From: Desulfatiglandales bacterium
Lineage (GTDB): Bacteria; Desulfobacterota; DSM-4660; Desulfatiglandales; Desulfatiglandaceae
Assembly (NCBI GenBank): GCA_963662465.1
Contig: OY759599.1
Span: 5,952,001-6,016,000, forward strand
DNA length: 64,000 nucleotides
Direction of reading: 5' to 3'
Shown: positions 1 to 64,000 of the stretch, piece after piece
How the letters are laid out: the number at the start of each line of letters is the position of its first letter
How positions within the stretch are numbered: the stretch's first letter is position 1
Position numbers and translations under genes: made by a program
The notes under the pieces: generated by a model
Seen by the model: only the letters and a program-made list of their open reading frames with translations
Database searches by the model: none
Told to the model about the DNA's origin: nothing

Positions 1-1242
1 CAAAGGAACTCCCGGTATGAAGAACATGTCCCGTTGATCCGCGAGCTTTTCAAGGAATGTAAAGGAAATGCCGTGCGAGTAGCCGAGGAACTGGAAAGCC
101 GCCAACAGATCAAAATCCCTTATCAGAGTCTGACCTGGATTATGAGAAAGTACGAGATCCGGGAACGTAAAAAAAGACGGGCGGGCCAATACCATTTTAA
201 ACCCGGTCAGGAGATGCAGCATGATACGTCACCCCATCTGGTTGTCATTAATGGGAAAAAAATGTCGACCCAGTGCGCGTCCCTGACCCTGGCCTTTTGC
301 CGAAGGATTTTTATTCAGTATTACCCCTGTTTTACCCGGTTTGAGTGCAAGGTTTTCCTAAAAAAAGCATTCGAGTTTATGGACGGGGTGTGTTCCCGGT
401 GCATGGTTGACAACACCAATGTTATTGTGGCCGGCGGCACCGGGCCTGATGCATTGATTGCGCCTGAAATGAAATACTTCGGCGATATGTATGGAACCCG
501 GTTTGAGGCCCATGCTGTAGGAGACGCCAATCGAAGTGCCCGTGTGGAAAGGCCTTTTCATTTTGTGGAAAACAATTTTCTTCCCGGTAGAACATTTGTT
601 AGCTGGCAGGATTTGAACCGGCAGGCAATCGACTGGTGCCGGAATACAAGCGATAAAAAGTTTAAACGGGCTTTAGGGATGACGCCGGATGAGGCCTATG
701 TCATTGAAAAGCCATATCTCATTGATTTACCGGCATACCAGCCGCCAGTCTATGTGGCAGAACACAGGGTAGCCGATGTTCAGGGATATGTGCACTTGGA
801 CACCAACCGCTATTCAGTCCCTGAAGCGCTGATTGGGAACTCCCTGGAAGTACAGAAACATTGGCTCAAGGTCATCGTTTACGACAAAAACACAAAAGTG
901 GCGGAACATGACCGCATACTGGATAAACGCAACACCCGAACAACCCTGCCCGGTCACCATGTTCCCATTCGAAGAAAAAAAGATCCCCGAATCCCTTCAA
1001 AAGAAGAACAGCTGTTGACGGGAGAGGATGCCATCCTGGATGAGTATGTGGCTGAACTGAAGAAAAGAAGTCACGGTCGCGGTGTGGTCAAGTTACGTCG
1101 GTTGCTTCATCTGAAACGCACTTATCCCGGGGAACCTTTTTTGAAAGCCATAACACAGGCGCTTAAATATGGACTTTTTGATTTGTCGCGTCTGGAAAAC
1201 ATTATTCTCGATTATATCGCGGGAGACTTTTTTGATCTATGA
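1..1242 (+). CDS. istA: IS21-family transposase IstA (5' end outside the window)
   Basis: Q-H-D, V-D-N and RVER DDE motifs; same protein as the C-terminal part of 26616..27998. Confidence 0.95.
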   Translation, partial: QRNSRYEEHVPLIRELFKECKGNAVRVAEELESRQQIKIPYQSLTWIMRKYEIRERKKRRAGQYHFKPGQEMQHDTSPHLVVINGKKMSTQCASLTLAFCRRIFIQYYPCFTRFECKVFLKKAFEFMDGVCSRCMVDNTNVIVAGGTGPDALIAPEMKYFGDMYGTRFEAHAVGDANRSARVERPFHFVENNFLPGRTFVSWQDLNRQAIDWCRNTSDKKFKRALGMTPDEAYVIEKPYLIDLPAYQPPVYVAEHRVADVQGYVHLDTNRYSVPEALIGNSLEVQKHWLKVIVYDKNTKVAEHDRILDKRNTRTTLPGHHVPIRRKKDPRIPSKEEQLLTGEDAILDEYVAELKKRSHGRGVVKLRRLLHLKRTYPGEPFLKAITQALKYGLFDLSRLENIILDYIAGDFFDL

Positions 1243-1958
1243 AAAAGAAAATTGAACAGTTACTCATTGATTTGAAGTTTAAAGGCATGCTGAAGGCTCT
1301 CGAAGAACAGTTGGCTTCGGCTGAAAAGAACGGTTTTTCCATTCACGAGGTCATCTACAATCTCCTGGCTGAGGAATTACGTTTCCGGCAGGAGCGCAGC
1401 ATGATCTATCGGGTCCAGATTGCAAAGCTTCCATGGGAATGGACCCTCAACTCCTTTCCGTTTGATCTTCAGCCGGGAATACAGAAGAGCCGGATCATGA
1501 CGTTGTCCGGCCTTGACTTTATCAGCCGAAGAGAAAACATCGTGTTCCATGGAAAAACCGGCGTCGGCAAAACGGGATTGGCCGTGGGGATCCTTCGTCA
1601 AGCCATTATTGCCGGGTACCGGGGGCGTTTTTATAATGTTCAGGATTTGCTGGATCAGCTCTATGCGTCTTTGGCAGATCGGTCCACCCCGAAACTCCTC
1701 AATGCCCTTTGCAGATATGACCTGCTTCTGCTCGATGAACTGGGATACCTGACCCTCAAAAAAGAGCAGATGAACGCCTTTTTTAAACTCATGAAAGATC
1801 GCTATGAAGCCGGTCGGTCCACAATTATTACGACCAATCTTCAACCTGAACAATGGTATTCGCTGCTTGAACCAAAGGACATGGTCGATGCCTTGCTGGA
1901 TCGTCTCAACCATCGCTGCATCAACATTCATATTGATGGTCCTTCCCTCAGAAAATGA
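1239..1958 (+). CDS. istB: IS21 helper AAA+ ATPase IstB
   Basis: Walker A GKTGVGKT, Walker B LLLLDELG, ITTN, LLDRL; start overlaps the istA stop (ATGA). Confidence 0.95.
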   Translation: MKKKIEQLLIDLKFKGMLKALEEQLASAEKNGFSIHEVIYNLLAEELRFRQERSMIYRVQIAKLPWEWTLNSFPFDLQPGIQKSRIMTLSGLDFISRRENIVFHGKTGVGKTGLAVGILRQAIIAGYRGRFYNVQDLLDQLYASLADRSTPKLLNALCRYDLLLLDELGYLTLKKEQMNAFFKLMKDRYEAGRSTIITTNLQPEQWYSLLEPKDMVDALLDRLNHRCINIHIDGPSLRK

Positions 1959-2056
1959 GATGTTCGCCAAAGGGCCGGTTTTGAGGTCTGAATATCACCG
2001 GTCTGTTTGAATCTCGTTACACGAATATCAGAAATTACCTTGTCTTGGAGCTTGAA

Positions 2057-2254
2057 ATGAGAGGTGGAAAACGGGTAGGCGCCGGCCGAAGAAAGAAACC
2101 GGAACATTTGAGACGTGAACTGCTCACCATTCGTCTCCCCAAATGGATGATTCTACAGCTGAAAAAAAACGGGGAAATTGGATATTTGATTGAGGATCAA
2201 TTGGCGAAGGGAGGCCTCCTGAATTTACCGGACGACTATGACATAGACAAATAG
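2057..2254 (+). CDS. Small basic putative DNA-binding protein (RGGxRxGAGR plus ribbon-helix-helix-like TIRLPKW)
   Basis: GGAG ribosome-binding site before the ATG; homologues at 8458 and 28813. Confidence 0.7.
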   Translation: MRGGKRVGAGRRKKPEHLRRELLTIRLPKWMILQLKKNGEIGYLIEDQLAKGGLLNLPDDYDIDK

Positions 2255-2464
2255 TTCCTCAATAAGCATTGCCCTTAACCGAAAAATCTAATCCCCTCTT
2301 CTCTGCCATCACCATATTGATGGTATCCTCATCACTGATTCTTCAACCAGAACGCTACGTGTCTCACCAGCATTTTTAAAATACCATCTGATATACTCTT
2401 TCATGCAACCTCTAACAAATTTACAAGAAAACCCTTCTAAAAGGAAAAGACCAGTGCGCAATAT

Positions 2465-2515
2465 CTGGTTCCGTTTGGAGTAGCAAAACTGGTTCCATTT
2501 TGGTTAGCGCCCAAG
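2465..2515. repeat. Right terminal inverted repeat of IS21 element A, with internal sub-repeats
   Basis: Its reverse complement cttgggcgctaaccaaaatggaaccagttttgcta matches the left end at 22616, cttcaacgctaatcaaaactgaaccaagtttgcta. Confidence 0.9.
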
Positions 2516-2778
2516 CCCACCGGCGCCATGGCGGCCATGTATGACAAAGAGAGACCTTCCAGAAAGCAGCCCTAGCAGCCAGCACTGAAGGGCGAGCGTT
2601 TGTGGGGTTGGGAACAGACTTCCGTATGGAATCCAAAAAAGTCACCGGCTTTGCCTTGGCCCTTGATGATCGGCTTTTCCACATCTCCATTTTTGCCAAG
2701 GCGGACAGCCAAAGCCGAGATACAGCTGATTCAAAAATTGAGAGGTTTTCGAGAAGAAGACGGAATCGAAGAGCATAG
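2516..2778 (+). pseudogene. C-terminal remnant of a gene cut off by the IS (resembles ARPP-1/DUF6569)
   Basis: Frame not in the ORF track reads ...FVGLGTDFRMESKKVTGFALALDDRLFHISIF...RFSRRRRNRRA*; the family call is from memory. Confidence 0.35.
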
Positions 2779-3127
2779 GGAAAATGGTTCAGCAAATAAG
2801 CGCGGAATAAGAAAGCTGGATTCCGGAATCAATGGGAAAGTAGTCAACAAAAAGCCCGAATAGCGGTCTTTGTATCAGTTTTACATTGACTTATACAGTA
2901 GCTGGGTGTAGGCAACATTATAAAGAATTCGTGAGCCAAATTTCTTCTTTGATTCAATGAAAAAAAGAGGATTAAGGATGGTTTATATCGAGCCAAGAGC
3001 CCCGTTACTCCCGAACAGATGGAGAGCGGGGTTTTGTATTTTGTGGGATGGGAAGAATTGTTGGGTATAGATCAGGTTTTCAGGGCTGGGGAGACCCAGG
3101 CTTGGCTACCAAACAAAAGGGAATTGA

Positions 3128-3970
3128 ATGGACGAGATAGAAAGGTTCATTGAGCTGCCGGCAGACGACAAAAACCGACATATTCGGGCCCTGGGAATAG
3201 ATTTGGGTGCCACGAATTCAACTGTTTCAGAGGTGGTTTGGGGTCCTGGAAAACCCCCTTTGTGCAATGTCCTCGAATTAAAACAACCCACCCAGGCCGG
3301 TGAATATACAAGCCCCTTGGTTCCTTCGGTTCTTGTTGAACTCCCAGATAAAGAAGTCTGGATTGGTGAAGGCGCCAAACGTTTGCGTGCGTTCTTACAG
3401 AAAGCAAACCTGTTCCATGAGAAAAACCTGTTTTATGAAACCAAGAGCGACATGGGGCTTCGGAAAACATATTTTCGCGCGCCTGAACGCTTTAACCATG
3501 CCTCTAAAATTGCGGGCGCTATCCTTACCTTTCTAAAAGAGAGCGCAGAGAGCGCTTCCAACAGCAGCTACAACCATATTTCGGTCACGGTTCCCGCATC
3601 GTTCCAGTTAAATCAGCGACAAGATACTTTACTGGCCTGCCAATACGCAGGGCTGGAGTTACAAGATGATGATTTGTTGGATGAGCCGACAGCCGCTCTT
3701 ATCGATTACATCATCATCAAAGGTAATGAAAGCGTGGTTCGTTCAGGCGAAACGAGCCAATGTGTTGTCTTCGATTTTGGTGGAGGCACATGTGATGTAT
3801 CGGTCGTGGAAATTACAGGTGATCTGAACAGCTGAAAAATCATGATGAGTGAGCTGTCCGTATCCCGTTACCATCGACTCGGTGGCGGGGACATCGATGT
3901 TGCCATTGTCCATGAAATTCTGATTCCGAGCCTTTTAAAAGAGAATAATTTCTCGCCTCTCACTCCATAA
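3128..3970 (+). pseudogene. Hsp70/DnaK-like protein, interrupted and truncated
   Basis: GIDLGATNS, VTVPASF, DEPTAA and VFDFGGGTCDVS motifs. After an in-frame TGA at 3833 it continues to LGGGDID, then stops at 3970. Confidence 0.85.
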
Positions 3971-4157
3971 TAGGATTTATCCATGAGGCGGAAAAGAACG
4001 GACATTTGACGCTGCAACACACTTACGATTTCAATCAAAAAAGCGCGGAAATGCCCCAGAGTCAGGATTCGGAAGATGAGTTTTCTTTATTGTAAGTAAA
4101 TTAAAACTGTTCTACTTAACACCAGGAGAATCAATTCACGCAAACATTTCATTGATA

Positions 4158-4637
4158 ATGGAAATTCAAGAACAGATACTGACAAACATTCAGGATGCTA
4201 AGCATCTCTACCAGAAGCTGATTCTTCTGGTCGGCAAATCCGGTTCCGGTAAGACGGGAATTCTCAAAAAATTTTCCAGCGAGTTTGCTGTCCCCATGAT
4301 CAATGTGAATCTGGAAATGTCTTCCCGTCTTCTGGATATACCCTTGGGGAAGCGAGCATCTAACTTATCCAGGCTGTTTTCAAGCCTCTTTAGCGATACC
4401 GGGAGCGATATGGTGCTCCTGGACAACATGGAGATTCTTTTTGATAAATCTCTTCAGCAAAACCCCCTGTCTCTCCTTCAGAACAATGCAAAGAACCGGG
4501 TCGTAATCGCTGCATGGAATGGAGCCATAGAGAACAGGCGCTTAACCTACGCAAGGCCGGAACACCATGAATTTCAGGCCTACCCGATCGAAGAAGTGGG
4601 TATCACAATCGAACTCAACCCATCGCCGGATGAATAA
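4158..4637 (+). CDS. brxF: BREX-3 P-loop protein BrxF
   Basis: About 160 aa with LILLVGKSGSGKT, LLDNMEILFD, LTYARPEHHEF; first gene of the BREX-3 order. Confidence 0.85.
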   Translation: MEIQEQILTNIQDAKHLYQKLILLVGKSGSGKTGILKKFSSEFAVPMINVNLEMSSRLLDIPLGKRASNLSRLFSSLFSDTGSDMVLLDNMEILFDKSLQQNPLSLLQNNAKNRVVIAAWNGAIENRRLTYARPEHHEFQAYPIEEVGITIELNPSPDE

Positions 4638-4667
4638 TCCGATCCTGGCTGAAACGGAGGCAACATC

Positions 4668-5223
4668 ATGTATTACCATGAACTCATTCAGTTCGACCCC
4701 ATTGAAACTACCGTCCAGCTCATTGAATCGGATGATAAGGCAAAGGCCCAAGAATTGGTTTCAACGTTTGTTATCTCCGATGACATGGCCCTGAACATTA
4801 CGAAGATCGCTTTTGAACAGCTTCAATTTGATCACCCCATGGATAACAAGGGGCTTTTAATCGTTGGAAACTATGGTACTGGAAAATCCCATCTGATGTC
4901 CGTCATCTCCAGCATTGCGGAATATGAGGACATGGTCGAAAACGTCAAGAATGAATTGGTCGGAAAAGAGGCCCGGAAAATTGCAGGCAAATTCAAGGTG
5001 ATTCGGATTGAAATCGGGTCCAGCACCATGGATTTCAGGGAGATGATCTGTTCTGAGTTAAGCGATGGTCTTGCGAAATGGGGTATTGAATACCGCTTTC
5101 CGAATAGAGATAAAATCACTAATCACAAACAGGCTTTTGAAGAAATGATGGCGGTGTTTCAATCCGTTTATCCTGAAAAAGGTTTACTGCTGGTGCTTGA
5201 CGAATTGCTTGACTATCTCCGTC
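4668..5223 (+). pseudogene. brxC: BREX-3 ATPase BrxC (DUF6079-type), N-terminal fragment
   Basis: ELIQFDPIET, Walker A GNYGTGKSH, Walker B LLVLDELLDYLR; cut by IS21 element B. Confidence 0.9.
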
Positions 5224-5385
5224 CCCGGGCGGCCACCCAAAATCCCCCACCTGTGGCCACTTGAAAATCCCCCACCTAAAGAGGTTCAAAATGTAGATTT
5301 TTGATCTTCGGCTCAATTCACAAAATGGTGACAGGACGTTATACCATCTCCCAATGCAATTTAATTGAATTGGGAGGAAGAAAGG

Positions 5386-8070
5386 ATGAACGTTTTGAAG
5401 CCGGACAAGAAATCTACCATCATTACCCTACTTAAAAATGGCGTTGGTCAGCGTGAAGTACATCGTAAGACCAATATTGACAGGAAAACGATCCGAAAAT
5501 ACGCAAAAGAAAGTGGCTTTTTACCCGAAGATTCCGACTTAAATTCAAGATCCCCCACCCTGGCCACCGGGGCTGATTGCATCATCAGTGAAAATCCCCC
5601 ACCCCGGCCACCGGTAAACAGCACATTCAAGGGAGAAAAACGGGCGATTCCACTCCATGCCAGATCAGCATGTGAGCCTCACCGAGAATGGATTGAAAAG
5701 CAGGTGAAGCTCGGGAGGAATGCCGTAGCGATTTACCAAGATTTGGTCGAGCGATTTGCCTTTACCCACAAATACAACAGCGTAAAGCGGTTTGTAAGGG
5801 GACTGAGAAAAGAGGACCCCAAGCAATTCGATCGATTGGAGTTTTTACCAGGGGAAGAGGCTCAGGTAGACTATGGCACGGGAGCCAAAACGCTTCATTC
5901 GACAGGGAAATACCGTAAAACTCGTCTCTTTATAATGACGTTGAAATACTCCAGGCGCTCATTCCGGAAAGTAGTTTGGCAATCAAGCAAAGAAACATGG
6001 GCAAAACTTCATGAGGAGTCATTTCGATATTTCGGAGGTTGCCCCCAATATGTGGTTCTGGACAATTTGAAAGAGGGCGTCATCAAACCGGATCTTTACG
6101 AACCTGAATTGAACACCGTCTATGCGGCCATGCTGGAGCATTACGGGGTTGTTGCAGATCCGGCAAGAGTTAGAGACCCAAACCGGAAAGGGACTGTTGA
6201 AAATGCCGTACAGCATACCCAAGACACAGCTTTAAAAGGTCGCACATTTGAATCGATTGAACGACAGAATGAATGGCTTATGCACTGGGAGGAACAATGG
6301 GCTGCTCAGCGGATACACGGGAGAACCAAGCGACAGGTTGAAGAAATGTTTCAAGAAGAAAAACCGTACCTTAAACAACTTCCCTTAACTGCATTCAGCT
6401 ATTTCAGCCAAGAAATCCGTACGGTCTGGGATGACGGCGCCATTCAGGTGGGGAAATCCTATTATTCAGCCTTGCCGGCGCCCCTTTATACAAAGGTTAT
6501 TGTCAGGATTTATGACAGAGAGATTGAGATTATCAATCCTGTAACAATGGAGATTTTCCGCAGGCACGCCAAGAACAGCAGGCCGGGATCTGTCAATATA
6601 CCGCCGGAAGATAGGATTTTTAATCCTTCACGTCAAACAACGTATCTCTTTGCCAAAGCAGAGAGCATTGGTCCCGCAACTTTAAAATTATGCAAGGTCT
6701 TGTTTGAGGAAGAAGGCAGAACCGGTCAAAGACGAATACAGGGGATTGTCAACCTGGTCCGACATTATGAGGCCCGTTACGTGGAACAGGCCTGCATCAA
6801 AGCCAATAATGTGGGGCTGCGCAATTACAAATCCATCCGCAACCTTGTCAAAACGTTAGCCGAAAAAAACCAGGAAGAAAAGGATTCTGAGGGGCTGATT
6901 CAGGAACATAAATTAATACGCCCTCCGGAAGATTATGCTGCATTCTGGGAGCAGCACGCCGCACAGACACCGGTTTCGGAGGAAGGAGCAAACCGTTTTG
7001 TCATGCCCAAAGAGCAACTACCCGCAGTTTGGAAAAATGCAAGCTGGGAGAGAGTGATTGATGTTTTTGGCCTGGAAGTTGATGGAAACCGCCGCTGTAA
7101 GGCCAACGAGACATGGATCAAATCGCCTTTTACAGGCGAAAAAACTGCTTCGCTGCATTTGAACCTGACGGAGAATATCTTCAAGGATTTCAGCAGTGGC
7201 CTGGGGGCGAAAGTCGGTGTACTCAATTTCTGCCAGGATCTTTTAGCGCTGCGAGGCCAGGCAATGAATTGCTATGAAGTTGCCTCCTGGATGGTGGAAA
7301 ATGGAATTTCAAATTTGGATATACGTTCACGCGAGGTTAAAAACCATGTTCCTGAACTCAAAAAACCGAAAGAAAACAAACCGATTCAAGTGGATTTAAG
7401 GCGTTTTGTACAGCCGCAACATCCAGAATTAAAACATCGACAGGTTTCAGAGGCGACATGTCGCTATCTGGGATGTGGTTTTCTCCCGGAAAGGCCGAAT
7501 GGAAACAAACAGTCACCTCTCAATGGCCGGTTGGTGTTTCAAGTGCGGGGAATGTCCGGCGCTATACTGACACATGTCGGTCGTGCATTGACACTGCAGC
7601 AAGAAAAAACGAATGGGAAATACTGGAGCTTTCCGTTCTTCAAAAAACTGGAAATATACAACCAGGACAAACTGTTATCAGATGCTTCAGCAAAGGATCA
7701 AGTTCAGCGGCTTGGCTTGGTGCTGGTAGAAGGTTTTTTTGATGTGGCAGTTTTGGTCGAATCGGGTTGTTTGAACGTCGGAGCACTGATGGGGTCGCAC
7801 ATGACCGAACAACAGGCAGCCCGAATAAAGTTAATCAGCTCACACATTGAGATTCCCAAAATTACCGTTTTTTTGGACAGGGATGAAGCTGGGAGGATTG
7901 GCGCACAAAAAGCAGTTACTGTGCTGCGGAAAAATGGGTTTTCAGCCGAGGCCTTTGACTGGAACCAGACCCTTGGGTCGTCATTTGTGAAAATCCCAAT
8001 GGCCGTTATGGATCCAGGCGATATGTCGTTAAGGCAGCTAAAGTGGTTGAGAAAAAAGGGAAACATTTGA
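5386..8070 (+). CDS. istA: IS21 transposase IstA fused to DnaG-like ZBD and TOPRIM domains
   Basis: N-terminal HTH, AQVDY, VLDNLK and KGTVE; C-terminal SPFTGEKTAS...FKDFSSG, LVEGFFDV, GALMGS, FLDRDEAG and DPGD; one uninterrupted ORF. Confidence 0.85.
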   Translation: MNVLKPDKKSTIITLLKNGVGQREVHRKTNIDRKTIRKYAKESGFLPEDSDLNSRSPTLATGADCIISENPPPRPPVNSTFKGEKRAIPLHARSACEPHREWIEKQVKLGRNAVAIYQDLVERFAFTHKYNSVKRFVRGLRKEDPKQFDRLEFLPGEEAQVDYGTGAKTLHSTGKYRKTRLFIMTLKYSRRSFRKVVWQSSKETWAKLHEESFRYFGGCPQYVVLDNLKEGVIKPDLYEPELNTVYAAMLEHYGVVADPARVRDPNRKGTVENAVQHTQDTALKGRTFESIERQNEWLMHWEEQWAAQRIHGRTKRQVEEMFQEEKPYLKQLPLTAFSYFSQEIRTVWDDGAIQVGKSYYSALPAPLYTKVIVRIYDREIEIINPVTMEIFRRHAKNSRPGSVNIPPEDRIFNPSRQTTYLFAKAESIGPATLKLCKVLFEEEGRTGQRRIQGIVNLVRHYEARYVEQACIKANNVGLRNYKSIRNLVKTLAEKNQEEKDSEGLIQEHKLIRPPEDYAAFWEQHAAQTPVSEEGANRFVMPKEQLPAVWKNASWERVIDVFGLEVDGNRRCKANETWIKSPFTGEKTASLHLNLTENIFKDFSSGLGAKVGVLNFCQDLLALRGQAMNCYEVASWMVENGISNLDIRSREVKNHVPELKKPKENKPIQVDLRRFVQPQHPELKHRQVSEATCRYLGCGFLPERPNGNKQSPLNGRLVFQVRGMSGAILTHVGRALTLQQEKTNGKYWSFPFFKKLEIYNQDKLLSDASAKDQVQRLGLVLVEGFFDVAVLVESGCLNVGALMGSHMTEQQAARIKLISSHIEIPKITVFLDRDEAGRIGAQKAVTVLRKNGFSAEAFDWNQTLGSSFVKIPMAVMDPGDMSLRQLKWLRKKGNI

Positions 8071-8127
8071 TTTCCATCGCCACGTTCTCGGTGGCGCGGA
8101 AATTTGTTTAACCTAAACGGCCATCCG

Positions 8128-8603
8128 AAGGAATCGGGCTTATGTATAAGCGAATATGGTCGGACTTTTTGAATCTCGTTACACGATAATCATAGGGCTT
8201 GATTGTTTTGGAGGTGAAAATGGGAGGCGGAAAACGTATGGGAGCCAGTCGAAAAAAGAAATCAGATCATTTGAGACGTGAACTGCTGACAATTCGATTG
8301 CCGAAGTGGATGATTTCACAGCTCAAAAACAAATGTGAAATTGGCTATTTGATCGAGGATCAATTAAGGAATCGGGCTTATGTATAGGCGAATATGGTCG
8401 GACTTTTTGAATCTCGTTACACGATAATCATAGGGCTTGATTGTTTTGGAGGTGAAAATGCGAGGCGGAAAACGTACGGGAGCCGGTCGAAAAAAGAAAT
8501 CAGATCATTTGAGACGTGAACTGCTGACAATTCGATTGCCGAAGTGGATGATTTCACAGCTCAAAAACAAATGTGAAATTGGCTATTTGATCGAGGATCA
8601 ATT
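8128..8603 (+). repeat. Tandem duplication of a 238-bp unit
   Basis: 8128-8365 versus 8366-8603; I count four substitutions. Confidence 0.95.
8220..8387 (+). pseudogene. Truncated duplicate of the small DNA-binding protein
   Basis: Lacks the PDDYDID tail; R>G, T>M and G>S changes in the basic N-terminal motif. Confidence 0.65.
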
Positions 8604-8655
8604 GAGGAAGATAGATTTTTTGGATATCCCGGATGACTATGACATTGATAACTGA
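8458..8655 (+). CDS. Small putative DNA-binding protein
   Basis: GGAGG ribosome-binding site; 50 of 65 residues identical to 2057..2254 by manual alignment. Confidence 0.7.
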   Translation: MRGGKRTGAGRKKKSDHLRRELLTIRLPKWMISQLKNKCEIGYLIEDQLRKIDFLDIPDDYDIDN

Positions 8656-8678
8656 AATCGAGAAAGGAGAAACTGAAT

Positions 8679-9452
8679 ATGCCGATGTCAATGCAGGAAA
8701 TAGAGAAAAGTCTAGGAACGCTACGTTTAAGCGGTATGCGAGCAACATTAGAAACCCGAGTGATACAGGCAAATCAAGGAGAATCTTCTTTCCTGGAAGT
8801 CTTTTCATGCCTGCTTCAGGATGAGTTAGATTACAGGCGGTCGTGCCTGATAGAACGTAGATTTAATGCTTCCGGTCTTCGTGAGAGAAAAACATTGACT
8901 GAGTTTGATTGGGGCTTTAATCCAAGACTTCCAAAAAAGGAAATTTTTGAACTGGTGACCATCAAATTTATACACAACGGTGAAGACGCACTCCTGATCG
9001 GTTCTCCCGGGACTGGGAAAAGCCATATCGTTAAAACAATTGCTCATGCTGCAACACAGGCATGCCATCAGGTTGTTTATCGTGAGGCCCATACTTTCTT
9101 TGAAGATGTCTTCGAAGCAGCCCAAACAGGGAAGACAAAAAAAATAACAAAGCTTTTTTCAGAAGCAGACTTGCTAATAATAGATGATCTTTTCCTGAGA
9201 AAAAGGGTCCCTGAACATGCGGCAGATGATCTTCTTGATATCATACTGAATCGTTATTCCAAAAGAAAAAGTACACTCATAACATCAAACCGTCCGGTGG
9301 AGGACTGGGGTAAACTGCTCAGAGACAATGCCGCATCCTCTGCGATCCTTGACAGGTTGCTCCACCGAGGCCATTTGCTCAAATTTGAAGGAAAAAGCTA
9401 CAGGCTAAAGGAGGCTGCAGAAAAACTTGCCATAGGGAAGAAAAAAGAATAA
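8679..9452 (+). CDS. istB: IS21 helper ATPase IstB
   Basis: GSPGTGKSH, LLIIDDL, ITSNRP, ILDRLLH, GKSYR. Confidence 0.95.
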   Translation: MPMSMQEIEKSLGTLRLSGMRATLETRVIQANQGESSFLEVFSCLLQDELDYRRSCLIERRFNASGLRERKTLTEFDWGFNPRLPKKEIFELVTIKFIHNGEDALLIGSPGTGKSHIVKTIAHAATQACHQVVYREAHTFFEDVFEAAQTGKTKKITKLFSEADLLIIDDLFLRKRVPEHAADDLLDIILNRYSKRKSTLITSNRPVEDWGKLLRDNAASSAILDRLLHRGHLLKFEGKSYRLKEAAEKLAIGKKKE

Positions 9453-9580
9453 AGTGTAACCGTTCTGTCGCTGAAGATCTTTCCAATGCCACGGTCAAGA
9501 TCCTACATGGCCACCTTCACAGGTGGGGGATTTTGGGGTGGCCACAAGTGGGGGATTTTGAAGTGGCCATCCGGGCCGTC

Positions 9581-12500
9581 AAAGGAAAATGCAGGAATTG
9601 GTCCGGGACCTTGGGTTTTTGAGGGAAATCGGGGAGGTCTGCAAGAACCTTCGCTTTCGTTTCATGGCAGGCGTCCAGGAAGCCATCTTTGATACAGATT
9701 CGTTCGAATTTGTTTCTGGCAGCATCAAAAGGGTTAAAGATAGATTTGAACAGGTATTGATTGCCAAGAAGGACGTGAAGTTTGTGGTCTCTCAAAGACT
9801 CCTTCAAAAGACGCCCGAGCAAAAAGCCCGGATTGCAGCCTATTTGGCTCCTTTTTCGAAATTTTATGAGCAGATGAATGAAAGGATGGATGATTATGTG
9901 GAGCTTTTCCCCATTCATCCTGAATATATTGATACATTTGAAAAAATAAGAGCGGTCGAAAAGCGAGAAGTGTTGAGGACCTTTTCCCGTGCCATGAAAG
10001 AGGTCTTAAACGATCCGGTGCCGACCGATTATCCAGGCGTCATTGCTTACGATGGTTATTGGAAACAATTGAAGGAAAACGCTGCCTTTCGATCCATACC
10101 GGATATTCGAACGGTCATGGAATGCAGCGATGTTCTGGAATCAAAAGTGAATCAGTCGTTCAGCAGACCGCCCTATAAAAAGATGGCATTAAGGATTATT
10201 CAGGGCCTTTCCATAAACAGGCTGGCTACAGGGAATATTTATCAGCCGATCGGGCTGACGGCCAGATCGCTCAGGGATGAACTATGCCTCTATCAACCCG
10301 GCATAGAAGAAATGGGGGGTGAACCGAATGAGGATCTTCAAACCCTTGTGGAAACTGTTCTGCGCGAGATTATCAAGACTGTAAACGGACAATTCATTTC
10401 CATGGCCCAGGATTCCGGACAATACTATTTGGATCTCAAAAAGGACGTAGACTATGACGCCTTGATCGAAAAGCGCGCAGAACTTCTCGAAAATGATAAG
10501 CTTGACATGGCTTATTTCGATGCTCTCTCCAGGATACTTGAACGATCCGACATCTATCATCCGGGAACCCACCTGGCATGGGAATATGAGCTCCAATGGT
10601 TGAATCGGAAGTCGGCCCGGATCGGCTATATGTTTTTCGGTACGCCCAATGAACGATCTACCGCCCAGCCGCCCAGGGATTTTTATCTCTATTTCACTCA
10701 GATTTTTGAAGCCCCGTCGTTTAAAGATGAACTTCGATCGGATGAGGCGTTCATCAAATTGACCCATCTGGATGATGAGATCAAGAAACTCATCCGATAC
10801 TATGCTGCCGCTCAAGCACTGGGATCTACTTCTTCCGGCCAGTCGAAAACCATCTATCTCGAAAAAGCAAGCGGGTTTCTCAAGGAAATTGTTCAATGGC
10901 TCAGGAAGAATCTGTTGACGGCTTTAGAACTGAAATACCAGGGAAAATCAAAAGCCATGCTTGAATGGCTAAAAGGGCGTATGAGCCCCTCAGAAATGGA
11001 GCAGAGTACGGTCCGGGATCTGTTAAATACAGCTGCTTCCATTTGCCTTGCAGAATATTTCAAAGAACTGGCGCCCGAATATCCTTCATTTTCTATCAAG
11101 ATCACCGGCGACAACCGTCAGCAGGCAGCAGTGGATGCGCTCCGTGGTATTGGGGGTTCCACCAGGACCAAGCAGGGCACAGCCGTGTTGGATGCTCTTG
11201 AACTGTTTGATGGGGATAACATAGATCCACGGCATTCCAGGTACGCCTTGTTCATTCTGGATTTGTTGAGTAAAAAGGGGGCGGGCCAGGTTCTGAATCG
11301 TTCGGAGCTAATCCAGGATATAATGGGAGTTGAGTACCTGTTGCCGGAACGATTTCGACTGGAACCGGATTGGGTGGTGGCTATACTGGCAGCCCTGGTC
11401 TACGCGGGAGATCTCGTCCTTAATATTCCGGGAAAAGAATTCAGCGCCATCAATATTGCCGCCCTTTCCGCAACGCCTCTCCAGGATCTAATTGATTTCA
11501 AGCATGTCAAAAAGCCCAAAGGTGTGCCCACTGGACCATTGAAAGCACTATTTGAGCTTCTGGGCCTTGCGCCCGGACTTGCCATTGAAATTTCTCAAGG
11601 GAAAAGCGGGCCGGTGGAGCAGCTCCAGACCACCATCGCGGTTTTCGTGGAAAAACTTGTCATGGCCGTTCAGAAGATTCAAACGGGCATCCCATTCTGG
11701 GGGAAGAATCTTCTGTCGGATGATGAGGTCATCTCTTGCCGGAAAAAGATGGAGGAAACCAAGACGTTCCTTGAATCGATCCAGGCCTTCAATACGCCGG
11801 GCAAGATGACAAATTTCAAGTATTCTGAAATCGAAATCCGGAACCATGGTGGAGGGCTTGCCGTACTCAAAGAGGTCAATGCGTTGCAGGAAATCGTCGG
11901 GGATCTCGGAAGCCTCGCCTCCTATCTGGCTCAGGCTGAAGCATATCTTCCGGATACGGATTCATGGATCAGCAAAATGAAAACAACGCGTGATGCCATC
12001 CTTTCCAGCTTTTACGATCCGGAAAAACGCACCAAACCGGAATTCAGGCAGAAAACCCTTCAGCAATTAAATGAATTACAGCAAAGTTACATGGATACTT
12101 ACACATCCATGCACCAGAAAGCCAGGCTGGGTGTGAATGATGACAATCGGAAAAAGGCACTTTCAAGAGATGACAGACTCGAAAAGCTCAAAAAACTAGC
12201 CACCATCGGCACCATGCATGCCAGCCAGCTGGTGGATTTCCAGAACCGCCTGGCCAATCTTACGCCCTGTTACAGCTTTCTAAAAAAAGATCTGAATACC
12301 ACGCCCTTATGTCCTCATTGCACATTTAAACCCTCGCAAGAAAGTATTGTAGTTCCAGTCGACAATCGGATTTCAAAACTGGAAGATGATCTTGACAGGC
12401 TCTACGATGAATGGACCAACACCCTTCTAAACAACCTTGAGGATCCGATTACCCAGGAAAGAATTGACCTGCTAACACCTGAGATGAAAAATCATATTGA

Positions 12501-12738
12501 GGCGTTTCTGAAAACCAGAGTCCTGCCGGATCCGCTCAGCGATGAATTCATCCAGGCAATTCGTGAAGCACTGTCGGATCTCAAGAAAATTACCATAAAG
12601 GTTCCGGATCTGAAGGATGCTCTACTTGCGGGGGGCTCACCATTTAATCCTAATGAAATGAAAACCAGGCTGGATACCTATCTCAGCCGGCTTACCGCAG
12701 GGAAGGACCCCAGCAAGGTCAGAATTGTACTGGAGTAA
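9581..12738 (+). pseudogene. brxC: BrxC, C-terminal fragment
   Basis: In frame with 4668..5223 once the IS is removed; DLGFLREIGE, LFPIHP, PNERSTAQPPRDFY. Confidence 0.9.
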
Positions 12739-12745
12739 AATTCGG

Positions 12746-13888
12746 ATGAATGCGAATAAGCATCAATGGAATTTTGAAAAACTGGTTCTGTCTATCCGGC
12801 AGGCTCATGAGGAATTGGCTGCACAGGCAGGACGGGCGGTAAATCTCAGTCTGACGCTGCGCAACTGGCTAATGGGATACTATATTGCCGAATATGAACA
12901 GAACGGAGCGGATCGGGCAGAATATGGCATTCGGCTTCTTGAAAACCTTTCCTCTCGCTTGAATGAAGGCGGTATGGATGGCGTAGCGGCTCGATCGTTG
13001 CGTCAATACAGGCAATTCTACTTAATTTATCCCGGAATTTGGCGGACAACGTCTGCCAAATCATGGCAAAGCCTGATTCCTTCCGCAATTTGGCAGACAG
13101 CGTCTGCCAAATCAGAAACAACAACCGCGATCCCCTCACAATCGGCAATAGCCTCTTCAATGCTGATTCAAAGGCTCTCTTTTAGCCACTTTGCCGAATT
13201 GATTGGCATATCCGATGTCACAAAACGTACTTTCTATGAGATTGAGTGCATCCGGGGAAATTGGTCAGTACGCGAGCTCAAACGCCAAATCAATAGTCTG
13301 TATTATGAGCGATCCGGCTTATCAAAAGATAAGAAGAAACTTTCGGCAATGGCACAAGAAAGTGCAGAAGTTGCAGAACCTCGACTGGCGATACGGGATC
13401 CGTATGTATTCGAGTTTCTTGGCCTGAATTCCAAAGAAGTAATGAGCGAATCCCACCTGGAAGACCGGCTTATCAACAGGCTTCAAGAATTCCTGTTGGA
13501 ACTGGGCCATGGGTTTTGCTTTGAAGCCAGACAAAAGCGCATTCTTATTGGAAGTGAGCATTTCTTCGTTGATCTTGTGTTTTATCACCGAATCCTCAAG
13601 TGCCATGTTCTGGTGGAACTGAAGCTGGAAAAATTCAACCATGAAAACATAGGACAGCTCAACACGTATGTCACTTGGTATAGAAAAAACATGATGACGG
13701 AGGGGGACAACCCACCGGTTGGAATTTTGCTTTGTACGGACAAAAACCATGCCCTGGTCGAATATGCCCTGGCGGGCATGGACAACGGGCTTTTCGTTTC
13801 CAAATACCAGCTTGAACTTCCAAAGAAAGAGGAAATGATGCGTTTTATTGAGGAACAGATTCGGGAAGCAGTCGATAAGCAGAGCTAA
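12746..13888 (+). CDS. YhcG/DUF1016 family PD-(D/E)xK nuclease
   Basis: WSVRELKRQI, IRDPYVFEFL, FLLELGHGF, VDLVFYHRILKCHVLVELK, PPVGILLC. Confidence 0.92.
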   Translation: MNANKHQWNFEKLVLSIRQAHEELAAQAGRAVNLSLTLRNWLMGYYIAEYEQNGADRAEYGIRLLENLSSRLNEGGMDGVAARSLRQYRQFYLIYPGIWRTTSAKSWQSLIPSAIWQTASAKSETTTAIPSQSAIASSMLIQRLSFSHFAELIGISDVTKRTFYEIECIRGNWSVRELKRQINSLYYERSGLSKDKKKLSAMAQESAEVAEPRLAIRDPYVFEFLGLNSKEVMSESHLEDRLINRLQEFLLELGHGFCFEARQKRILIGSEHFFVDLVFYHRILKCHVLVELKLEKFNHENIGQLNTYVTWYRKNMMTEGDNPPVGILLCTDKNHALVEYALAGMDNGLFVSKYQLELPKKEEMMRFIEEQIREAVDKQS

Positions 13889-14245
13889 CGGCGGAAAGGA
13901 GAGGAATTCCGGCTTGCTTCGGGTATCAAATAAGGGGCTCATCACAAATGCAAGCCACCAATCTACGGGATCGGCCCCGGACTGAACGTTGCGTTGGGTT
14001 TTGCTCCGATCTTCCCAACCTACTGACGGAATCCTCCAACCGGCTCGAAGGCATTACCGCACCCCCGGGGCGAATCAAGGAATTGGTTGTCAAAAAAACG
14101 ATGCCTCGAAATCGATCTGAGCACAGAGAAACACGGAAAAACTTGAATGCCTGGGTCGAGGGCCTACCGCCGCATGGCGAAATAGGCAGAGTACCTAATT
14201 TATAGGTACTCAAACACGAGTCAGTACCTATATACAGCAGGAGAT

Positions 14246-14789
14246 ATGATGGAGATTTCCGAGCTTAAAAAACTGCTCAAAGCGGGGGAATGGAATGACA
14301 TCGAGTTCAAGGAGGCTCGCAACGCCCTTCCAAAGTCCAGTTTCGAAACCGTCTCCGCCTTTGCCAATACCCACGGTGGTTGGCTGGTGTTTGGCATTTC
14401 CCAGCAAGGCGAAGCGTTTAACGTCTCGGGTGTTCTGAAGGAAGGCCTTCGAGTTTTTTATCCCGGAACTGGACAGGGAAGTGGATATGGCGTCGGACTT
14501 GATGAAGGCTATGTTTGGCCGCACCGACCAAGTCACCGACCAAGTCACCGACCAAGTCGAAAAACTTCTTGCTCTGTTCAGTAAGGATTCTTTGGACACG
14601 GTGAAACTGATGAAAAAATTGGGTCTATCGCATCGTCCAACTTTCAGGGAAAATTACCTCCACCCCTCTCTCAAAGCAGGATTTATCGAAATGACCATCC
14701 CGGATAAGCCCCGCAGCAGCAAGCAGAAATATCGACTCACCCGGAAAGGGCAAGAAACGATTCAAAACGCAAACCCGAAGCTGAAATGA
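14246..14789 (+). pseudogene. AlbA_2/Schlafen-domain plus C-terminal HTH protein with an internal deletion
   Basis: N-terminus (IEFKEA...VSAFANTHGG) is joined out of frame to a C-terminal (TDQV)3...PDKPRSSKQKYRLT winged helix; 12-bp repeat accgaccaagtc x3 at 14523-14558. Confidence 0.75.
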
Positions 14790-14863
14790 TGGATTTTCAC
14801 AAAAATGAAGATGAAACCGTTGAATAAGTGCAACAGTCACTAACGACAAAAAAGGAAAAACCT

Positions 14864-16417
14864 ATGTCACCAAAAAACGTGGATCATCAAACCCGGAAGA
14901 TGTTCAGGACTGAACAAGCGGACATGTTCGAGAAATCCTATGAGGAGGAGCTTGAGGAGCGGCGAAAAAAGAAGGTGGAATTCCTCGGCATGACCTTTGA
15001 AAATGATGATGCGCGCAGGGAGCATTTTTTAGGGATTCTTCGTGGAAAGCTTAAAGATCCGGAGTTTCGCAAGATCGAGGGATTTCCCATTGGAGAGGAT
15101 GAGGATATTCTGGCGCTTTCAGATCCACCCTTTTATACTGCCTGCCCGAATCCATGGCTTGGAGATTTTGTGAGGCTTTGTGGAAAGCCTTATGATCCGA
15201 ATAAACCTTACAATCGTAAGCCTTTTGCCGTGGATGTGAGCGTTGGGAAAACCGACCCTATATACCGAGCGCATTCTTATCATACCAAGGTGCCGCACCT
15301 GGCCATTGTTCCCTCCATCCTCCATTATACGGAACCGGGAGATGTGGTTTTGGATGGCTTTTGCGGGTCGGGCATGACCGGTGTGGCTGCCCAGTGGTGC
15401 GGTTCGGCACCTGAAGCCTACCGGAAAGAACTTGAAGCCGCTTGGAAAGCGGAAGGAAGGGACCAACCTCAATGGGGTGCCCGCCGCGTGGTGTTGGGGG
15501 ACCTCTCACCGGCTGCTACCTTCATAGCTGCAAATTACAACCTGCCCTTTGATGTAAATGCTTTTGCAAAGGCCGCCAGACAGATTCTCGATGAAGTGGA
15601 AGAAGAGCTGGGCTGGATGTATGAGACGCTGCATGTGGATGGTAAAAGGAAAGGGCGGATTGAATACACTGTATGGAGCGAAATCTTTTCCTGTCCGGAT
15701 TGCACAGGAGATGTGGTTTTTCTCGAGGAAGCCTTGGATCCTCAGACCAAGCGGGTCAAGGATATGTTTTTGTGCCCCCATTGCGGGGGTGAATTGACGA
15801 AAAAGCGTCTCGTTCGCCTCTACGAAACAAGACATGATAAGGCTTTGAATTCTGTCATAAAGTCCCCGAAGCGGAAACCCGTTCTGATTGTCTATAAACT
15901 GGACAAAGACCGATATGAAAAAGAACCCGACTCCCAGGATCTCGAAATAATTTCAAAAATTGGGGCCCTTGAATGGTCGTCAGGGATACCAACTGACGCT
16001 TTGCCGTACATGCATATGACCCATGAACGTGCGCGAATGGACAGGGTAGGCATTACCCATTTGCACCATTTCTTTTTTCCCAGAGCAGCCCACGCACTTG
16101 CTGCTCTTTGGCAGAAGGCGAAGGCGCACTCAAAGGTTCGGATTCGTCATATGCTCTTGTTTTTCGTGGAACAGGCAATTTGGACAGCATCAATGTTGAA
16201 TCGTTATAGACCAACAGGGTTTTCTCAGTCAATCAATACATGACCGGTGTGTATTACATCGCCTCTCAACATTCGGAATGCAGCCCATGGTATATACTTG
16301 GAGGGAAACTCTCGCGCCTGGTAAAGTCATTTTCTGAGTATCAAACTGTTTCGCAAATGGTAATGGTAAATACTGGTTCCGCTGCACGACTTAACCTTTT
16401 CGATCAAAGTATTGACT
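14864..16417 (+). pseudogene. pglXI: BREX-3 DNA methyltransferase PglXI, N-terminal part (frameshifted, IS-interrupted)
   Basis: LSDPPFYTACPNPW, HSYHTKVPH, SAM motif VLDGFCGSGMTG, Cys pairs; apparent 1-nt deletion near 16228. Confidence 0.85.
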
Positions 16418-18215
16418 CAGCAATTCCCGGTCAAGAATTTACTCACAGAGTTTGAAAAACATATTTCAAAAACAAACCCTGAGATCAGATCCTTTTCAGA
16501 AAAATTGTATTAAATCCACTATTACCTCCCTCGATTTCTTGCAGGTTGAGCTTCTTTGACAAGAGTAAGAGCATAAAAGCACGAGTTAGGGCAGAGATAT
16601 CCATTTCCGGAATCTCCAGTTTTTTATTAATGAGAGCATTTTTGTATGCGAACTTGGGCATGACAAATTTAACCACTGTTATATAGAATAACTGGCGCTT
16701 GAAACTTTACGCCATAATAGAGGGCTTCATAGAGCATCCTCATCGATTTGAATTCAAAATCTCTAAACAAAGCTCTCATCCGTTCCCACAATTCCCTTTT
16801 TGAGCCGAGTTTATGCCATGCGGCTATAAATAGAGGGCAACAAAGCTGTTGAGTTTGATCCACCAAGAATGCCAGCATCATGAGCATCGCAAAAACAACA
16901 CTCAGATTCTTCTTGCCGAGCCCGTAGTTGTGTTCAAAATGATATCCTTGGTTCTTAAGAGTATTGAAGGTTTCATTTTCGATCTTCCATCTCGCACGGC
17001 CGCCTCGCATTAGCTGGTATGCATTGTCCTTTCCTATTAAAAAATCTGTCACCCAACTAAAATGTTTTGTTTTTTTCGGTATAATTTCCCAATATTCCAG
17101 AAAGTTAACCAGCATATTCTTGTTAGAGGCATTGAGAGGTACCTGGTTAATAAATCGGAAACGATGTATTTTTTCCGGATCCTCTTTATCGACCAATTCG
17201 AATTCAGTGACGTCACCATTTATCCGCGCTTGTTCGACGTGATTAAACAAGAAATGGTGATCTCCTTTTTTAACTCCCAGAATATAATGAAAATTTTGCT
17301 TTTGTATTTCTTCAATGTGGGGTGCATTCGAACTTAACGCGTCCTCTGTTATAATGATAGGCAGATGGGGATGCTCCTCTTTTAGCTTTTGCAAGAAACG
17401 TTTCGCGGCATTACGCTCACAGTCGTTCTTGCTTTGGCCATCCTGCTTGACTATGAATTCCGGAGCAAGCGGAATGACCTCTTTGAAATCCGGATGGACA
17501 ATTGCTGCCCCCAACATCTGCTGATAATAGGTTTTTTCGCCGGTTTTTTTCGATACTTTTACCAAACAACTATCAGAGGAAAGTTTCTTCGATGAGAAGA
17601 AACCCGTTCCATCCAAAGATAGAAGATAACAACCTTCGAAAAATACCATACGTTCAAGCACCTTTCCCCTTTGCAGTTCCCAGAAGATATTCCTATACGG
17701 TTTCCGAAGTTCTTCTGCGAGCACTTCATCAAGAATGGTGCGCATCGTACTGTCACATGGGATCTTTCCAATATGGTATATGTTCCCAAGATTACTATCG
17801 GTTTTTCTTCTTTCATCAAAGGCAAGCAACGATGGCTCCTTGAGCGAAAACATTGCAAACCCGGACATCAAGGCATCCGCAATAGTAATATCGGGATCCT
17901 CACGGCAGTCAGAGACTTCAGAAAAATCTTTATGCAGACGCTTGAAAATTGCATCTGCATTAAGATGCTTGCGAACTCCAATCTTGCCTCTCTCTTTTCT
18001 TCCTTTTTGGCTTCTGATTCCCATAGGCAGTAATCATCGGCCAAGTTGATCTGAAAGTCCAGCTTTTTCTGAGAATTGCCAAAAAAATTCCTGTTTTATT
18101 TTAAAAATTGGAGAAAAAAGCCTTTTCAGGCTATTCATTCAACGTAAAGCTTTACGAAAAGGAAATGCCAAAAGGTACTGTCCTAGCGCCTTTAGAATCT
18201 AAGCGGGAATTGCTG
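16418..18215 (-). mobile_element. DDE insertion sequence, 1798 bp (IS4-clan/ISAs1-related; possibly an ISNCY group)
   Basis: Terminal IR cagcaattcccg / cgggaattgctg; 9-bp target duplication gtattgact at 16409-16417 and 18216-18224. Confidence 0.93.
16669..18024 (-). CDS. DDE transposase
   Basis: LSLDGTG, KNDCE, TEDAL, RARWKIENETFNTLK. Confidence 0.92.
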   Translation of the reverse strand: MGIRSQKGRKERGKIGVRKHLNADAIFKRLHKDFSEVSDCREDPDITIADALMSGFAMFSLKEPSLLAFDERRKTDSNLGNIYHIGKIPCDSTMRTILDEVLAEELRKPYRNIFWELQRGKVLERMVFFEGCYLLSLDGTGFFSSKKLSSDSCLVKVSKKTGEKTYYQQMLGAAIVHPDFKEVIPLAPEFIVKQDGQSKNDCERNAAKRFLQKLKEEHPHLPIIITEDALSSNAPHIEEIQKQNFHYILGVKKGDHHFLFNHVEQARINGDVTEFELVDKEDPEKIHRFRFINQVPLNASNKNMLVNFLEYWEIIPKKTKHFSWVTDFLIGKDNAYQLMRGGRARWKIENETFNTLKNQGYHFEHNYGLGKKNLSVVFAMLMMLAFLVDQTQQLCCPLFIAAWHKLGSKRELWERMRALFRDFEFKSMRMLYEALYYGVKFQAPVILYNSG

Positions 18216-19498
18216 GTATTGACTATATCTTTACAGACCCCCCCTTCGGCGAAAACATCTATTACGCTGACCTCAACTTTCTCGTAGAAAGCTGGCATAA
18301 TGTTCTTACCAATGCGACAAGTGAAGCCATTGTAGACAAGGCTAAAAAAAAGGGTATGCCAGAATATCAACGTCTAATGCAAAAATGCTTTGAGGAGTAC
18401 TACCGAGTACTCAAACCGGGCAGATGGATGACGGTAGTTTTTCACAATTCCCGAAACGCCGTTTGGAATGCAATCCAGGAGGCCATGCTGGCAGCAGGTT
18501 TCGTGGTGGCGGATGTTCGCACCATGGACAAGAAGCAAGGGTCCTACCGTCAGGTAACCAGTTCTGCCGTTAAACAGGACCTGGTGATTTCCGCCTACAA
18601 GCCCAATGGCGGACTTGAAGAGCGTTTCAAGCTCACAGCGGGAACCGAAGAGGGCGTCTGGGATTTTGTACGTACACACCTGAAACAACTTCCTGTTTTC
18701 GTAATGAAATACGGCCGATGCGAAGTTATTGCCGAACGGCAAAGTTACCTTCTCTATGATCGAATGGTGGCCTTCCATGTGCAGCGGGGCGTCATGGTTC
18801 CAATGTCTGGAGCCGATTTTCACGCAGGGCTTGAGCATCGTTTTCGACCCATCGATGGCATGTATTTTCTGGCGGATCAGGCCGCTGAGTACGAAAAGAA
18901 GCGCATGACGGCCAAAGAGATCTTGCAGTTGGAACTCTTTGTCAAAGATGAGTCTTCCGCAATTCTTTGGCTTCGGCAACAATTCACTCGAAAACCGCAG
19001 ACGTTTCAGGATATCCATTCGCAGTTCATGAGGGAGATCGCGGGGTGGCAGAAGCATGAAAAGGCCCTGGAACTCTCCGAATTGCTGGGGCAGAACTTCC
19101 TTTCCTATGACGGCAAGGGAGAAGTCCCCAGTCAGATTCACAGTTATCTTTCCTCCAACTTCAAAGACTTGCGAAAGCTTGGAAAGGATGATTCCCTGCT
19201 CCAATCCAAAGCCAAAGACAGATGGTATGTGCCTGACCCCAACAAAGCCGGCGACCTGGAAAAGCTACGGGAGCGAGCCCTGTTGAAGGAATTTCATGAA
19301 TATCTGGAATCCAAGGAGAAACGTCTGAAGGTGTTCCGTTTAGAGGCGGTCCGCGCCGGATTCAAGAAAGCCTGGCAGGAAAAGGATTACAACACCATCA
19401 TCGAAGTGGCCAAAAAGATCAAGGAAGAGGTACTCCAGGAAGACCCAAAACTCCTGATGTTTTACGACCAGGCTTTAACCCGAGCGACCCATTCATGA
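18216..19498 (+). pseudogene. pglXI: PglXI, C-terminal part
   Basis: IDYIFTDPPFGENI catalytic motif directly after the IS; RVLKPGRW, EAVRAGFK, LQEDPKLL. Confidence 0.88.
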
Positions 19499-22287
19499 AA
19501 ACAGGCGACTGGGCATATTGCAGCCATCACAGGGAAAACTGTCGCATTGTTGCGATGGAACCGCTTTGGGGAAAGACGTACTTTCGCGTGTGGCTGTCAA
19601 ACAGCGATACAGTGGTTCGGGTCCCGGAAGAGCAGGTTATCTCATTATATGAGGCAGAAAGAGTCGGCCAATCCCATCTCACCTACATCGCATCGGCTGC
19701 GCGTGTCGCAAATGCCCTGGCCCGTGATACGATCCTTGCGCCCATGGAGGCCACCGTCATCCCGCTTCCCCATCAGATCAATGCCCTTAAAAAAGCCGTT
19801 TCCCGCAACCGGATTCGATACCTTTTAGCCGATGAAGTGGGCCTGGGTAAAACCATCGAAGCCGGTTTGATCCTGCGTGAACTCAAATTGAGGGGGCTCG
19901 TCAAACGGGTAATTGTTCTGGCTCCCAAGGGATTGGTCACCCAATGGGTGGCGGAGATGAAAACCCATTTCAATGAAGATTTCACACTTCTGATCCCTGG
20001 AGACTTTTCAGCAATCCGGCAGATCTTTAAATCGGATAATATCTGGATGGAACATCACCAGGTGGTCTGTCCTGTCGATTCCGTGAAACCCATGGAAAAA
20101 CGTAAAGGCTGGAGTCCAAACAGAATCGCCGAATATAATCGGGATCGCTTCGAGGATTTGATCACGGCAGGGTGGGATCTGGTGATCGTGGATGAAGCCC
20201 ATCGGCTGGGGGGCGCAACGGAACAGGTGGCCCGTTATAAATTGGGAAAATCTCTCTCCCTGGCCTCCCCTTACCTACTTTTGCTGACCGCAACCCCGCA
20301 CCAGGGCAAAACTGAGGCATTTCATCGTCTCATCAATCTTTTAGACGACAGGGCTTTCCCTGATACTGCCGGCATAAGCCGGGAGCGGATCACCCCCTAT
20401 GTGATTCGCACGGAAAAAAGACGGGCCATTGACGCAAAGGGTCTTCCCCTGTTTCAGGCCAGGGAAACCAAGCTTATCTCCATTGCATGGGAAGAACGGC
20501 ATGAAAAGCAGAAGCTTCTGTATGAACAGGTCACGGATTATGTGCGCCGCGGATACAACCAGGCGCTCAAAGAAAAAAAGGGGTATATCGGCTTTTTGAT
20601 GATATTGATGCAACGGCTGGTATCCTCCTCAACACGGGCCATCCGCACCACCTTGGAACGCCGTCTTGACGCGTTGACAACATCCCAGGACCAGATCCCG
20701 CTGAACCAGGCATCCCTCTTTGAAGATCTGGAGGATCTGGATGCACAGGAACAACTGGAAACCCTTTTCAACACTCGGATCAGAGCGCTTAAAAACGAAA
20801 AGGCGGAAGTGAAAGCCTTGCTGGAAGAAGCCAGAGCCACAGAGGCAGGGGGAACCGATGCCAAGGCAGAAGCCCTGCTCGAAAATATTTACGCGTTAAT
20901 GCAGAAAGAAGGGGACCCCCATCTCAAGATATTGATTTTCACCGAATTCATTCCCACCCAGGAAATGCTCACGGAATTTCTGGTGGAAAGGGGATTCCCC
21001 TCCACCAGGCTGAACGGATCTATGAGCTTTCAAGAGCGCCAACAAGCCCAAACGGCGTTTGCCGGCGACAAACAAATCCTGATTTCAACGGATGCAGGCG
21101 GTGAGGGGCTGAACCTTCAGTTCTGTCATGTGGTGGTCAACTATGATCTGCCGTGGAACCCCATGCGGATTGAGCAGCGAATCGGGAGGGTGGATCGCAT
21201 CGGCCAGACCCACCCAGTGAAGGCGCTCAATTTTATTTTTGAAGATACCGTTGAATTCCGTGTCCGGGAAGTCCTGGAGGAAAAACTGGAGACCATCCTG
21301 TTGGAATTCGGGGTAGATAAGGCCGGCGATGTTCTGGACTCGGTTCAGGCGGGTGCGCTTTTTGACGACCTGTATATGGATACCCTGATCGAACCGGATG
21401 ATTGGGAAACGAAAATCGAAACCGTCGTGGAACAGGTGCGTCGGTCCGCTTCGGACGTCAGGGAAAGCATGGCCCTGTTTTCCCCCGAAGATCCATTGGA
21501 CCCTTCAGCCGCTGAAAAACTATTGTCTCATCCATTGCCCTTCTGGGTGGAAAAGATGACCCTCAGTTATCTAAATGCCTGCGGCGGCAAGTGCGAAGAA
21601 AGCAGGGGAGATTCCATTAGAACATGGAACCTGACATGGCCTGATGGAGAGACCATGGAAGGGGTGTTTTTTGCTCTGCGGGAAAATATGGCGCACACAA
21701 AGGGAAGATACCTTTCCCTTGAAAACAGCAAAATCCGGGGGCTGAGCATGAACCTGCCCCGTTTTGTCCCCGGCCAACCGATTCCCTACGTGAGTCAGCC
21801 CGGACTTTCTCCGGATATCAGGGGATTCTGGTCTCTGTGGTCCATCTCGCTTGAGACCGCCAAATGGGACCAACGAAAGTTCCTGGCGCTTTTTGTTCAT
21901 GAAGACGGCCGCAATCTGATCCCCACGGCAAACTACCTCTGGGATCTGATGATATCCGAATCCCCAACAATGGTTACGCATCTGGAAGGAGATGAAGCTG
22001 CATCCGTGTTTCATCGACTGCGGACAATCGCTGAAGAAAACGGAAAGCCGCTGTTTGAGGAACTGGTTCGCAGACATCAGGATCGCATGGCCGAGGAAAG
22101 GGAAAAAGCGAAGTATTCTTTTGCATCGAGGAGAAAGCTGATCCATAAATTGGGTCTTCCGGAGGTGAGAGCCTATCGACATTCGAAACTTGAACTGGAA
22201 GCCAGGCAGTTTCATACTGAAATGGAAAAAAGGGAACAGGTTCAACCTGATCTCACCCCATTGATCATCGTGCATGTACAGGGATGA
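19495..22287 (+). CDS. brxHII: BREX-3 SNF2-type helicase BrxHII
   Basis: LADEVGLGKT, DEAH, TATPHQG, GEGLNLQ, QRIGRVDRIG; lies between pglXI and pglZ. Confidence 0.88.
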   Translation: MKTGDWAYCSHHRENCRIVAMEPLWGKTYFRVWLSNSDTVVRVPEEQVISLYEAERVGQSHLTYIASAARVANALARDTILAPMEATVIPLPHQINALKKAVSRNRIRYLLADEVGLGKTIEAGLILRELKLRGLVKRVIVLAPKGLVTQWVAEMKTHFNEDFTLLIPGDFSAIRQIFKSDNIWMEHHQVVCPVDSVKPMEKRKGWSPNRIAEYNRDRFEDLITAGWDLVIVDEAHRLGGATEQVARYKLGKSLSLASPYLLLLTATPHQGKTEAFHRLINLLDDRAFPDTAGISRERITPYVIRTEKRRAIDAKGLPLFQARETKLISIAWEERHEKQKLLYEQVTDYVRRGYNQALKEKKGYIGFLMILMQRLVSSSTRAIRTTLERRLDALTTSQDQIPLNQASLFEDLEDLDAQEQLETLFNTRIRALKNEKAEVKALLEEARATEAGGTDAKAEALLENIYALMQKEGDPHLKILIFTEFIPTQEMLTEFLVERGFPSTRLNGSMSFQERQQAQTAFAGDKQILISTDAGGEGLNLQFCHVVVNYDLPWNPMRIEQRIGRVDRIGQTHPVKALNFIFEDTVEFRVREVLEEKLETILLEFGVDKAGDVLDSVQAGALFDDLYMDTLIEPDDWETKIETVVEQVRRSASDVRESMALFSPEDPLDPSAAEKLLSHPLPFWVEKMTLSYLNACGGKCEESRGDSIRTWNLTWPDGETMEGVFFALRENMAHTKGRYLSLENSKIRGLSMNLPRFVPGQPIPYVSQPGLSPDIRGFWSLWSISLETAKWDQRKFLALFVHEDGRNLIPTANYLWDLMISESPTMVTHLEGDEAASVFHRLRTIAEENGKPLFEELVRRHQDRMAEEREKAKYSFASRRKLIHKLGLPEVRAYRHSKLELEARQFHTEMEKREQVQPDLTPLIIVHVQG

Positions 22288-22291
22288 ACTC

Positions 22292-22615
22292 ATGATGCCC
22301 GACTGGCGAGCAAAAATATTAGAGCATTTCACCCCCCAGATCTCCAAGCTGACCCTGGTGGCTGATCCGGACGGTATTCTGCTCGAAGAAGGCATTCTGG
22401 CCGGCATCAGGACCAGGGGGTTTGAGCTGCTGACCTTTGACGACCACATTGCCTTTCGTTACGCCTACGAATCAAAGTACCGCTCCAGATGGGATCAGGG
22501 GGAACTGACGGAACTGGTGGTGGTTCTCCGGTCCGAGTCCCATGAACTGGGCCGGCTCCCCTACGATATCTTTGAAGCAGGTCGAAAACTCTCTTTCACC
22601 TTGATGGACCTGTTC
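22292..22615 (+). pseudogene. pglZ: BREX-3 phosphatase PglZ, N-terminal fragment
   Basis: LTLVADPDGIL, FRYAYES, LPYD; cut by IS21 element A. Confidence 0.88.
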
Positions 22616-22865
22616 CTTCAACGCTAATCAAAACTGAACCAAGTTTGCTAATGGAAATTGAACCATTGGCTGTCACCGCCAGTGAGTACGGCCCTCAGGT
22701 ATAGCGGACGATGAGGGATCCATAAGTGGCGGCAAAGGAGTCGTTGATGTAGATTTACTTTTCAATAAATTTTTATAAAATCTATTTTCTTTGGATTTGG
22801 TTTTCTTCTTCCAAGACAGAGGCTTGGTTAAGTGGAAATGCGATTTACTTTGTAGAATGGATGGT

Positions 22866-22901
22866 GAAGGCCCGAAGTAGCCGCTTCGGGCCTTCTTTTT
22901 T
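22866..22901 (+). terminator. Intrinsic terminator inside the left end of element A
   Basis: gaaggcccgaag-tagccg-cttcgggccttc followed by a T run. Confidence 0.7.
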
Positions 22902-22989
22902 GACCACCGGATAGAGCCGGAAGCCACACACACGCCAATTTTATATAAGTGTGTTTCCGGCCAATTGCAAGGCCGGAATGATGGGAGAT

Positions 22990-24910
22990 CAGGGTGAATT
23001 TATTCTTCCGAATTATCCAAATAAAATATAAAAGTTGCGCTACATTATGGACAGAAACCCTCGGATGGTGTATATACTGTGACAGGCACCAAACCAATTC
23101 GGGGTTTAAATTCTTGAACGTTAAGCAAGTCCGCATTCAAATAGTCCGCCCGCTTGAAGAACAACGCTTTCAGCATCTGATGCAGTCGCATCATTATTTG
23201 GGCGCTCTTCCCAAGATCAGCGAAACCCTCTGGTATACAGCTAGACTAAATAGTGAGTGGATTGCGCTTGTCAGTTTTTCTGCTCCCGCTTTGAAATGTA
23301 CACCAAGGGACAGCTGGATCGGATGGAATTTTCGCCATCAATACGATCGACTGAAACTGGTAACCAATAACAGTCGTTTTCTAATTTTGCCCGAATGGCA
23401 TATTCCGAATCTCGCATCCCGTATCCTTTCATTATGTCGGAAGCGAATGCAGGCTGATTGGCAGGAGCGTTTCGGGCATCCGGTTGTACTCCTGGAAACC
23501 TTTGTGGACCCAAAGCAATTCCACGGAACCGTATATCGAGCGTCTAATTGGATATATGTTGGTAAAACAAAGGGTTTTCATCGAACTCGCCAAGGCTACA
23601 GCGATAAAGCGGATTCACCGAAAATGGTTTTTCTTAAACCATTGGTTTCCAATGTTCAAGCACTGTTATCCCGACCTGTTCTCAAAAAACCATATCTTAC
23701 AGGAGGTTACAAAATCATGCTCAGTGCGGAACATATGAAATCTCTACCCGACTTTTTTGCTCAAATTCCCGACCCGCGTCGATCCCAGGGACGACGTCAC
23801 AGGCTCTCCACTGTTCTGGCCATTGCCACCGCCGCAACACTGTGCGGAATGCGCGGTTATCTGGCGATATCCGATTGGGTAAATGGTCTTGGACAAAAAG
23901 CCCTTGAGCGTTTCCGTTGCCGATATGAAAATAAGCGCTATGTAGCTCCCAGTCAGTCTACTATCCGTGATGTTCTGGTTCGCGTTGACCCCACAGAACT
24001 CGACAAAGCTCTCCAGCGTTGGAATCTGCTTTACGGTGAACAGGACGAAAGCTTGGCCATCGATGGAAAAACCATGTGTAATGCCATCGATGAACAAGGT
24101 TATCAGACTCACATCATGAGTGCTGTCGGCCATCAAACTAAGACCTGTTACACCCAAAAAAAGTCGGTTCTCTCCCTGTAGAAGGCAAAGACGAACTCAA
24201 GCGAACCAATGAAATCAAAACGGCTGCCCCTTTACTGGACGCGATCGATATCGAAGGCAAAGTCATTTCAGCTGACGCACTGCTAACCCAAAGGACTTTT
24301 GCTAAATATTTGGTCGAGCAACGCAACGCCCATTACCATTTCATCGCCAAAAACAACCAGCCCACATTACTTCAAGACATTTCCCTGTATTTTGAGGGCT
24401 GCAACGATCCTGATTTCATACAACACGATGCTCCCGATCATGGTCGCATCGAAGTGCGCAAAATATGGACGACTACCGAACTTAACCTATACCTGGATTT
24501 CCCGTATGTCGGCCAGGCTTTTATGATCCAGAGAGAAGTTACAAACAAGAAAACCGGTAAATGCACAGTTGAGGTTGCTTACGGCATAACGAGTCAATCA
24601 CCTGATCAGGCGAATCCCGAACGTGTACTTTCTATCAATCGCGGTCACTGGAGCATTGAAAACGAGTGCCATTACATCATCGACTGGAACTACGACGAAG
24701 ATCGAAGCCGAATAAGAACCGGCAATGGTCCTGAAAACATGACCAGGCTGCGTAGATTCGCGGTGGGCGTCATTAAGGCGAAAGGCGTTCGCAGTGTAGC
24801 CCAGAAAATGCGCCAGCTCACGCAGAACGTAAGGGGTGTCTTCGACTATCTCAAGATGACCAAAAATTCAGTGCCCCAAGCGTGATACCTGTTAGAACAA
24901 ATTTACCGTG
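22990..24910 (+). mobile_element. ISAs1-family element (1921 bp) nested in element A
   Basis: Ends cagggtgaatttattct and (reverse complement) cacggtaaatttgttct; 10-bp target duplication gatgggagat at 22980-22989 and 24911-24920. Confidence 0.93.
23114..24885 (+). CDS. ISAs1 transposase with an N-terminal DUF4338/DruA-like domain; needs a -1 frameshift
   Basis: HHYLG, NNSRFLILP and LLETFVD, then DPRR and AIDGKT. A AAA AAG at 24157-24163; the -1 frame gives TNEI, ADALLTQ, HGRIE and RGHWSIEN. Confidence 0.85.
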
Positions 24911-24911
24911 G

Positions 24912-25325
24912 ATGGGAGATGTCCTTTTAAGAGTGGTTCAATGCCGATGTTGTGGTTGCTTTTTTCACGTCTGTCGGTCGTGTTGGCGTGGCCAGGCCTA
25001 TTGTGGGGAACGATGTCGCAGGATACGCCAAAGACAGCTGCACCGGAAAGCTCAGGGGAAATACCGCAATTCGAAAAAAGGGAAAGAGCGCCGTCGTTTG
25101 TACGAAAAAACAAAAAAATCCAAAAAAAATGGACTGAACCCTGGTGATGATAGTTCAACACCTCAAAAAGACTGTGATATTGAACCCAAAAAGCGGTCGG
25201 GGAACCGACCCAGCTGTCTTTTTTGCGGGTCGATCGGGGTTGTTGTGGACCATTTTCCTCGCCGTGCTTATGCAGGGAGGGTTTTTTCAGATGTAACAGG
25301 CTTTGAGAAAACCCCATATCCATGA
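24912..25325 (+). CDS. Cys-rich (putative zinc-binding) basic protein, cargo of element A
   Basis: CRCC..CRSCWRGQAYC..C and CLFCG motifs; the start codon lies within the ISAs1 target duplication. Confidence 0.65.
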   Translation: MGDVLLRVVQCRCCGCFFHVCRSCWRGQAYCGERCRRIRQRQLHRKAQGKYRNSKKGKERRRLYEKTKKSKKNGLNPGDDSSTPQKDCDIEPKKRSGNRPSCLFCGSIGVVVDHFPRRAYAGRVFSDVTGFEKTPYP

Positions 25326-25337
25326 CAGGAGAAAAAA

Positions 25338-25757
25338 ATGATCAAAAAAAGAGTCCTTTTTCCCGAAAGAGTGCGTGTCATCAATGGAAGCTTCGGCTTT
25401 CTGGAGCATCGTTTTTTGAGAAACGGCTTTTGGGAGAGCCTGAATCATCATGAGCTGCTGCTCTACATTTTTCTGGTGTTGGTATCTGACAAAAACGGGC
25501 TCTCTTATTATGGTTACGACAGAATCTGCCGGATTTTAAAGGTGCATTTGGATCAATATATCGATGCCCGCGATGGCTTGTTGGACAAGGATCTGATTGG
25601 GTTTGATGGCCGTCTGTTTCAGGTTCTTTCGCTTCCCAGACGTCCTGTGATTGTGAAACAGGTAAAGGAGATCCGGCAAGGAAATTGGGTCAGTCTTGGA
25701 GAAACCATAGAGGAAATCTTTCGGGAGACTGGGTATGGAATCCATCCGAACCGTTGA
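25338..25757 (+). CDS. Winged-helix (Rep/HTH_36-like) protein, cargo of element A
   Basis: AGGAG ribosome-binding site; LLYIFLVLVSDKNGLSYY..DRIC..L pattern typical of initiator-like wHTH proteins. Confidence 0.65.
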   Translation: MIKKRVLFPERVRVINGSFGFLEHRFLRNGFWESLNHHELLLYIFLVLVSDKNGLSYYGYDRICRILKVHLDQYIDARDGLLDKDLIGFDGRLFQVLSLPRRPVIVKQVKEIRQGNWVSLGETIEEIFRETGYGIHPNR

Positions 25758-26619
25758 TATTCATTTGCTGGAGTTGCGTTACGCTCATTGCCGGATAATG
25801 AATCACCAGGCTTTAAAGCGATTGAGGGATTCCATCGAAACTTACGGGCAGATCGTTCCGGCCCTGGCTATTGAAGAAAAAGACAAACTGATTCTGATTG
25901 ATGGCTACCTGCGTGTTCGAGCGCTTTGTGCTTGTGGAAAGGACCGGATATGTGTCCAATTCTCAAAAGAAAACGAACAAAATGCCATGTTTTCGCTTTT
26001 AACCAAGGCCAATGAACGGCAATGGGAAGTCATTGAGCAGTCTGTTTTACTTCAGGAATTACATCGGCGTTTTGGGTGCAGCCTCTCCCATATTGCAACC
26101 CGAATAGGGCGCGACAAGAGTTTTGTAAAACGGCGGCTGGACCTGGTTGAAGCCCTGCCGGAAAATATTTTGAGAACCGTGATTGCAGGCTCACTTTCAA
26201 CCTGGGCTGCCAGCCGTGTCATGGCGCCGTTGGCGCGCGCCAACGGTGAAGACGCACAAAAACTGTTGGCCCACCTGGAAAAAGAACCTCTATCCACAAG
26301 GGAACTGGCCCGTTTCTACGCACATTACCAGAAAAGCAACCGGTCTGTTCGAGACCACATGCTGGAAAATCCATCCCTTTTCATAAAAGTTCTCGAACAA
26401 AGAACCCAGTCTAAACAAGCCAAAGAAGTTCATGATGGACCGGAAGGCAAATGGTTCAAGGATATTGAAATGGCATATGCGGTTCTCAAACGTCTGGTGA
26501 AAACCGTTTCGCATGTCCATTACCCAAAAAGCGATCAGTTGAAGAAACAAACGCTCAAAACCTGGGTGAAAAAGATAGAAAAACAAGCACTGGAACTCAA
26601 GAAAGCGACCCAATTATGA
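25735..26619 (+). CDS. ParB/RepB/Spo0J-like protein, cargo of element A
   Basis: SIETYGQIVP, LIDGYLRVRAL, HTH IATRIGRDKSFVKRRL; translationally coupled to istA. Confidence 0.85.
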   Translation: MESIRTVDIHLLELRYAHCRIMNHQALKRLRDSIETYGQIVPALAIEEKDKLILIDGYLRVRALCACGKDRICVQFSKENEQNAMFSLLTKANERQWEVIEQSVLLQELHRRFGCSLSHIATRIGRDKSFVKRRLDLVEALPENILRTVIAGSLSTWAASRVMAPLARANGEDAQKLLAHLEKEPLSTRELARFYAHYQKSNRSVRDHMLENPSLFIKVLEQRTQSKQAKEVHDGPEGKWFKDIEMAYAVLKRLVKTVSHVHYPKSDQLKKQTLKTWVKKIEKQALELKKATQL

Positions 26620-27998
26620 TCCGACAATCCAAAAAAGATGCCATTGTGGAATTGAAAAAAACCGGCATGAGTTTGCGCGACATCGCCAAAACCCTGAAGG
26701 CCGGTCGCAATACCGTCACGAAGGTTTTAGATGATCATGACGAAGAGGCGGTACCCCAAAGGAACTCCCGGTATGAAGAACATGTCCCATTGATCCGCGA
26801 GCTTTTCAAGGAATGTAAAGGAAATGCCGTGCGAGTAGCCGAGGAACTGGAAAGCCGCCAACAGATCAAAATCCCTTATCAGAGTCTGACCTGGATTATG
26901 AGAAAGTACGAGATCCGGGAACGTAAAAAAAGACGGGCGGGCCAATACCATTTTAAACCCGGTCAGGAGATGCAGCATGATACGTCACCCCATCTGGTTG
27001 TCATTAATGGGAAAAAAATGTCGACCCAGTGCGCGTCCCTGACCCTGGCCTTTTGCCGAAGGATTTTTATTCAGTATTACCCCTGTTTTACCCGGTTTGA
27101 GTGCAAGGTTTTCCTAAAAAAAGCATTCGAGTTTATGGACGGGGTGTGTTCCCGGTGCATGGTTGACAACACCAATGTTATTGTGGCCGGCGGCACCGGG
27201 CCTGATGCATTGATTGCGCCTGAAATGAAATACTTCGGCGATATGTATGGAACCCGGTTTGAGGCCCATGCTGTAGGAGACGCCAATCGAAGTGCCCGTG
27301 TGGAAAGGCCTTTTCATTTTGTGGAAAACAATTTTCTTCCCGGTAGAACATTTGTTAGCTGGCAGGATTTGAACCGGCAGGCAATCGACTGGTGCCGGAA
27401 TACAAGCGATAAAAAGTTTAAACGGGCTTTAGGGATGACGCCGGATGAGGCCTATGTCATTGAAAAGCCATATCTCATTGATTTACCGGCATACCAGCCG
27501 CCAGTCTATGTGGCAGAACACAGGGTAGCCGATGTTCAGGGATATGTGCACTTGGACACCAACCGCTATTCAGTCCCTGAAGCGCTGATTGGGAACTCCC
27601 TGGAAGTACAGAAACATTGGCTCAAGGTCATCGTTTACGACAAAAACACAAAAGTGGCGGAACATGACCGCATACTGGATAAACGCAACACCCGAACAAC
27701 CCTGCCCGGTCACCATGTTCCCATTCGAAGAAAAAAAGATCCCCGAATCCCTTCAAAAGAAGAACAGCTGTTGACGGGAGAGGATGCCATCCTGGATGAG
27801 TATGTGGCTGAACTGAAGAAAAGAAGTCACGGTCGCGGTGTGGTCAAGTTACGTCGGTTGCTTCATCTGAAACGCACTTATCCCGGGGAACCTTTTTTGA
27901 AAGCCATAACACAGGCGCTTAAATATGGACTTTTTGATTTGTCGCGTCTGGAAAACATTATTCTCGATTATATCGCGGGAGACTTTTTTGATCTATGA
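26616..27998 (+). CDS. istA: IS21 transposase IstA
   Basis: N-terminal HTH plus DDE motifs, 460 aa. Confidence 0.95.
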   Translation: MIRQSKKDAIVELKKTGMSLRDIAKTLKAGRNTVTKVLDDHDEEAVPQRNSRYEEHVPLIRELFKECKGNAVRVAEELESRQQIKIPYQSLTWIMRKYEIRERKKRRAGQYHFKPGQEMQHDTSPHLVVINGKKMSTQCASLTLAFCRRIFIQYYPCFTRFECKVFLKKAFEFMDGVCSRCMVDNTNVIVAGGTGPDALIAPEMKYFGDMYGTRFEAHAVGDANRSARVERPFHFVENNFLPGRTFVSWQDLNRQAIDWCRNTSDKKFKRALGMTPDEAYVIEKPYLIDLPAYQPPVYVAEHRVADVQGYVHLDTNRYSVPEALIGNSLEVQKHWLKVIVYDKNTKVAEHDRILDKRNTRTTLPGHHVPIRRKKDPRIPSKEEQLLTGEDAILDEYVAELKKRSHGRGVVKLRRLLHLKRTYPGEPFLKAITQALKYGLFDLSRLENIILDYIAGDFFDL

Positions 27999-28714
27999 AA
28001 AAGAAAATTGAACAGTTACTCATTGATTTGAAGTTTAAAGGCATGCTGAAGGCTCTCGAAGAACAGTTGGCTTCGGCTGAAAAGAACGGTTTTTCCATTC
28101 ACGAGGTCATCTACAATCTCCTGGCTGAGGAATTACGTTTCCGGCAGGAGCGCAGCATGATCTATCGGGTCCAGATTGCAAAGCTTCCATGGGAATGGAC
28201 CCTCAACTCCTTTCCGTTTGATCTTCAGCCGGGAATACAGAAGAGCCGGATCATGACGTTGTCCGGCCTTGACTTTATCAGCCGAAGAGAAAACATCGTG
28301 TTCCATGGAAAAACCGGCGTCGGCAAAACGGGATTGGCCGTGGGGATCCTTCGTCAAGCCATTATTGCCGGGTACCGGGGGCGTTTTTATAATGTTCAGG
28401 ATTTGCTGGATCAGCTCTATGCGTCTTTGGCAGATCGGTCCACCCCGAAACTCCTCAATGCCCTTTGCAGATATGACCTGCTTCTGCTCGATGAACTGGG
28501 ATACCTGACCCTCAAAAAAGAGCAGATGAACGCCTTTTTTAAACTCATGAAAGATCGCTATGAAGCCGGTCGGTCCACAATTATTACGACCAATCTTCAA
28601 CCTGAACAATGGTATTCGCTGCTTGAACCAAAGGACATGGTCGATGCCTTGCTGGATCGTCCCAACCATCGCTGCATCAACATTCATATTGATGGTCCTT
28701 CCCTCAGAAAATGA
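27995..28714 (+). CDS. istB: IstB ATPase (DRL>DRP variant)
   Basis: Same protein as 1239..1958 except L>P (T>C at 28662). Confidence 0.93.
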   Translation: MKKKIEQLLIDLKFKGMLKALEEQLASAEKNGFSIHEVIYNLLAEELRFRQERSMIYRVQIAKLPWEWTLNSFPFDLQPGIQKSRIMTLSGLDFISRRENIVFHGKTGVGKTGLAVGILRQAIIAGYRGRFYNVQDLLDQLYASLADRSTPKLLNALCRYDLLLLDELGYLTLKKEQMNAFFKLMKDRYEAGRSTIITTNLQPEQWYSLLEPKDMVDALLDRPNHRCINIHIDGPSLRK

Positions 28715-28812
28715 GATGTTCGCCAAAGGGCCGGTTTTGAGGTCTGAATATCACCGGTCTGTTTGAATCTCGTTACACGAATATCAGAAATTACCTTGTC
28801 TTGGAGCTTGAA

Positions 28813-29010
28813 ATGAGAGGTGGAAAACGGGTAGGCGCCGGCCGAAGAAAGAAACCGGAACATTTGAGACGTGAACTGCTCACCATTCGTCTCCCCAAAT
28901 GGATGATTCTACAGCTGAAAAAAAACGGGGAAATTGGATATTTGATTGAGGATCAATTGGCGAAGGGAGGCCTCCTGAATTTACCGGACGACTATGACAT
29001 AGACAAATAG
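28813..29010 (+). CDS. Small putative DNA-binding protein
   Basis: Same protein as 2057..2254. Confidence 0.7.
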   Translation: MRGGKRVGAGRRKKPEHLRRELLTIRLPKWMILQLKKNGEIGYLIEDQLAKGGLLNLPDDYDIDK

Positions 29011-29278
29011 TTCCTCAATAAGCATTGCCCTTAACCGAAAAATCTAATCCCCTCTTCTCTGCCATCACCATATTGATGGTATCCTCATCACTGATTCTTC
29101 AACCAGAACGCTACGTGTCTCACCAGCATTTTTAAAATACCATCTGATATACTCTTTCATGCAACCTCTAACAAATTTACAAGAAAACCCTTCTAAAAGG
29201 AAAAGACCAGTGCGCAATATCTGGTTCCGTTTGGAGTAGCAAAACTGGTTCCATTTTGGTTAGCGCCCAAGCCTGTTC

Positions 29279-30551
29279 TCCAATCTGAGCTATCCGATCC
29301 TGCGTTCTCTCGATATGAGCTGCCTCGATGCGCTCCATGACGCCCTGCAGAAATTTCCCCAACCTAACCTGGCTGACAAAGGGACCTGTGATTTCATCCT
29401 GCGCCATGTGTTTTATATGGCCCCTGAGATCCTCAATACCCCTTCCGAGCTGCTTCATGTCCTTTTGAAAAAGCATTATCAGCGATTGTTGATTCCCCGT
29501 TGTCTGGAGGAGCGATTCATTGAAGTCTTGTCTTTGAATGGAGACTTTCAGGATTGGCCATTGGAAGACATCATCCCGAACCGGGATCTGTTTTTCTCTT
29601 TCCTCCAGGAACGGTGGCCGGTCTATCTGGAGAGCCTCCAAATTCCGGAAGCCGAACGGATCAAAATGCCGATGGAAGCCTATGGTTTGCGTTTAGGAGG
29701 ACCCGCGCATCTTCCCTTCGGCCATGACGACATCCGCATCTATATGGACAATCTGTTCCTGGAAGGGATGCTGAAACCGGTGGAACTCTCAGGGGCTGAA
29801 AAACCGGCACAGCAATGGGTTTCGGTGGGAATCGTCATCAACGAAGCGCAGCGGAAAAGGGAGCAGGCGCAAAAGTTGGTCCGTTTGGTGGAAGCATCCG
29901 TCCCGAACGAGGAATCTTTCCACCAGGAATGGGTTTCATTTTCGCTGAAGTGGGCCAGCCTCGAAACGGCAATAGCAGCAGCCGACAATGCTGTCATAGA
30001 GAAGTTTTCAGAGGATGTAGCCCATTTGCAGACAACCGTGGACAAGACGTTTTCGGCCTGGCTTTTCAACCGATACGCAGGTCTTTACAATCAGCCGCCC
30101 AATCCGCCGGTGATGCTCCACCATATCCCCGGGTTTCTGTCCAATCAGCTGAATCAAACACCTCAAAAGCGCATTGCCTTTATTCTCATCGACGGGTTGT
30201 CCTTGGGACAGTGGTTTGTGCTGAAAGATGTGCTTAGGTGCAGGATTCGTGATATCCAGTTTAATGAGAATGGCGTATTTGCCTGGATCCCGACCATTAC
30301 AACGCTTTCAAGGCAGGCCGCTTTTTCAGGGAAAATCCCTATGTATTTGAGCAACAGCATCCATACTACGGACAAGGAATCGAAGCTGTGGGAACAGTTC
30401 TGGCTGAATCACGGTTTAATAACAAATCAGACAGGTTTTCTGAAAAATCTGGGAGCCGATGCATCATTTGTGCGGATTGAAGAACTCATGGACAGACCGC
30501 ATATAAGAGTCGCCGGCTTGGTGATTAATACAGTGGACAACATTATGCACG
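29279..30551 (+). pseudogene. pglZ: PglZ, middle fragment; C-terminus lost
   Basis: FLQERWP, DNLFLEG, ILIDGLS..QW, FAWIPTITTLSRQA, VDNIMHG, then an IS end. Confidence 0.88.
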
Positions 30552-32559
30552 GCGCATAAGTCTAAATGTTGTGGGGTTGTATAACCCATCAAAATTAAAA
30601 GGCGTTTTCGGTAAACAAGAATGCATTATGAACATTCATAACTTGAATCCAAGGTAAGTCAAATGTTTGGCCGTTGGCTAATTCAAAGGGACTTTTATGA
30701 GCATTTTTTGCGCCAGGTAAAAATGGGACAAAATTCCTGATAGTCGCATGTGCTCGAAAGAAAAGACTTGCCCATTTCTTATCTCGAAAACTCTCAATTT
30801 GTTTTAGTTTACGTTTGATTCCTTTTAAATAATTGTCAACAATGGAGGTTGTTTGTTTTATCCCATTTCTATTTTTATGAGAGGTATAATGAGTGGCATT
30901 TTCTTTTAATTCTACTACCCTCTTTTTTAGTAATGGATGAGAAAATGCATCGTCATCTAATGCCTTAATCTTTACTTCCAAGTTAACTTTAGATGTGGAT
31001 GTTTTCAAAACTTTCTTAAATTTTTTATAAAGCTTGTCCACTTCTTGGTCGGTACATTTTGATTCTTTTTGATATTTTGATAGTGCATCGTAGAAGTTTT
31101 TCAAACAATGACGATGGCAATATCCGACCCAAATGTTATGGAATACGGTCTTGATAGCATTGGTTGAGGCTTTCCACTTATCTTTTGTTACACCAAGGAT
31201 TTTGAAGTCGATTTTTTGCAAAAAATCCTCAAATGAACCGCACAGGTTTTCTTCATCAACATGATCAACATAATCGGAGTGCCATACTAATAAATTTTCA
31301 GGATCGACCATAACTACAGAATAAGTTCTTAAATTTGGTTCTTTTTCAAAGCCCTCATCTTCCTGTAGATATCCTGAGCCTTTCACTCCTGCTCTTGTTA
31401 GTATTGTTGCAGGATGAAGTGTTCCTGCCCATCGATTCCAGTTCAAGATGGTTTGTTTGCTTTTGACACTTTTTTTGCCAATAATTTTAAGGCTTTCGAT
31501 GGCTCCTTGAATGCTCGCATTAAAACGGTACATATTCCGAAATACGTGCCCAATAATCTCTATACCAAAATTCTTTTCCCTTGGGAGAAAGCTGGGAACA
31601 AGAGAGAACTTTTGTTTGCACTTCCGGCATTGTATCATGCGGATTGGGAATGTCTGTTGTTCTCCTCCATTCATTATTGTTTTTCGAGGATTCCCGCGGA
31701 AACCAGATAAAATATATTCTTTAGGTCCAGAACATGTTGAATTATGGCCTGTGTGGTGATCATATTTATCGAGTTTATCTAATACTTCAATGCGAAACTT
31801 CTTACTATCTTTTACGAGAGCATGATAGCTTTCGGTGTTATTATAAGGAAAGATATATGTTTGATTTCCTCGTTTAGAAACAAGGTCTTCCATTTTCTTT
31901 TTTACATTTTCGATTATGGATTTATCAAAAGATTTTAACATCCCTATCTCAAATGCAATACTTATTGTACTATCACGACTTTTTACATTATTCAATTTTT
32001 TAGTAATATTACTTATCATTGAACGAATTGAATAAAAGATTCTAATTTTCTGTCGATCCCGTTGTGTTTTTGGAATGCTTTTTTTCCCTTTTATTGGCTT
32101 ACAAATATCCCATAATTGACTTATTAACCTACCAAGTTCATCAATAAGAGCAGACAATGTTACATAAAAATATTGCAATGATTGAAACATCTCCCTTTCA
32201 TTGATCCATGATCTGATGGCATTAATGCATTTCTCAATTTCAAAGAAAATCTCAGGATACTGTTTTGGATCGTAATAACATTGTCTTGCAAGTCTGTTTT
32301 GAGCTTTGTCCAACATTGTCAAAGCTCTCTTAATATTATTAATCATGTGCAACCTCTCTAATTTAACATAGACTGTTGCACTATGATTATGCACACTTAT
32401 CAAAAAAAGTCCCTAACTTTTTTCCGCTAAGGCGAATTCAGGAAAAAATGTTTGGCCTCACGAAATGCGCTTTGATTAGGATATTGATTCGGAACCGTTT
32501 AACAGATGAAATAATTTCAATATGTTAGAGTAAACCCCACAACATTTAGACTTATGCGC
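30552..32559 (-). mobile_element. AT-rich insertion sequence (Mutator-like; IS256/ISH6-related)
   Basis: Perfect 27-bp IR gcgcataagtctaaatgttgtggggtt at 30552-30578 and 32533-32559; no target duplication. Confidence 0.88.
30595..32346 (-). CDS. Transposase
   Basis: Only long ORF between the IRs; CRKC, QEDE, TKD, CHRH (CxxH) and TTSIVD. Confidence 0.8.
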   Translation of the reverse strand: MINNIKRALTMLDKAQNRLARQCYYDPKQYPEIFFEIEKCINAIRSWINEREMFQSLQYFYVTLSALIDELGRLISQLWDICKPIKGKKSIPKTQRDRQKIRIFYSIRSMISNITKKLNNVKSRDSTISIAFEIGMLKSFDKSIIENVKKKMEDLVSKRGNQTYIFPYNNTESYHALVKDSKKFRIEVLDKLDKYDHHTGHNSTCSGPKEYILSGFRGNPRKTIMNGGEQQTFPIRMIQCRKCKQKFSLVPSFLPREKNFGIEIIGHVFRNMYRFNASIQGAIESLKIIGKKSVKSKQTILNWNRWAGTLHPATILTRAGVKGSGYLQEDEGFEKEPNLRTYSVVMVDPENLLVWHSDYVDHVDEENLCGSFEDFLQKIDFKILGVTKDKWKASTNAIKTVFHNIWVGYCHRHCLKNFYDALSKYQKESKCTDQEVDKLYKKFKKVLKTSTSKVNLEVKIKALDDDAFSHPLLKKRVVELKENATHYTSHKNRNGIKQTTSIVDNYLKGIKRKLKQIESFRDKKWASLFFRAHATIRNFVPFLPGAKNAHKSPFELANGQTFDLPWIQVMNVHNAFLFTENAF

Positions 32560-32800
32560 TCTTTACATTGTGGGTAAGAAAAACCGCGGTTCAGATGAAT
32601 CTCGAAAAAGAATTCAAAAAAAATCCTGCGGGGAACAGCATGGGCACGCCGAGACTTTCACGCATTTCGCATGGCATGGGAAGAGGCACGGCTGCCCGGA
32701 GAGAACGTGGCTGTTTGCCCCATTCGGTTGAGGGAGTTCCTCTCCCCGGAGGCGGTTGTGGATGGTGCCGTCAACCAGCGCCTGGCAGAAGCACTTCCTG

Positions 32801-33023
32801 ATTAACACGATTTATGAGGAAGGCGAGTTGTCGCCGGAGGCAACTGTCAAAAAATATTTGACAGTTCGCCAGGAGGGGAATCGTATGGAGGTCGTCATTG
32901 AAACTCAAGTTTAAAAAACAGGCCTATCAGACACGCGCCGTTGAAGTGACAAAAAACATGGCGGAAGGCATTGAATTTCACCTTACGGCGATCAAGGATG
33001 TCTTATTCGTACGCTTATCATGA
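32801..33023 (+). pseudogene. Mosaic of gene scraps: RhuM-like, type III Res N-terminus-like and HicB-like
   Basis: IYEEGELSPEATVKKYLTVRQEGNR; TTG-start MKLKFKKQAYQTRAVE running into KNMAEGIEFHL. Confidence 0.55.
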
Positions 33024-33045
33024 AAATACATCTCAAGAGGCTCCA

Positions 33046-33098
33046 CTGTGAGAGAGGCTTGCAGCCTCGACTATCGCGGCGAGACGCCGCTCCCACAG
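33046..33098. repeat. Degenerate REP doublet
   Basis: ctgtgagagaggc...gcctcga-cta-tcgcggc...gccgctcccacag. Confidence 0.5.
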
Positions 33099-33206
33099 CG
33101 CCATTTTCATCTACGGAGGTGACAAACCCCCTTGTCATGAGCGTTTGCCATAAAAATCTTCTGGGGAAAAAACAAACTTTTCCAATCCCACGTAAGGTCG
33201 CGAGCC

Positions 33207-33239
33207 AAAAAAAATGCCGGATTGGGGAAATCCGGCATT
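33207..33239 (-). terminator. Terminator downstream of tRNA-Pro
   Basis: aatgccggatt / aatccggcatt hairpin with a T run on the minus strand. Confidence 0.7.
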
Positions 33240-33260
33240 ATGGTAACTCATTGATTTTTA

Positions 33261-33337
33261 TGGTCGGGACGCGGAGATTTGAACTCCGGACCCCCTGAAC
33301 CCCATTCAGGTGCGCTACCAGACTGCGCTACGTCCCG
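33261..33337 (-). tRNA. tRNA-Pro(GGG)
   Basis: CGGGACG acceptor stem, anticodon arm cctga-atggggt-tcagg, GTTCAAATC T-loop, encoded CCA; 77 nt. Confidence 0.97.
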
Positions 33338-33417
33338 ATAAAACGTGATTATCATATTTCCTTTCTATTTTGTCAAGAAATAAATTCATTGAATCATTCG
33401 ACATCGCCAAATTCTTG

Positions 33418-34116
33418 TCAGGGCTTGGGTTTCAGCCAGAGCCGAAATAGATTTCCGAACTTATAGATTCCCTCATGGACCAGGTTGAACCGGCTTTCCC
33501 TCATGTCCGTACAGGTTACGGGAATCTCTTGAAGCCTGTGTCCGTCCTGAAAGGCCCTGGCTGCAATGGCAACCACATAGAAGGTATCATTGTCGATATG
33601 GTGAAAGTATCTCTTGAGCAGATTCTTTCGATATCCCTTTGCCGCAATGGAATAATCATGAAAATCAATTCGAAGCAACCGTCTCGCCAGGCGAATAAAG
33701 AGATTGCTGGCCATTTTTCGGGACCAGGACCGCTGTTGTTCTCCCGTGATTTTGCTGCCGATGACCATATCCGAATGATCCAGCAGCCGGTAAGCCGCGG
33801 GAATAAAATCAAGACTGATGGAAAGGTCCATGTCCACGGTGATAATCCGGTCATAGGCGGCCATCCTGATCCCTTCCCTGAAGGCTCGTCCTACCCCCCT
33901 TGACGCCAGGTGAAAAAAACGTACCGAATCATACCGTCTGCTCAGTTCCTCCAGCAGATTCACGGTGCTGTCATTGGACCCGTTGCTGCCGATGATCACC
34001 TCATAAGGCAGGTCCAGGGAATCCAGGAAAGCCAGCAAATGCACGGTATTTTTCATCAGCAGGTCTTGCTCGTTGTACACGGGGATAAAAATGGTAACGC
34101 CTGATTTTGATATCAT
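33418..34116 (-). CDS. Glycosyltransferase family 2 (polyprenyl-phosphate sugar synthase-like)
   Basis: IFIPVYNE, NGSNDST, VDMDLS. Confidence 0.88.
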   Translation of the reverse strand: MISKSGVTIFIPVYNEQDLLMKNTVHLLAFLDSLDLPYEVIIGSNGSNDSTVNLLEELSRRYDSVRFFHLASRGVGRAFREGIRMAAYDRIITVDMDLSISLDFIPAAYRLLDHSDMVIGSKITGEQQRSWSRKMASNLFIRLARRLLRIDFHDYSIAAKGYRKNLLKRYFHHIDNDTFYVVAIAARAFQDGHRLQEIPVTCTDMRESRFNLVHEGIYKFGNLFRLWLKPKP

Positions 34117-36764
34117 GGCCGGGCCATCTCCTGTAACCGGTCCTTTGAATACTTCGCCCAGGCGCTGTCCGGGAACTGATCGATGGCTTTTCGGAACTGA
34201 ACACGAGCTTCTTCTATATCACCCTGGTTCAGGCAGCACAACCCCATGTGGTAGAGAACCTCCGAAGCCCGACCCGTCTCCGGATAGGTCTCCAAAAGCC
34301 ATTTGAGCCAGTGGCGGGTTTGTTGCCAGTTCTTTTCCCGATAATAGCACATGGCATAGTGGTATGCCGCCTGGTCCACGATGAGGGTTTGGGGAAATTC
34401 CGCCATCACCTGCTGAAAATAACCCCTGGCCCCATCATAATCCTCTTTGGTAAACGCCTGGATGCCCTGGTTATAGGGAAGTACCGGGAACCTTGGCGAC
34501 AATCGGACCAGGAAATAAACCGCCGAAACGGCTGCCAGTCCCAGCCCCAGACAGATTGTTTTATAGGCATATCGGTCGAACCCCTTCGAAAATCGGTTTC
34601 GGATGACGCCAATCCAGGGGTACAGAACCAGAAACAGGATGCCCAGGATGGAGAGACCCACTCCCAGATCGTCCGGCCGGCTTCGTCCATAGTAAAGCCG
34701 CACTCTGCTGTTTTGAGGATAGACCAGCATAAATGCCGGGGATGCCAGGTAGACCTGGTCCGCGCCTTCCACTTTCCAATTGGGGTGATAGGATACCTTG
34801 ATCAACAGGGGTTTCCCGGGTGAGGCATTCTCAATGATAATTTCCTCTTCTCCAATTACCTCTCGGATGGCATCGACCTGACCCGCCGGCATTTTTGGAA
34901 ACAGAGGCGTCTTGGGAAGCGTTCTCACATCAGGATCCGCTAAGACATGAAACCGGGTATGGTCTTCCGGATCAACCGTGTCCTTGAAAACCAGTGGTAC
35001 GGAAAGATCCCCCATGCGAAACCACTGGTAGGATAATTTGCGCCAGTCTTTTGTTGAGACCATTACGGGTCGTTGTAACACCGGTTCCACATATTTGCCG
35101 GAATTGCCCATCACCCGGTGAACTTCGTAAGGCCCGGACCGGAAGGCAAAATCAAACAGGGGGGATTTTGTAGCTGTCCTGATGGTCTCGGGTTCCACGA
35201 GGATGACCTCGCCCACGTTGAAGAGCTTCAAATGCTCATGGGCCTTTTTCAAGTTAAAGCGTGAATAGTTGTAATCGGGAATGGGGGTGGAAGGTTGTTG
35301 AGAAATCTCCGATTGCAGATAAAAGATAAAGGGAACCGAGAGACTGCCCTGGATATAGACCCCTTCCAGGGTGGACCTGCCTGAAAAAAGCGGCAGGTTT
35401 TCAAAGGCTCTCACCGTGCCCGCCCCCTGGTGGCGCATGGAATGTTCATAAACGACCCGGGGATCTTTCTTATCCCCCTTCAAAAAGCGGTTGATGGCGT
35501 TAAAAGGCTTCCACAGTGGTTTGGCTTCAAAACCGGCGTAGTTGGATCGCGCCCAGTTTCTGGAAATGGTTTCCCGACCATCCACCCACAAAAAGGTCAG
35601 AACCAGAACCACCAGGGCCACAAGAATCTTATAAGTGCTGGGAATTTTCAGGGTCCGGGGAATGGGAAATAGCGCCCATAAAATGGCGCCTGCAATGACC
35701 GGAAAAAATTGAAAAAAGGGAAGGAACCGGATATCCACAAGACCGATCCGGTACCCGATAAAGTACAGGGCCAGGCCGGAAAAGGCGATAAACCAAACAT
35801 AGGCCCAGGGTTTCGGCAGCACGCCCGGTCGGGCCCCATTGGGTGTGAAAAACATCCACACAGTGCCGGCGAGTGCGCAAACCATAAACGGATAAAGGAT
35901 AACCGGTAGAACCTCCCGCTGAATTTGATCCCAGCCAAAGAAAATCCACAAAATACTGAACCGGGTGGTATAGGGCAGAAAGGCCAGAAGCGGAATCAAC
36001 CAGAACCCCATGAGACAAAACGCCAGGGTGTGTATCAACAGCAAGCGTTTCAGGTTCTGTTTAAACCGCGTTCGGGTCATCAGAAAAAAAAGAGAAGCGA
36101 AAAGGACACAAAGAAGGGTGTAGCCGTGGCATAGACCCACCAGGGCCAGCACAATGGCACACATCTGAATACCGATATTTTCCGACATGGCCCGATACAA
36201 CAACCCCAGCCATAAAACTGCCAGGGAAAACCCGATGCTGTAACAAAATGTTCCGGCCAGAGTGCTGGGAATATTGCCCCCCCACATGGAATTTCCTTCC
36301 ATAAACAAAAACGGTAAAGCGAACAGGGCGCCCGTAATGGGAATGGGAAACGGCTGTTTAAGGAGCCGAAAGAAGAGATACGTACAGGAGGGAAGAAGGA
36401 AAATGCCCAAGACGGTTACCAGTTTAAAGGCAATCTGCAAGGGAATCACCCACGACAGCACTGACATGATTAAAAAGGGCAGCGGGAAATAGTTCTGGAG
36501 GATGGGAAAACCCGCCAGGCTTCCCTGGCACCATCCTGAAATTTTGCCTTTCGGAAGAAGACTGTCCTTGAGATACTGGGCCGTGTAATAATGGGAGCCG
36601 GTATCCCCACCGGTGGTGATGGTTTTTGAAAAAAGAAATGCCGGCTCAAAATAGCAGAGAAGAAACGCAAAAACAGCGCCCATCATCAGCAGATCAACAA
36701 CAATGGTTTTGCTGGCGCTGTTTTCTTTTTTGATGATAATTTCCATTATTTCAAACCCATCCAC
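34113..36764 (-). CDS. Polytopic GT-C-like membrane protein (PTPS-related/YfhO-like) with C-terminal TPRs
   Basis: GGDTGSH, GFPILQNYFPL, many TM helices, SYHPNWKV, TPR tail; start codon uncertain. Confidence 0.75.
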   Translation of the reverse strand: MDGFEIMEIIIKKENSASKTIVVDLLMMGAVFAFLLCYFEPAFLFSKTITTGGDTGSHYYTAQYLKDSLLPKGKISGWCQGSLAGFPILQNYFPLPFLIMSVLSWVIPLQIAFKLVTVLGIFLLPSCTYLFFRLLKQPFPIPITGALFALPFLFMEGNSMWGGNIPSTLAGTFCYSIGFSLAVLWLGLLYRAMSENIGIQMCAIVLALVGLCHGYTLLCVLFASLFFLMTRTRFKQNLKRLLLIHTLAFCLMGFWLIPLLAFLPYTTRFSILWIFFGWDQIQREVLPVILYPFMVCALAGTVWMFFTPNGARPGVLPKPWAYVWFIAFSGLALYFIGYRIGLVDIRFLPFFQFFPVIAGAILWALFPIPRTLKIPSTYKILVALVVLVLTFLWVDGRETISRNWARSNYAGFEAKPLWKPFNAINRFLKGDKKDPRVVYEHSMRHQGAGTVRAFENLPLFSGRSTLEGVYIQGSLSVPFIFYLQSEISQQPSTPIPDYNYSRFNLKKAHEHLKLFNVGEVILVEPETIRTATKSPLFDFAFRSGPYEVHRVMGNSGKYVEPVLQRPVMVSTKDWRKLSYQWFRMGDLSVPLVFKDTVDPEDHTRFHVLADPDVRTLPKTPLFPKMPAGQVDAIREVIGEEEIIIENASPGKPLLIKVSYHPNWKVEGADQVYLASPAFMLVYPQNSRVRLYYGRSRPDDLGVGLSILGILFLVLYPWIGVIRNRFSKGFDRYAYKTICLGLGLAAVSAVYFLVRLSPRFPVLPYNQGIQAFTKEDYDGARGYFQQVMAEFPQTLIVDQAAYHYAMCYYREKNWQQTRHWLKWLLETYPETGRASEVLYHMGLCCLNQGDIEEARVQFRKAIDQFPDSAWAKYSKDRLQEMARP

Positions 36765-36992
36765 AAGGTCTCGGCACTGACAGTGAAAGTGAACGAACAG
36801 ACGCTCCGCCAGAGCGTAAGCGGCAAAAGCCTATCTATGCATGCCGCCCATGTCAATAAAAAGGATTGAGATGTTGAAAATGAGAATGGCGGGTGGCAAA
36901 AAAAGAGGTTGCGGCAAACCCTCAAAAATAGCTAAACTGATAAGTTGTATCCAAAACCGATCCTCATTTCGCGATAATCGCTGGAGAAACAT

Positions 36993-37160
36993 ATGAAAGC
37001 CGATATTTTTTTTATCAATGGGCAAGTGGTCAATGTTTACTCAGGAGAAATCCTGCCCCACAATGCGCCGGTTTCAGGTGAAAAAATTTGCTATGTGGGA
37101 CCCTCAAAAGCGTTGATGGGTCCCGGAACCCGGGTGAAGGATGAAAAGATAATTTTATAA
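36993..37160 (+). pseudogene. N-terminal remnant of an adenine deaminase-like amidohydrolase
   Basis: GGAG ribosome-binding site; MKADIFFINGQVVNVYSGEI...ICYVGP...GPGTRV then stop (55 aa). Confidence 0.6.
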
Positions 37161-37181
37161 TCAAATCAAGGAGTCCGACCA

Positions 37182-38012
37182 ATGGAAAACCAACCGTTAA
37201 ATGCGCAATCAGTCACCTATGACACAAAAGACCATATCGGAACCATTACCCTCAACCGGCCCGAAAAACGAAACGCCTTGAACCCCCATGTGTGGGAAGC
37301 CCTGGACCGGGCCATCGGCATGGCGGAAGCGGATCCCGACGCCAGGGTTGTCATGGTTCGGGGCAAGGGAAAATCCTTTTGCGCCGGGTTGGACTTGAGC
37401 CCGGAAAACGAACTCTTTTCCGCATTCAACAAACCGGCCGATGCCGCCCAAAAGGTATGGTTTTTTAAAGAAGTCAGCAAAGTTCAAAATATCCACACCC
37501 GACTGGAAAAGCTTTCAAAACCCACCATTGCGGTGATTCAAGGCCATTGCCTGGGAGCGGGGCTTGAATTGGCCCTGTGCTGCGACATCCGCATTTGTGA
37601 AAAGGGATCTTCCTTTGCCCTGCCCGAATCCAAACTGGGCATCATAACGGATGTGGGAGGCCTTCAGCGATTGCCGGAGGTTGTGGGAAAGGGGCACGCC
37701 AGGGAAATTGCATTTCGAGGAAACCGGTTCGACGGTTACAAGGCCCAACGTATTCAGTTGGTGAACGATGCTTATGATAACCCCGAGATCCTAGACCAAA
37801 AGGCCATGGAAATGGCGGTGGAAATCGCCGGCAATCCACCTTTGGCCGTCCAGGGGACCAAAGAGGTCATGTGTTTTGATGAGGAAGCAAGTCTTTTAGA
37901 ATCCCTTCATTACAATGCGGCCCGCTCCAGCATGATCATTCCATCGCAGGATCTCTTTGAAGCAATTTCAGCTTATATGCAGAAACGTAAAGGCAACTTC
38001 AAAGGCGCCTGA
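37182..38012 (+). CDS. Enoyl-CoA hydratase/isomerase
   Basis: LNRPEKRNAL, FCAGLDL, GAGLELALCCDIR, LPESKLG. Confidence 0.93.
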   Translation: MENQPLNAQSVTYDTKDHIGTITLNRPEKRNALNPHVWEALDRAIGMAEADPDARVVMVRGKGKSFCAGLDLSPENELFSAFNKPADAAQKVWFFKEVSKVQNIHTRLEKLSKPTIAVIQGHCLGAGLELALCCDIRICEKGSSFALPESKLGIITDVGGLQRLPEVVGKGHAREIAFRGNRFDGYKAQRIQLVNDAYDNPEILDQKAMEMAVEIAGNPPLAVQGTKEVMCFDEEASLLESLHYNAARSSMIIPSQDLFEAISAYMQKRKGNFKGA

Positions 38013-38115
38013 TCAGAATTTTCATTTTGATTTTTTTATCGTCTTTTCCTATAAGGGTTAGGATTTTTATAGCCGCCCGTTGACGTCAAATTTGTTTTTT
38101 TTAAGCGAGGATCAT

Positions 38116-39432
38116 ATGAAGCAGATTAATGTTGGGATCATTGGATTTGGGACCGTGGGTGCGGGAACGTTTGAGGTGCTGACCACCAACCGGGAGATTA
38201 TCACAAACCGGGTAGGCGCCCAGGTGGTGGTTCGAAAAATCGCGGATCTCGATATCGAGACGGATCGGGGAATTCCTGAAAAACCAGGTAAGCATATTTT
38301 AACCACCGATGCCATGGACATTCTTCTTGACCCCGAAATCCATATCGTTGTCGAACTGATGGGCGGCCTTGAAAAGGCCCGGGAGTTCATTCTAAAAGCC
38401 ATGGAACAAGGCAAGCATGTGGTCACAGCCAACAAAGCCCTGCTGGCGGAATTTGGTTCCGAAATCTATGGCGCGGCCGAACGTTATGGGGTCAGTCTCG
38501 CTTTTGAGGCCAGTGTGGGCGGGGGTATTCCCATCATCGGCGCTTTGAAAACCGGACTTTCCGGAAACCGGATTCAAACCTGTATGGGTATCCTGAATGG
38601 CACCTCAAACTATATCCTCACCAAAATGGCAAGAGAAAACCTTTCCTTTGAACGCGCCGTAAAGGAGGCCGTGGATTTGGGCTTTGCGGAAGATCCACCG
38701 ACCCTGGACATTGACGGCACCGATGCGGCCCACAAACTGGCCATTATGATCTCAATCGCCTTTGGCAGCGCCATCGATTTTGACCATGTATTTCGAGAGG
38801 GAATTACGGCCATAACGCCGGATGATATCCGGTTCGCCCGGGAATTCGGATACCATATCAAGCTCCTGGCCATTGCCAAAGACCTCGGCAATCAAGTGGA
38901 AGCCCGTGTCCACCCGGTGATGATTCCTAAAAATCATATCCTGGCCAATGTTCATGAGGCCTTTAACGCTATTTTCCTTGAAGGGGATTTTGTAGGCCCC
39001 ACCCTCTATTATGGCCTGGGGGCCGGCCGAAGACCCACCGGCAGCGCCGTGGTCTCAGACATCATATCCCTGGCCAGGGATATGGTTATGGAAAAGCAAG
39101 GCATGGTTCCACCCTTAGCCCATGTGAAACCGCCGGAAAAGGCCGTTGTGATTCAACCCATGGATGCGTTAGTGACGTCCTATTATTTCAGGGTTTCCGC
39201 CCTTGACACCCCTGGGGTTTTATCAAACATCTCAGGGATTCTAGCCCAAAACGGCATCAGCATATCCTCTGTCATTCAGAAGGGTCGGGACGAAAAAGGT
39301 TCCGTTCCCATTGTCATGCTGACCCATGAAGCACGGGAAAGCCAGGCGCAAAAGGCGATCCAATTGATTGACAATCTCGATGTGGTAACCCATAAGACCG
39401 TGATTATTCGTGTGGAAGGAAACGACCGATGA
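38116..39432 (+). CDS. hom: Homoserine dehydrogenase (with ACT domain)
   Basis: GFGTVG, VTANKA, FEASVGGGIP, NGTSNYIL, DAAHK. Confidence 0.96.
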   Translation: MKQINVGIIGFGTVGAGTFEVLTTNREIITNRVGAQVVVRKIADLDIETDRGIPEKPGKHILTTDAMDILLDPEIHIVVELMGGLEKAREFILKAMEQGKHVVTANKALLAEFGSEIYGAAERYGVSLAFEASVGGGIPIIGALKTGLSGNRIQTCMGILNGTSNYILTKMARENLSFERAVKEAVDLGFAEDPPTLDIDGTDAAHKLAIMISIAFGSAIDFDHVFREGITAITPDDIRFAREFGYHIKLLAIAKDLGNQVEARVHPVMIPKNHILANVHEAFNAIFLEGDFVGPTLYYGLGAGRRPTGSAVVSDIISLARDMVMEKQGMVPPLAHVKPPEKAVVIQPMDALVTSYYFRVSALDTPGVLSNISGILAQNGISISSVIQKGRDEKGSVPIVMLTHEARESQAQKAIQLIDNLDVVTHKTVIIRVEGNDR

Positions 39433-40655
39433 CAAACGAGAAGAAAAGCAAGACCAAATATATTCTCCTGGTAGGCGACGGCATGGGGGATTACCCATTG
39501 CCCCAACTGGATGGTAAAACGCCTCTGGAGGCAGCTCGCACCCCCAATATGGACCGTATTGCCGCCTGCGGAATCGGGCTCGCCAATACCATTCCCGACG
39601 GTCTTGAACCGGGGAGCGATACGGCCAACCTGTCCCTCATGGGCTATGATCCCGCCACGTACCATACGGGGAGAGGCCCCTTTGAAGCGGCCAGCATGGG
39701 CGTGGCACTGGGGGAAAATGAGGTGGCTTTTCGAATGAACCTGGTCGCACTGAACCGAAGATCAGACCGGGAAATCATCATGGTGAGCAACAGCGCCGGG
39801 GGCATCACCACCGAAGAGGCCGGACTTCTGGTGGAGGACCTGAAAAAAAGAATGGTCGTGCCGGGGGTACGCCTTTACCCAGGTGTTGCCTACCGACACC
39901 TTCTGGTATGGGATGGCGGCGATGAAGACGCCGAAACCATTCCGCCTCACGATGTTCAGGACCAGAACATGGCAAGTTACCTGAATCCTGAACGTCAAGA
40001 TCCCATCGTAGACCTTACGCGACTCTCGTGGCCCTTTCTGGAAGGGCACCCCACTAATTTGATTCGCAAAAAGAAAGGGCTGCTTCCGGGCAACTCCATC
40101 TGGTTATGGGGACAGGGAAAGGCGTTGAACGTCCCGAAGTTCAAAGATAAATTCGGTCTTTCGGGCGCGGTCATTTCCGCGGTGGATCTCCTGAAAGGCA
40201 TCGGCGTTTATGCCGGACTCAGAACCATTGAGGTGGAAGGCGCCACCGGGTATCTGGATACCAATTATGCCGGAAAAGCCGAAGAGGCCTTAAAGGCCCT
40301 TGACGATTTGGATTTCATGTTCGTTCACGTGGAGGCGCCTGATGAGGCCGGCCACGAAGGGAATATCCCAGGGAAAATTCAAGCCATCGAAGCCTTCGAT
40401 GAAAAAGTGGTGGGGAACATTCTGAAAGGACTGGAAAAATTTGAAGATTATCGCATTCTGGTGGCGGCCGATCATTTCACCCCCATCTCCAAGAAAACCC
40501 ATACCAGTGACCCCACCCTGTTTGCATGGGCAAACAAACAGGAACTGGCCAAAGGAAAATCAGGCATCGGATTCACGGAACGCTTTGCCCGGAAATCAGG
40601 ACTTCATTTCAAGAAAGGACATGAACTCATGCCCACATTTCTAGGACAATCTTAA
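39429..40655 (+). CDS. apgM: Cofactor-independent phosphoglycerate mutase, ApgM type
   Basis: GDGMGD, PGSDTAN, HVEAPDEAGH, ADHFTP. Confidence 0.9.
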   Translation: MTNEKKSKTKYILLVGDGMGDYPLPQLDGKTPLEAARTPNMDRIAACGIGLANTIPDGLEPGSDTANLSLMGYDPATYHTGRGPFEAASMGVALGENEVAFRMNLVALNRRSDREIIMVSNSAGGITTEEAGLLVEDLKKRMVVPGVRLYPGVAYRHLLVWDGGDEDAETIPPHDVQDQNMASYLNPERQDPIVDLTRLSWPFLEGHPTNLIRKKKGLLPGNSIWLWGQGKALNVPKFKDKFGLSGAVISAVDLLKGIGVYAGLRTIEVEGATGYLDTNYAGKAEEALKALDDLDFMFVHVEAPDEAGHEGNIPGKIQAIEAFDEKVVGNILKGLEKFEDYRILVAADHFTPISKKTHTSDPTLFAWANKQELAKGKSGIGFTERFARKSGLHFKKGHELMPTFLGQS

Positions 40656-40734
40656 GGAACGACTGCGAATCCCTTGACAGGCGCAATGGTTTTGACCTAT
40701 TTTCGGAAAAAAATAAAATGAAGGAGAAAAAAGC

Positions 40735-41421
40735 ATGAAAATACTGTTTTTCGGACCCAATGGCAGCGGCAAAGGCACCCAGGGCGCCATCGTAAAAGAC
40801 AAATACGGCATTCCTCACATTGAAACGGGCGTTATCTTCAGGGATAACATCGGCCGGGGAACCGACCTGGGAAAAGAGGCCAAGGGCTACATCGACAGGG
40901 GGGAACTGGTTCCCGACAGCATCACCATCCCCATGATCCTGGACCGGCTGAAGGAAGCGGACTGCAAGAACGGTTGGCTTCTGGACGGCTTCCCCCGCAA
41001 TCTCACCCAGGCCCAGGAGTTGGATAAGGCGCTGAAAGAGGCGGGCATCACCCTGGATATCGTCATCGACATGAAACTGGACCGGCAGATTGCCAAAGAC
41101 CGCATCATGGGTCGCAGGCTTTGCGTCAACGACAACAACCATCCCAACAATATCTTTATCGACGCCATCAAACCCAAAGACGACAAATGCCGGGTCTGCG
41201 GCGGGGAGCTGAAAACCCGCAGCGACGACCAGGACGAAGCCGCCATCGATCAGCGTCACAACATTTATTATGACACGGAAACGGGCACCACGGCCGGATT
41301 GCTGTTTTATAAAGAGGTTTCGGCGAAAAACAACGGCGTCCCCAGAATTATTGATCTGGAGGGCAAAAACGCTCTGCCGGAAGTATCCGCAGATTTGATG
41401 GGCAAACTGGACCAGGTGTAA
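40735..41421 (+). CDS. adk: Adenylate kinase
   Basis: GPNGSGKGTQ, GELVPD, LDGFPRN. Confidence 0.96.
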   Translation: MKILFFGPNGSGKGTQGAIVKDKYGIPHIETGVIFRDNIGRGTDLGKEAKGYIDRGELVPDSITIPMILDRLKEADCKNGWLLDGFPRNLTQAQELDKALKEAGITLDIVIDMKLDRQIAKDRIMGRRLCVNDNNHPNNIFIDAIKPKDDKCRVCGGELKTRSDDQDEAAIDQRHNIYYDTETGTTAGLLFYKEVSAKNNGVPRIIDLEGKNALPEVSADLMGKLDQV

Positions 41422-41450
41422 GCAAGTACCTAAAATTAGAACCTGAACTC

Positions 41451-41486
41451 AAAAAAGGGAACATGGCGGTGTCATGTTCCCTTTTT
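41451..41486. terminator. Bidirectional terminator after adk
   Basis: aaaaagggaacatggc...gtcatgttcccttttt. Confidence 0.8.
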
Positions 41487-41624
41487 CTTCCATTCGATTG
41501 CAAAACCGTGCTGATCCGTTTTTTCTATTATCGTACCTGAGCCTGATCCGGCTCGGAGAGCGGCGCCATTCCCAGTATCCGCGCAATAACCTGACCTTTC
41601 TGGGAAAAGACAAAATCAATAAAA
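41455..41624. repeat. Direct repeat, copy 1 (terminator plus the 3' tail of the PstS-like gene)
   Basis: Aligns by eye with 43699-43869, with scattered substitutions. Confidence 0.9.
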
Positions 41625-41807
41625 TTATTTTTGTGAAAACACGTCATTTTTATCCCGATGGTTACAATATTTGAGAAAAGACTTGATCATCGAATAACAA
41701 GGGAGTATGACTCAATAAGGAAAGGGGGTGATAGGAAAAAAATAAGGTTGGAGGGACAAGCGGGAAGAAAAGAGACGTCCGGTTTAAAACTGTAAGGAGC
41801 AAGGAGA

Positions 41808-43148
41808 ATGAAATCCGTTAAATTTACAATAGTTATCGCGTTGGCTTTAACTATCTCCTTAGTCTTGTTTTACGGTGGTCAGATGGCCCGTTCCGCTGAC
41901 GGTGAAAATCATTGCTTCACCTGCCATACGAATGCCCAAAAGCTGATAAAGATCACAAGGGAGATTGCAAAGGCCAACAAGGACAAACCAGGGGGCTCCG
42001 CTGAAACCGAAGGCGAGGGGTGAGGGGGAGACGTGGAGCCGTTGGCTCCGCACGAAAAGTTGTGGGTTGATAGTGCAATAGCCGAGGATGAAAACCATGG
42101 TGAACTTTGCTGTCACGAATGCCATGGTGGCAATCCCAATGATCCAAATTGGAAAACAGCCCATAAGGGCGTAGTTAAAGATCCTTCATATCCAGACGCT
42201 TCCGAGACATGTGGATCGTGCCATGATGAGATTGCGGAGAATTATAAGAGCAGTCTTCACGTGACGCTTTCCCCATTCAAGAAAATGATAGATATGCGGG
42301 CTAATCCAAACAAGGATGTGCATGCCAAGGTGGATGCCGCCAGAGGGTCCCATTGCAATGCCTGTCACAGCAGTTGCGGTCAATGTCATATCAGCCGCCC
42401 TGAGGCAGTGGGTGGCGGCCTGTTGGAGGGTCACCTTTTCCAGAGAAGACCCCCCATGCATACCGTTTGTACGGGATGCCATGGGAGTCGTATCGAAAAA
42501 GAGTATTTTGGCAAGAACAAGGGTATTCCTCCTGACATTCATAAACAGAAATATTTTAGATGCACCAAGTGTCACAAGGCTGATGAAATGCACGGAGACG
42601 GCAAGGCGTATGCCAACAGACATGAGGTGGAGAACGGTCCAAAGTGTTTAGACTGCCACGAGGATATCTACCAGCAAAAAGCGAAAAATCCCAAAAGCCA
42701 CTGGATCCACAAAGATCAGGTCAGTTGTCAGGTCTGCCATTCCATGCCTTACAAGAATTGTTATAGCTGTCATGTTGGAAAAGACAAACAGGGCTTTACA
42801 TTCTATAAGAACAAGGAATCTCCCATTGAGTTCAAGGTGGGTCTAAATCCCCTGCAATCGGAGAAAAGGCCTGAAAAATTTGTCACACTCCGCCATGTTC
42901 CAGTAGATCATAAGACTTTCGATTTCTATGTGAAAAACGGCTTGTCCAACTTCGACTCGTTTCCTAACTGGAAACTTGCCACACCCCATAATATCAGGCG
43001 ACACACACCTCAAAACAAGACCTGTAATAATTGTCACGGCAACACAGCGTTGTTCTTGCTTGAGAAGGATGTTAAGCCGGATTACCGGAAGGCCAACAGG
43101 AATGTTATTGTGCCTCCGGCCCTGGTTCCCCAAAAAAGGAGCAATTAG
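41808..43148 (+). CDS. Exported 11-heme c-type cytochrome, predicted selenoprotein
   Basis: Signal peptide; in-frame TGA at 42021-42023 (EGEG-U-GGDV) joins two ORFs; 11 CxxCH motifs; hairpin 3' of the UGA. Confidence 0.82.
42024..42053 (+). promoter_or_regulatory. Putative bacterial SECIS element
   Basis: gtg-gagcc-gtt-ggctc-cgcac; the G-initiated loop starts 17 nt after the UGA. Confidence 0.65.
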
Positions 43149-43215
43149 TGCAGAGTTTGCTTGCTTGCAAGCTTGGCTTTAAACCCAAAACCCAATTACA
43201 TAAGGAGAAAAGCCG

Positions 43216-43650
43216 ATGAAAAAACGTTCACTTTTTGTATTTGCGCTGGTATTTATGTTCGTCTTCGCCTTTGCTGTTCCTCAAACTATGGCAGAAGATA
43301 TGACTGCCGAAAATTTCGTTGCAGAAGCGAAAAAGGATGTCTGTGAGGTCTCGGTCTCTGATGCCAAGGGGATGCTGGATAAGGGAGGATGTGTTTTTTT
43401 AGATTGCCGGGAACCAAAGGAATTCAAAATGGGGCATGTCCCGGGCGCCGTCAATATCCCCCGTGGGCTGATGGAATGGAAGGTTTCCAAGAAAATTCCG
43501 GATAAGACCGCCAAAATCGTTGTTTACTGTAAGGTAGGGGGCCGGGGTTGCCTATCCGCCTGTACCCTTTGTCGCATGGGTTACAAAAACGTTGTTAACA
43601 TAGCGGGTGGATGGCAGGCATGGGAAAAGGCGGGGTATCCTGTTGAATAG
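43216..43650 (+). CDS. Exported single-domain rhodanese
   Basis: Signal peptide; LDCREPKEF, GHVPGA, active-site loop YCKVGGR, GGWQAW. Confidence 0.9.
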   Translation: MKKRSLFVFALVFMFVFAFAVPQTMAEDMTAENFVAEAKKDVCEVSVSDAKGMLDKGGCVFLDCREPKEFKMGHVPGAVNIPRGLMEWKVSKKIPDKTAKIVVYCKVGGRGCLSACTLCRMGYKNVVNIAGGWQAWEKAGYPVE

Positions 43651-43698
43651 GTAAAAGCGTATGAACGAAAACCCTGTTCAGGCACAATGTTGAATGAT

Positions 43699-43869
43699 AA
43701 GGGAACATGACGATGTCATGTTCCCTTTTTCTTCTATTCGATCGGCAAAACCATGCGGATCCGTTTTTTCTATTATTTTGTCTGAAGCTGCTCCGGCTCA
43801 GGCAGCGGCGCCATTCCCAGTTTTCGCGCAATAGCCTGACCTTTCTGGGAAAAGACAAAATCGATAAAA
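43699..43869. repeat. Direct repeat, copy 2
   Basis: See 41455-41624. Confidence 0.9.
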
Positions 43870-44600
43870 GCCTTTACCGATCCTTTCGGCGTCCCTTTGG
43901 TCACAAAGGAAAACTCCTGAACATAAGGATAGTCTTTGTCTTTTGGTAAAAGGCCGTTAATCTTGATTTTCGTAAGTTCCCGCCGTGCGGTTGTGGCCCC
44001 CTGGGTAATGAAGGAAATAGCCCCTTTGAGGCATGATACGGAATCCATAACCATTGTGGACCGATAGGTCATCAAATCATATTTTATCTCACGACGTTTC
44101 ATGACAACCCGCTGAAAATTTTTAAAAGTGCCGGTATTTTTGTCTGGGATGACAATCACAATGGGCAGATTTTCACCTCCCAATTCCTCCCAATTGGTGA
44201 TATCCCCGCTGAAAATCTCTTCCAGCTGTTTGGATGAAACGTTTTTAACACAACATCCCTCGTTGACAATCACCGCAAGAGGATCCTTGCAAAACGGTAT
44301 TTCCACATAACCCCACTCTTTGTGTCGAGGATAGAGACGTCGCGTAGTGCTTACGATATCACAGAAATCGTTCATCAAACGATTGACTGCCGATGCTGAG
44401 GACGTAATGTATAAATCCACCGGAATCCCTGTCTCTTTTGTAAACGCATCCAATCGTTCATGTTCAAATGCTTCGTAAACCTGGGCGGAGCAACTATATC
44501 GCAATGGCTGCTGGGCCATCACATTCCTCTCGGAAAACCCCCAGTAGCCCAATAGACCCACTAACAATGCCAGGAATAACGTAAAATGTTCTTTTTTCAT
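43773..44600 (-). CDS. PstS-like periplasmic substrate-binding protein
   Basis: DPLAVIVN, IFSGDITNWEELGG, GT..F, FIDFVFS. Confidence 0.8.
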   Translation of the reverse strand: MKKEHFTLFLALLVGLLGYWGFSERNVMAQQPLRYSCSAQVYEAFEHERLDAFTKETGIPVDLYITSSASAVNRLMNDFCDIVSTTRRLYPRHKEWGYVEIPFCKDPLAVIVNEGCCVKNVSSKQLEEIFSGDITNWEELGGENLPIVIVIPDKNTGTFKNFQRVVMKRREIKYDLMTYRSTMVMDSVSCLKGAISFITQGATTARRELTKIKINGLLPKDKDYPYVQEFSFVTKGTPKGSVKAFIDFVFSQKGQAIARKLGMAPLPEPEQLQTK

Positions 44601-44930
44601 AATGACGCCTCCTTTAGTTTTGTTTTCCCATAAAAACTAAGATACTCCATTTCATGTTCTTTGAAAAGCAAAACATGTGCCGAAATCTTCATGGGGGAAA
44701 AAAGCACTTATGTCCGTGGAGAAACTAGGAATTTTTTAAAAAATCAGCGAAGAACGATAATGATCGATTATCGGGACGTCAAATGACTTTACAACCTGTA
44801 AAATCAAGCACAACGGTTAACGATCGGTTAAGCTTTAGCATTAACAGTTGACAGCCAGGTTGCCGACCCTATATTCTTTCCACTTCCGCGACCCTAAAGC
44901 CACAAACATCCTCAAGAAAGGAACGTATAC

Positions 44931-45758
44931 ATGTCTCAAGACCTCATACCACATATTGACCGGTTGATTCTGCAAAGACCTGCCTCCAAAGCCGCACTGG
45001 TCTCATTTCGGGAACTGGCGCTTCTCATGGCCTGGGAAACGCCTGACGTCAAGCCGGTCGAATTTAAAAAGGGAACCCGGGACATTCAGCAACAAGAGGG
45101 ATTCCCACTGTTTTCGAAAGAGGATTTGCCCGTTGATTTCAGCGCTGCATCCCGTCTGCTGAAAAGATTCCTGGCGCACTTGTATACGGCCAACAGAGAT
45201 GACGTGAAGGGGATGAAAAAAGCACTTGAACATGCGGAGGCGGACGGCAAATGGGCCGAGAATCTGTTGAAGGCTATCCTGAAGCAGGATGAAAAGGCCT
45301 TATCACGGATTTCAAAAGAGATCAACCTGGAAACAAAGACGGTTTTCTTCCTGGGACAAACAGCCTTAAGACCTTCCATTCACGGGCTCCGTGATGTACT
45401 GGCTGAAGATATTGATAAAAACGGGTGGAACCATGGCTATTGTCCCCTGTGCGGTTCACAGCCGGACATGGCCTATTTCGAAAAGACCGGCAAGCGATAC
45501 CTTCATTGTGAACTGTGCGGTGAACAATGGCCCTATTCCCGAATCAAATGCCCTTTCTGCAATACCGAAGAACAGGATAAGCTGGGCTATTTTGAGGCTG
45601 AAGGAGAGGAGGGATTTCGCGTCTATTTCTGCCGGGAATGTCGGCGATACATCAAAACAATTGATAAAAGGGCCTTCGAGGAATTGGCGCCCCTGGAACT
45701 GGAAAGCCTGGCTACAATCCATTTAGACATTTTAGCCGGCGAGCATGGTTTTAAGTAG
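44931..45758 (+). CDS. fdhE: Formate dehydrogenase accessory protein FdhE
   Basis: CPLCG, RYLHCELC, RIKCPFC, CRECRRYIK, LATIHLD. Confidence 0.93.
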   Translation: MSQDLIPHIDRLILQRPASKAALVSFRELALLMAWETPDVKPVEFKKGTRDIQQQEGFPLFSKEDLPVDFSAASRLLKRFLAHLYTANRDDVKGMKKALEHAEADGKWAENLLKAILKQDEKALSRISKEINLETKTVFFLGQTALRPSIHGLRDVLAEDIDKNGWNHGYCPLCGSQPDMAYFEKTGKRYLHCELCGEQWPYSRIKCPFCNTEEQDKLGYFEAEGEEGFRVYFCRECRRYIKTIDKRAFEELAPLELESLATIHLDILAGEHGFK

Positions 45759-45766
45759 AAAAACAT

Positions 45767-47398
45767 TTAAGACAACCCGAGACAATTCAGATAGAATTGA
45801 ATGAGCGAGGTTTGTTCATCATGGTGATTTCCGCCCTCTTCCCGTATGGCGGCAAGCAGGTTTTCGGATACAATTCTTGCATCACCGACGCGCCCTGCGC
45901 CGGTCAGTTTCCGAAAAATATAATCATATATCCATGAACGGACAGGAAGACGACTCTCCATAAACGTAGAAACGGCCTTATCCCATTGGCCCTTGTCCAC
46001 CATATGGGCAAGGGCCAGAGATCGGAGGACAACCGGATCACATCGGTTTTCATAGGCAATGGCATAGCCAAGCCCTTTTTCAATGGTTTTCTTGAGTTTA
46101 AATGGGCTTTCCGGGGCACAAAAATAGTAGGGTGCAATATAACCCTCTGATGGCATTCCATACAGATGTTTTGTGTCCGCGCTTTTCTCAATCTCTCGGC
46201 ACAGCCGGGTACCCCTGTATATCCTGCCGCCCACAGTGTATTCGTACCGTCTCAAAATGCCCGGCCTGTATGTTTTCATCTGTTCAATGGAACAATTGAC
46301 GGTCTCATGGGTTTCACCGGGAAGCCCGAAGATCATCGATACGGTGCAGGGCAGGCCGTTTCGTTCACAGATCTCCAGTGTGTTCTGAATATCCCGCCGG
46401 CGGTATGAAGCATAATTTCGCTTCAGTACCCTGTCCGAAAAACTATCACAGGCCAGGATGACGGAAAAATTCGCCTCAAACAGACGCTTTGCAAACGCCT
46501 CATCAAAAGGCCTGGGTAGGAACTGTGAGGTAAATCCAAACCGCTCGTGCAGACCTTCATGGATAATTCTTTCAATCAAGCGGGAACAGTAACTGAGATC
46601 GGGAAGATTAAATTCCGTATCCACAAAAAATATTTCCCTGACATCCTCATGCATTCTGGATATGGCATGCATTTCCTCGAGGACCTGGTCCATCTCCCTG
46701 AAAACAATCGAAGTCCCCTCGATAATCGGTTCTACGCAGTAGCTGCACCTCTGATTGCACCCCCGCTTTACCTGCACGGGAAGACCTGTTGTTTCCAGAG
46801 CAAACCGGAATTTTTCTTCCCGTATGGTTGGAAACACGCCGTCAGCAAAAGCATACGCTTTCCTGGAATTGGCTTTAAACTCGCCGTCAAAATAGGTAAG
46901 GCCACTGATCTTTTTCATCTTCTCCCTGTCGGGAAAAGCTTCGATGAACTGCCTGAAAGGTTCCTCACCTTCGCCTGCTACCCCAAACTCGATACCCAGG
47001 TATTTCAAGATTGCCTGAGGTGCAATGGTAAATCCACCGCCACCACCGACGATCGGAATTTCAGGAGCATGTTTTTTGATCAACTCCACAATTCTCTTGA
47101 TTTCAGGCAGAAAATAGAAAGTCCTGAAATCACGCCCCACGTAGTCGCCATAGGATTCACAGGACAAACACGTATCCAGATTTCGTATGCCCAGGCCTAT
47201 CACCCGCGGCCGATTTTCCGTCAAAAGATTCAACAGATTTATTTCCAGATCGGCGTCGGGAAGAAAAGGATATTCAACCGCTACATGATGTCCACGTTTA
47301 CGGAGGTAATTGGCAATGACATCTAATCCGAAGGGATAAACCTGCTTGATAAGATAATACGGATCCGTATAGAGGAGCAGGATGCTTGATTGTTTCAT
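45767..47398 (-). CDS. Cobalamin-binding radical SAM protein
   Basis: N-terminal B12-binding-like domain; RGCNQRCSYC; FGLPGET. Confidence 0.88.
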   Translation of the reverse strand: MKQSSILLLYTDPYYLIKQVYPFGLDVIANYLRKRGHHVAVEYPFLPDADLEINLLNLLTENRPRVIGLGIRNLDTCLSCESYGDYVGRDFRTFYFLPEIKRIVELIKKHAPEIPIVGGGGGFTIAPQAILKYLGIEFGVAGEGEEPFRQFIEAFPDREKMKKISGLTYFDGEFKANSRKAYAFADGVFPTIREEKFRFALETTGLPVQVKRGCNQRCSYCVEPIIEGTSIVFREMDQVLEEMHAISRMHEDVREIFFVDTEFNLPDLSYCSRLIERIIHEGLHERFGFTSQFLPRPFDEAFAKRLFEANFSVILACDSFSDRVLKRNYASYRRRDIQNTLEICERNGLPCTVSMIFGLPGETHETVNCSIEQMKTYRPGILRRYEYTVGGRIYRGTRLCREIEKSADTKHLYGMPSEGYIAPYYFCAPESPFKLKKTIEKGLGYAIAYENRCDPVVLRSLALAHMVDKGQWDKAVSTFMESRLPVRSWIYDYIFRKLTGAGRVGDARIVSENLLAAIREEGGNHHDEQTSLIQFYLNCLGLS

Positions 47399-47608
47399 GC
47401 TGCCTTTCTTCCAAACCGGAATGTTTTAAGGTTTATATTTTATTAACCCAATACCTTCTTATTTTCAAGCGATCAAAAATTATATGCCACAAAAAGTCGC
47501 ATAAATTCAGAAAGAAAAGATTATAGTCGGCGCTGTCTTTTTTCAGACAAGAGAAAGCCTTAAGTCATTCCCGACATATGTAAATAATTGAATTTTATAA
47601 AAAATTTG

Positions 47609-47640
47609 TTGACAAAGATAAGCATTTTCGTATTGAATGA
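47609..47640 (+). promoter_or_regulatory. Putative sigma70 promoter of the fdh operon
   Basis: TTGACA at 47609 with an AT-rich upstream tract; -10 box only approximate. Confidence 0.45.
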
Positions 47641-47844
47641 TTTATCAGTACAGTCATCAACGTCACTATTCTCATTCGCATTTTGTTATTACTAACCCAG
47701 CGGGGCTCAAGCTTGTTGCCGACAAAGAAGAGGTTCGCACGGATATTCGCTGTTCTTTCCTAAGCGTGTTGGCGCCCGGATATTTCATTCCGGGTTTACG
47801 TATCTTCATTTAACCCGAAACCTTAACGGAAAAAAGGAGGAGGT

Positions 47845-50800
47845 ATGGACATTACGCGTCGTGATTTCTTCAAGATCACAGGGGCTTCTGCTGCGGGAGC
47901 GGCGATTATGGGTCTGGGCCTTGATTTGAAGCCACTCAAATCCCATGCGCAAACCCTAAAACTTCGCTTCGCCAAAGAAACCACCAGCATCTGCTGTTAT
48001 TGTGCGGTGGGGTGTGGCGTTATCTGCAGCACCGGAGAAGCAGGAGCAGGAAAGATCATCAACATCGAGGGGGACCCGGATCATCCGGTAAATGAAGGGG
48101 CTCTCTGTGCCAAAGGAGCGGCGTTGAGTCAATTGGTCAACAATGACGGCCGGTTGACGATCCCCCTTTATCGGGCGCCTTACAGTACTGAGTGGCGGAA
48201 AGTATCCTGGGACTGGGCACTTACGAGTATCGCGGAAAGGGTCAAGAAGACTCGGGATGCCGACTTTGAACGTAAAAACGCCAAAGGCCAGGTGGTCAAC
48301 CGCACCACGGCTATTGCCAGTGTGGGGAGTTCAGCCCTGGACAATGAGGAGTGCTGGCTGATACAGGCCCTCATGAGGTCGCTGGGGCTGGTCTACATTG
48401 AACACCAGGCCCGTATCTGACACAGCGCTACTGTTGCGGCTCTGGCAGAGTCGTTCGGACGCGGCGCAATGACGAATCACTGGATCGACATCCGAAACAG
48501 TGACTGCATTCTGATCATGGGTTCCAATGCGGCTTCGAATCACCCCATTTCCTTTAAATGGATTACTGAGGCCATGAAGCGTGGCGGCAAGTTAATCAGC
48601 GTTGATCCCCGTTTTACCCAGACCTCAGCGAAGGCTGATTTTTACACTGCTTTGAGATCGGGGACGGATATCGCCTTCCTGGGCGGGATGATCAAATATA
48701 TCCTCGATAACAACAAATACTTCAAAGAGTACGTGTCCGAATATACCAATGCCGCCTTCATCATCGCTGACAGCTATGATTTCAATGACGGTCTCTTCTC
48801 CGGTTACGATGCTGAAAAGCGTAAGTATGACAAGAGCAAGTGGGGTTTCGTAAAGGACGAGAAAGGAATCCCGAAGAAAGATCGCACCCTCCAGAACCCC
48901 CGTTGTGTATTCCAACTGATCCAAAAACACTACAGCCGCTATAACCTGGATACGGTTTCAGCCATCACCGGAACCCCGAAAGAGGATCTGGTGAAAGTCT
49001 ATGAGATGTACTCAGCCACGGGCCGGCAAGGACAAGCCGGGACCATCATGTATGCCATGGGTTGGACCCAGCACACGGTCGGCGTCCAGAATATCAGAAG
49101 CATGGCCATTATCCAGTTGTTGTTAGGAAATATGGGGGTAGCAGGCGGCGGCGTCAACGCCCTGAGGGGAGAATCCAATGTTCAGGGTTCTACGGATCAC
49201 TGCATTCTGTTCCACATCTGGCCGGGTTATCTGAAGACCCCAACGGCTTCCCTGCCCACTTTGGCTGCCTACAACGAAAAATTTACGCCCAAAACCAACG
49301 ATCCCTTAAGCGCCAACTGGTGGGGGAATTATCCCAAGTACAGCGTTAGCCTGCTCAAGTCGTATTTCGGGGACAAGGCGACTGCGGCCAATGATTTTGG
49401 GTATAACTGGCTCCCAAAACTGGATGACGGTGTGACCTATTCATGGCTTGATCTCTTTGACGCCATGTACAGGGGAAAATTCAAAGGCCTTTTTGCCTGG
49501 GGCATGAACCCTGCGGCTTCGGGGGCCAACGCCAATAAGAACCGGCAGTCCATGTCAAAATTGGACTGGATGGTCAATGTTAATATCTTTGACAATGAAA
49601 CCGGTTCTTTCTGGAAAGGTCCGGGCATGGATTCCAAGAAGATAAAGACAGAGGTTTTTATGCTCCCCTGTGCCGTTTCAGTGGAAAAGGAAGGATCCAT
49701 CACCAACAGCGGACGCTGGATGCAGTGGCGTTATAAGGCCGCGAATCCTCCTGCCCAGGCATGGTCTGATGGTAATATTCTGGTAAAATTAGGGGAAAAG
49801 CTTAAAGATCTCTACAAGGGGGGCGGGGTCTTCTCCGAGCCGATCGTCAACCTGAAGTGGGATTACACCCAGCATGGCAAGTTTGACGCCCACGCCATGG
49901 CCAAGGAAATCAACGGCTACTTCCTCAAGGACATGACGATAAAAGGAAAGGCATTCAAGAAGGGAGATCTTGTACCGAGCTTCGCATATCTCCAGAGCGA
50001 TGGTTCCACCAGCAGCGCCAACTGGCTGTACTGTAACTCCTATACGGGTAAGGGTAACATGTCTGCCAGGCGAAAGAGGGAGGAATCGGGCATAGGGCTC
50101 AATCCTGAGTGGGCCTGGTGCTGGCCGGTTAACCGCCGCATCATTTACAACCGAGCATCCGTTGACAAAACCGGGAAACCCTGGGACAAGGAACACCCGG
50201 TGATCGAGTTCAAGGGAAAGGTGGAAAACGGCAAGTATGTGTCCAATAAGTGGGTCGGAGATGTTCCCGACGGGGGCTGGTACCCCATGCAGAACCCAGA
50301 CGGGTCTGAGCGTACGGACACCAAATATCCCTTCATCATGAAACCGGAGGGCCATGCCCATGTGTTTGGACCGGGCCGTGCGGACGGGCCGTTTTCGGAG
50401 CACTACGAGCCGGTGGAAAGCCCTGTTTCGAAACAGCCTTTCTCCAGTCAACTGGCCAGTCCCGTTGCGGTCACATACGGCACAAACATGGATATCTACG
50501 CGTCGGATAATCCCAAGTATCCCTATGTGTGCAGCACCTACCGTGTCTGTGAACACTGGCAGACCGGTATCATGACCCGGTGGCAGCCGTGGCTCCTTGA
50601 AGCCCAGCCCCAGCTCTTTGTGGAGTTGAGCAAGGAACTTGGCGTTGAATTAGGGATCAAGAATGGAGAGAAGGTTACGGTGGAATCGGCCCGCGGCAAG
50701 GTAGAGGCCGTTGCCATGGTGACCATCCGGTTCAAACCCTTCACGATTCAGGGGAAAACCGTACACCAGGTAGGTCTCCCATGGCATTTTGGATGGGTCC

Positions 50801-50910
50801 ATCCCAAGGATGGCGGCGATTCAGCCAACCTGCTGACACCTTCGGCTGGTGATCCTAATACCAGGATTCCCGAAACCAAGGCCTTCATGGTCAATATCAG
50901 AAAGGTATAA
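47845..50910 (+). CDS. fdnG: Periplasmic Mo/W formate dehydrogenase alpha subunit, selenocysteine-containing
   Basis: Tat motif TRRDFFK, CCYCAVGC, EHQARI-U(TGA 48418)-HSATV, then the SECIS-like hairpin gcggctctggcagagtcgt. Confidence 0.96.
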
Positions 50911-50923
50911 AGGGGGTGGTCTG

Positions 50924-51679
50924 ATGAGCGGAAAAGCGTTTTTTATCGATACGACAGTATGTACTGCATGTAGAGGCTGTCAGATTGCCTGCAAGCAATG
51001 GAACCAGCTGCCGGCCACAAAGACCCATCAATGGGGAAGTATGCAGAATCCCAAGGACCTCTCTTTTGATACCTATAAGGTGGTTCGTTTCGAAGAACAC
51101 ATGGGGAGCAACAACAAACCCGTATGGTATTTTTTCCCGGAACAGTGCCGGCATTGTGTGGAGCCCCCCTGTCTGGAAGTGGCGGAGAGTGAAGCGCCGG
51201 GTGGGATCATCATAGACCGTCAGACGGGCGCTGTCCTCTACACGGATAAACTCAAAAAGGCGAAAACGCAAAACGTCATTGACGCATGCCCTTTCAACAT
51301 TCCACGGGCACAAAAGGGGACCGGGTATCTCTCCAAATGCACCATGTGCGTTGACAGGGTACACAATGGCCTCTTACCCGCCTGCGTCAAGACTTGTCCC
51401 ACCGGGGCCATGAATTTTGGAGATCGTGAAAAAATGGTTTCTCTGGCGAAAAAGCGGTATGGCGAGGTTAAATCGAGATTCCCCAAAGCCACCCTCACCG
51501 GCCTCGAAGATCTCAGGGTTTTTTATCTGCTGGCCGACGAGCCCAAAGCGTACTACCGCTATGCCAAAGTGAATCCTCTGCCGAACAGCATGGACAGGAA
51601 GATGGCGCTTAGAAAAATTGGGAGATCATTGAAGGACCTCTCCAGGGAATGGCATATGATCAACAAACTGGCCGGTTAA
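50924..51679 (+). CDS. fdnH: Formate dehydrogenase Fe-S beta subunit
   Basis: CTACRGCQIAC, CRHCVEPPC, KCTMCVDR, PACVKTCPTG. Confidence 0.93.
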   Translation: MSGKAFFIDTTVCTACRGCQIACKQWNQLPATKTHQWGSMQNPKDLSFDTYKVVRFEEHMGSNNKPVWYFFPEQCRHCVEPPCLEVAESEAPGGIIIDRQTGAVLYTDKLKKAKTQNVIDACPFNIPRAQKGTGYLSKCTMCVDRVHNGLLPACVKTCPTGAMNFGDREKMVSLAKKRYGEVKSRFPKATLTGLEDLRVFYLLADEPKAYYRYAKVNPLPNSMDRKMALRKIGRSLKDLSREWHMINKLAG

Positions 51680-51701
51680 TTAAACGGCTTGAACGGTGAA
51701 A

Positions 51702-51737
51702 AGAAAAGGGGGGGTTCGCGAGGGCGCCCCCTTTTCT
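51702..51737 (+). terminator. Terminator after the fdh operon
   Basis: agaaaaggggg...cccccttttct hairpin. Confidence 0.7.
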
Positions 51738-51884
51738 ATTTCTAACGCGTCGTTGGTTCTCACCGGTTAACGGAAAAAAGCCTTGACAACGATAGGTTGA
51801 CATTAAGATAATGTGTAACCATTAAGTTAAAATGGGAAGTTTAGGCTAAGCAGGTTTCCGTTAACTCATATGAGGAGGCGCCGA

Positions 51885-52829
51885 ATGAAAGAGGCAAAGG
51901 AATTCTACGAAAGGTTGGAAAGGAAAGGAATCTCACGAAGGGATTTCATGAAGTACTGTGGGGTGGTTACCGCCACCATGGGGCTCTCATCTTCCTTTAT
52001 CCCAAAGGTTGCGGAAGTGTTCGCGGCCCCAAAGCAAAGACCGCCGGTGATATGGCTCCACTTTGCTGAATGCACGGGATGTTCCGAGGCGACCCTTCGT
52101 TCCATGTATCCCTGGATCGATGAACTGGTTCTGGATATACTGGATATTGCCTACCATGAAACCATTATGGCTGCTTCCGGGCGCCAGGCGGAAGATGCGC
52201 TTCATGCTGCCGCCAAAAAGTACAAGGGAAAATATATTTGCGTCGTAGAAGGTGCCATCGCCACCAAATATAACGGGGCTTATGGAAAAATCGCCGGACG
52301 TACATTTCTTGAAGTGGCCAAGGAGATCGTCCCCAATGCCGTCGCCACCATCTGCATCGGAACCTGTTCCTCCTACGGGGGCATCCAGGCGGCAAAACCC
52401 AACCCCGGCGGTTATAAAGGCGTGGGGGAAGCGCTGGGCGTCAAGACCGTCAATATCCCCGGTTGTCCACCCAATCCCATCAACCTGGTAGGCACCATCG
52501 TTAATTACCTTCTTCTCGGCAAACTGCCCGCCCTTGACGATCTGGGCCGCCCCCTCTTTGCCTACGGAAAAACCATACACGATCAATGCCCCAGAAGGTC
52601 CCATTACGAAAACGATGAATTCGTGACGGAATTCGGTTCAAAAGAGGCCCAAATGGGATACTGCCTGTTCAAAATGGGCTGCAAGGGTCCTGAGACCTAC
52701 AATAACTGCCCTACCGCCAAATTCAATGACGGCACCAGCTGGCCCGTGGAAGCGGGCCACCCCTGCATCGGCTGCAGCGAGCCTGACTTCTGGGATAAAA
52801 TGACCCCGTTCTTTGAAGAAACCAGGTAA
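51885..52829 (+). CDS. Periplasmic [NiFe] hydrogenase small subunit
   Basis: Tat motif SRRDFMK, ECTGCSE, GCPP, HDQCPR, GCKGP, HPCIGCSEP. Confidence 0.96.
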   Translation: MKEAKEFYERLERKGISRRDFMKYCGVVTATMGLSSSFIPKVAEVFAAPKQRPPVIWLHFAECTGCSEATLRSMYPWIDELVLDILDIAYHETIMAASGRQAEDALHAAAKKYKGKYICVVEGAIATKYNGAYGKIAGRTFLEVAKEIVPNAVATICIGTCSSYGGIQAAKPNPGGYKGVGEALGVKTVNIPGCPPNPINLVGTIVNYLLLGKLPALDDLGRPLFAYGKTIHDQCPRRSHYENDEFVTEFGSKEAQMGYCLFKMGCKGPETYNNCPTAKFNDGTSWPVEAGHPCIGCSEPDFWDKMTPFFEETR

Positions 52830-52888
52830 TCGGAATCACAGTCGAATTCGCAATCAAAAAATACTCTTAAGAAAAGAGAGGAGAAAGT

Positions 52889-54535
52889 ATGGGCAAAAGA
52901 ATTATCGTCGATCCGATTACCCGGATAGAGGGGCATTTAAAAATTGAGGTGGAAGTTTCCGGAGGAAAAGTCGTCAATGCCTGGAGTTCCGCGCAAATGT
53001 TCCGGGGCATTGAAATTATATTGCAGGGAAGAGATCCAAGGGATGCACCCCTGTTTGTTCAACGTTCATGCGGCGTTTGCACTTACACCCATTACCTGTC
53101 ATCCATGAGGGCCGTTGAAAACGCCGTAGGCGTGACCATCCCCAAGAATGCCCGTATTGTTCGAAACCTTTTGCACGGCGCACAGTTTCAGCAGGACCAC
53201 ATCACCCATTTTTATCAACTGCATGCCCTGGATTTTGTGGACGTGGTGGATGCCCTCAAAGCAGACCCTCAAAAAACAGCGGCCCTCTCGGCCAACGTCA
53301 GCAATGATCCCCTTGGCGGAACCGCCTATTTCAAGGAAGTTCAGCAAAAAATCAAGACCTTTGTGAACAGTGGGCAATTGGGTCTTTTTGCCAATGGCTA
53401 CTGGGGGAGTTCTGCCTACAAACTGCCGCCGGAAGCCAATCTGATGGCAACGGCCCATTATCTCGAAGCCCTTCGCATCCAGGCCAAAATGGTCCGAATG
53501 CATGCCATTTTCGGCGCCAAAAATCCCCACCTTCAGGCCCTGGCCGTGGGTGGGGTCACCAGCGTTAAAGACCTGACGCCTGACCGTATTGCCGAATTTC
53601 TCTATATCTGGAAAGAGGCTCAGGAATTTGTGCGCAACGTCTATATCCCCGATCTGGTCGCCATTGCATCTTTTTATAAGGACTGGGGAAGCATCGGCGG
53701 CACCTCCAATTTCCTGGCCTGGGGCGATCTGCCCATGTCGGAAAAAGAACCCGAAAGCCTTTTTTTGCCTCGTGGGGTCATCATGAAACGGGACCTCAAA
53801 GGTGTCAAAATGGCTGATCCCAAAAAGGTTACCGAACACATTGATCGCTCCTGGTATGAAGGCAAAGGGGCCAAACATCCCTATAACGGAGAAACCAAAC
53901 CCTATCAGGGCGATCCCAAATACGACACCAATGGCCGGTATTCCTGGTCCAAGGCCCCTCGCTACGAGGACGAAGCCTGTGAAGTGGGTCCCCTGGCGAG
54001 AGTCCTGGTGGCCTATGCCTGGGGCAAAAAGGATTTTCAGGATGTGGTCGACAGCACCTTGAAAAAGCTTAATATTCCGGTGACAGCCCTCTTTTCCACC
54101 CTGGGCCGAACGGCGGCCCGCGGCCTTGAGACTCTCGTCATCGGAAATGCCATGGAAGGCTGGGTCATGGAACTGGTGGAGAACCTGAAATCGGGCGACA
54201 CCGCCACCTGCGCCAAATGGACCATGCCCGACAAAGGCAAAGGGTGCGGATTGAATGATGTGGCCAGAGGCGCTTTGGGGCACTGGATTGAAATTGAAGA
54301 CAAAAAAATTAAGAATTACCAGTATGTGGTGCCATCCACATGGAATCTGGGGCCCAGATGTGAAAAAGGCAAACTGGGACCCGTTGAAGAAGCCCTCATC
54401 GGAACGCCGGTAGCCGATCCCAAAAGACCCCTGGAAATTCTCAGAACCGTCCACTCATTCGATCCCTGCATTGCCTGCGGGGTACATGTCATAGATCCTG
54501 ATTCAAACCAGGTCTATAAAATAAGAGTTGTATAA
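52889..54535 (+). CDS. [NiFe] hydrogenase large subunit (group 1, Cys type)
   Basis: DPITRIEGH, RSCGVC, DPCIACGVH plus a cleavable tail. Confidence 0.97.
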   Translation: MGKRIIVDPITRIEGHLKIEVEVSGGKVVNAWSSAQMFRGIEIILQGRDPRDAPLFVQRSCGVCTYTHYLSSMRAVENAVGVTIPKNARIVRNLLHGAQFQQDHITHFYQLHALDFVDVVDALKADPQKTAALSANVSNDPLGGTAYFKEVQQKIKTFVNSGQLGLFANGYWGSSAYKLPPEANLMATAHYLEALRIQAKMVRMHAIFGAKNPHLQALAVGGVTSVKDLTPDRIAEFLYIWKEAQEFVRNVYIPDLVAIASFYKDWGSIGGTSNFLAWGDLPMSEKEPESLFLPRGVIMKRDLKGVKMADPKKVTEHIDRSWYEGKGAKHPYNGETKPYQGDPKYDTNGRYSWSKAPRYEDEACEVGPLARVLVAYAWGKKDFQDVVDSTLKKLNIPVTALFSTLGRTAARGLETLVIGNAMEGWVMELVENLKSGDTATCAKWTMPDKGKGCGLNDVARGALGHWIEIEDKKIKNYQYVVPSTWNLGPRCEKGKLGPVEEALIGTPVADPKRPLEILRTVHSFDPCIACGVHVIDPDSNQVYKIRVV

Positions 54536-54553
54536 TGGTCATAAACTGAAAAT

Positions 54554-54590
54554 CTTAACCGCCGCTTCAAAAAGGCGGCGGTTAAGACTT
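54554..54590. terminator. Hairpin after the hydrogenase genes
   Basis: tcttaaccgccgc...gcggcggttaaga. Confidence 0.7.
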
Positions 54591-54617
54591 ATCGTATTTT
54601 CATTTACATAGCCCTAT

Positions 54618-57365
54618 ATGGCCCAGCACCCCAAAGCATCCGTGCCGGAATCCTGGCTCAAGTTTGTGGTTCACCACCCCTGGTGGGTCATCCTCCCCGT
54701 TGTTCTGTTAACCCTTGTATTTGCCTGGCAAATACCGAATCTTCGATTTGAAACATCCATATACGACTTAACCATTGAGGATCTGCCCCAAACCATCGAA
54801 TACAATGCCTTTAAAAAAGCCTTTGGGTGTGAAGAGATTGTCCTCGTTGTCGCCAGGACCGAAAACATTTTTAATCCGGAAACATTCAGCAGTCTTGACC
54901 GATTGGCCAAAACCTTTGAAAAAATTAAAGGGGTACGGCGAGTCATCAGCCTTCCCGGCATCAAAAAGGCCATGGACATCACCGGAAAATGGACCCTTCC
55001 GGATTTCAAAAAGGAAATCGAACCCGTTACCCTCCTTGAAAAAAATATTATCTCCAAAGACGGTAAAACCACCGTCATATCTCTGATACTGGAAGACACC
55101 AAACAAAAAGATCCCGTCATTGCCGCGATCCAGGACCTGATTGACAAAGAAACAGCCCCTGAGTCCATATACCAGATCGGCATGCCCGTGGTGGCCAGGG
55201 CGTTAACACAGTTTACAGAGCAGGATTTCATAAGACTTCCGCCCATTACCTTTCTCCTCATTGCCCTGGTTCTTTTTCTCCTGTTTCGCAATCTTCGCGG
55301 CGTGTTGATTCCAGCCGGTTCAGTCCTCATTGCACTCATCTGGACATTCGGTCTTATGGCATGGACCGCCATTCCCCTTTCGCTGCTCATCATGATCGTC
55401 CCGATTTTTCTCATTGCCGTAGGCACTGCCTACTGCATGTATATCTTCCCCGAATACGCGTTAGCCCGGCAAACATGTGAAAATCCAAAAGAGGCTTCCT
55501 TTCAATGTTTTGAGCGACTCGGGTTTCCCACTTTCCTGGCCGTGTTCACCACCACCATCGGACTGGGGTCCCTTCTCATCAACAAAATCAGTGAAATCCG
55601 ATTCTTTGCCCTTTTTTCATGCTTCGGCATCCTTGCCATGCTGATCATTTTTCTCACCTTCCTGCCGGCGGTGATGGCGCTTTTGCCCTTCCCCGAAAAA
55701 TCCCACAAAGCTGAACCATCGGGAAAAGAAACCCTGCTGGATCGCCTTCTGTCGGGCATTATCCGGGTGAACCTTCATCACCGGAAAGTTGCGCTGGGGC
55801 TGATCGGGTTAATCTCTCTCCTGGGAATCCTTGGAATCTTACAGGTGCAGGTTGAGACCAACCCCATGGACTTTTTCAAGGAGAACACGCCCATTGCACG
55901 CCACTTTAAAGACATCTACCGGGATATGGCCGGCAGCTTTCCCATCAATGTTGTTATCGACAGCCATCAGGATGATTTTTTTGAAAAACCGGAACACCTG
56001 AAACAAATTGCCAGGCTGCAGAAATTTTTCGCCACCCTGGCGGGGGTGGATAAAACCATCTCCTTTTGCGATTACCTTAAACTGGTCAATTACGCCACCA
56101 ACCAGCATCAAGACGAATTCCATGCGCTGCCGGAAGAGGCCTTCGAGGTTCGCATGCTCATCAACAACTTCAAAACCATGCTGGGCCTTGACATGCTGAC
56201 GCGATTCATAAACGAAAATTTTTCAAGGATCAACATCATCTTAAGAACCCATATTTCCAGTTCCAATGATTTTCTGAACACCCAGAAAAAAATTGAAGCC
56301 TACCTGAATAAAAATATGCCGCCAACATTCTCCTTTCAAGTCACCGGGATCGGCGTCGTGATTTCTCACAGCAGCCGCCTTATCACCGAAGGACAGCTGA
56401 AAAGCCTGTGCATGACTCTCGTGCTGGTGTTTGCCATCATGTTTTTATTGTTCATGTCCTTCAAGGTTGGCATTATCGGCATCCTTCCCAACTGCTTTCC
56501 GATTATTGTCGCCTTTGGCGTCATGGGTTGGGCGGGAATCCCCCTATCCATGGCAACAAGCCTCATTGCCGGCGTTGCCGTCGGTCTGGCGGTAGATGAC
56601 ACCATTCATTATCTGGTTAGCTATAACCATGAATTTAAAAAAGATCTGAACAAGGAACACGCCCTTCAAAATACCATTCGACATATGGGAAAACCCATCA
56701 TCTTCACCACCGTAACCATCAGCCTGGGGTTTTCCATACTCATGTTTTCCAGCTTCAAACCGACGGCCGTTTTTGGTCTTATGATGGTGATTACAATGGT
56801 TTCCGCCCTGGTGGCGGATCTCATTCTCTTGCCCTCCTTGATGCTACATGTGGAACTGGTCACCATCTGGGATCTGCTCCGGTTGAAGCTGGGCAAGGAT
56901 CCCCAGGAAGGAATACCGCTTTTCAAAGGACTTTCCCGCACCCAGGTCCATTATATATTGATGACCGGCAACCTGAAAACCTATGAAGCGGGTGGGGTAG
57001 TCATGACCAAGGGGGAAGTCAGCGACTCCATGTATGCCATCATTTCAGGGAAGTTGGAGGTACTGGGGGGCGCCGATCAAGATATAAACGGTATCATCCG
57101 CCCGAGGAAAGTCATCGCAACGCTTGAGACCGGCAACGTGGTGGGAGAGATGGGCATGATCCGATCCTGCGAAAGATCCGCAACCGTTGTGGCTGCTTCC
57201 CCCTCGGAACTCCTTCAAATCAATGAAAGGATGGTGAAACGACTTCAGTGGCTCTACCCCCCAACAGCTCACCGGTTTTTTTTCAATCTGATGACCATTT
57301 TATGTGATCGATTGCAGAATCTGACGGAATGCTATCTGAAAGAAACCGACAGTGATGCGCATTAA
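54618..57365 (+). CDS. MMPL/RND-family transporter with a C-terminal cNMP-binding domain
   Basis: Two TM repeats, GLAVDDTIH, TTTIGLGSL; GEMG...RSATV. Confidence 0.88.
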   Translation: MAQHPKASVPESWLKFVVHHPWWVILPVVLLTLVFAWQIPNLRFETSIYDLTIEDLPQTIEYNAFKKAFGCEEIVLVVARTENIFNPETFSSLDRLAKTFEKIKGVRRVISLPGIKKAMDITGKWTLPDFKKEIEPVTLLEKNIISKDGKTTVISLILEDTKQKDPVIAAIQDLIDKETAPESIYQIGMPVVARALTQFTEQDFIRLPPITFLLIALVLFLLFRNLRGVLIPAGSVLIALIWTFGLMAWTAIPLSLLIMIVPIFLIAVGTAYCMYIFPEYALARQTCENPKEASFQCFERLGFPTFLAVFTTTIGLGSLLINKISEIRFFALFSCFGILAMLIIFLTFLPAVMALLPFPEKSHKAEPSGKETLLDRLLSGIIRVNLHHRKVALGLIGLISLLGILGILQVQVETNPMDFFKENTPIARHFKDIYRDMAGSFPINVVIDSHQDDFFEKPEHLKQIARLQKFFATLAGVDKTISFCDYLKLVNYATNQHQDEFHALPEEAFEVRMLINNFKTMLGLDMLTRFINENFSRINIILRTHISSSNDFLNTQKKIEAYLNKNMPPTFSFQVTGIGVVISHSSRLITEGQLKSLCMTLVLVFAIMFLLFMSFKVGIIGILPNCFPIIVAFGVMGWAGIPLSMATSLIAGVAVGLAVDDTIHYLVSYNHEFKKDLNKEHALQNTIRHMGKPIIFTTVTISLGFSILMFSSFKPTAVFGLMMVITMVSALVADLILLPSLMLHVELVTIWDLLRLKLGKDPQEGIPLFKGLSRTQVHYILMTGNLKTYEAGGVVMTKGEVSDSMYAIISGKLEVLGGADQDINGIIRPRKVIATLETGNVVGEMGMIRSCERSATVVAASPSELLQINERMVKRLQWLYPPTAHRFFFNLMTILCDRLQNLTECYLKETDSDAH

Positions 57366-57479
57366 AGCATAAAATTCTTGAATGATCGTCATGATAACGA
57401 CTATACTGAGTTGCTCTAAACTTTGCGCTTATACATATTCTTACCACAAAGACACAGAAGGGGAAAAACATTTAAATTC

Positions 57480-57634
57480 GGTTCATCGCGGATTAACGTG
57501 AAATCGCGCTTTGAGATTGTTTCGGTTCGGGCTGTAGGTGCGACTTCAGTCGCACAGGGTCGGCTTAATGTGCGACTGAAGTCGCACCTACAATCGGCTC
57601 AGAAGCCAAATCTCACGCGAATCCACGATGAGCC
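57480..57634. repeat. GTAG-type REP doublet (REPIN-like) inside a larger imperfect inverted repeat
   Basis: Perfect 24-bp IR at 57533-57556 and 57569-57592; outer arms ggttcatcgcggatt and aatccacgatgagcc. Confidence 0.85.
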
Positions 57635-57676
57635 TTAAATTCAAACCGGAATCGCATCAATTTTTGGGTGAACTCA

Positions 57677-58222
57677 ATGGAAGAAAAAAAGATCACCATC
57701 ATGGGTGTCGGCAATATCCTTTTTACGGATGAAGGCGTCGGTATTCGAGTTCTTGAAGCACTGAACAAACAATATGATTTCCCGCCCAATGTGACAATGG
57801 TCGATGGCGGGGTTCTCGGCATGAACCTGCTGGGGACGATTTCAGAAGCCGATTATCTGATTGTGATCGATGCGGTTCGAAATGGCGGGGAACCTGGTAC
57901 ACTCTACCGTCTTGAGGGCGAAGAAATTCCACAGCGGGTGCTGGCCAAGAATTCCCTTCACCAGGTGGATCTCCTTGAGGCACTTACTTTCTGCCAGGCA
58001 CTGGATAAACAACCTGAAACCCTGATTATCGGAGTCGAACCCGAGGATATCAAAACCGTGGGACTGGCGTTAACAACCCCCGTGGCCGAAAAAGTCCAAC
58101 CCATGATAACAATGGTTCTTTCGGAGCTTACACGGCTTGGGGCTTTTGCTTCCCGGCGTGATCTTTCTAAACCCTTCATCCAAACCGAAGACAAACTATC
58201 CGCCGGTATTCCTTCATTGTAA
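57677..58222 (+). CDS. Hydrogenase maturation protease (HyaD/HybD family)
   Basis: GVGNILFTDEGVG, VDGG, IDAV, SLHQ. Confidence 0.93.
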   Translation: MEEKKITIMGVGNILFTDEGVGIRVLEALNKQYDFPPNVTMVDGGVLGMNLLGTISEADYLIVIDAVRNGGEPGTLYRLEGEEIPQRVLAKNSLHQVDLLEALTFCQALDKQPETLIIGVEPEDIKTVGLALTTPVAEKVQPMITMVLSELTRLGAFASRRDLSKPFIQTEDKLSAGIPSL

Positions 58223-58241
58223 ACCAAAGAGAGAAAAAATT

Positions 58242-58475
58242 ATGTGTCTTGCCATACCCGCAAAAGTCATTCACATCACCGACCACATGGGCACGGTCGA
58301 TATGGACGGTACACAGAGGGACGTCAGTCTCCTTCTGCTGTCGGACGCACAAATCGGCAACTATGTCATTGTCCATGCCGGTTTTGCCATTCATCGCATC
58401 AATGAGGCGGAAGCCCAGGCCTCATTAAAACTGTTGCGCGAAATGGCTGCCTTGCCGGAGGCGCGGAAAACATGA
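58242..58475 (+). CDS. hypC: Hydrogenase chaperone HypC
   Basis: MCLAIP, VIVHAGFAI. Confidence 0.95.
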   Translation: MCLAIPAKVIHITDHMGTVDMDGTQRDVSLLLLSDAQIGNYVIVHAGFAIHRINEAEAQASLKLLREMAALPEARKT

Positions 58476-58658
58476 CTTCAGTGGAATCATTTCAATTTTC
58501 CACATTTTCAAAGAGCAAACAGGAATCGCCCTCTCGGAATCCCTTGACACAGACTATTTTCTTCCACTATACTTTTTGTGATCTGTTTGACTTTAAATTC
58601 AGTCATAGATGGAAGATCAAATCAACATAACTTACACAAGAAAGGAGGTGAAACCCAA

Positions 58659-59057
58659 ATGACCAAAAGGTTCTACATACTTTTAACCGCTATCTTTACC
58701 TGTCTACTCTTTGTTTCCGTGGGTGTGCTGGTTGCGGCGGATGTTCCCGAAACCGTCACCATTGAAGGGAAAGACTACGCAAAGGACAAGAAAGGCCCGG
58801 TAGAGTTCCATCACCAAAAGCATGTAAGCGATTATAAGTTAGCCTGCACCGATTGCCACCATGTGTACAAGGACGGTAAGAACGTGTGGAAAGAAGGCGA
58901 CAAAGTTCAGAAATGCAGTGAATGCCATGATCCTGCCGAAAAACAGGGGGACGTTATGAAACTGCAAAACGCTTACCACCGGAACTGCAAGAATTGCCAT
59001 AAGGAAAAGGGAAAAGGTCCTTTCAAAAAATGTAACGATTGCCACGCCAAGAAGTAG
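58659..59057 (+). CDS. Tetraheme cytochrome c3
   Basis: Signal peptide, PVEFHHQKH, four CxxCH motifs; AAGGAGG ribosome-binding site. Confidence 0.95.
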   Translation: MTKRFYILLTAIFTCLLFVSVGVLVAADVPETVTIEGKDYAKDKKGPVEFHHQKHVSDYKLACTDCHHVYKDGKNVWKEGDKVQKCSECHDPAEKQGDVMKLQNAYHRNCKNCHKEKGKGPFKKCNDCHAKK

Positions 59058-59098
59058 GTGCGAAAACCCTTACATGCATCAGCTTCTTTACAGTTCAT

Positions 59099-59137
59099 AG
59101 CCGTCTTCCCCCATAAAAAAAGGAAGACGGCTTTTTT
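59099..59137 (+). terminator. Terminator after cytochrome c3
   Basis: agccgtcttcc...ggaagacggct followed by a T run. Confidence 0.75.
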
Positions 59138-59270
59138 CATTTGGTTTTGATTGGAGAAAAGAGAAGATAAGCCTCAGCTGCGATTCACCCAAGAAAATCT
59201 GGTAGTGGTTAGGGGTTTCATGCTGCTTTTTTTTGTTGGTCCCTCTTTCGGAAAATAACAGCCATCTAAC

Positions 59271-59326
59271 AAAAGAAGCGCTGCGGTTTGTTGGAAAAGT
59301 TCCCTTCAAACCACAGCGCTTCTTTT
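59271..59326 (-). terminator. Terminator after ferredoxin
   Basis: aaaagaagcgctg...cagcgcttctttt. Confidence 0.75.
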
Positions 59327-59346
59327 AATTGAAACAAATAATTCTT

Positions 59347-59535
59347 TTAGACTTCGGTTACCGTAATGGCTTCATGCTCACACACTTCAATACAGCTCTC
59401 ACAACCCAGACACTCTTCCGCGTTTACGGGATCCGATTTTCCATCCACCATCTCGTAGACATCGACGGGACAGACCTCAACACACTCTTCACAACCTTCA
59501 CATTTGTCTTTATCAACAACTACTTCATAACCCAT
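59347..59535 (-). CDS. 2[4Fe-4S] ferredoxin
   Basis: Two CxxCxxCxxxC motifs, 62 aa. Confidence 0.95.
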   Translation of the reverse strand: MGYEVVVDKDKCEGCEECVEVCPVDVYEMVDGKSDPVNAEECLGCESCIEVCEHEAITVTEV

Positions 59536-59708
59536 CTGACGTAACCTCCTGATTTATGTTGAAACACCTTGCATATAAAGAAAAATATTGAAACTTTCAC
59601 CAATCGCGGCTTACCTAACAGAGTAAGTTCTTTGTGTCAAGTCTTTTCATCTCACAACCCTTTTTACCAACCCACCCGAATGGTACGCCGCGAATTGAAC
59701 CCTTACTT

Positions 59709-60866
59709 TTATGCCGCCGCTTCCTCTTTAATTGACACGGCAATCTTATACAAAATCGTCAACACAAAGAATCCAGCCGCCAGCACGCCAATCGTAATTA
59801 ATACCTCCAACGTCGTCGGCCAATAAGGCGTCACGGTTTCAAAACAGTTTGGCGTAAAGCCGCCGATGATCAACCCGAGCCCCTTATCAATCCAGGTGGC
59901 GATAATCACCGACACACATGCCACCGCCAAGGTATCTTCCTTGCGCCTTGTTGCCGGGACGATCAACAGAACCAGCGCCACCACGGCAAAACCGGTCGCA
60001 GTCCACATCCAGGGAGCCAATTTTCCATATCCGTCCAAGCCATGAAAAAGATACTCAAACGCATGCATATGCCCCGGGATCTGACTGTAAAAAGCCGTAA
60101 ATAACTCAAGCAGATAGAAAAATACATTGATAATCATGGCGTAGGCGATAATGCCGCCCAACGTTCGAATTTGCTCCTTTCCGGGATCAAATTTGGAAAC
60201 CTTCTTGACGATCAGGCACAATAGCACCAGTAACGCGGGTCCCGCACAAAACGCAGAGGAAAGAAACCTGGCGGCCATGATGGCGCTCAGCCAGAAATGC
60301 CTTCCCGGAAGGCCGGCATACAGAAAGGCCGTCACCGTATGAATCGTAAAAGCCCAGGGAATGGAAACATAGGCCAAAACCTTGACCCACTTCTGATACT
60401 TGATTCCTTTTCTCTCAGCAGCCAAAACGTTCCACCCCACCACAATATTCAGCAGGAGATAAACGTTGAGGACAATCATATCCCAGAACAGGATCGAATT
60501 GGGAGTGGGGTAAAGAATAACATTCATGATGCGAACCGGATTGCCAAGGTCCACAAATACAAACAGAAGACACATGAGAATGGCGGCAATGGCCAGAAAT
60601 TCACCCAGGATGGTAATCCTGCCAAAAGCTTTATAATCATGTAGATAATAGGGTAGCACTACCATCACACCCCCGGCGGCGATACCCACGAAATAGGTAA
60701 GCTGTCCGATATAGAGCCCCCATGATACGTCTCTGCTCAAGCCCGTAATTCGCAGGCCTTCAAAATACTGATAGATGTAACATCCGGCACCTATCCCGAT
60801 CAAAGCCAGCAGAAAAATGAGCCATGCCCAATAGCCTGTCGTTCCCTTTATCGCTCTGTCAAGCAT
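59709..60866 (-). CDS. dsrP: DsrP (NrfD family)
   Basis: SWGLYI, DLGNP, HTVTAFL; position in the operon. Confidence 0.95.
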   Translation of the reverse strand: MLDRAIKGTTGYWAWLIFLLALIGIGAGCYIYQYFEGLRITGLSRDVSWGLYIGQLTYFVGIAAGGVMVVLPYYLHDYKAFGRITILGEFLAIAAILMCLLFVFVDLGNPVRIMNVILYPTPNSILFWDMIVLNVYLLLNIVVGWNVLAAERKGIKYQKWVKVLAYVSIPWAFTIHTVTAFLYAGLPGRHFWLSAIMAARFLSSAFCAGPALLVLLCLIVKKVSKFDPGKEQIRTLGGIIAYAMIINVFFYLLELFTAFYSQIPGHMHAFEYLFHGLDGYGKLAPWMWTATGFAVVALVLLIVPATRRKEDTLAVACVSVIIATWIDKGLGLIIGGFTPNCFETVTPYWPTTLEVLITIGVLAAGFFVLTILYKIAVSIKEEAAA

Positions 60867-60874
60867 AACCTACC

Positions 60875-61690
60875 TCATATAATATAAAATACGTTTGGTC
60901 CGGTACCCAAAGCGGGTTTTCTTCTCACAGAATAGTGGTCCCGGAGCAATTTTCTAACGTTGGATTCAGGATTTGCGAGATCTCCAAAATGCAACGCACT
61001 GACTTTAATTTTATCACAGGCCTGCACGCATGCGGGAAGCTCTCCCTTGGTCACCAGTTCGGTACAGAAGTTACACTTTTCAACAACGCCCTTTGATCTT
61101 TCCGGATAAGCCTTATTGGTGGGAAAATCAGGATTCAGTTTTTTCGGAGCCTTCCTGGGATTTCCCCAGTTAAAGCTTCTGGAACCATAAGGACACGCCG
61201 CCATGCAGAACCTGCAGCCGATACAGCGATGCATATCCATGGCAACAATGCCATCCTCTTCCCGCTTGAATGTTGCCTGGGTGGGACACACCCGAACGCA
61301 GGGAGGATTGAAGCAGTGGTTGCACATGAGGATAAACGGTTTGCCTTCAACACGCTCATCGATGAATTCGTTGGGATGATCCGGAAACACATGCTCGTAC
61401 TCATCCTGCCAGATCCACTTAATGGCATGTTGAGGCTCTCCCCAGTCCGGTACGTTGTGTTCCCGATGACAGGCCACCATACAGTCTTTGCAGGCCTTTT
61501 TTTCCTGCTGGGCCAAACATTTCCGCATATCGATGACCATGGCCCACCGTTTCCCCTGGGTCAGCGGGATGCCTGCCGTAGAGGCTTCCAATTTCCCTGG
61601 GGCGAGGATATCAATAGCCGCTGCTCCCCCGAGACCGAACAGGGTGGCGTAGCCGGCGATTTTCAGGAATTCTCTTCTGTCTACCCCCAT
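60875..61690 (-). CDS. dsrO: DsrO Fe-S protein
   Basis: Tat motif DRREFLK, CNHCFNPPCVRVCP, CIGCRFCMAACP. Confidence 0.95.
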   Translation of the reverse strand: MGVDRREFLKIAGYATLFGLGGAAAIDILAPGKLEASTAGIPLTQGKRWAMVIDMRKCLAQQEKKACKDCMVACHREHNVPDWGEPQHAIKWIWQDEYEHVFPDHPNEFIDERVEGKPFILMCNHCFNPPCVRVCPTQATFKREEDGIVAMDMHRCIGCRFCMAACPYGSRSFNWGNPRKAPKKLNPDFPTNKAYPERSKGVVEKCNFCTELVTKGELPACVQACDKIKVSALHFGDLANPESNVRKLLRDHYSVRRKPALGTGPNVFYII

Positions 61691-62076
61691 TACTTTTTCT
61701 CCTCCGGCGCGATATGACAATCCCAGCAATAAGGATTAACGCTCAAATAGTTGTGACATTGATCACAGAATTTGGTTTTGTCGGAATGGCAATCCATACA
61801 GGTCACTTGCAGGCTCTTATAATAAACTTTGCCGTCGGCAGCCTTGTAATAACGTTCACCGTCCCTCACAGCTGTATGCCGCCATTCATCCAGCATGGTA
61901 AAATGTGATTCTCGCATATACTCTTTCGGCGCCACACACACTTTTGCTTCCTTGGCTTTTTCCGTCAGCTGCGGGTCCGGCGCCTTTGCGGCAGTCCCCG
62001 CATTGTAAATAAAAGGCGAAAGAAACAGACCGATACCAATGATCAGGCCAACAATAATCTTGCCTCCATCATACAT
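61690..62076 (-). CDS. dsrJ: DsrJ triheme cytochrome
   Basis: MYDGGKII, three CxxCH motifs. Confidence 0.95.
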   Translation of the reverse strand: MYDGGKIIVGLIIGIGLFLSPFIYNAGTAAKAPDPQLTEKAKEAKVCVAPKEYMRESHFTMLDEWRHTAVRDGERYYKAADGKVYYKSLQVTCMDCHSDKTKFCDQCHNYLSVNPYCWDCHIAPEEKK

Positions 62077-63700
62077 CCTCTTCATCCTCCATTCCAGGCA
62101 ACGGTTCCCCACGCAAATCAGTGGTTCGTTTCTTCTCGCCATCCAGTATCAGCGCATTCCCCACCATTTCGTGGATGCCAATCACATCCATGCCCGGCAC
62201 CCAGTAGTCCATTAATGCCGGAAACACGGCCCGGTCAATGGCGCAAATACAGGCCAGTGTGTTCACCCCATATTTTTCGTGAACAAATTTCACGGCGTTT
62301 GCCCTGGGAAGACCGCCGCGCATGCGAAGCTCCATGTCTTCTCCGGCGTTGAGCCCTGAGCCGCTGCCGCAACAGAAGGTCTGCTCACGAATGGTTTCAG
62401 GGGGCATCTCATAGAAAGTGTTGCAAACACTATTGAGTACGTATCGCGGCTCCTCCAAAAAACCCATTCCTCGGGCCGTGTTGCAGGAATCGTGAAATGT
62501 CACCTTAAGGTTGTCGTTCCGGCTGGGATCCAGTTTCAATTTATTGTGTTTGATGAGATCCGCCGTAAATTCCACCAAATGAATCATTTTGGTCGTTTTA
62601 GCATTTTCAAAAACCGTCCCGGTGATGGGGGATTTGGGAACTTCCAGAAAATCGGCCGGTCCATTCCATGTGTCCATGTATTGATTGAGGACCCGCCACA
62701 TGTGACCGCATTCACCGCCGATGATATATTTAACCCCAAGCCGCTTGGCTTCATGGTACATTTTGGCGTTCAGCCTTTTGGCCATTTCGTGGGAGGTAAA
62801 ATATCCGAAATTCCCCCCCTCAGATGCGTAGGTACTCCAGGTAATATCCAGACCCATGTCCTTCAAGTAATGGAACAGGATGAGATATCCCATGGCCGTA
62901 TAGGTTCCCGGGTCGGCGAAAACATCCCCGGAAGGCGTCAAAAACAGGATCTCGGCGCCCCTCCGGTTGAAATCCGGTTCAACCTTGACGCCGGTGACAT
63001 CCTCGATTTCGTCCACGAAGAATTCGATCATATCCACAAATGCATGGGGTTGTATCCCCAGATGATTTCCGGTTCGATTACAGTTGGCCACCGGTCCCGC
63101 AATCCAGTCGATATTCAAACCGAGAAGGTTTGTCAATTCCCGGCCCAGAATGGTCACCTCCGCCGTATCAATGCCATAAGGGCAAAAAAGCGAACAGCGA
63201 CGGCATTCGGAACACTGATAAAAATAGTACCACATCTCTTTGAGGGCATCCTCGGTCAGTTCGCGCCCCCCGCCAAATTTACCCAAGAGCTTTCCACCGA
63301 TAGTGTGTTCCTTACGGTATATGGACCTCAAGAGTTCGGCACGCATTACCGGCATGTTTTTGGGATCGCCCGAACCGATAAAGAAATGACACTTATCGGC
63401 ACACGCGCCGCAACGCACGCAGACATCCATGAAGATTTTTAAGGAACGATATTTGTCCAAACGGTCCTTAAGTCCTTCTTTGAAAATGCTTTTCCAATTT
63501 TCCGGCAGTTGCCAGTCTTCATCCGTGGGATTCCAGTCTTTCGGGAAAGGCATGCCCACAGCCTCGGTATTTTTGGGCTTGGCGCCGTAGCAATAAATGC
63601 CCGGATGGATTTCCGCGGGCTGATCCATCCACCCCTTATCAAAAAGGGGCGGATAATGATCTATCGTTGCAGTTTCTGTTGCTTTGGGGGTCTTCGCCAT
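62069..63700 (-). CDS. dsrK: DsrK (HdrD-like)
   Basis: CVRCGACADKC, CSECRRCSLFCP, GECGH, CCG, CAIDR. Confidence 0.96.
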   Translation of the reverse strand: MAKTPKATETATIDHYPPLFDKGWMDQPAEIHPGIYCYGAKPKNTEAVGMPFPKDWNPTDEDWQLPENWKSIFKEGLKDRLDKYRSLKIFMDVCVRCGACADKCHFFIGSGDPKNMPVMRAELLRSIYRKEHTIGGKLLGKFGGGRELTEDALKEMWYYFYQCSECRRCSLFCPYGIDTAEVTILGRELTNLLGLNIDWIAGPVANCNRTGNHLGIQPHAFVDMIEFFVDEIEDVTGVKVEPDFNRRGAEILFLTPSGDVFADPGTYTAMGYLILFHYLKDMGLDITWSTYASEGGNFGYFTSHEMAKRLNAKMYHEAKRLGVKYIIGGECGHMWRVLNQYMDTWNGPADFLEVPKSPITGTVFENAKTTKMIHLVEFTADLIKHNKLKLDPSRNDNLKVTFHDSCNTARGMGFLEEPRYVLNSVCNTFYEMPPETIREQTFCCGSGSGLNAGEDMELRMRGGLPRANAVKFVHEKYGVNTLACICAIDRAVFPALMDYWVPGMDVIGIHEMVGNALILDGEKKRTTDLRGEPLPGMEDEEDV

Positions 63701-63702
63701 GG

Positions 63703-64000
63703 TTACTCCTTTTCTCCTTTTTCCGCTGTTGTGTCAGCCCCTTTGTCCACGGGCAAACCAGCCTCAATCATCACGTCTCTGAAATCATCCTCATAGGCCT
63801 CGTAGGTGTGAAACTTGACGGGATAATTCCATGGATTCACATGCCTGACAAACCGGCTGTTATTGGCCAAATTCCTTGTGGGACTCATAAACACGCCTGC
63901 CAGATGCATCAACTTGCTGAATGGCAAATAGGCGATTAAGACACACAGTATAAAGAGATGGATATAAAAAATTACGCCGATCCCGTCGGGCACAACGGGA
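63703..64000 (-). CDS. dsrM: DsrM, 3' part (continues beyond the window)
   Basis: YLPFSKLMH, SPTRN, RHVNPWN. Confidence 0.93.
   Translation of the reverse strand, partial: PVVPDGIGVIFYIHLFILCVLIAYLPFSKLMHLAGVFMSPTRNLANNSRFVRHVNPWNYPVKFHTYEAYEDDFRDVMIEAGLPVDKGADTTAEKGEKE

Follow-up and report, generated by a model that had tools for sequence, protein, structure and literature searches.

An IS21-family element inserted in a DUF6079 gene

Within the window, a 64,000-nucleotide stretch of contig OY759599.1 from a Desulfatiglandales bacterium, a DUF6079 gene is interrupted by an IS21-family element that encodes a transposase (IstA) with a long C-terminal extension, a helper ATPase (IstB) and, between them, two small open reading frames (Table 1). 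Excising the element with one CCGTC in silico leaves a 1237-aa open DUF6079 frame, for a Pfam profile of 1238 positions. The genome, assembled as one contig, holds three 100%-identical full copies of the element plus one 562-bp fragment. Because the identical copies have the ends CCCGGGCGGCCAC and GTGGCCATCCGGG in common, the bounds of the element are exactly 5224 and 9575. In run X4, from another organism, contigs of a ~97%-identical element pass into unrelated flanking DNA precisely at 5224 and 9575/9576. Seven copies, three in this genome and four in related MAGs, carry target duplications of 4-7 bp: CCGTC here, TCCAC at copy 2 and 4-7 bp at L015-L017 and L021; the duplication is offset by one base at copy 1 (L001) and L020. 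The CCGGG found within the ends is element sequence and not a target duplication. Terminal inverted repeats with repeated subterminal sites and a short direct target duplication, both traits of IS21 elements, are present, and the ends are conserved in relatives; the further motif copies within istA may be bound by IstA. The element belongs to the IS1631-like subgroup of IS21-family insertion sequences and was active recently; its closest named relative is IS1631 of Bradyrhizobium (56% identity over residues 8-530). A first-pass annotation had described a complete element with end repeats, a 5-bp target duplication, an intact istB and an istA frame running about 350 aa past its usual end, and had supposed that it moved as a unit with the fusion. 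Each of these points holds, the last through the three identical copies with target duplications.

Table 1. Features of the element and of the gene it interrupts (window positions)
Feature	Position	Strand	Basis or remark
DUF6079 gene, interrupted 5' part	4668..5223	+	Pfam DUF6079 positions 1-189, 1.3e-79
Left target duplication CCGTC	5219..5223	.	same 5 bases recur at 9576-9580
Whole IS21-family element	5224..9575	+	4352 bp; three identical genomic copies with different flanks
Left end: terminal CCCGGGCGGCCAC and two direct ~25-bp repeats (GGCCAC..AAAATCCCCCACC)	5224..5277	+	repeat analysis
istA-primase fusion ORF	5365..8070	+	901 aa from TTG 5365; probable start ATG 5386
IS21 transposase core, residues 21-340 (HTH region, DDE domain)	5425..6384	+	NF033546, rve, IS5376 IstA structures
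Two extra end-repeat motif copies, within 5' part of istA	5545..5614	+	repeat analysis
Flexible linker, transposase to primase module, residues ~505-545	6877..6999	+	pLDDT <50 in full-length model
Zinc-binding-domain-like fold lacking zinc ligands (SPF...H...DFSS), residues 546-650	7000..7314	+	aligns with 2au3 and 1d0q zinc-binding domains
DnaG-type RNA-polymerase domain, residues 676-901	7390..8067	+	Toprim at 7717-7959; profile, Foldseek, conservation
Tandem duplication, 2 x 238 bp, 4 differences	8128..8603	+	repeat analysis
Small ORF copy 1, 62 aa, altered C-terminus	8199..8387	+	open reading frame
Small ORF copy 2, 72 aa	8437..8655	+	open reading frame
istB, AAA+ helper ATPase, 257 aa	8679..9452	+	IstB_IS21 (PF01695) 7.2e-51; NF038214
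Right end: two ~25-bp repeats and terminal GTGGCCATCCGGG	9518..9575	+	repeat analysis
Right target duplication CCGTC	9576..9580	.	matches 5219-5223
DUF6079 gene, interrupted 3' part	9581..12738	+	Pfam DUF6079 positions 190-1238

Homologues of the fusion protein start at MNVLKPDKK, which corresponds to the ATG, preceded by a GGAGG-like site, and to a product of 894 aa. The ORF matches NF033546 at 1e-77 (261.6 bits, cutoff 160) and rve at 3.9e-8, and IS5376 IstA structures (8q4d/8b4h) match the transposase core at 4e-24 with the three acidic residues aligned. The DDE residues are D169 (5869), D233 (6061) and E279 (6199); across 49 aligned sequences the latter two never vary, and D169 reaches a conservation of at least 90%. 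In IS5376, the structurally solved IS21 model, the strand-transfer complex likewise shows a 5-bp target duplication. The element resembles its family in a DDE IstA with HTH region and beta-barrel, an AAA+ IstB, repeated end sites and a short target duplication, and departs from it in an IstA ~365 residues longer, with a primase module at its end, and in the 608-bp gap between istA and istB. IstA relatives without the module stop near residue 533, and the linker has the highest dN/dS of the whole ORF.

IstB exceeds the NF038214 cutoff (6.5e-63; 212.5 bits, cutoff 200), and its gene does not abut istA. The spacer, with its tandem duplication and two small ORFs, was missed in the first-pass annotation. 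Relatives L015-L017 and run X4 (joint 8127>8366) have just one 238-bp unit, and relatives at ~78% identity lack it. At 4.35 kb the element compares with 3.75-3.9 kb in relatives that lack the small-ORF insert; classical IS21 members are ~2-2.7 kb. Small ORF copy 2, which is shared with two other IS21-like elements of the same genome, probably encodes a ribbon-helix-helix protein: it has no Pfam or meaningful NCBIfam match, and the nearest named Atlas clusters are families of that fold, with scores (0.86-0.89) that we treat as a lead.

The DnaG-type module of IstA

As judged from profile searches and a predicted structure, the IstA extension is a DnaG-type primase module, comprising a zinc-less zinc-binding-domain fold and an RNA-polymerase/Toprim domain, without a helicase-binding domain. 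A profile of the module family matches Aquifex DnaG 2au3 at 8e-42 over both the zinc-binding and polymerase domains, and 4e2k at 4.6e-28. The module itself matches DnaG polymerase domains by phmmer (2.5e-7), its Toprim domain (residues 785-865) exceeds the Pfam cutoff for Toprim_2 (6.5e-8), and the fusion reaches 5.5e-21 and 74.9 bits against TIGR01391 dnaG, whose cutoff is 283.6. The AlphaFold model of the module (pLDDT 92) retrieves 2au3 in Foldseek at 9e-16; twelve more of the matches listed are DnaG polymerase-domain entries, and the top matches comprise DnaG, T4 gp61, T7 gp4 and Twinkle. The protein ends at residue 901 with the polymerase domain, and no Pfam family of the DnaB-binding domain was found in the fusion protein at E up to 10.

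The Toprim domain could instead be a nuclease that cuts the second, non-transferred strand in the manner of TnsA in Tn7, converting a replicative pathway to cut-and-paste. Toprim domains do occur in nucleases (OLD, RNase M5), some homologues are labelled 'transposase/5S rRNA maturation endonuclease (RNase M5)' in a JGI source, and there are weak matches to RNase M5 (profile 0.055; Foldseek 2.5e-2) and small Toprim proteins (profile 0.1-0.2). However, these values stand against those for DnaG given above, and the entire DnaG polymerase domain and the zinc-binding-domain fold are kept, beyond Toprim alone. The module is not a Toprim domain devoid of the DnaG N-terminal subdomain and zinc-binding domain, and its best match is not a nuclease family. 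We regard a nuclease as quite improbable.

Conservation was assessed in 29 fused modules, 45-98% identical to that of the window. R722, R728, R740, Y753, E789, D793, D838, D840, D883 and D886 are identical in all 29, and K752 is lysine in 26 and arginine in 3. The acidic residues among them, each either without variation in alignment A1 or conserved there at 90% or more, supply the metal-binding motifs of DnaG-type primases (E..D, DxD, DxxD). In contrast to the CPxH..CxxC retained by distant stand-alone homologues, the CHC2 zinc finger is absent: the four ligand positions are S, G, D and S in the 2au3 alignment, and Pfam Zn_ribbon_DnaG gives only 0.064. The fold nonetheless matches 1d0q at 1.9e-4 in Foldseek. 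S587, P588, F589, H598 and D608 are identical in 28 of the 29 modules (one is gapped), and F609, S610 and S611 in every one. The DnaG zinc-binding domain takes part in template recognition and initiation; here it has dispensed with zinc. The first-pass annotation had pointed to the motifs SPF...KDFSSG, VEGFFD and LDRDEAG as a zinc-binding-domain-like segment without its ligands and a Toprim domain with its acidic motifs kept, fused to an IS21 transposase; all are present and conserved, and that description stands.

As in DnaG (2au3 of Aquifex aeolicus, 4e2k of S. aureus, 1dd9 of E. coli), a zinc-binding-domain fold precedes an RNA-polymerase domain that contains Toprim; the module also retains the acidic motifs EGxxD, DxD and DPxD, together with the basic/aromatic residues that align with the DnaG nucleotide-binding motifs. 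It differs in lacking zinc ligands and the C-terminal helicase-binding domain, in its fusion to a transposase and in an identity of only ~20%. Stand-alone 'mini-primases' of ~340-390 aa, such as P0130, P0135 and P0159, can be aligned with the module along its full length, at 28-45% identity. Many of them likewise lack some zinc ligands, but they are separate genes, and the most distant ones retain a canonical CHC2 finger; one genome (G279) has three copies, none adjoining istA or istB. We infer that the fused module is an active primase.

Spread of the fusion and selection on the module

The fusion is widespread and not unique to this assembly. Toprim domains are found in 118 of the 120 best database matches, and at least 99% of the query is covered in 115. 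Fused elements occur in several MAGs and metagenomes; the arrangement is common among environmental bacteria, and metagenomes from anaerobic sediments and aquatic settings commonly contain the family. Sampled genomes rarely have the fusion (1 of 400 others within the phylum), and searches of IMG/VR viral contigs and of the 5000 best-scoring plasmid records yielded none. Values of dN/dS are mostly 0.1-0.35 for the module and 0.07-0.26 for the transposase part; in one very close pair (L019/L021, dS 0.04) the module gives 0.83. By this measure the primase module is under purifying selection across a wide family. Plain IstA proteins of close relatives form a 15-row clade, which the tree places as the sister group of the main fused clade with an SH-aLRT of 92, so the module can be lost or IS21 transposition as such does not require it.

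The idea that the fusion is a dead pseudogene, or an artefact of assembly or of a frameshift, is refuted. An in-frame stop does interrupt the fusion ORF in L015, one of three copies in a related MAG, but 28 of 29 modules from independent loci are open, the one-contig genome has three identical open copies, the best matches span the fused length as stated, and selection on the module is purifying.

A different concern is that the module no longer makes primers and is a DNA-binding, targeting or recruiting domain, which may, for example, retain single-stranded DNA at a fork or on the intermediate, or draw in the host replisome. The replaced zinc ligands with their fixed substitutes and the missing helicase-binding domain would suit such a role, as would the faster evolution of the module (45-77% identity, versus 62-86% for the transposase part in the same loci). 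In contrast, all 29 modules keep every metal-binding acidic residue, the basic/aromatic residues aligned with the DnaG nucleotide-binding motifs are unchanged except K752, and dN/dS is far below 1. Because the catalytic residues persist down to 45% identity, a non-catalytic reading is hard to uphold, and we consider it unlikely.

A possible priming role in transposition

Two sources (PMC11208146; bioRxiv 10.1101/2023.06.07.543989) propose that IS21 employs a copy-out/paste-in pathway with an uncut non-transferred strand, present IstA as a tetramer in action, and describe its extreme C-terminus as flexible and of undefined role. Against this background, the conserved motifs and predicted fold raise the prospect that this pathway's DNA synthesis is primed by an active primase attached to the transposase tetramer, for which we judge the chances to be about even. 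An IstA tetramer on paired ends would place four primase modules at the transposition intermediate. It would thereby replace the DnaB hexamer, the usual gatherer of DnaG, and would permit the zinc-binding domain of one subunit to work with the polymerase domain of another. The module would then make RNA primers for DNA synthesis in a pathway that leaves the non-transferred strand uncut and has to produce a double-stranded circle. If it does prime this synthesis, the element would therefore depend less on the host primosome. The first-pass annotation had suggested that the element puts its primase to use in copy-out or replicative transposition or in replicating the circle, and each of these uses stays conjectural. 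Against priming stand the loss of all zinc ligands, the absent helicase-binding domain, the plain-IstA sister clade, the L019/L021 ratio, the L015 stop and the rarity in genomes.

Another possibility is that the primase and IstB, a paralogue of the DnaC helicase loader, let the excised circle replicate as a small replicon that rises in copy number before reinsertion. IstB is indeed a DnaC/DnaA-like AAA+ protein, and in run X1 the element's contigs have a word depth of ~225 against 48-51 for its flanks (~4.5-fold), compared with three full copies and one fragment in the assembly, although contig depth is not a copy number. However, the 9575-to-5224 circle joint was found in no contig of four runs (contigs drop rare forms), the element has no helicase or polymerase gene, and IstB is known from PMC11208146 as a target-DNA remodeller rather than a helicase loader. 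We hold a circle replicon to be very unlikely. Slightly likelier, though still quite improbable, is that this IS21 lineage carries a minimal replication-start kit, in which the IstA tetramer, as a primase platform replacing DnaB, and the DnaC-like IstB would start synthesis on the intermediate or excised circle without the host primosome, the circle perhaps being copied repeatedly before reinsertion. If true, the element would be the first case of a DDE transposon shown to prime the replication of its own DNA.

The preprint bioRxiv 10.1101/2023.06.07.543989 describes the insertion sequence excision enhancer (IEE) as a PrimPol-helicase acting with circle-forming, copy-out/paste-in IS transposases. 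IEE is thus also a primase working alongside such transposases, but it belongs to the archaeo-eukaryotic primase superfamily, is encoded by its own gene outside the IS and promotes excision rather than serving the element. T7 gp4 and Twinkle, whose folds match, likewise tether a DnaG-type primase covalently to the oligomeric DNA machine it serves; there the primase is joined to a hexameric helicase rather than to a DDE transposase. Self-synthesizing transposons such as casposons and Polintons encode part of their own DNA synthesis machinery, with a family B polymerase that is protein-primed and an integrase of a different kind, whereas the element described here carries a primase alone, fused to its transposase.

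The source of the DNA synthesis needed by copy-out/paste-in insertion sequences is poorly understood and usually credited to the host; a conserved primase on an IS21 transposase suggests that priming is a limiting step. The fusion offers a one-protein system in which to mutate and assay that step, and a transposase, instead of a helicase, as a new domain partner for a DnaG-type primase. The first-pass annotation knew of no description of this architecture, and our literature search likewise found no published account of an IS21 transposase-primase fusion. The fusion family is annotated merely as 'IS21 family transposase'.

Transposase and primase parts of the fusion protein

The N-terminal 535 residues of the istA-primase ORF match NF033546, 'IS21 family transposase' (1e-77, 261.6 bits, cutoff 160), and Pfam rve (3.9e-8). 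The solved IS5376 IstA (8q4d, 8b4h) is matched at 4e-24, with D169, D233 and E279 aligning to the IS5376 acidic residues, and the closest named element is IS1631, with 56% identity over residues 8-530. Because homologues begin at MNVLKPDKK, encoded from ATG 5386 with a GGAGG-like site upstream, the fusion protein is probably 894 aa long; residue numbers here follow the longer ORF.

The extension that follows is a DnaG-type primase module. The Toprim domain proposed in the first-pass annotation was recovered by Pfam at residues 785-865 (Toprim_2, 6.5e-8; Toprim_4, 1.4e-7), and in a phmmer search of PDB sequences the leading matches were all DnaG polymerase domains (4e2k, 2.5e-7; 2au3, 3e-7). 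The same annotation had described a zinc-binding-like segment devoid of Cys/His ligands, and indeed KSPFTGEKTASLHLNLTENIFKDFSSGLGAK aligns by phmmer to the CHC2 finger of 2au3 with S, G, D and S at the four ligand positions. Using an alignment of the query with 49 stand-alone-type relatives (A2), we obtained a profile that matched 2au3 at 8e-42 across the zinc-binding and polymerase domains; 1d0q, a zinc-binding domain on its own, scored 9e-16, and RNase M5 no better than 0.055. An AlphaFold model of the module built with A2 (pLDDT 92, pTM 0.70) retrieved 2au3 first in Foldseek (9e-16), with DnaG polymerase domains, T4 gp61, T7 gp4, Twinkle and 1d0q next in rank. By both the Pfam and the A2 profile search, the module has no helicase-binding domain. 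The full-length AlphaFold model has a mean pLDDT of 62 and a pTM of 0.28, and its inter-domain contacts are not usable.

Conservation, phylogeny and distribution of the fusion

Conservation was assessed across the window module and 28 others from genome and metagenome loci, 45-98% identical to it. R722, R728, R740, Y753, E789, D793, D838, D840, D883 and D886 are identical in all 29 modules, position 752 holds K in 26 of them and R in the other three, and the residues standing in for zinc ligands are likewise fixed. As a rival to priming, the module may serve a non-catalytic, DNA-binding role. Pairwise Nei-Gojobori dN/dS for the primase part was mostly 0.1-0.35 (transposase part, 0.07-0.26), except in one near-identical pair with a module value of 0.83 at a dS of 0.04. 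The module is open in 28 of the 29. In one of three element copies in a related Desulfatiglandales MAG (L015, ~4948), an in-frame stop lies past the zinc-binding-domain part and ahead of the polymerase domain; L016 and L017, the other two, have open fusion ORFs.

Screening 1.84 billion cluster representatives gave 2735 relatives at an E-value of 0.001 or better, 70 of them at 1e-30 or better. Many of these relatives are stand-alone proteins (~340-390 aa) whose alignment spans the entire module at 28-45% identity; the most distant of the stand-alone proteins keep CPxH...CxxC, and the ligands are lost stepwise in closer ones.

The fusion is not unique to the source assembly. Among the best 120 matches in 5.8 billion clustered proteins (61-93% identity), 118 have Toprim domains and 115 show at least 99% query coverage, and the names given by their sources go no further than 'IS21 family transposase', 'transposase' or 'transposase/RNase M5'. 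Three fused copies lie in Desulfatiglandales-labelled MAGs on 0.6-1.9 Mb contigs, with further copies in MAGs labelled Desulfobacteraceae, Thermodesulfobacteriota, Anaerolineales, Neomarinimicrobiota and Flammeovirgaceae, most of these being ~4-kb contigs of unsure binning. Among 400 other genomes sampled from the phylum, one had the fused form (946 aa) and one had three stand-alone forms, which have no adjoining istA or istB. None of the 5000 plasmid records that scored best out of 72,556 covered 80% or more of the fused protein, and a whole-protein scan of IMG/VR viral contigs returned no relative. In the genome with stand-alone forms, three paralogous islands (L038-L040, on G279:C2) each encode a zinc-less mini-primase of 339-340 aa, convergent with a 224-233-aa ORF and close to an XRE-like regulator; these islands may be small integrated elements.

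In an unrooted tree of the transposase part, made by a quick method from 87 rows after six short rows were dropped, the 29 fused rows form two clades of 21 and 8. The sister group of the 21-row fused clade is a plain clade of 15 rows that lack the module (SH-aLRT 92). One locus within the 8-row clade, L062, counted as plain solely because its contig stops at the junction. The pattern fits either one gain followed by loss or two gains.

Element boundaries, copies and candidate role in transposition

The source genome, a single contig of 8.16 Mb, holds three full, 100%-identical copies of the element, one left-end fragment and two right-end fragments. Because the three copies share the same ends, CCCGGGCGGCCAC... 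and ...GTGGCCATCCGGG, in different flanks, the element spans exactly 5224-9575. CCGTC lies on either side of the window copy, TCCAC flanks copy 2, and TCAAGA, offset by one base, flanks copy 1. Removing the element and one CCGTC reopens a DUF6079 frame of 1237 aa, the insertion dividing the Pfam profile (1238 positions) at 189/190. CCGGG was rejected as the target duplication, since it does not restore this frame and belongs to the element ends according to the three copies; CCGTC is the true duplication. A small AAA+ ORF and a Hsp70-like ORF precede the interrupted gene, and insertion sequences may have knocked out a locus of defence type here (3128-5223 and 9581-12738).

Features of the element and of loci mentioned in the text (window positions unless a genome position is given)
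Feature	Location	Strand	Remarks
Hsp70-like ORF	3128-3835		235 aa, apparently truncated
Small AAA+ ORF	4152-4637		
DUF6079 gene parts	up to 5223; 9581-12738		inactivated by element insertion
Element	5224-9575		4352 bp
Terminal repeats	two at each element end		~25 bp; two extra motif copies at 5545-5614
istA-primase ORF	5365-8070	+	open, 901 aa
istA-istB gap			608 bp; 2 x 238-bp tandem duplication (4 differences), small ORF encoded twice
Small ORF copies	8128-8655		62 and 72 aa
istB	8679-9452		intact
26-copy IS21-like element (L013)	G000:C1:~7641620-7646350		4.73 kb
Cas7 (Csy3) gene, type I-F	L009 168-1217 (G000:C1:7640555-7641604)		Pfam 1.8e-145
Two-copy IS21-like element (L014)	L014 474-5501 (G000:C1:8094473-8099500)		5.0 kb
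Second copy of the L014 type	6813482-6818096; 6822448-6822866		interrupted by copy 2 of the primase element

Published IS21 studies (bioRxiv 10.1101/2023.06.07.543989; PMC11208146; PMC10122671; PMC12486865) describe circle formation and a proposed copy-out/paste-in route in which the non-transferred strand stays uncut. They also describe IstA as working as a tetramer, with a beta-barrel that contacts IstB and an extreme C-terminus that is flexible, invisible in structures and without a defined role. Exactly this flexible tail is where the primase module sits, after a linker that is modelled at low confidence and evolves under relaxed constraint. We propose that four tethered modules would prime complementary-strand synthesis at a transposition intermediate, with the IstA tetramer replacing DnaB as the platform that gathers primase. 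Alternatively, the module could be a nuclease acting on the second strand. The word 'primase' does not occur in the IS21 structure papers checked, and no account of an IstA fused to a primase turned up in full-text literature including PMC8649781, a scope outside which ISfinder, TnCentral and most subscription journals lie.

Sequencing runs were inspected as Logan contigs. In X3, another sample under the same organism label, a contig spans the left junction with no differences. X4, from another organism, has a ~97%-identical element whose contigs switch to unrelated flanks at 5224 and 9575/9576. In X9, a metatranscriptome library, stretches of the transposase, primase and istB regions are represented by contigs of 90-99% identity, with DNA carry-over possible. 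Word depth in X1 was ~225 over the element against 48-51 in the flanks, a ~4.5-fold excess in a contig depth that does not equal copy number, set against an assembly with three full copies plus a single 562-bp fragment. A further rival to priming at the intermediate is autonomous replication of the excised circle; the 9575-5224 joint was present in no contig of X1, X3, X4 or X9, from which rare forms drop out.

Spacer ORF and other IS21-like elements of the genome

The small ORF between istA and istB probably encodes a ribbon-helix-helix protein. It is common to three different IS21-like elements of the source genome (76-88% nucleotide identity), and is tandemly duplicated in the window element only, being single in the three copies of the related MAG and in X4, which has one 238-bp unit. 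In relatives of ~78% identity, istA-primase is followed directly by istB without the small ORF, in elements of 3.75-3.9 kb; the insert is limited to close kin of the window element.

The two-copy element encodes a ParB-like protein (298 aa), IstA (494 aa), IstB (276 aa), the same small ORF and a separate 164-aa ORF with a primase-type CHC2 zinc finger (Pfam 9.9e-8). This separate finger implies that primase-derived parts joined IS21 elements more than once; pairwise comparison of its ORF with the zinc-binding-domain part of the window module gave no similarity (E 9.5).

The accessory content of the third element, present in about 26 copies, is unusually rich for IS21: alongside IstA (460 aa) and IstB (239 aa) it encodes a Cys-rich 147-aa protein, a 139-aa ORF, a ParB-like protein (294 aa; parB_part, 2e-11) and a 69-aa small-ORF homologue. 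Cas7f (Csy3), considered as cargo, was rejected because the gene, beside one copy, sits ~15 bp outside the repeated unit. Copies of this element touch the window at ~1990-2250 and ~28746-29006.

Follow-up and report, generated by a model that had tools for sequence, protein, structure and literature searches.

IS21-family elements with a conserved ParB-like gene upstream of istAB and a candidate parS-like palindrome inside it

The window, a 64,000-nucleotide stretch of contig OY759599.1 from a Desulfatiglandales bacterium, contains an IS21-family element at 22616-29271, which as found occupies 6,656 bp including a nested insertion sequence (IS). Its terminal inverted repeats are imperfect, with 36 of 49 positions matching between 22616-22664 and the reverse complement of 29223-29271. 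Each end carries two direct repeats of 19-20 bp placed 24 bp apart. In the left inverted repeat (22616..22665, plus strand) these are 19-bp copies at 22623-22641 and 22647-22665, and in the right one (29221..29271, minus strand) 20-bp copies at 29221-29240 and 29245-29264. By analogy to IS21 they are presumed to be IstA sites, and the motif GCTAATCAnAAyTGAcCCAnnnnTGCTA is kept at both element ends across the family. The 7-bp target duplication CCTGTTC (left 22609..22615, right 29272..29278) lies within a plus-strand PglZ-domain gene, of which the 5' part is found at 22274..22615 and the rest at 29279-30559. When 22616-29278 is excised in silico, the ORF starting at 22274 joins the PglZ-domain ORF ending at 30559 in one open frame of 540 codons. 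This gene of a defence-like cluster is knocked out by the element. Inverted repeats, 7-bp duplication, packed operon and the overlap of parB with istA had been reported in a preliminary description of this DNA, and all of them are present.

The extent of the element given in that description stands as well, but two features inside it had been overlooked, a nested IS and a small ORF after istB. The nested IS is ISAs1-like and 1,921 bp long (22990..24910, plus strand), with DruA/DUF4338, DDE_Tnp_1_assoc and DDE_Tnp_1 domains, and is flanked by its own 10-bp duplication GATGGGAGAT at 22980-22989 and 24911-24920. This insertion does not belong to the IS21 element itself, so that the canonical element is 4,725 bp long and autonomous. 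Since the nested IS is inserted exactly at the start codon of the Zn-ribbon gene, the operon in this copy is separated from its native upstream region. A promoter-like hexamer pair, TTTACT-16-TAAAAT (22754..22781, plus strand), is a consensus match only, and such sites are no commoner than in shuffled sequence. The conserved palindrome or hairpin with 12-bp arms at 22866..22895 (plus strand), GAAGGCCCGAAG-N6-CTTCGGGCCTTC, is kept in every relative whose Zn-ribbon gene is of the same type and shows compensating changes in L066 and L105. Here it is followed by a T-run and is terminator-like; the T-run is absent in L066, L089 and L105.

The transposition genes are istA (26616..27998, plus strand), encoding a DDE transposase of 460 aa, and istB (27995..28714, plus strand), encoding an AAA+ helper of 239 aa. 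IstA matches Mu-transpos_C_2 (9.6e-17) and an HTH family in Pfam as well as NF033546 (129.4 bits, E 1.9e-37), and its EMQHD motif is invariant in the alignment. IstB matches PF01695 (1e-57) and NF038214 (220.3 bits, over the cut-off of 200). Common to this element and canonical IS21 elements (IS21, IS5376) are a DDE transposase with N-terminal HTH and Mu-transposase-type C-terminal domain, an AAA+ helper scoring over the NCBIfam cut-off, overlapping istA and istB, and terminal inverted repeats with repeated sub-sites and 5-8-bp duplications. In contrast to canonical IS21, the element adds three or four conserved genes and has a palindrome in its interior, and IstA scores 129-131 bits against NF033546, below the curated IS21 cut-off of 160. 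The element measures 4.7 kb, compared with about 2-2.6 kb for canonical members.

The operon is tightly packed. A Zn-ribbon gene is followed after a 12-nt gap by a winged-helix (wHTH) gene, which overlaps the ParB-like gene by 23 nt; the ParB-like gene and istA share a 4-nt ATGA overlap, and istA and istB again overlap by 4 nt. The Zn-ribbon protein (24912..25325, plus strand, 137 aa) has the pattern CxxC-x6-CxxC-x6-C-x3-C, a basic helical hairpin and a C-terminal CxxC, and matched no Pfam or NCBIfam family. Of this Zn-ribbon there are two types, which hhalign finds to be related (probability 90.7%, E 1.3e-6). After istB follows the small conserved ORF of 65 aa (28813..29010, plus strand), which reads MRGGKRVGAGRRKK...LTIRLPKW..., matched no family in profile searches and, as a guess from its sequence, may encode a DNA-binding product. 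The extra genes are under purifying selection, with dN/dS at 0.20-0.48 for the Zn-ribbon gene, at 0.08 for the small ORF relative to L050, and at 0.05-0.48 across all six element genes.

The wHTH gene (25338..25757, plus strand, 139 aa) is an optional module, found in only 11 of 80 relatives. Its product reaches 23.3 bits for HTH_36, under the cut-off of 25, and has no NCBIfam match. The best Foldseek E-value is 0.06, common to Crp/Fnr and MarR, and paralogues in the host genome immediately precede tyrosine-recombinase genes. The preliminary description had called this protein Rep-like. We rejected a Rep or RepA_N initiator: there is neither a family-level match nor an iteron or repeat array, and the paralogues stand beside tyrosine recombinases. 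The protein is a generic winged helix.

The ParB-like gene (25735..26619, plus strand) encodes 294 aa with a ParB N-terminal domain, a ParB HTH (HTH_ParB, E 1.2e-6) and a family-specific C-terminal part, the last 90 residues of which fit none of the known dimerisation domains. Solved ParB and Noc chains align to the family profile over 175 residues of the N-terminal and HTH domains (E 3.5e-16), and KorB does so weakly (5e-4); TIGR00180 is matched at 44 bits, under the cut-off of 58.45. In place of the nucleotide-binding box GERRxRA the protein reads GYLRVRA. GYLR replaces GERR, with loss of the glutamate and the first arginine; the G remains, as do the second and third arginines. The GxxR motif (G57, R60) is invariant in the family, but this altered box makes the clamp chemistry of the protein uncertain. 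Inside the gene, at 26227..26246, lies a perfect 20-bp palindrome, CCGTTGGCGCGCGCCAACGG, with the 16-bp core GTTGGCGCGCGCCAAC.

A ParB-like protein with a palindrome in its own gene has the look of a centromere module, and the preliminary description had read the cargo as plasmid-like, replication-type functions that maintain, partition or replicate a circular or excised intermediate. In the fold search, the wHTH protein does have RepA_N initiators among its weak hits (E 0.06-0.12). Several IS21 lineages had been said to carry nucleic-acid-handling accessory genes, which is seen in other elements of the host genome, with a Toprim fusion in element B and a DnaG-type zinc ribbon in element C. 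Against such a role, profile searches found no ParA-type ATPase among the six ORFs of the element, nor were an initiator family or iterons found in it, and tblastn of the ParB-like protein gave no match in 72,556 plasmid records. The wHTH protein is not Rep-like, because it is optional and has its paralogues next to tyrosine recombinases. The reading as a plasmid-type cassette for replication or partition is not supported, and we regard maintenance of a circle as quite improbable.

The host genome of 8.16 Mb contains 25 full-length copies of the element with 99.5-100% identity, and a copy number by depth of about 26 indicates that the element is highly active there. Target duplications of 5-8 bp flank 19 of the 25 copies. 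All 25 carry the extra genes, including the first copy (genome 5949791-5954515), which reaches into the window at 1-2515 and has its cargo upstream of the window. The same linkage is found outside this genome. Among close IstA homologues, the cargo is present in 16 of the 18 IstA-recruited loci of at least 2.5 kb, each time with the ParB-like gene immediately before istA; among them is a relative with only 50% IstA and 35% ParB identity, and the remaining two loci are without usable upstream sequence. With these counts, the earlier claim that the extra genes are integral to the element and linked to istAB is supported, and neither of the two refuting outcomes named in the preliminary description, a lack of cargo in most close IstA homologues or in the first copy, was seen. 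In metagenomes, istA follows the ParB-like gene at 62 of 64 loci with at least 400 nt downstream, and a Zn-ribbon gene precedes it at 71 of 75 loci with at least 550 nt upstream. Judged from all of these loci, the extra genes have been co-inherited with istAB over long evolutionary distances. They define a large sub-family with the operon Zn-ribbon, optional winged helix, ParB-like, IstA, IstB and optional small ORF.

This conservation across the sub-family argues against casual passengers. The extra genes could nevertheless be true passengers that act on the host or on competitors, silencing neighbours or countering defence, with indirect benefit to the element. Suggestive of this are the positions of the element copy and of element B, each inside genes of one defence-like cluster (SNF2 helicase, PglZ gene, large P-loop gene), as well as the modularity of the accessory genes, which are swapped between IS21 lineages. 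However, gene order is strict, with frames overlapping or coupled with istA, and in one cluster of 13 sequences ParB and IstA are fused into a protein of 763 aa. ParB and IstA identities to the query rise together (Spearman 0.70, n = 47, kin not being independent); the two have diverged together. Together with the cis site within the element, these features fit a role in transposition better than passengers, which we consider very unlikely.

No other DNA of the element is as conserved as the palindrome. Its 11-mers are common to up to 35 of 44 loci, against 20 of 44 for the next-best stretch. In a set of 45 ParB genes less than 85% identical to each other, its codons are fixed at P165 (CCG, 43/45), L166 (TTG, 45/45), R168 (CGC, 45/45) and N170 (AAC, 41/45), compared with a commonest-codon share of only 0.22-0.78 at the 53 other well-conserved columns listed, counts that may be biased by the recruitment of most metagenome loci through a degenerate pattern covering the peptide motif of the palindrome. 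Loci recruited through IstA also contain the palindrome. Its synonymous sites are frozen. The variants, G5 to T and C12 to T, are asymmetrical and protein-changing. There is one copy per element, about 1.7 kb into the 4.7 kb. L146 and L149, relatives without ParB, lack the palindrome, and in L134, which has Zn-ribbon, IstA and a ParB of 38% identity, no match was found within 3 mismatches. Because of the fixed codons and the conservation at the DNA level, the palindrome is probably a parS-like site. It is a new observation.

From this co-occurrence, we propose that a dimer of the ParB-like protein binds the palindrome via its HTH, like ParB on parS, and that the ParB-like and Zn-ribbon proteins would then act in cis on the element and control transposition. 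On balance we think it somewhat more likely than not that an element-encoded module of ParB, site and Zn-ribbon controls transposition or its expression. Against this reading, the related IS21 elements L146 and L149 have Zn-ribbon and wHTH but no ParB, so that the wider group can do without it. One option is that the module sets the expression of istAB, as ParB-family KorB, BisD and VirB act at promoters. Alternatively, the palindrome could have an architectural role inside the element and work like an enhancer for the IstA/IstB transpososome. In phage Mu, with MuA, MuB and repressor, an internal cis site (enhancer/operator) helps transposition. More tentatively, a ParB-type clamp switched by nucleotide may load at the palindrome, which would serve as a third, internal site, either enhancer-like or for cis-immunity against IstB; we consider this doubtful. 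If true, the sub-family would join a switch of the ParB type to a DDE transposase under AAA+ control.

As an analogy only, phage Mu and Tn7/Tn5053 combine a DDE transposase and an AAA+ regulator with a third DNA-binding component, in Tn7/Tn5053 TniQ/TnsD. A ParB-like protein loaded at the palindrome could spread and exclude IstB, which would prevent self-insertion, or could steer insertions as a third, target-selecting component comparable to TniQ/TnsD in Tn7-like elements, of which we take the Zn-ribbon and HTH make-up to be reminiscent. With the palindrome at 1.7 of 4.7 kb, both ends are within sliding range, and about 260 bp separate a solo chromosomal copy of the palindrome from an IRR-like terminus. 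Clamps of the ParB family spread from one site, as described for BisD (10.1101/2024.09.16.613209). The 19 target duplications, however, are without common sequence, and other ISs did enter 4 of the 25 copies. We regard cis-immunity or target choice as unlikely.

For a module that controls transposition or its expression, the nearest parallels are ParB proteins of other systems. ParB/Spo0J, Noc and KorB share the N-terminal ParB domain with HTH, the candidate site here is a 16-bp palindrome as for parS-type sites, and parS of B. subtilis likewise lies inside spo0J itself. In contrast to these proteins, the one described here has no ParA partner, carries the GYLRVRA box and is encoded by a gene translationally coupled to a transposase gene. 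Compared at the level of the ParB domain only, BisD of ICEclc is similar: it is (bioRxiv 10.1101/2024.09.16.613209) a ParB-like clamp that needs the GxxR motif for NTP binding and loads at palindromes inside genes. BisD/BisC and the module here share a ParB-like protein from a mobile element that works without ParA, GxxR, palindromes in coding sequence and a small partner. In contrast to the protein of the 4.7-kb IS, BisD has its own activator domain and turns on conjugation genes across about 50 kb of an ICE.

IS21 is a structural model for the control of a DDE transposase by an AAA+ ATPase, and ParB proteins are a model for CTP-switched DNA clamps. The sub-family hard-wires a ParB-type system to the IS21 machinery. 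Two papers treat the transposition mechanism of IS21 (PMC10122671, PMC11208146), and the full-text literature searched gave no description of ParB-carrying IS21 elements. The cis site is defined precisely enough for synonymous recoding and would offer an experimental handle on an extra layer of transposition control. Many genes that metagenome annotations call 'ParB/partition protein' belong to insertion sequences. The ParB profile retrieves 495 representative clusters at E <= 1e-30, mostly on contigs of 2-5 kb from sediment and aquatic metagenomes.

The IS21-family element at 22616–29271 of the window starts CTTCAACGCTAATC... and finishes ...GGTTAGCGCCCAAG. Its inverted repeats were missed by the automated repeat search and spotted by eye; a script check afterwards verified that 36 of 49 positions are identical between the two ends. 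Each end contains two direct repeats of 19–20 bp, spaced 24 bp, and the 7-bp duplication CCTGTTC is present on both flanks. In-silico excision of 22616–29278 results in an open frame of 540 codons, which joins a 117-codon ORF from 22274 to a PglZ-domain ORF ending at 30559. The matching ends, the duplication and the restored frame therefore bear out the element, inverted repeats and target duplication reported in the preliminary description. The terminal motif GCTAATCAnAAyTGAcCCAnnnnTGCTA is present at both ends family-wide, which gives element sizes of 4.2–4.7 kb. The number of sites found in a promoter scan of the element is not above that in shuffled sequences. At 30559, where the PglZ-domain frame ends, just 129 of 179 domain positions are matched, and the adjoining 602-aa minus-strand ORF has a weak match to DUF6431; the region 30559–32403 is probably a second insertion in the PglZ-domain gene. 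Around the element (19495–22287 and flanks) lie genes for an SNF2-type helicase, the PglZ-domain protein and a large P-loop protein, the last hit by another IS21 element; the cluster seems to be a defence-like island that several insertion sequences have inactivated.

The element encodes a Zn-ribbon protein (24912–25325, 137 aa), a winged-helix (wHTH) protein (25338–25757, 139 aa), a ParB-like protein (25735–26619, 294 aa), IstA (26616–27998, 460 aa), IstB (27995–28714, 239 aa) and a small ORF (28813–29010, 65 aa). From the Zn-ribbon gene through istB, intergenic spacings are +12, −23, −4 and −4 nt. IstB clearly belongs to its family (PF01695 at 1e-57; NF038214 with 220 bits versus a cut-off of 200). 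Against the IS21 model IstA reaches an E value of 1.9e-37, yet its 129 bits lie under the curated cut-off of 160. The ParB-like protein matches HTH_ParB at 1.2e-6 and the wHTH protein has a sub-threshold match to HTH_36, while no family was found in Pfam or NCBIfam for the Zn-ribbon protein and the small ORF. With dN/dS values of 0.05–0.48, all six genes are, as judged by sequence comparison, under purifying selection. In two comparisons, dS of the Zn-ribbon gene and the small ORF is far above that of their neighbours, indicating module exchange between related elements. A 239-aa minus-strand ORF, antisense to the Zn-ribbon gene in canonical copies, was rejected as low-complexity; the plus-strand Zn-ribbon frame is preferred because of its conserved cysteines, its homologues and its dN/dS below 0.5.

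Nested in the element is a separate ISAs1-like IS of 1,921 bp (22990–24910), which encodes DruA/DUF4338, DDE_Tnp_1_assoc and DDE_Tnp_1 and is bounded by inverted repeats of its own, with a 10-bp duplication, GATGGGAGAT. Its insertion point coincides with the Zn-ribbon start codon, so that the operon of the window copy is severed from its native left end. The transposase of the nested IS lies in two frames, split at a run of seven A near 24160. This frameshift may be programmed, since ten further full-length copies genome-wide are near-identical.

Within the 8.16-Mb single-contig genome, element positions 1–374 and 2296–6656 are the only ones that recur together in a DNA search, and the canonical element is 4,725 bp long. 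Of its 25 full copies, 21 are uninterrupted (two carry a 19-bp insertion) and 4, including that in the window, are interrupted; fragments exist besides. Identity across copies is 99.5–100%. Direct duplications are found at 19 of the 25 copies (5 bp once, 6 bp once, 7 bp nine times, 8 bp eight times) and are missing at six. Contig depth in the best-matching sequencing run, about 1,116–1,143 for the element versus 42 for the flanking contig, corresponds to about 26 copies. The assignment of the accessory genes to the element as its cargo was checked in copy 1, a second copy at genome positions 5949791–5954515 whose final 2,515 bp form the start of the window: it is a complete 4,725-bp element, cargo included. 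A related variant divided into 30 bins is covered in 28 and 29 of them by contigs of two metatranscriptome libraries, a coverage we do not count as expression because DNA carry-over is possible. The right end is duplicated in tandem in one copy of Delta proteobacterium NaphS2 (L017, 5389–6433): three right-end termini follow one another at 522-bp spacing, and a repeated C-terminal coding part of IstB accompanies each.

The cargo was also checked in close homologues of IstA, in which it might be missing. With IstA as query, 41 loci were recovered from 185,579 species genomes; 18 of them are at least 2.5 kb long. In 16 of these 18 the ParB-like gene lies immediately upstream of istA; of the two others, one has 42 nt upstream and one has a different IS21 inserted at the istA 5' end. 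The 16 include many copies in NaphS2 (identities of 86% for IstA, 84% for ParB, 73% for wHTH and 46% for the Zn-ribbon protein), several MAG contigs and a 3.7-kb contig labelled Thermoplasmatales (IstA 50% and ParB 35% identical, Zn-ribbon frame upstream). Relatives of the ParB-like protein number 984 at E ≤ 0.001 among 4,019 candidates. Among the 120 matches listed their contigs are mostly 1–5 kb, a size that collapsed repeats would give. A ParB profile search of 1.84 billion representatives returned 495 clusters at E ≤ 1e-30.

Metagenome loci were fished by a degenerate pattern over a peptide encoded by a palindrome in the ParB-like gene, and 80 loci were kept out of 511 confirmed. istA follows within 300 nt in 62 of the 64 loci with at least 400 nt downstream (exceptions L093 and L111). 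Where the upstream sequence is 550 nt or longer (75 loci), an HMM detects a Zn-ribbon frame in 71 (exceptions L062, L064, L101 and L106). Sixty of these 71 frames are of one type, 10 are of the type in the window and 1 matches both; the N-terminal ribbon is common to the two types (hhalign probability 90.7%, E 1.3e-6, 53 columns). The wHTH gene, present in only 11 of 80 loci and alongside either ribbon type, is an optional module. A natural in-frame fusion of the ParB-like part with IstA, 763 aa long, is encoded by a single cluster of 13 sequences. We conclude that the Zn-ribbon and ParB-like genes are linked with istAB over the long term. Strong ParB-type matches (E < 1e-30) occur in 5 of 301 phylum-sample genomes, the window genome included, and in none of 4 same-family genomes, a patchy distribution as expected of an IS. 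We consider it improbable that the accessory genes are passengers with host-directed functions.

A profile of 31 ParB-like family members aligns with chromosomal ParB and Noc chains of known structure over the N-terminal and HTH domains at an E value of 3.5e-16, and weakly with KorB. GYLRVRA replaces the GERRxRA box in this family; G57 and R60 are invariant, and the first arginine has been lost along with the glutamate. A precedent is BisD of ICEclc, a ParB-like clamp without ParA (bioRxiv 10.1101/2024.09.16.613209). According to this preprint, binding of CTP or ATP requires the GxxR arginine and the loading sites are palindromes inside ICE genes.

The sole long perfect palindrome of the canonical element, CCGTTGGCGCGCGCCAACGG, lies within the ParB-like gene at 26227–26246 and codes for the invariant P-L-A-R-A-N-G; the candidate ParB-binding DNA is GTTGGCGCGCGCCAAC. 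Codons were compared over 45 family ParB-like genes with proteins under 85% identical. The motif codons are CCG in 43/45, TTG in 45/45, CGC in 45/45 and AAC in 41/45. Codon choice is looser at the 53 further columns listed whose amino-acid conservation reaches 90%, where the leading codon takes a share of just 0.22–0.78. Elsewhere in the gene TTG is a minority leucine codon. Palindrome 11-mers are common to up to 35 of 44 non-redundant loci, above every other stretch including the inverted repeats; the runner-up, a stretch in the IstA catalytic motif, reaches 20 of 44. The peptide pattern used to fish the metagenome loci could bias the codon counts; loci fished through IstA contain the palindrome as well. 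It was not found in the ParB-less IS21 relatives L146 and L149, nor in a distant IS21 lineage of this genome, element C. Two other relatives carry it with one mismatch; in a further relative, L134, whose ParB is 38% identical, nothing matches it even when three mismatches are allowed. The frequent variants G5 to T and C12 to T are asymmetrical and protein-changing. The palindrome is under nucleotide-level constraint, and probably represents a parS-like site embedded in the ParB-like gene. Its 16-bp core has 26 exact genomic copies, one in each of the 25 elements and a solo copy in the intergenic region G000:C1:3732981-3733256, outside the window. About 260 bp beyond the solo copy is a terminus closely resembling the element right end (GTGGTTCCGCTTTGGTTAGCGCCCAAG), with no left end found within 4 kb; this locus may be a remnant or miniature derivative.

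A dimer of the ParB-like protein would bind the palindrome and, together with the Zn-ribbon protein, would act in cis on the element, either by setting istAB expression or by aiding assembly of the IstA/IstB complex on both ends. We lean, somewhat beyond an even chance, towards such control of transposition in cis. A cis-acting module could also serve cis-immunity or target choice, which we consider unlikely. The preliminary description had proposed partition or replication of a circular intermediate. A tblastn search of a plasmid collection (72,556 records) with the ParB-like protein gave no match, and no right-end-to-left-end junction is present among the assembled contigs of public runs, which are uninformative on circles. 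We give this proposal little credence. The most useful new entry point is the frozen palindrome. In a full-text literature search, with ISfinder and TnCentral outside its scope, no account of a ParB-like gene in an IS21 element turned up; passages in PMC3281130, PMC7371123 and PMC12486865 speak of extra ORFs or of accessory factors in generic terms only.

The wHTH protein had been called Rep-like, a label not supported by its model or its paralogues. Its model (pLDDT 70.6) is a generic winged helix with a top Foldseek E value of 0.06 and equally weak matches to Crp/Fnr, MarR and RepA_N-type initiators. Two paralogues in the same genome, 58–63% identical, are located directly upstream of tyrosine-recombinase genes (Phage_integrase 1.7e-25). 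Because of the generic fold and these neighbours, it is better described as a mobile-element DNA-binding accessory protein. The paralogues (L131 1642–2028, minus strand; L132 2164–2559, plus strand) are flanked by a cysteine-rich ORF of 203–216 aa and one or two tyrosine-recombinase genes, and these loci probably represent a further type of mobile element. In the Zn-ribbon model (pLDDT 72.2), a long basic helical hairpin comes after the ribbon; the model has no significant structural match (top Foldseek hit YacG, E 1.4). Neither model has a PDB match at E ≤ 0.001 by Foldseek, and for both the ESM Atlas gave hypothetical-protein clusters only; no credible match came from PDB sequence searches with the Zn-ribbon profile or the small ORF. 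At the left end, a conserved palindrome with 12-bp arms (22866–22895) is kept in all relatives with the Zn-ribbon type of the window, with compensating changes in two and a following T-run in some; it could act as a DNA site or as an RNA hairpin.

IS21-type IstA is found in 10 of 41 same-order genomes. At L146 and L149, loci of other genomes of the order, the gene order is Zn-ribbon, wHTH, IstA, with IstA scores over the curated IS21 cut-off and no ParB-like gene; the remaining loci from other genomes show no accessory genes in 1.5-kb flanks. Fifteen further homologues of the small ORF, 69–81% identical, adjoin other IS21 elements of this genome, whose IstA is just 25–31% identical (IstA/IstB overall 25–35%). 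This far better conservation across IS21 lineages suggests a portable module exchanged among elements. Element B (5365–9452), an IS21 lineage with three copies in the genome, encodes a 901-aa IstA with a C-terminal Toprim fusion, two tandem small-ORF paralogues (8199–8387 and 8437–8655) and IstB (8679–9452). The large P-loop gene (4668–5264 and 9589–12738) is apparently split by it. Element C, a third lineage with two copies (L130, G000:C1:8093500-8100500, 1170–5613), has the order Zn-ribbon-like frame, distant ParB-like gene, IstA, IstB, DnaG-type CHC2 zinc ribbon and small-ORF homologue, with identities of 22% for the ParB-like protein, 31% for IstA, 35% for IstB and 79% for the small ORF. 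The accessory genes thus form a modular set that recurs with IstA/IstB.

Follow-up and report, generated by a model that had tools for sequence, protein, structure and literature searches.

Within a 64,000-nt stretch of the genome of a Desulfatiglandales bacterium (hereafter, the window), two neighboring genes on the forward strand encode a multiheme cytochrome c with an in-frame UGA codon, which we call Sec cytochrome, and a small rhodanese (Table 1). The original prediction had described the cytochrome locus as two ORFs (41808..42023 and 42033..43148) lying in one frame and parted only by a TGA, the first carrying a signal peptide and one CxxCH motif, the second ten such motifs and no signal. 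Direct reading of the sequence agrees. That is, the frame is unbroken except for this single TGA, around which the protein reads ...TEGEG-U-GGDVEPLAPHEK..., and motif counting places one CxxCH (CFTCH) on its 5′ side and ten on its 3′ side. The N-terminus (MKSVKFTIVIALALTISLVLFYGG...) is hydrophobic, as it is in all full orthologues, and forms a helix at residues 2-25 in the structure model, whereas the product of the GTG start at 42033 begins with MEPLAPHEK and lacks a signal. From the hydrophobic N-terminus combined with the c-type heme motifs, we infer that the protein is exported. The two ORFs are almost certainly one gene for a single exported eleven-heme cytochrome c.

Table 1. Features of the cytochrome-rhodanese locus, numbered from the first letter of the window
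Feature	Position	Strand	Description
Direct repeat, upstream copy	41455..41624	+	~170 nt; flanks the two-gene module; begins with a terminator-like hairpin
Shine-Dalgarno-like AAGGAG	41794..41799	+	Read from the sequence; 8 nt 5′ of the cytochrome ATG
Sec cytochrome CDS	41808..43148	+	Single open frame with TGA = U; 446 residues, 11 hemes; stop TAG at 43146-43148
Predicted signal peptide or membrane anchor of Sec cytochrome	41808..41894	+	Residues 1 to ~29; hydrophobic N-terminus
UGA codon, almost certainly Sec72	42021..42023	+	GEG-U-GG; conserved TGA among related loci
SECIS-type hairpin	42033..42051	+	8-bp stem; GUU loop at 42041-42043; loop starts 17 nt after the UGA
Single-domain rhodanese, predicted to be exported	43216..43650	+	144 aa; PF00581, 85.6 bits (cut-off 22.2); loop C105-KVGGR-G
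Intrinsic-terminator-like hairpin with T run	43699..43727	+	Ends the two-gene operon
Direct repeat, downstream copy	43699..43869	+	87-88% identical to the upstream copy

As a check on the UGA, the original prediction had named homologues with TGA or Cys at this site and conservation on both sides, and this is what we found. Orthologues align to Sec cytochrome on both flanks of the codon, and in an alignment of 114 unique related loci the Sec72 site is TGA in 107, TGC (Cys) in five and TGG in one, the remaining locus being partial. The five Cys forms read EG-C-GG; a protein 60% identical to Sec cytochrome (P0232) reads GEW-C-GG. Trp, regarded beforehand as a residue that would speak against Sec, does occur in one close orthologue of the 114 (TGG, with an intact hairpin), but TGA and Cys dominate. 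Exactly one TGA was present in 50 of 64 matches to Sec cytochrome within the order and in 46 of 47 in a sample of the phylum; the stop-free matches are the five Cys forms, the Trp form, fragments off the site and weak partial matches. On either side of the UGA, the frame is under purifying selection in the family. All 11 CxxCH motifs are invariant in a 40-sequence alignment, and residue 72 is the sole conserved Cys/Sec outside them. Among more diverse full-length relatives, about 22 of 58 lack both Cys and Sec at this position, with no consistent His or Tyr substitute (three have Tyr), and the residue is thus a trait of a sub-clade and not of the fold.

The genome also has the machinery to decode such a codon, another point on which the prediction had asked for confirmation: selA (614 bits), selB (382 bits), selC, the tRNA-Sec (70.7 bits), and selD (373 bits) all score above their cut-offs, selD carrying a TGA of its own. 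As weak evidence of expression, metatranscriptome contigs of relatives 90-99% alike span the UGA (one study; such libraries may contain DNA). RNA runs X1 and X2 contain just 0.09 and 0.05 of the words sampled, and the parts of the window that they leave uncovered are uninformative.

Bacterial SECIS elements, as known from the bSECISearch literature, are hairpins that closely follow the UGA and have a G in their apical loop. The position given in the original prediction for a hairpin with a G-initiated loop proved correct: its arms, GUGGAGCC (42033-42040) and GGCUCCGC (42044-42051), enclose the G-initial GUU loop at +17 nt. The folding energy is ordinary (z = -0.04), so support for the hairpin is comparative. 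Across orthologues, 97.7% of cells were paired, four pairs were altered on both sides, and none of 500 shuffles did as well. The 107 TGA loci contain 57 distinct hairpins, and a GUU triloop sits at +17 or +20 in 92 of these loci; in the 34 distinct GUU-loop stems, 89% pairing compares with a mean of 76% (maximum 82%) for shuffled arms and 38-49% for shifted registers. Moreover, codons 76-82 have a codon entropy of 0.25 bits, as against 1.27 at other conserved columns, the lowest window of the cytochrome gene. In the Cys forms, the hairpin is absent. The fdnG gene of the window, previously said to show the same arrangement, does so in kind, with an in-frame UGA at 48418-48420 (EHQARI-U-HSATV) and a hairpin (z = -0.36), but not in detail, since the loop is GGC and starts 23 nt after the UGA. 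At the gathering threshold, an Rfam scan of the window returned tRNA-Pro alone.

Could the UGA nevertheless be a genuine stop? The locus would then be a pseudogene or a pair of genes, the first for a monoheme peptide of 71 aa and the second for a 371-aa protein in the cytoplasm. Gene callers do read two genes here, truncated forms of 337-378 aa make up 118 of the 120 top database matches, and the hairpin is energetically unremarkable by itself. A c-type cytochrome without an export signal cannot be matured, however, which would leave the ten-heme product of the second ORF stranded. The TGA kept in nearly all loci with Cys as its alternative, the purifying selection in the same frame before and after it, and the covariation and synonymous constraint in the hairpin likewise weigh against a stop, and we regard it as extremely improbable. 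To judge from these comparisons, the UGA at 42021-42023 almost certainly encodes selenocysteine.

The family is widespread in lineages of sulfidic sediments and occurs in Desulfobacterota. We found it in at least 587 stretches among one-genome-per-species contigs, in 1,705 protein clusters at E <= 1e-20 and in 44 of the 401 genomes sampled across the phylum, and it is present in the cultured strains Desulfosarcina widdelii PP31 and Dethiosulfatarculus sandiegensis SPR. Public entries hold it almost solely as a truncated protein of ~371 aa, labeled 'hypothetical', 'cytochrome c3 family' or even 'sulfurtransferase'. The prediction had recognized no characterized family with this layout, and an NCBIfam scan at E <= 0.01 bears this out, giving no match over cut-off; the weak matches were to ExtM (42.6 bits, cut-off 800), probably a generic multiheme similarity, and, for a C-terminal piece, to GSU2203 (30.7 bits, cut-off 325). 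Sequence and profile searches of the PDB returned local heme-motif matches only, and the ESM Atlas held generic cytochrome clusters and no structure model of Sec cytochrome. Our literature search found no published description of a Sec eleven-heme cytochrome paired with a rhodanese. The selenoprotein catalogues (2026 review) count the octaheme tetrathionate reductase (OTR) family among the selenoproteins; the cytochromes in them are limited to ExtKL, the GSU2204 family and OTR.

An AF2 model built from 93 aligned sequences reached a pLDDT of 93.6, replacing an unusable one from 40 sequences (pLDDT 48.5). A Foldseek search of the PDB with the model gave nothing at E <= 0.001. A VIA structure match, in contrast to a next best Z of 4.2, aligned it to 1sp3_A, which we take to be the enzyme named OTR from Shewanella oneidensis, with Z 9.3 and an rmsd of 4.5 Å over 266 residues, and hhalign connected it to the OTR family with 98.5% probability (E = 3.5e-15, 179 columns). 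To TIGR04315, whose curated cut-off is 375 bits, Sec cytochrome has no match at E <= 0.01; a true member of that family is encoded elsewhere in the same genome (517 bits) and contains a TGA, and one TGA is found in many OTR-family matches. By profile and model comparison, then, Sec cytochrome is a distant relative of OTR.

The second gene had been called an exported rhodanese paired with the cytochrome. Its Pfam score, its signal-like N-terminal segment, its CxxGxR-type loop (CKVGGRG) and its conserved position downstream all back this description. Using HMMs, we located an exported rhodanese downstream of the cytochrome at 40 of 43 and 70 of 80 family loci, and by Pfam one lies directly downstream at 20 of 21 wide loci; the active-site Cys is retained in 38 of 39 partner sequences. 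Cytochrome homologues at only 33-40% identity have tandem rhodaneses alongside, and in one database protein the cytochrome body is fused with PKD and a pair of rhodanese domains. Exceptions are locus L034, with a TGA and no rhodanese within 1.5 kb, and the locus of the Trp form (L043), which has none either. An apparent 678-aa cytochrome-rhodanese fusion at another locus (L078) was rejected, since the long ORF, in high-GC DNA, is spurious and the rhodanese there has a start and a signal peptide of its own. A rhodanese that is kept down to 33% identity, but found beside OTR-family genes at none of 21 loci, argues for a specific partnership, and a putative interaction of the two proteins is supported by the gene order and the one fusion protein.

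The direct repeat that flanks the module has just these two copies in the 8.16-Mb genome. No sigma-54 promoter match was found in 41625-41807, and the window as a whole has fewer such matches than chance expects. A PAS/sigma-54 regulator stands beside orthologues; it is not adjacent at the window locus. A scan for sigma-70 promoters and terminators did no better than shuffles, with the exception of the terminator at 43699. No dedicated quinol dehydrogenase adjoins the cytochrome-rhodanese pair in the window. As to where electrons may come from, one relative elsewhere (P0273) is fused to eight more hemes and a cytochrome b561 domain, and the cluster at locus L074 encodes a protein combining cytochrome c7 and b561.

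With regard to function, the original prediction had proposed a redox module in the periplasm that depends on Sec and acts on polysulfide, thiosulfate or selenium oxyanions, an idea that we consider plausible and that the remote OTR homology and the near-obligate rhodanese partner allow to be framed better. Sec cytochrome probably reduces sulfur compounds outside the cytoplasm. In our proposal, SelB would decode the UGA at 42021 as Sec with the aid of the hairpin at 42033-42051, and the co-transcribed rhodanese would act as the sulfur carrier of a two-protein reductase. Its Cys would take a sulfur atom from polysulfide or thiosulfate to form a persulfide, which Sec72 may attack to give a selenenyl-sulfide; the heme chain, drawing on a quinol-oxidising cytochrome or on the cytochrome pool of the periplasm, would then deliver the electrons that free sulfide and restore the selenolate. 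We infer from the locus and its relatives that Sec72 is catalytic and that the rhodanese hands on its sulfur, and likewise what the substrate is and which way the reaction runs. We lean, by a modest degree of confidence, toward this whole explanation, namely that a UGA-Sec eleven-heme relative of OTR and its rhodanese form a molybdenum-independent periplasmic sulfane-sulfur reductase.

The same selenoprotein might instead work as OTR does, a heme directly reducing tetrathionate, thiosulfate, nitrite or hydroxylamine and the rhodanese serving as an accessory (for example in detoxification or sulfur scavenging), not as the sulfur donor. OTR is, after all, its sole clear structural relative as well as a remote homologue, and NrfA and OTR are described as promiscuous toward nitrogen and sulfur substrates in the discussion of the MccSep paper (PMC13510729). 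The family also has nine invariant and one nearly invariant non-motif His for its 11 hemes, a shortfall compatible with a catalytic heme of open coordination. Yet the catalytic Sec/Cys and Lys positions of OTR are not conserved in Sec cytochrome, and the deep retention of the rhodanese, set against its absence from all 21 OTR loci, sits poorly with an accessory role; we judge direct reduction at the heme unlikely, if worth serious attention. Two other readings change the direction or the element. If the module ran oxidatively, sulfide, persulfide or thiosulfate would be oxidized into the periplasmic cytochrome pool in the manner of TsdA and SoxAX, for instance during sulfur disproportionation. 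The MccSep paper indeed relates Sec/Cys-heme chemistry to the reactions of TsdA and SoxAX run backward (PMC13510729), and the family resides in Desulfobacterota lineages, but among the loci examined we saw no Sox or Tsd genes, the fusions and neighbors are quinol-side cytochrome b561 modules typical of reductive branches (though these may be reversible), and the only characterized Sec multiheme enzyme is a reductase. Oxidation therefore strikes us as decidedly unlikely.

Slimmer still are the chances that the module handles selenium or reduces oxyanions of selenium or tellurium, in which case the rhodanese would carry selenium and not sulfur. Rhodaneses can carry selenium, and the best, albeit weak, NCBIfam match is to ExtM of a 'selenite/tellurite reduction operon', a match far under its cut-off and probably of a generic kind. 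MccSep reduces selenite too, but as a poorer substrate (PMC13510729), and an abundant sulfur substrate would better suit a family found so widely in lineages of sulfidic sediments. Returning to the sulfane-sulfur reductase, we can imagine a bolder version of it, which is quite unlikely to hold in full: Sec72 may be the sixth (distal) ligand or the immediate neighbor of the one heme without a conserved distal His, so that no c-type heme with a natural selenolate ligand would have come before it; the cytochrome would serve as a dedicated 'protein persulfide reductase' regenerating the periplasmic rhodanese; and the pair would make up a complete molybdenum-free thiosulfate/polysulfide reductase in wide use among sulfate reducers and the syntrophic partners of methane oxidisers.

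If the proposed sulfane-sulfur reductase is real, many anaerobic sediment bacteria would possess an unrecognized selenium-dependent respiratory enzyme that genome pipelines split in two. It would add a new selenoprotein family to the catalogues mentioned above, provide a second independent Sec-plus-heme route to S-S reduction beside MccSep, and correct metabolic reconstructions of sulfur cycling. As a compact two-gene system, it is directly testable in the cultured strains.

How does the pair compare with known sulfur systems? In the Sud-Psr system of Wolinella succinogenes, a small periplasmic rhodanese-type carrier passes polysulfide sulfur to the terminal reductase. Psr is a membrane-bound molybdopterin enzyme, whereas the terminal reductase in the window would be a Sec multiheme cytochrome that has no subunit with molybdenum. 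The discussion of the MccSep paper also mentions the Psr enzyme class (PMC13510729). TsdA and SoxAX, introduced in the same paper as His/Cys-ligated heme enzymes, use a c-type heme and a reactive chalcogen residue for S-S bond chemistry, as we propose for Sec cytochrome; they differ in having two or three hemes, in using Cys and not Sec and in being mostly oxidative, and have no detectable similarity to it.

The ext clusters of Geobacter had been cited as a precedent, rightly so according to two reports: MccSep, which is ExtKL (GSU2937-2936) of Geobacter sulfurreducens, is a periplasmic Sec pentaheme polysulfide reductase, and the 49-kDa ExtH is rhodanese-like (Mihara et al. 2026, PMC13510729; Jahan et al. 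2018, PMC5877670). As described there, MccSep resembles Sec cytochrome as a periplasmic multiheme c protein with one UGA-Sec, a SECIS-like hairpin, a split database entry and a rhodanese-like gene in its cluster, and offers a working model for the cleavage of S-S bonds by Sec and heme. It has, however, five CxxCH hemes and not eleven; its Sec lies in a D-G-U-P loop of a C-terminal Ig-like domain, as opposed to residue 72 of 446 in an N-terminal GEG-U-GG; it requires the heme-ligating Cys239, while Sec cytochrome has no second conserved non-motif Cys; and extI and extJ set ExtH apart from ExtKL, whereas the 144-aa rhodanese is the very next gene. Since Sec cytochrome gave no match to NF040886 (MccSep/ExtKL), either in NCBIfam at E <= 0.01 or in the PDB searches, it is, on the basis of these searches, not homologous to MccSep/ExtKL.

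OTR is closer in this respect, the structural alignment spanning the whole chain, and it too is a multiheme enzyme of the periplasm that acts on sulfur and nitrogen compounds, with many selenoproteins among its members. A Lys ligates the heme of its active site, and a Cys lies nearby. OTR has eight hemes against eleven, and heme motifs 3-9 of Sec cytochrome correspond to OTR motifs 1-7. The rhodanese neighbor, near-obligate in the Sec cytochrome family, stood beside none of the 21 OTR-family genes. In OTR, the Sec/Cys falls in NNF-U/C ~10 residues before heme motif 2, together with a conserved Lys; Sec cytochrome bears its Sec on a ~125-residue N-terminal extension that is missing in OTR and adds two hemes. 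The OTR columns of Sec97 and Lys89 fall on A174 and P166 of Sec cytochrome, both non-conserved, and the active site is thus not simply copied from OTR. If our explanation is right, the OTR scaffold would have been reused with its reactive residue moved to a new segment.

Reading through the in-frame TGA at codon 72 joins two same-frame ORFs into one eleven-heme cytochrome. As the original prediction had it, and as the sequence bears out, one CxxCH motif (C36-H40) lies before the TGA and ten after it, and the second piece has no export signal: a gene caller would start it at GTG 42033, giving a product that opens MEPLAPHEK, while the full-length protein has a hydrophobic stretch, a signal or anchor, at its N-terminus. 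Residue 72 is the only Cys/Sec outside the motifs that is conserved in a 40-sequence alignment. The same alignment contains nine invariant non-motif His and one nearly so for eleven hemes, so that one heme or more must do without a conserved His as sixth ligand.

Coordinates of the cytochrome-rhodanese pair, its recoding elements and downstream genes
Feature	Position	Strand	Description
Eleven-heme cytochrome CDS	41808-43148	+	One open frame when the TGA is read through; 446 residues
In-frame TGA	42021-42023	+	Local sequence TEGEG-U-GGDVEPLAPHEK
8-bp hairpin	42033-42051	+	GUGGAGCC (42033-42040), GUU (42041-42043), GGCUCCGC (42044-42051)
Rhodanese, 144 aa	43216-43650	+	Next gene after the cytochrome; signal-like N-terminus; loop C-KVGGR-G
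fdhE-like gene	44931-45758		With fdnG, within the range 1.3-4 kb downstream of the pair
B12/radical-SAM gene	45767-47398	-	Between the fdhE-like gene and fdnG
fdnG	47845-50910	+	Tat-signal periplasmic formate dehydrogenase with Sec; ~4 kb downstream of the pair

That this UGA is a selenocysteine codon, and the cytochrome a selenoprotein, we consider close to certain for a computational call. The 8.16-Mb host genome encodes the Sec machinery whose presence had been left to be confirmed, namely selA (614 bits), selB (382 bits), selD (373 bits) and a tRNA-Sec, or selC (70.7 bits versus a gathering score of 47); selD (C1:5156011-5156934) has an in-frame TGA of its own and is itself the selenoprotein form. 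When 209 genomes from the order were searched in translation (E ≤ 1e-10), 62 of them gave 64 rows; 50 rows have exactly one TGA, which the match crosses at 46 to 100% identity. The 14 rows without a stop comprise one close orthologue with TGG, five distant homologues (37 to 39% identity), two C-terminal fragments and six weak partial matches to other cytochromes. Among 401 genomes sampled across the phylum, 44 gave matches, with TGA in 46 of 47 rows down to 33% identity; the single remaining row is a fragment starting at residue 157. All fetched loci together (153 rows, 114 unique) show the Cys-or-TGA pattern with conservation on both sides for which a search had been suggested: the aligned codon is TGA in 107, TGC in five, TGG in one and partial in one, and where the TGA forms read GEG-U-GG, the five distant ones have EG-C-GG. 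A database protein of 60% identity (P0232) has GEW-C-GG. When 58 full-length relatives were sampled more broadly, Cys or Sec stood in this column in 33 and one position away in another three; the other ~22 show varied residues or a deletion, so that Sec/Cys marks a sub-clade rather than a requirement of the fold.

The TGG (Trp) form (locus L043, protein P0237, from genome G024, a 3.18-Mb single contig) retains the hairpin sequence intact and has no rhodanese within 2 kb downstream. It could represent a recent Sec loss, a decaying system or an assembly error.

The hairpin loop indeed starts 17 nt after the UGA, as originally noted. Its folding energy by itself is ordinary (z = -0.04), and the case for it therefore rests on comparison across genomes. 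In 36 TGA orthologues it is 97.7% paired, with four pairs changed on both sides, all of them owed to the divergent L049; 500 shuffles produced nothing as good, and slid registers pair only 25 to 50%. Across the 107 TGA loci, 57 distinct hairpins occupy the same place, and a GUU triloop is found in 92, starting exactly 17 nt (84 loci) or 20 nt (eight loci) after the UGA. The 34 distinct GUU-loop stems are 89% paired, compared to a mean of 76% (maximum 82%) for shuffled arms and 38 to 49% for shifted registers; stem pair 3 alternates between GC (19) and UA (15), and pair 4 between CG (20) and AU (9). The most distant members carry other G/U-rich loops, for example GGUCCG or GUCU, on unrelated GC-rich stems, and the Cys forms lack the hairpin. 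Moreover, when the 170 columns whose residue is conserved are compared, the lowest codon entropy of the gene falls on the hairpin (codons 76 to 82; 0.25 bits versus 1.27 for the other conserved columns; Mann-Whitney p = 6e-6). Although the sequences share ancestry, this test sets columns of one alignment against each other. The original prediction had also seen the same UGA/SECIS arrangement in fdnG of the window. This gene does have an in-frame UGA (EHQARI-U-HSATV, 48418-48420) and a downstream hairpin; its loop, however, is GGC at 23 nt rather than GUU at 17 nt.

Two metatranscriptome runs, both from a single study, contain contigs 90 to 99% like the window that span the UGA (record 1, 41919-42397; record 9, 41795-42238). 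Among the differences listed, none lies in 42015-42061, and on both sides of the UGA nearly all fall at third positions of the one frame. We take these contigs as weak evidence for expression of relatives of the gene, from libraries that can contain DNA.

The proposed pairing with a rhodanese bearing an export-type N-terminus holds well beyond the window. An HMM built from the partners and searched in the fetched flanks of each locus found a rhodanese in 40 of 43 loci of a first set, the misses being L034, the Trp form L043, and L040, whose downstream flank is just 164 nt long. On contigs chosen as one genome per species the count was 70 of 80, two of the ten misses having no downstream DNA, and flanks of octaheme tetrathionate reductase (OTR) family loci gave 0 of 21. 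Where flanks of ~8 kb were available, the rhodanese directly followed the cytochrome in 20 of 21 loci by Pfam; in the 21st, tblastn found a rhodanese gene. Close orthologues have a single rhodanese domain, homologues at 33 to 40% identity a tandem. The active-site Cys is present in 38 of 39 partners; in the exception, a tandem protein, it was the first domain that entered the alignment. In one database protein (P0274), a PKD and two rhodanese domains are joined to the cytochrome body.

Public databases hold the cytochrome almost exclusively in truncated form (118 of 120 best matches; 337 to 378 aa, covering 76 to 83% of the query), named "hypothetical", "cytochrome c3 family" or "thiosulfate/3-mercaptopyruvate sulfurtransferase". 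The last name is borne by many truncated copies in JGI, with no rhodanese domain in the precomputed Pfam list, and was probably carried over from the neighbor or from rare fusions.

Other loci hint at the electron supply. Two proteins (P0272 and P0273) begin immediately downstream of the UGA and run on into eight more hemes, P0273 with an additional cytochrome b561 domain. Four loci at 33 to 37% identity (L074, L077, L082, L085) share the order Sec-cytochrome, tandem rhodanese, multiheme cytochrome of 610 to 760 aa, second rhodanese and ~620-aa cytochrome c7-type protein, the last of which also carries b561 in L074; this cluster resembles a full electron path from quinol to sulfur. In some orthologous loci the gene right after the rhodanese is that of the periplasmic formate dehydrogenase (fdnG in L068 and five further loci), and the linkage of fdnG to the pair may thus be more than chance. 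A PAS/sigma-54 activator/HTH_8 regulator adjoins the cytochrome, mostly divergently, in L066, L070, L072, L073 and L076; beside the cytochrome of the window there is none, nor is there a sigma-54 promoter match upstream of that gene. A near-consensus sigma-54 promoter-like site (one mismatch; 44667-44682, -) lies upstream of a PBP-like gene (43773-44600, -).

Two copies of a direct repeat of ~170 nt (41455-41624 and 43699-43869; 87 to 88% identical) flank precisely the cytochrome-rhodanese pair. Both open with a terminator-like hairpin, and the 8.16-Mb genome has no others, which points to insertion of the pair into a terminator region between genes, or to its duplication together with such a region. 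Separately, two identical 16-mer pairs at the same offset of 26,756 nt (63-78/26819-26834 and 2482-2497/29238-29253) hint that the window contains a long direct duplication.

No characterized family had been recognized at the outset, and no NCBIfam model fits: the best scores are ExtM at 42.6 bits (cut-off 800) and GSU2203 at 30.7 bits (cut-off 325), and Pfam returns generic multiheme domains only. A 2026 review of prokaryotic selenoproteomes, at the three places where it mentions cytochromes, names three cytochrome-type families, ExtKL (NF040886), GSU2204 (NF041027) and OTR (TIGR04315), none of which matched in the NCBIfam scan. Searches of a literature library with few subscription journals found no description of this eleven-heme Sec-cytochrome family; genes of this kind could still be listed in Data S1/S2 of the paper on MccSep (ExtKL) or in the tables of BSepDB.

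A structure model from 93 aligned sequences reached pLDDT 93.6 and pTM 0.86 (40 sequences, pLDDT 48.5). Foldseek found nothing with it at E ≤ 0.001, whereas in a VIA-align comparison with 48,161 chains a single one stood out, 1sp3_A, an octaheme cytochrome c from Shewanella (Z 9.3, rmsd 4.5 Å, 266 residues aligned; all other chains Z ≤ 4.2), with model residues 94 to 446 spanning its residues 1 to 437. Profile-profile alignment with OTR agreed (98.5% probability, E = 3.5e-15, 179 columns), pairing heme motifs 3 to 9 of the cytochrome with OTR motifs 1 to 7. By this match of the predicted structure and the profile alignment, the cytochrome is a distant OTR relative. OTR-family matches occur in 64 of 301 phylum genomes (44 over the cut-off), many with one TGA. 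The host genome itself has an OTR-family selenoprotein outside the window (L194, C1:6200577-6201848, -; 517 bits, NNF-U), so that the organism has both types.

The best-supported reading is that cytochrome and rhodanese would act as a two-protein periplasmic reductase of sulfane sulfur. Beyond Sec insertion, we infer every step: the rhodanese would pick up sulfur from polysulfide or thiosulfate as a persulfide, Sec72 would attack the persulfide sulfur to form a selenenyl-sulfide, and the heme chain would reduce that bond, releasing sulfide. Given the kinship with OTR, direct OTR-like reduction at a heme of the cytochrome is a rival to this scheme, as are an oxidative role and the reduction of selenium oxyanions.

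Compared with OTR, where Sec/Cys sits in NNF-U/C ~10 residues before the second heme motif, the cytochrome has eleven hemes and carries its reactive residue on a ~125-residue N-terminal extension absent from OTR, whereas the OTR Sec/Cys and invariant Lys align with the non-conserved A174 and P166. The chemistry of the proposed sulfane sulfur reductase is borrowed from MccSep, the Sec pentaheme polysulfide reductase of Geobacter, whose Sec, according to its description (PMC13510729), works on a mobile loop beside a His/Cys-ligated heme. The two are not homologous, however, and MccSep has a second essential Cys and bears its Sec in a C-terminal domain.
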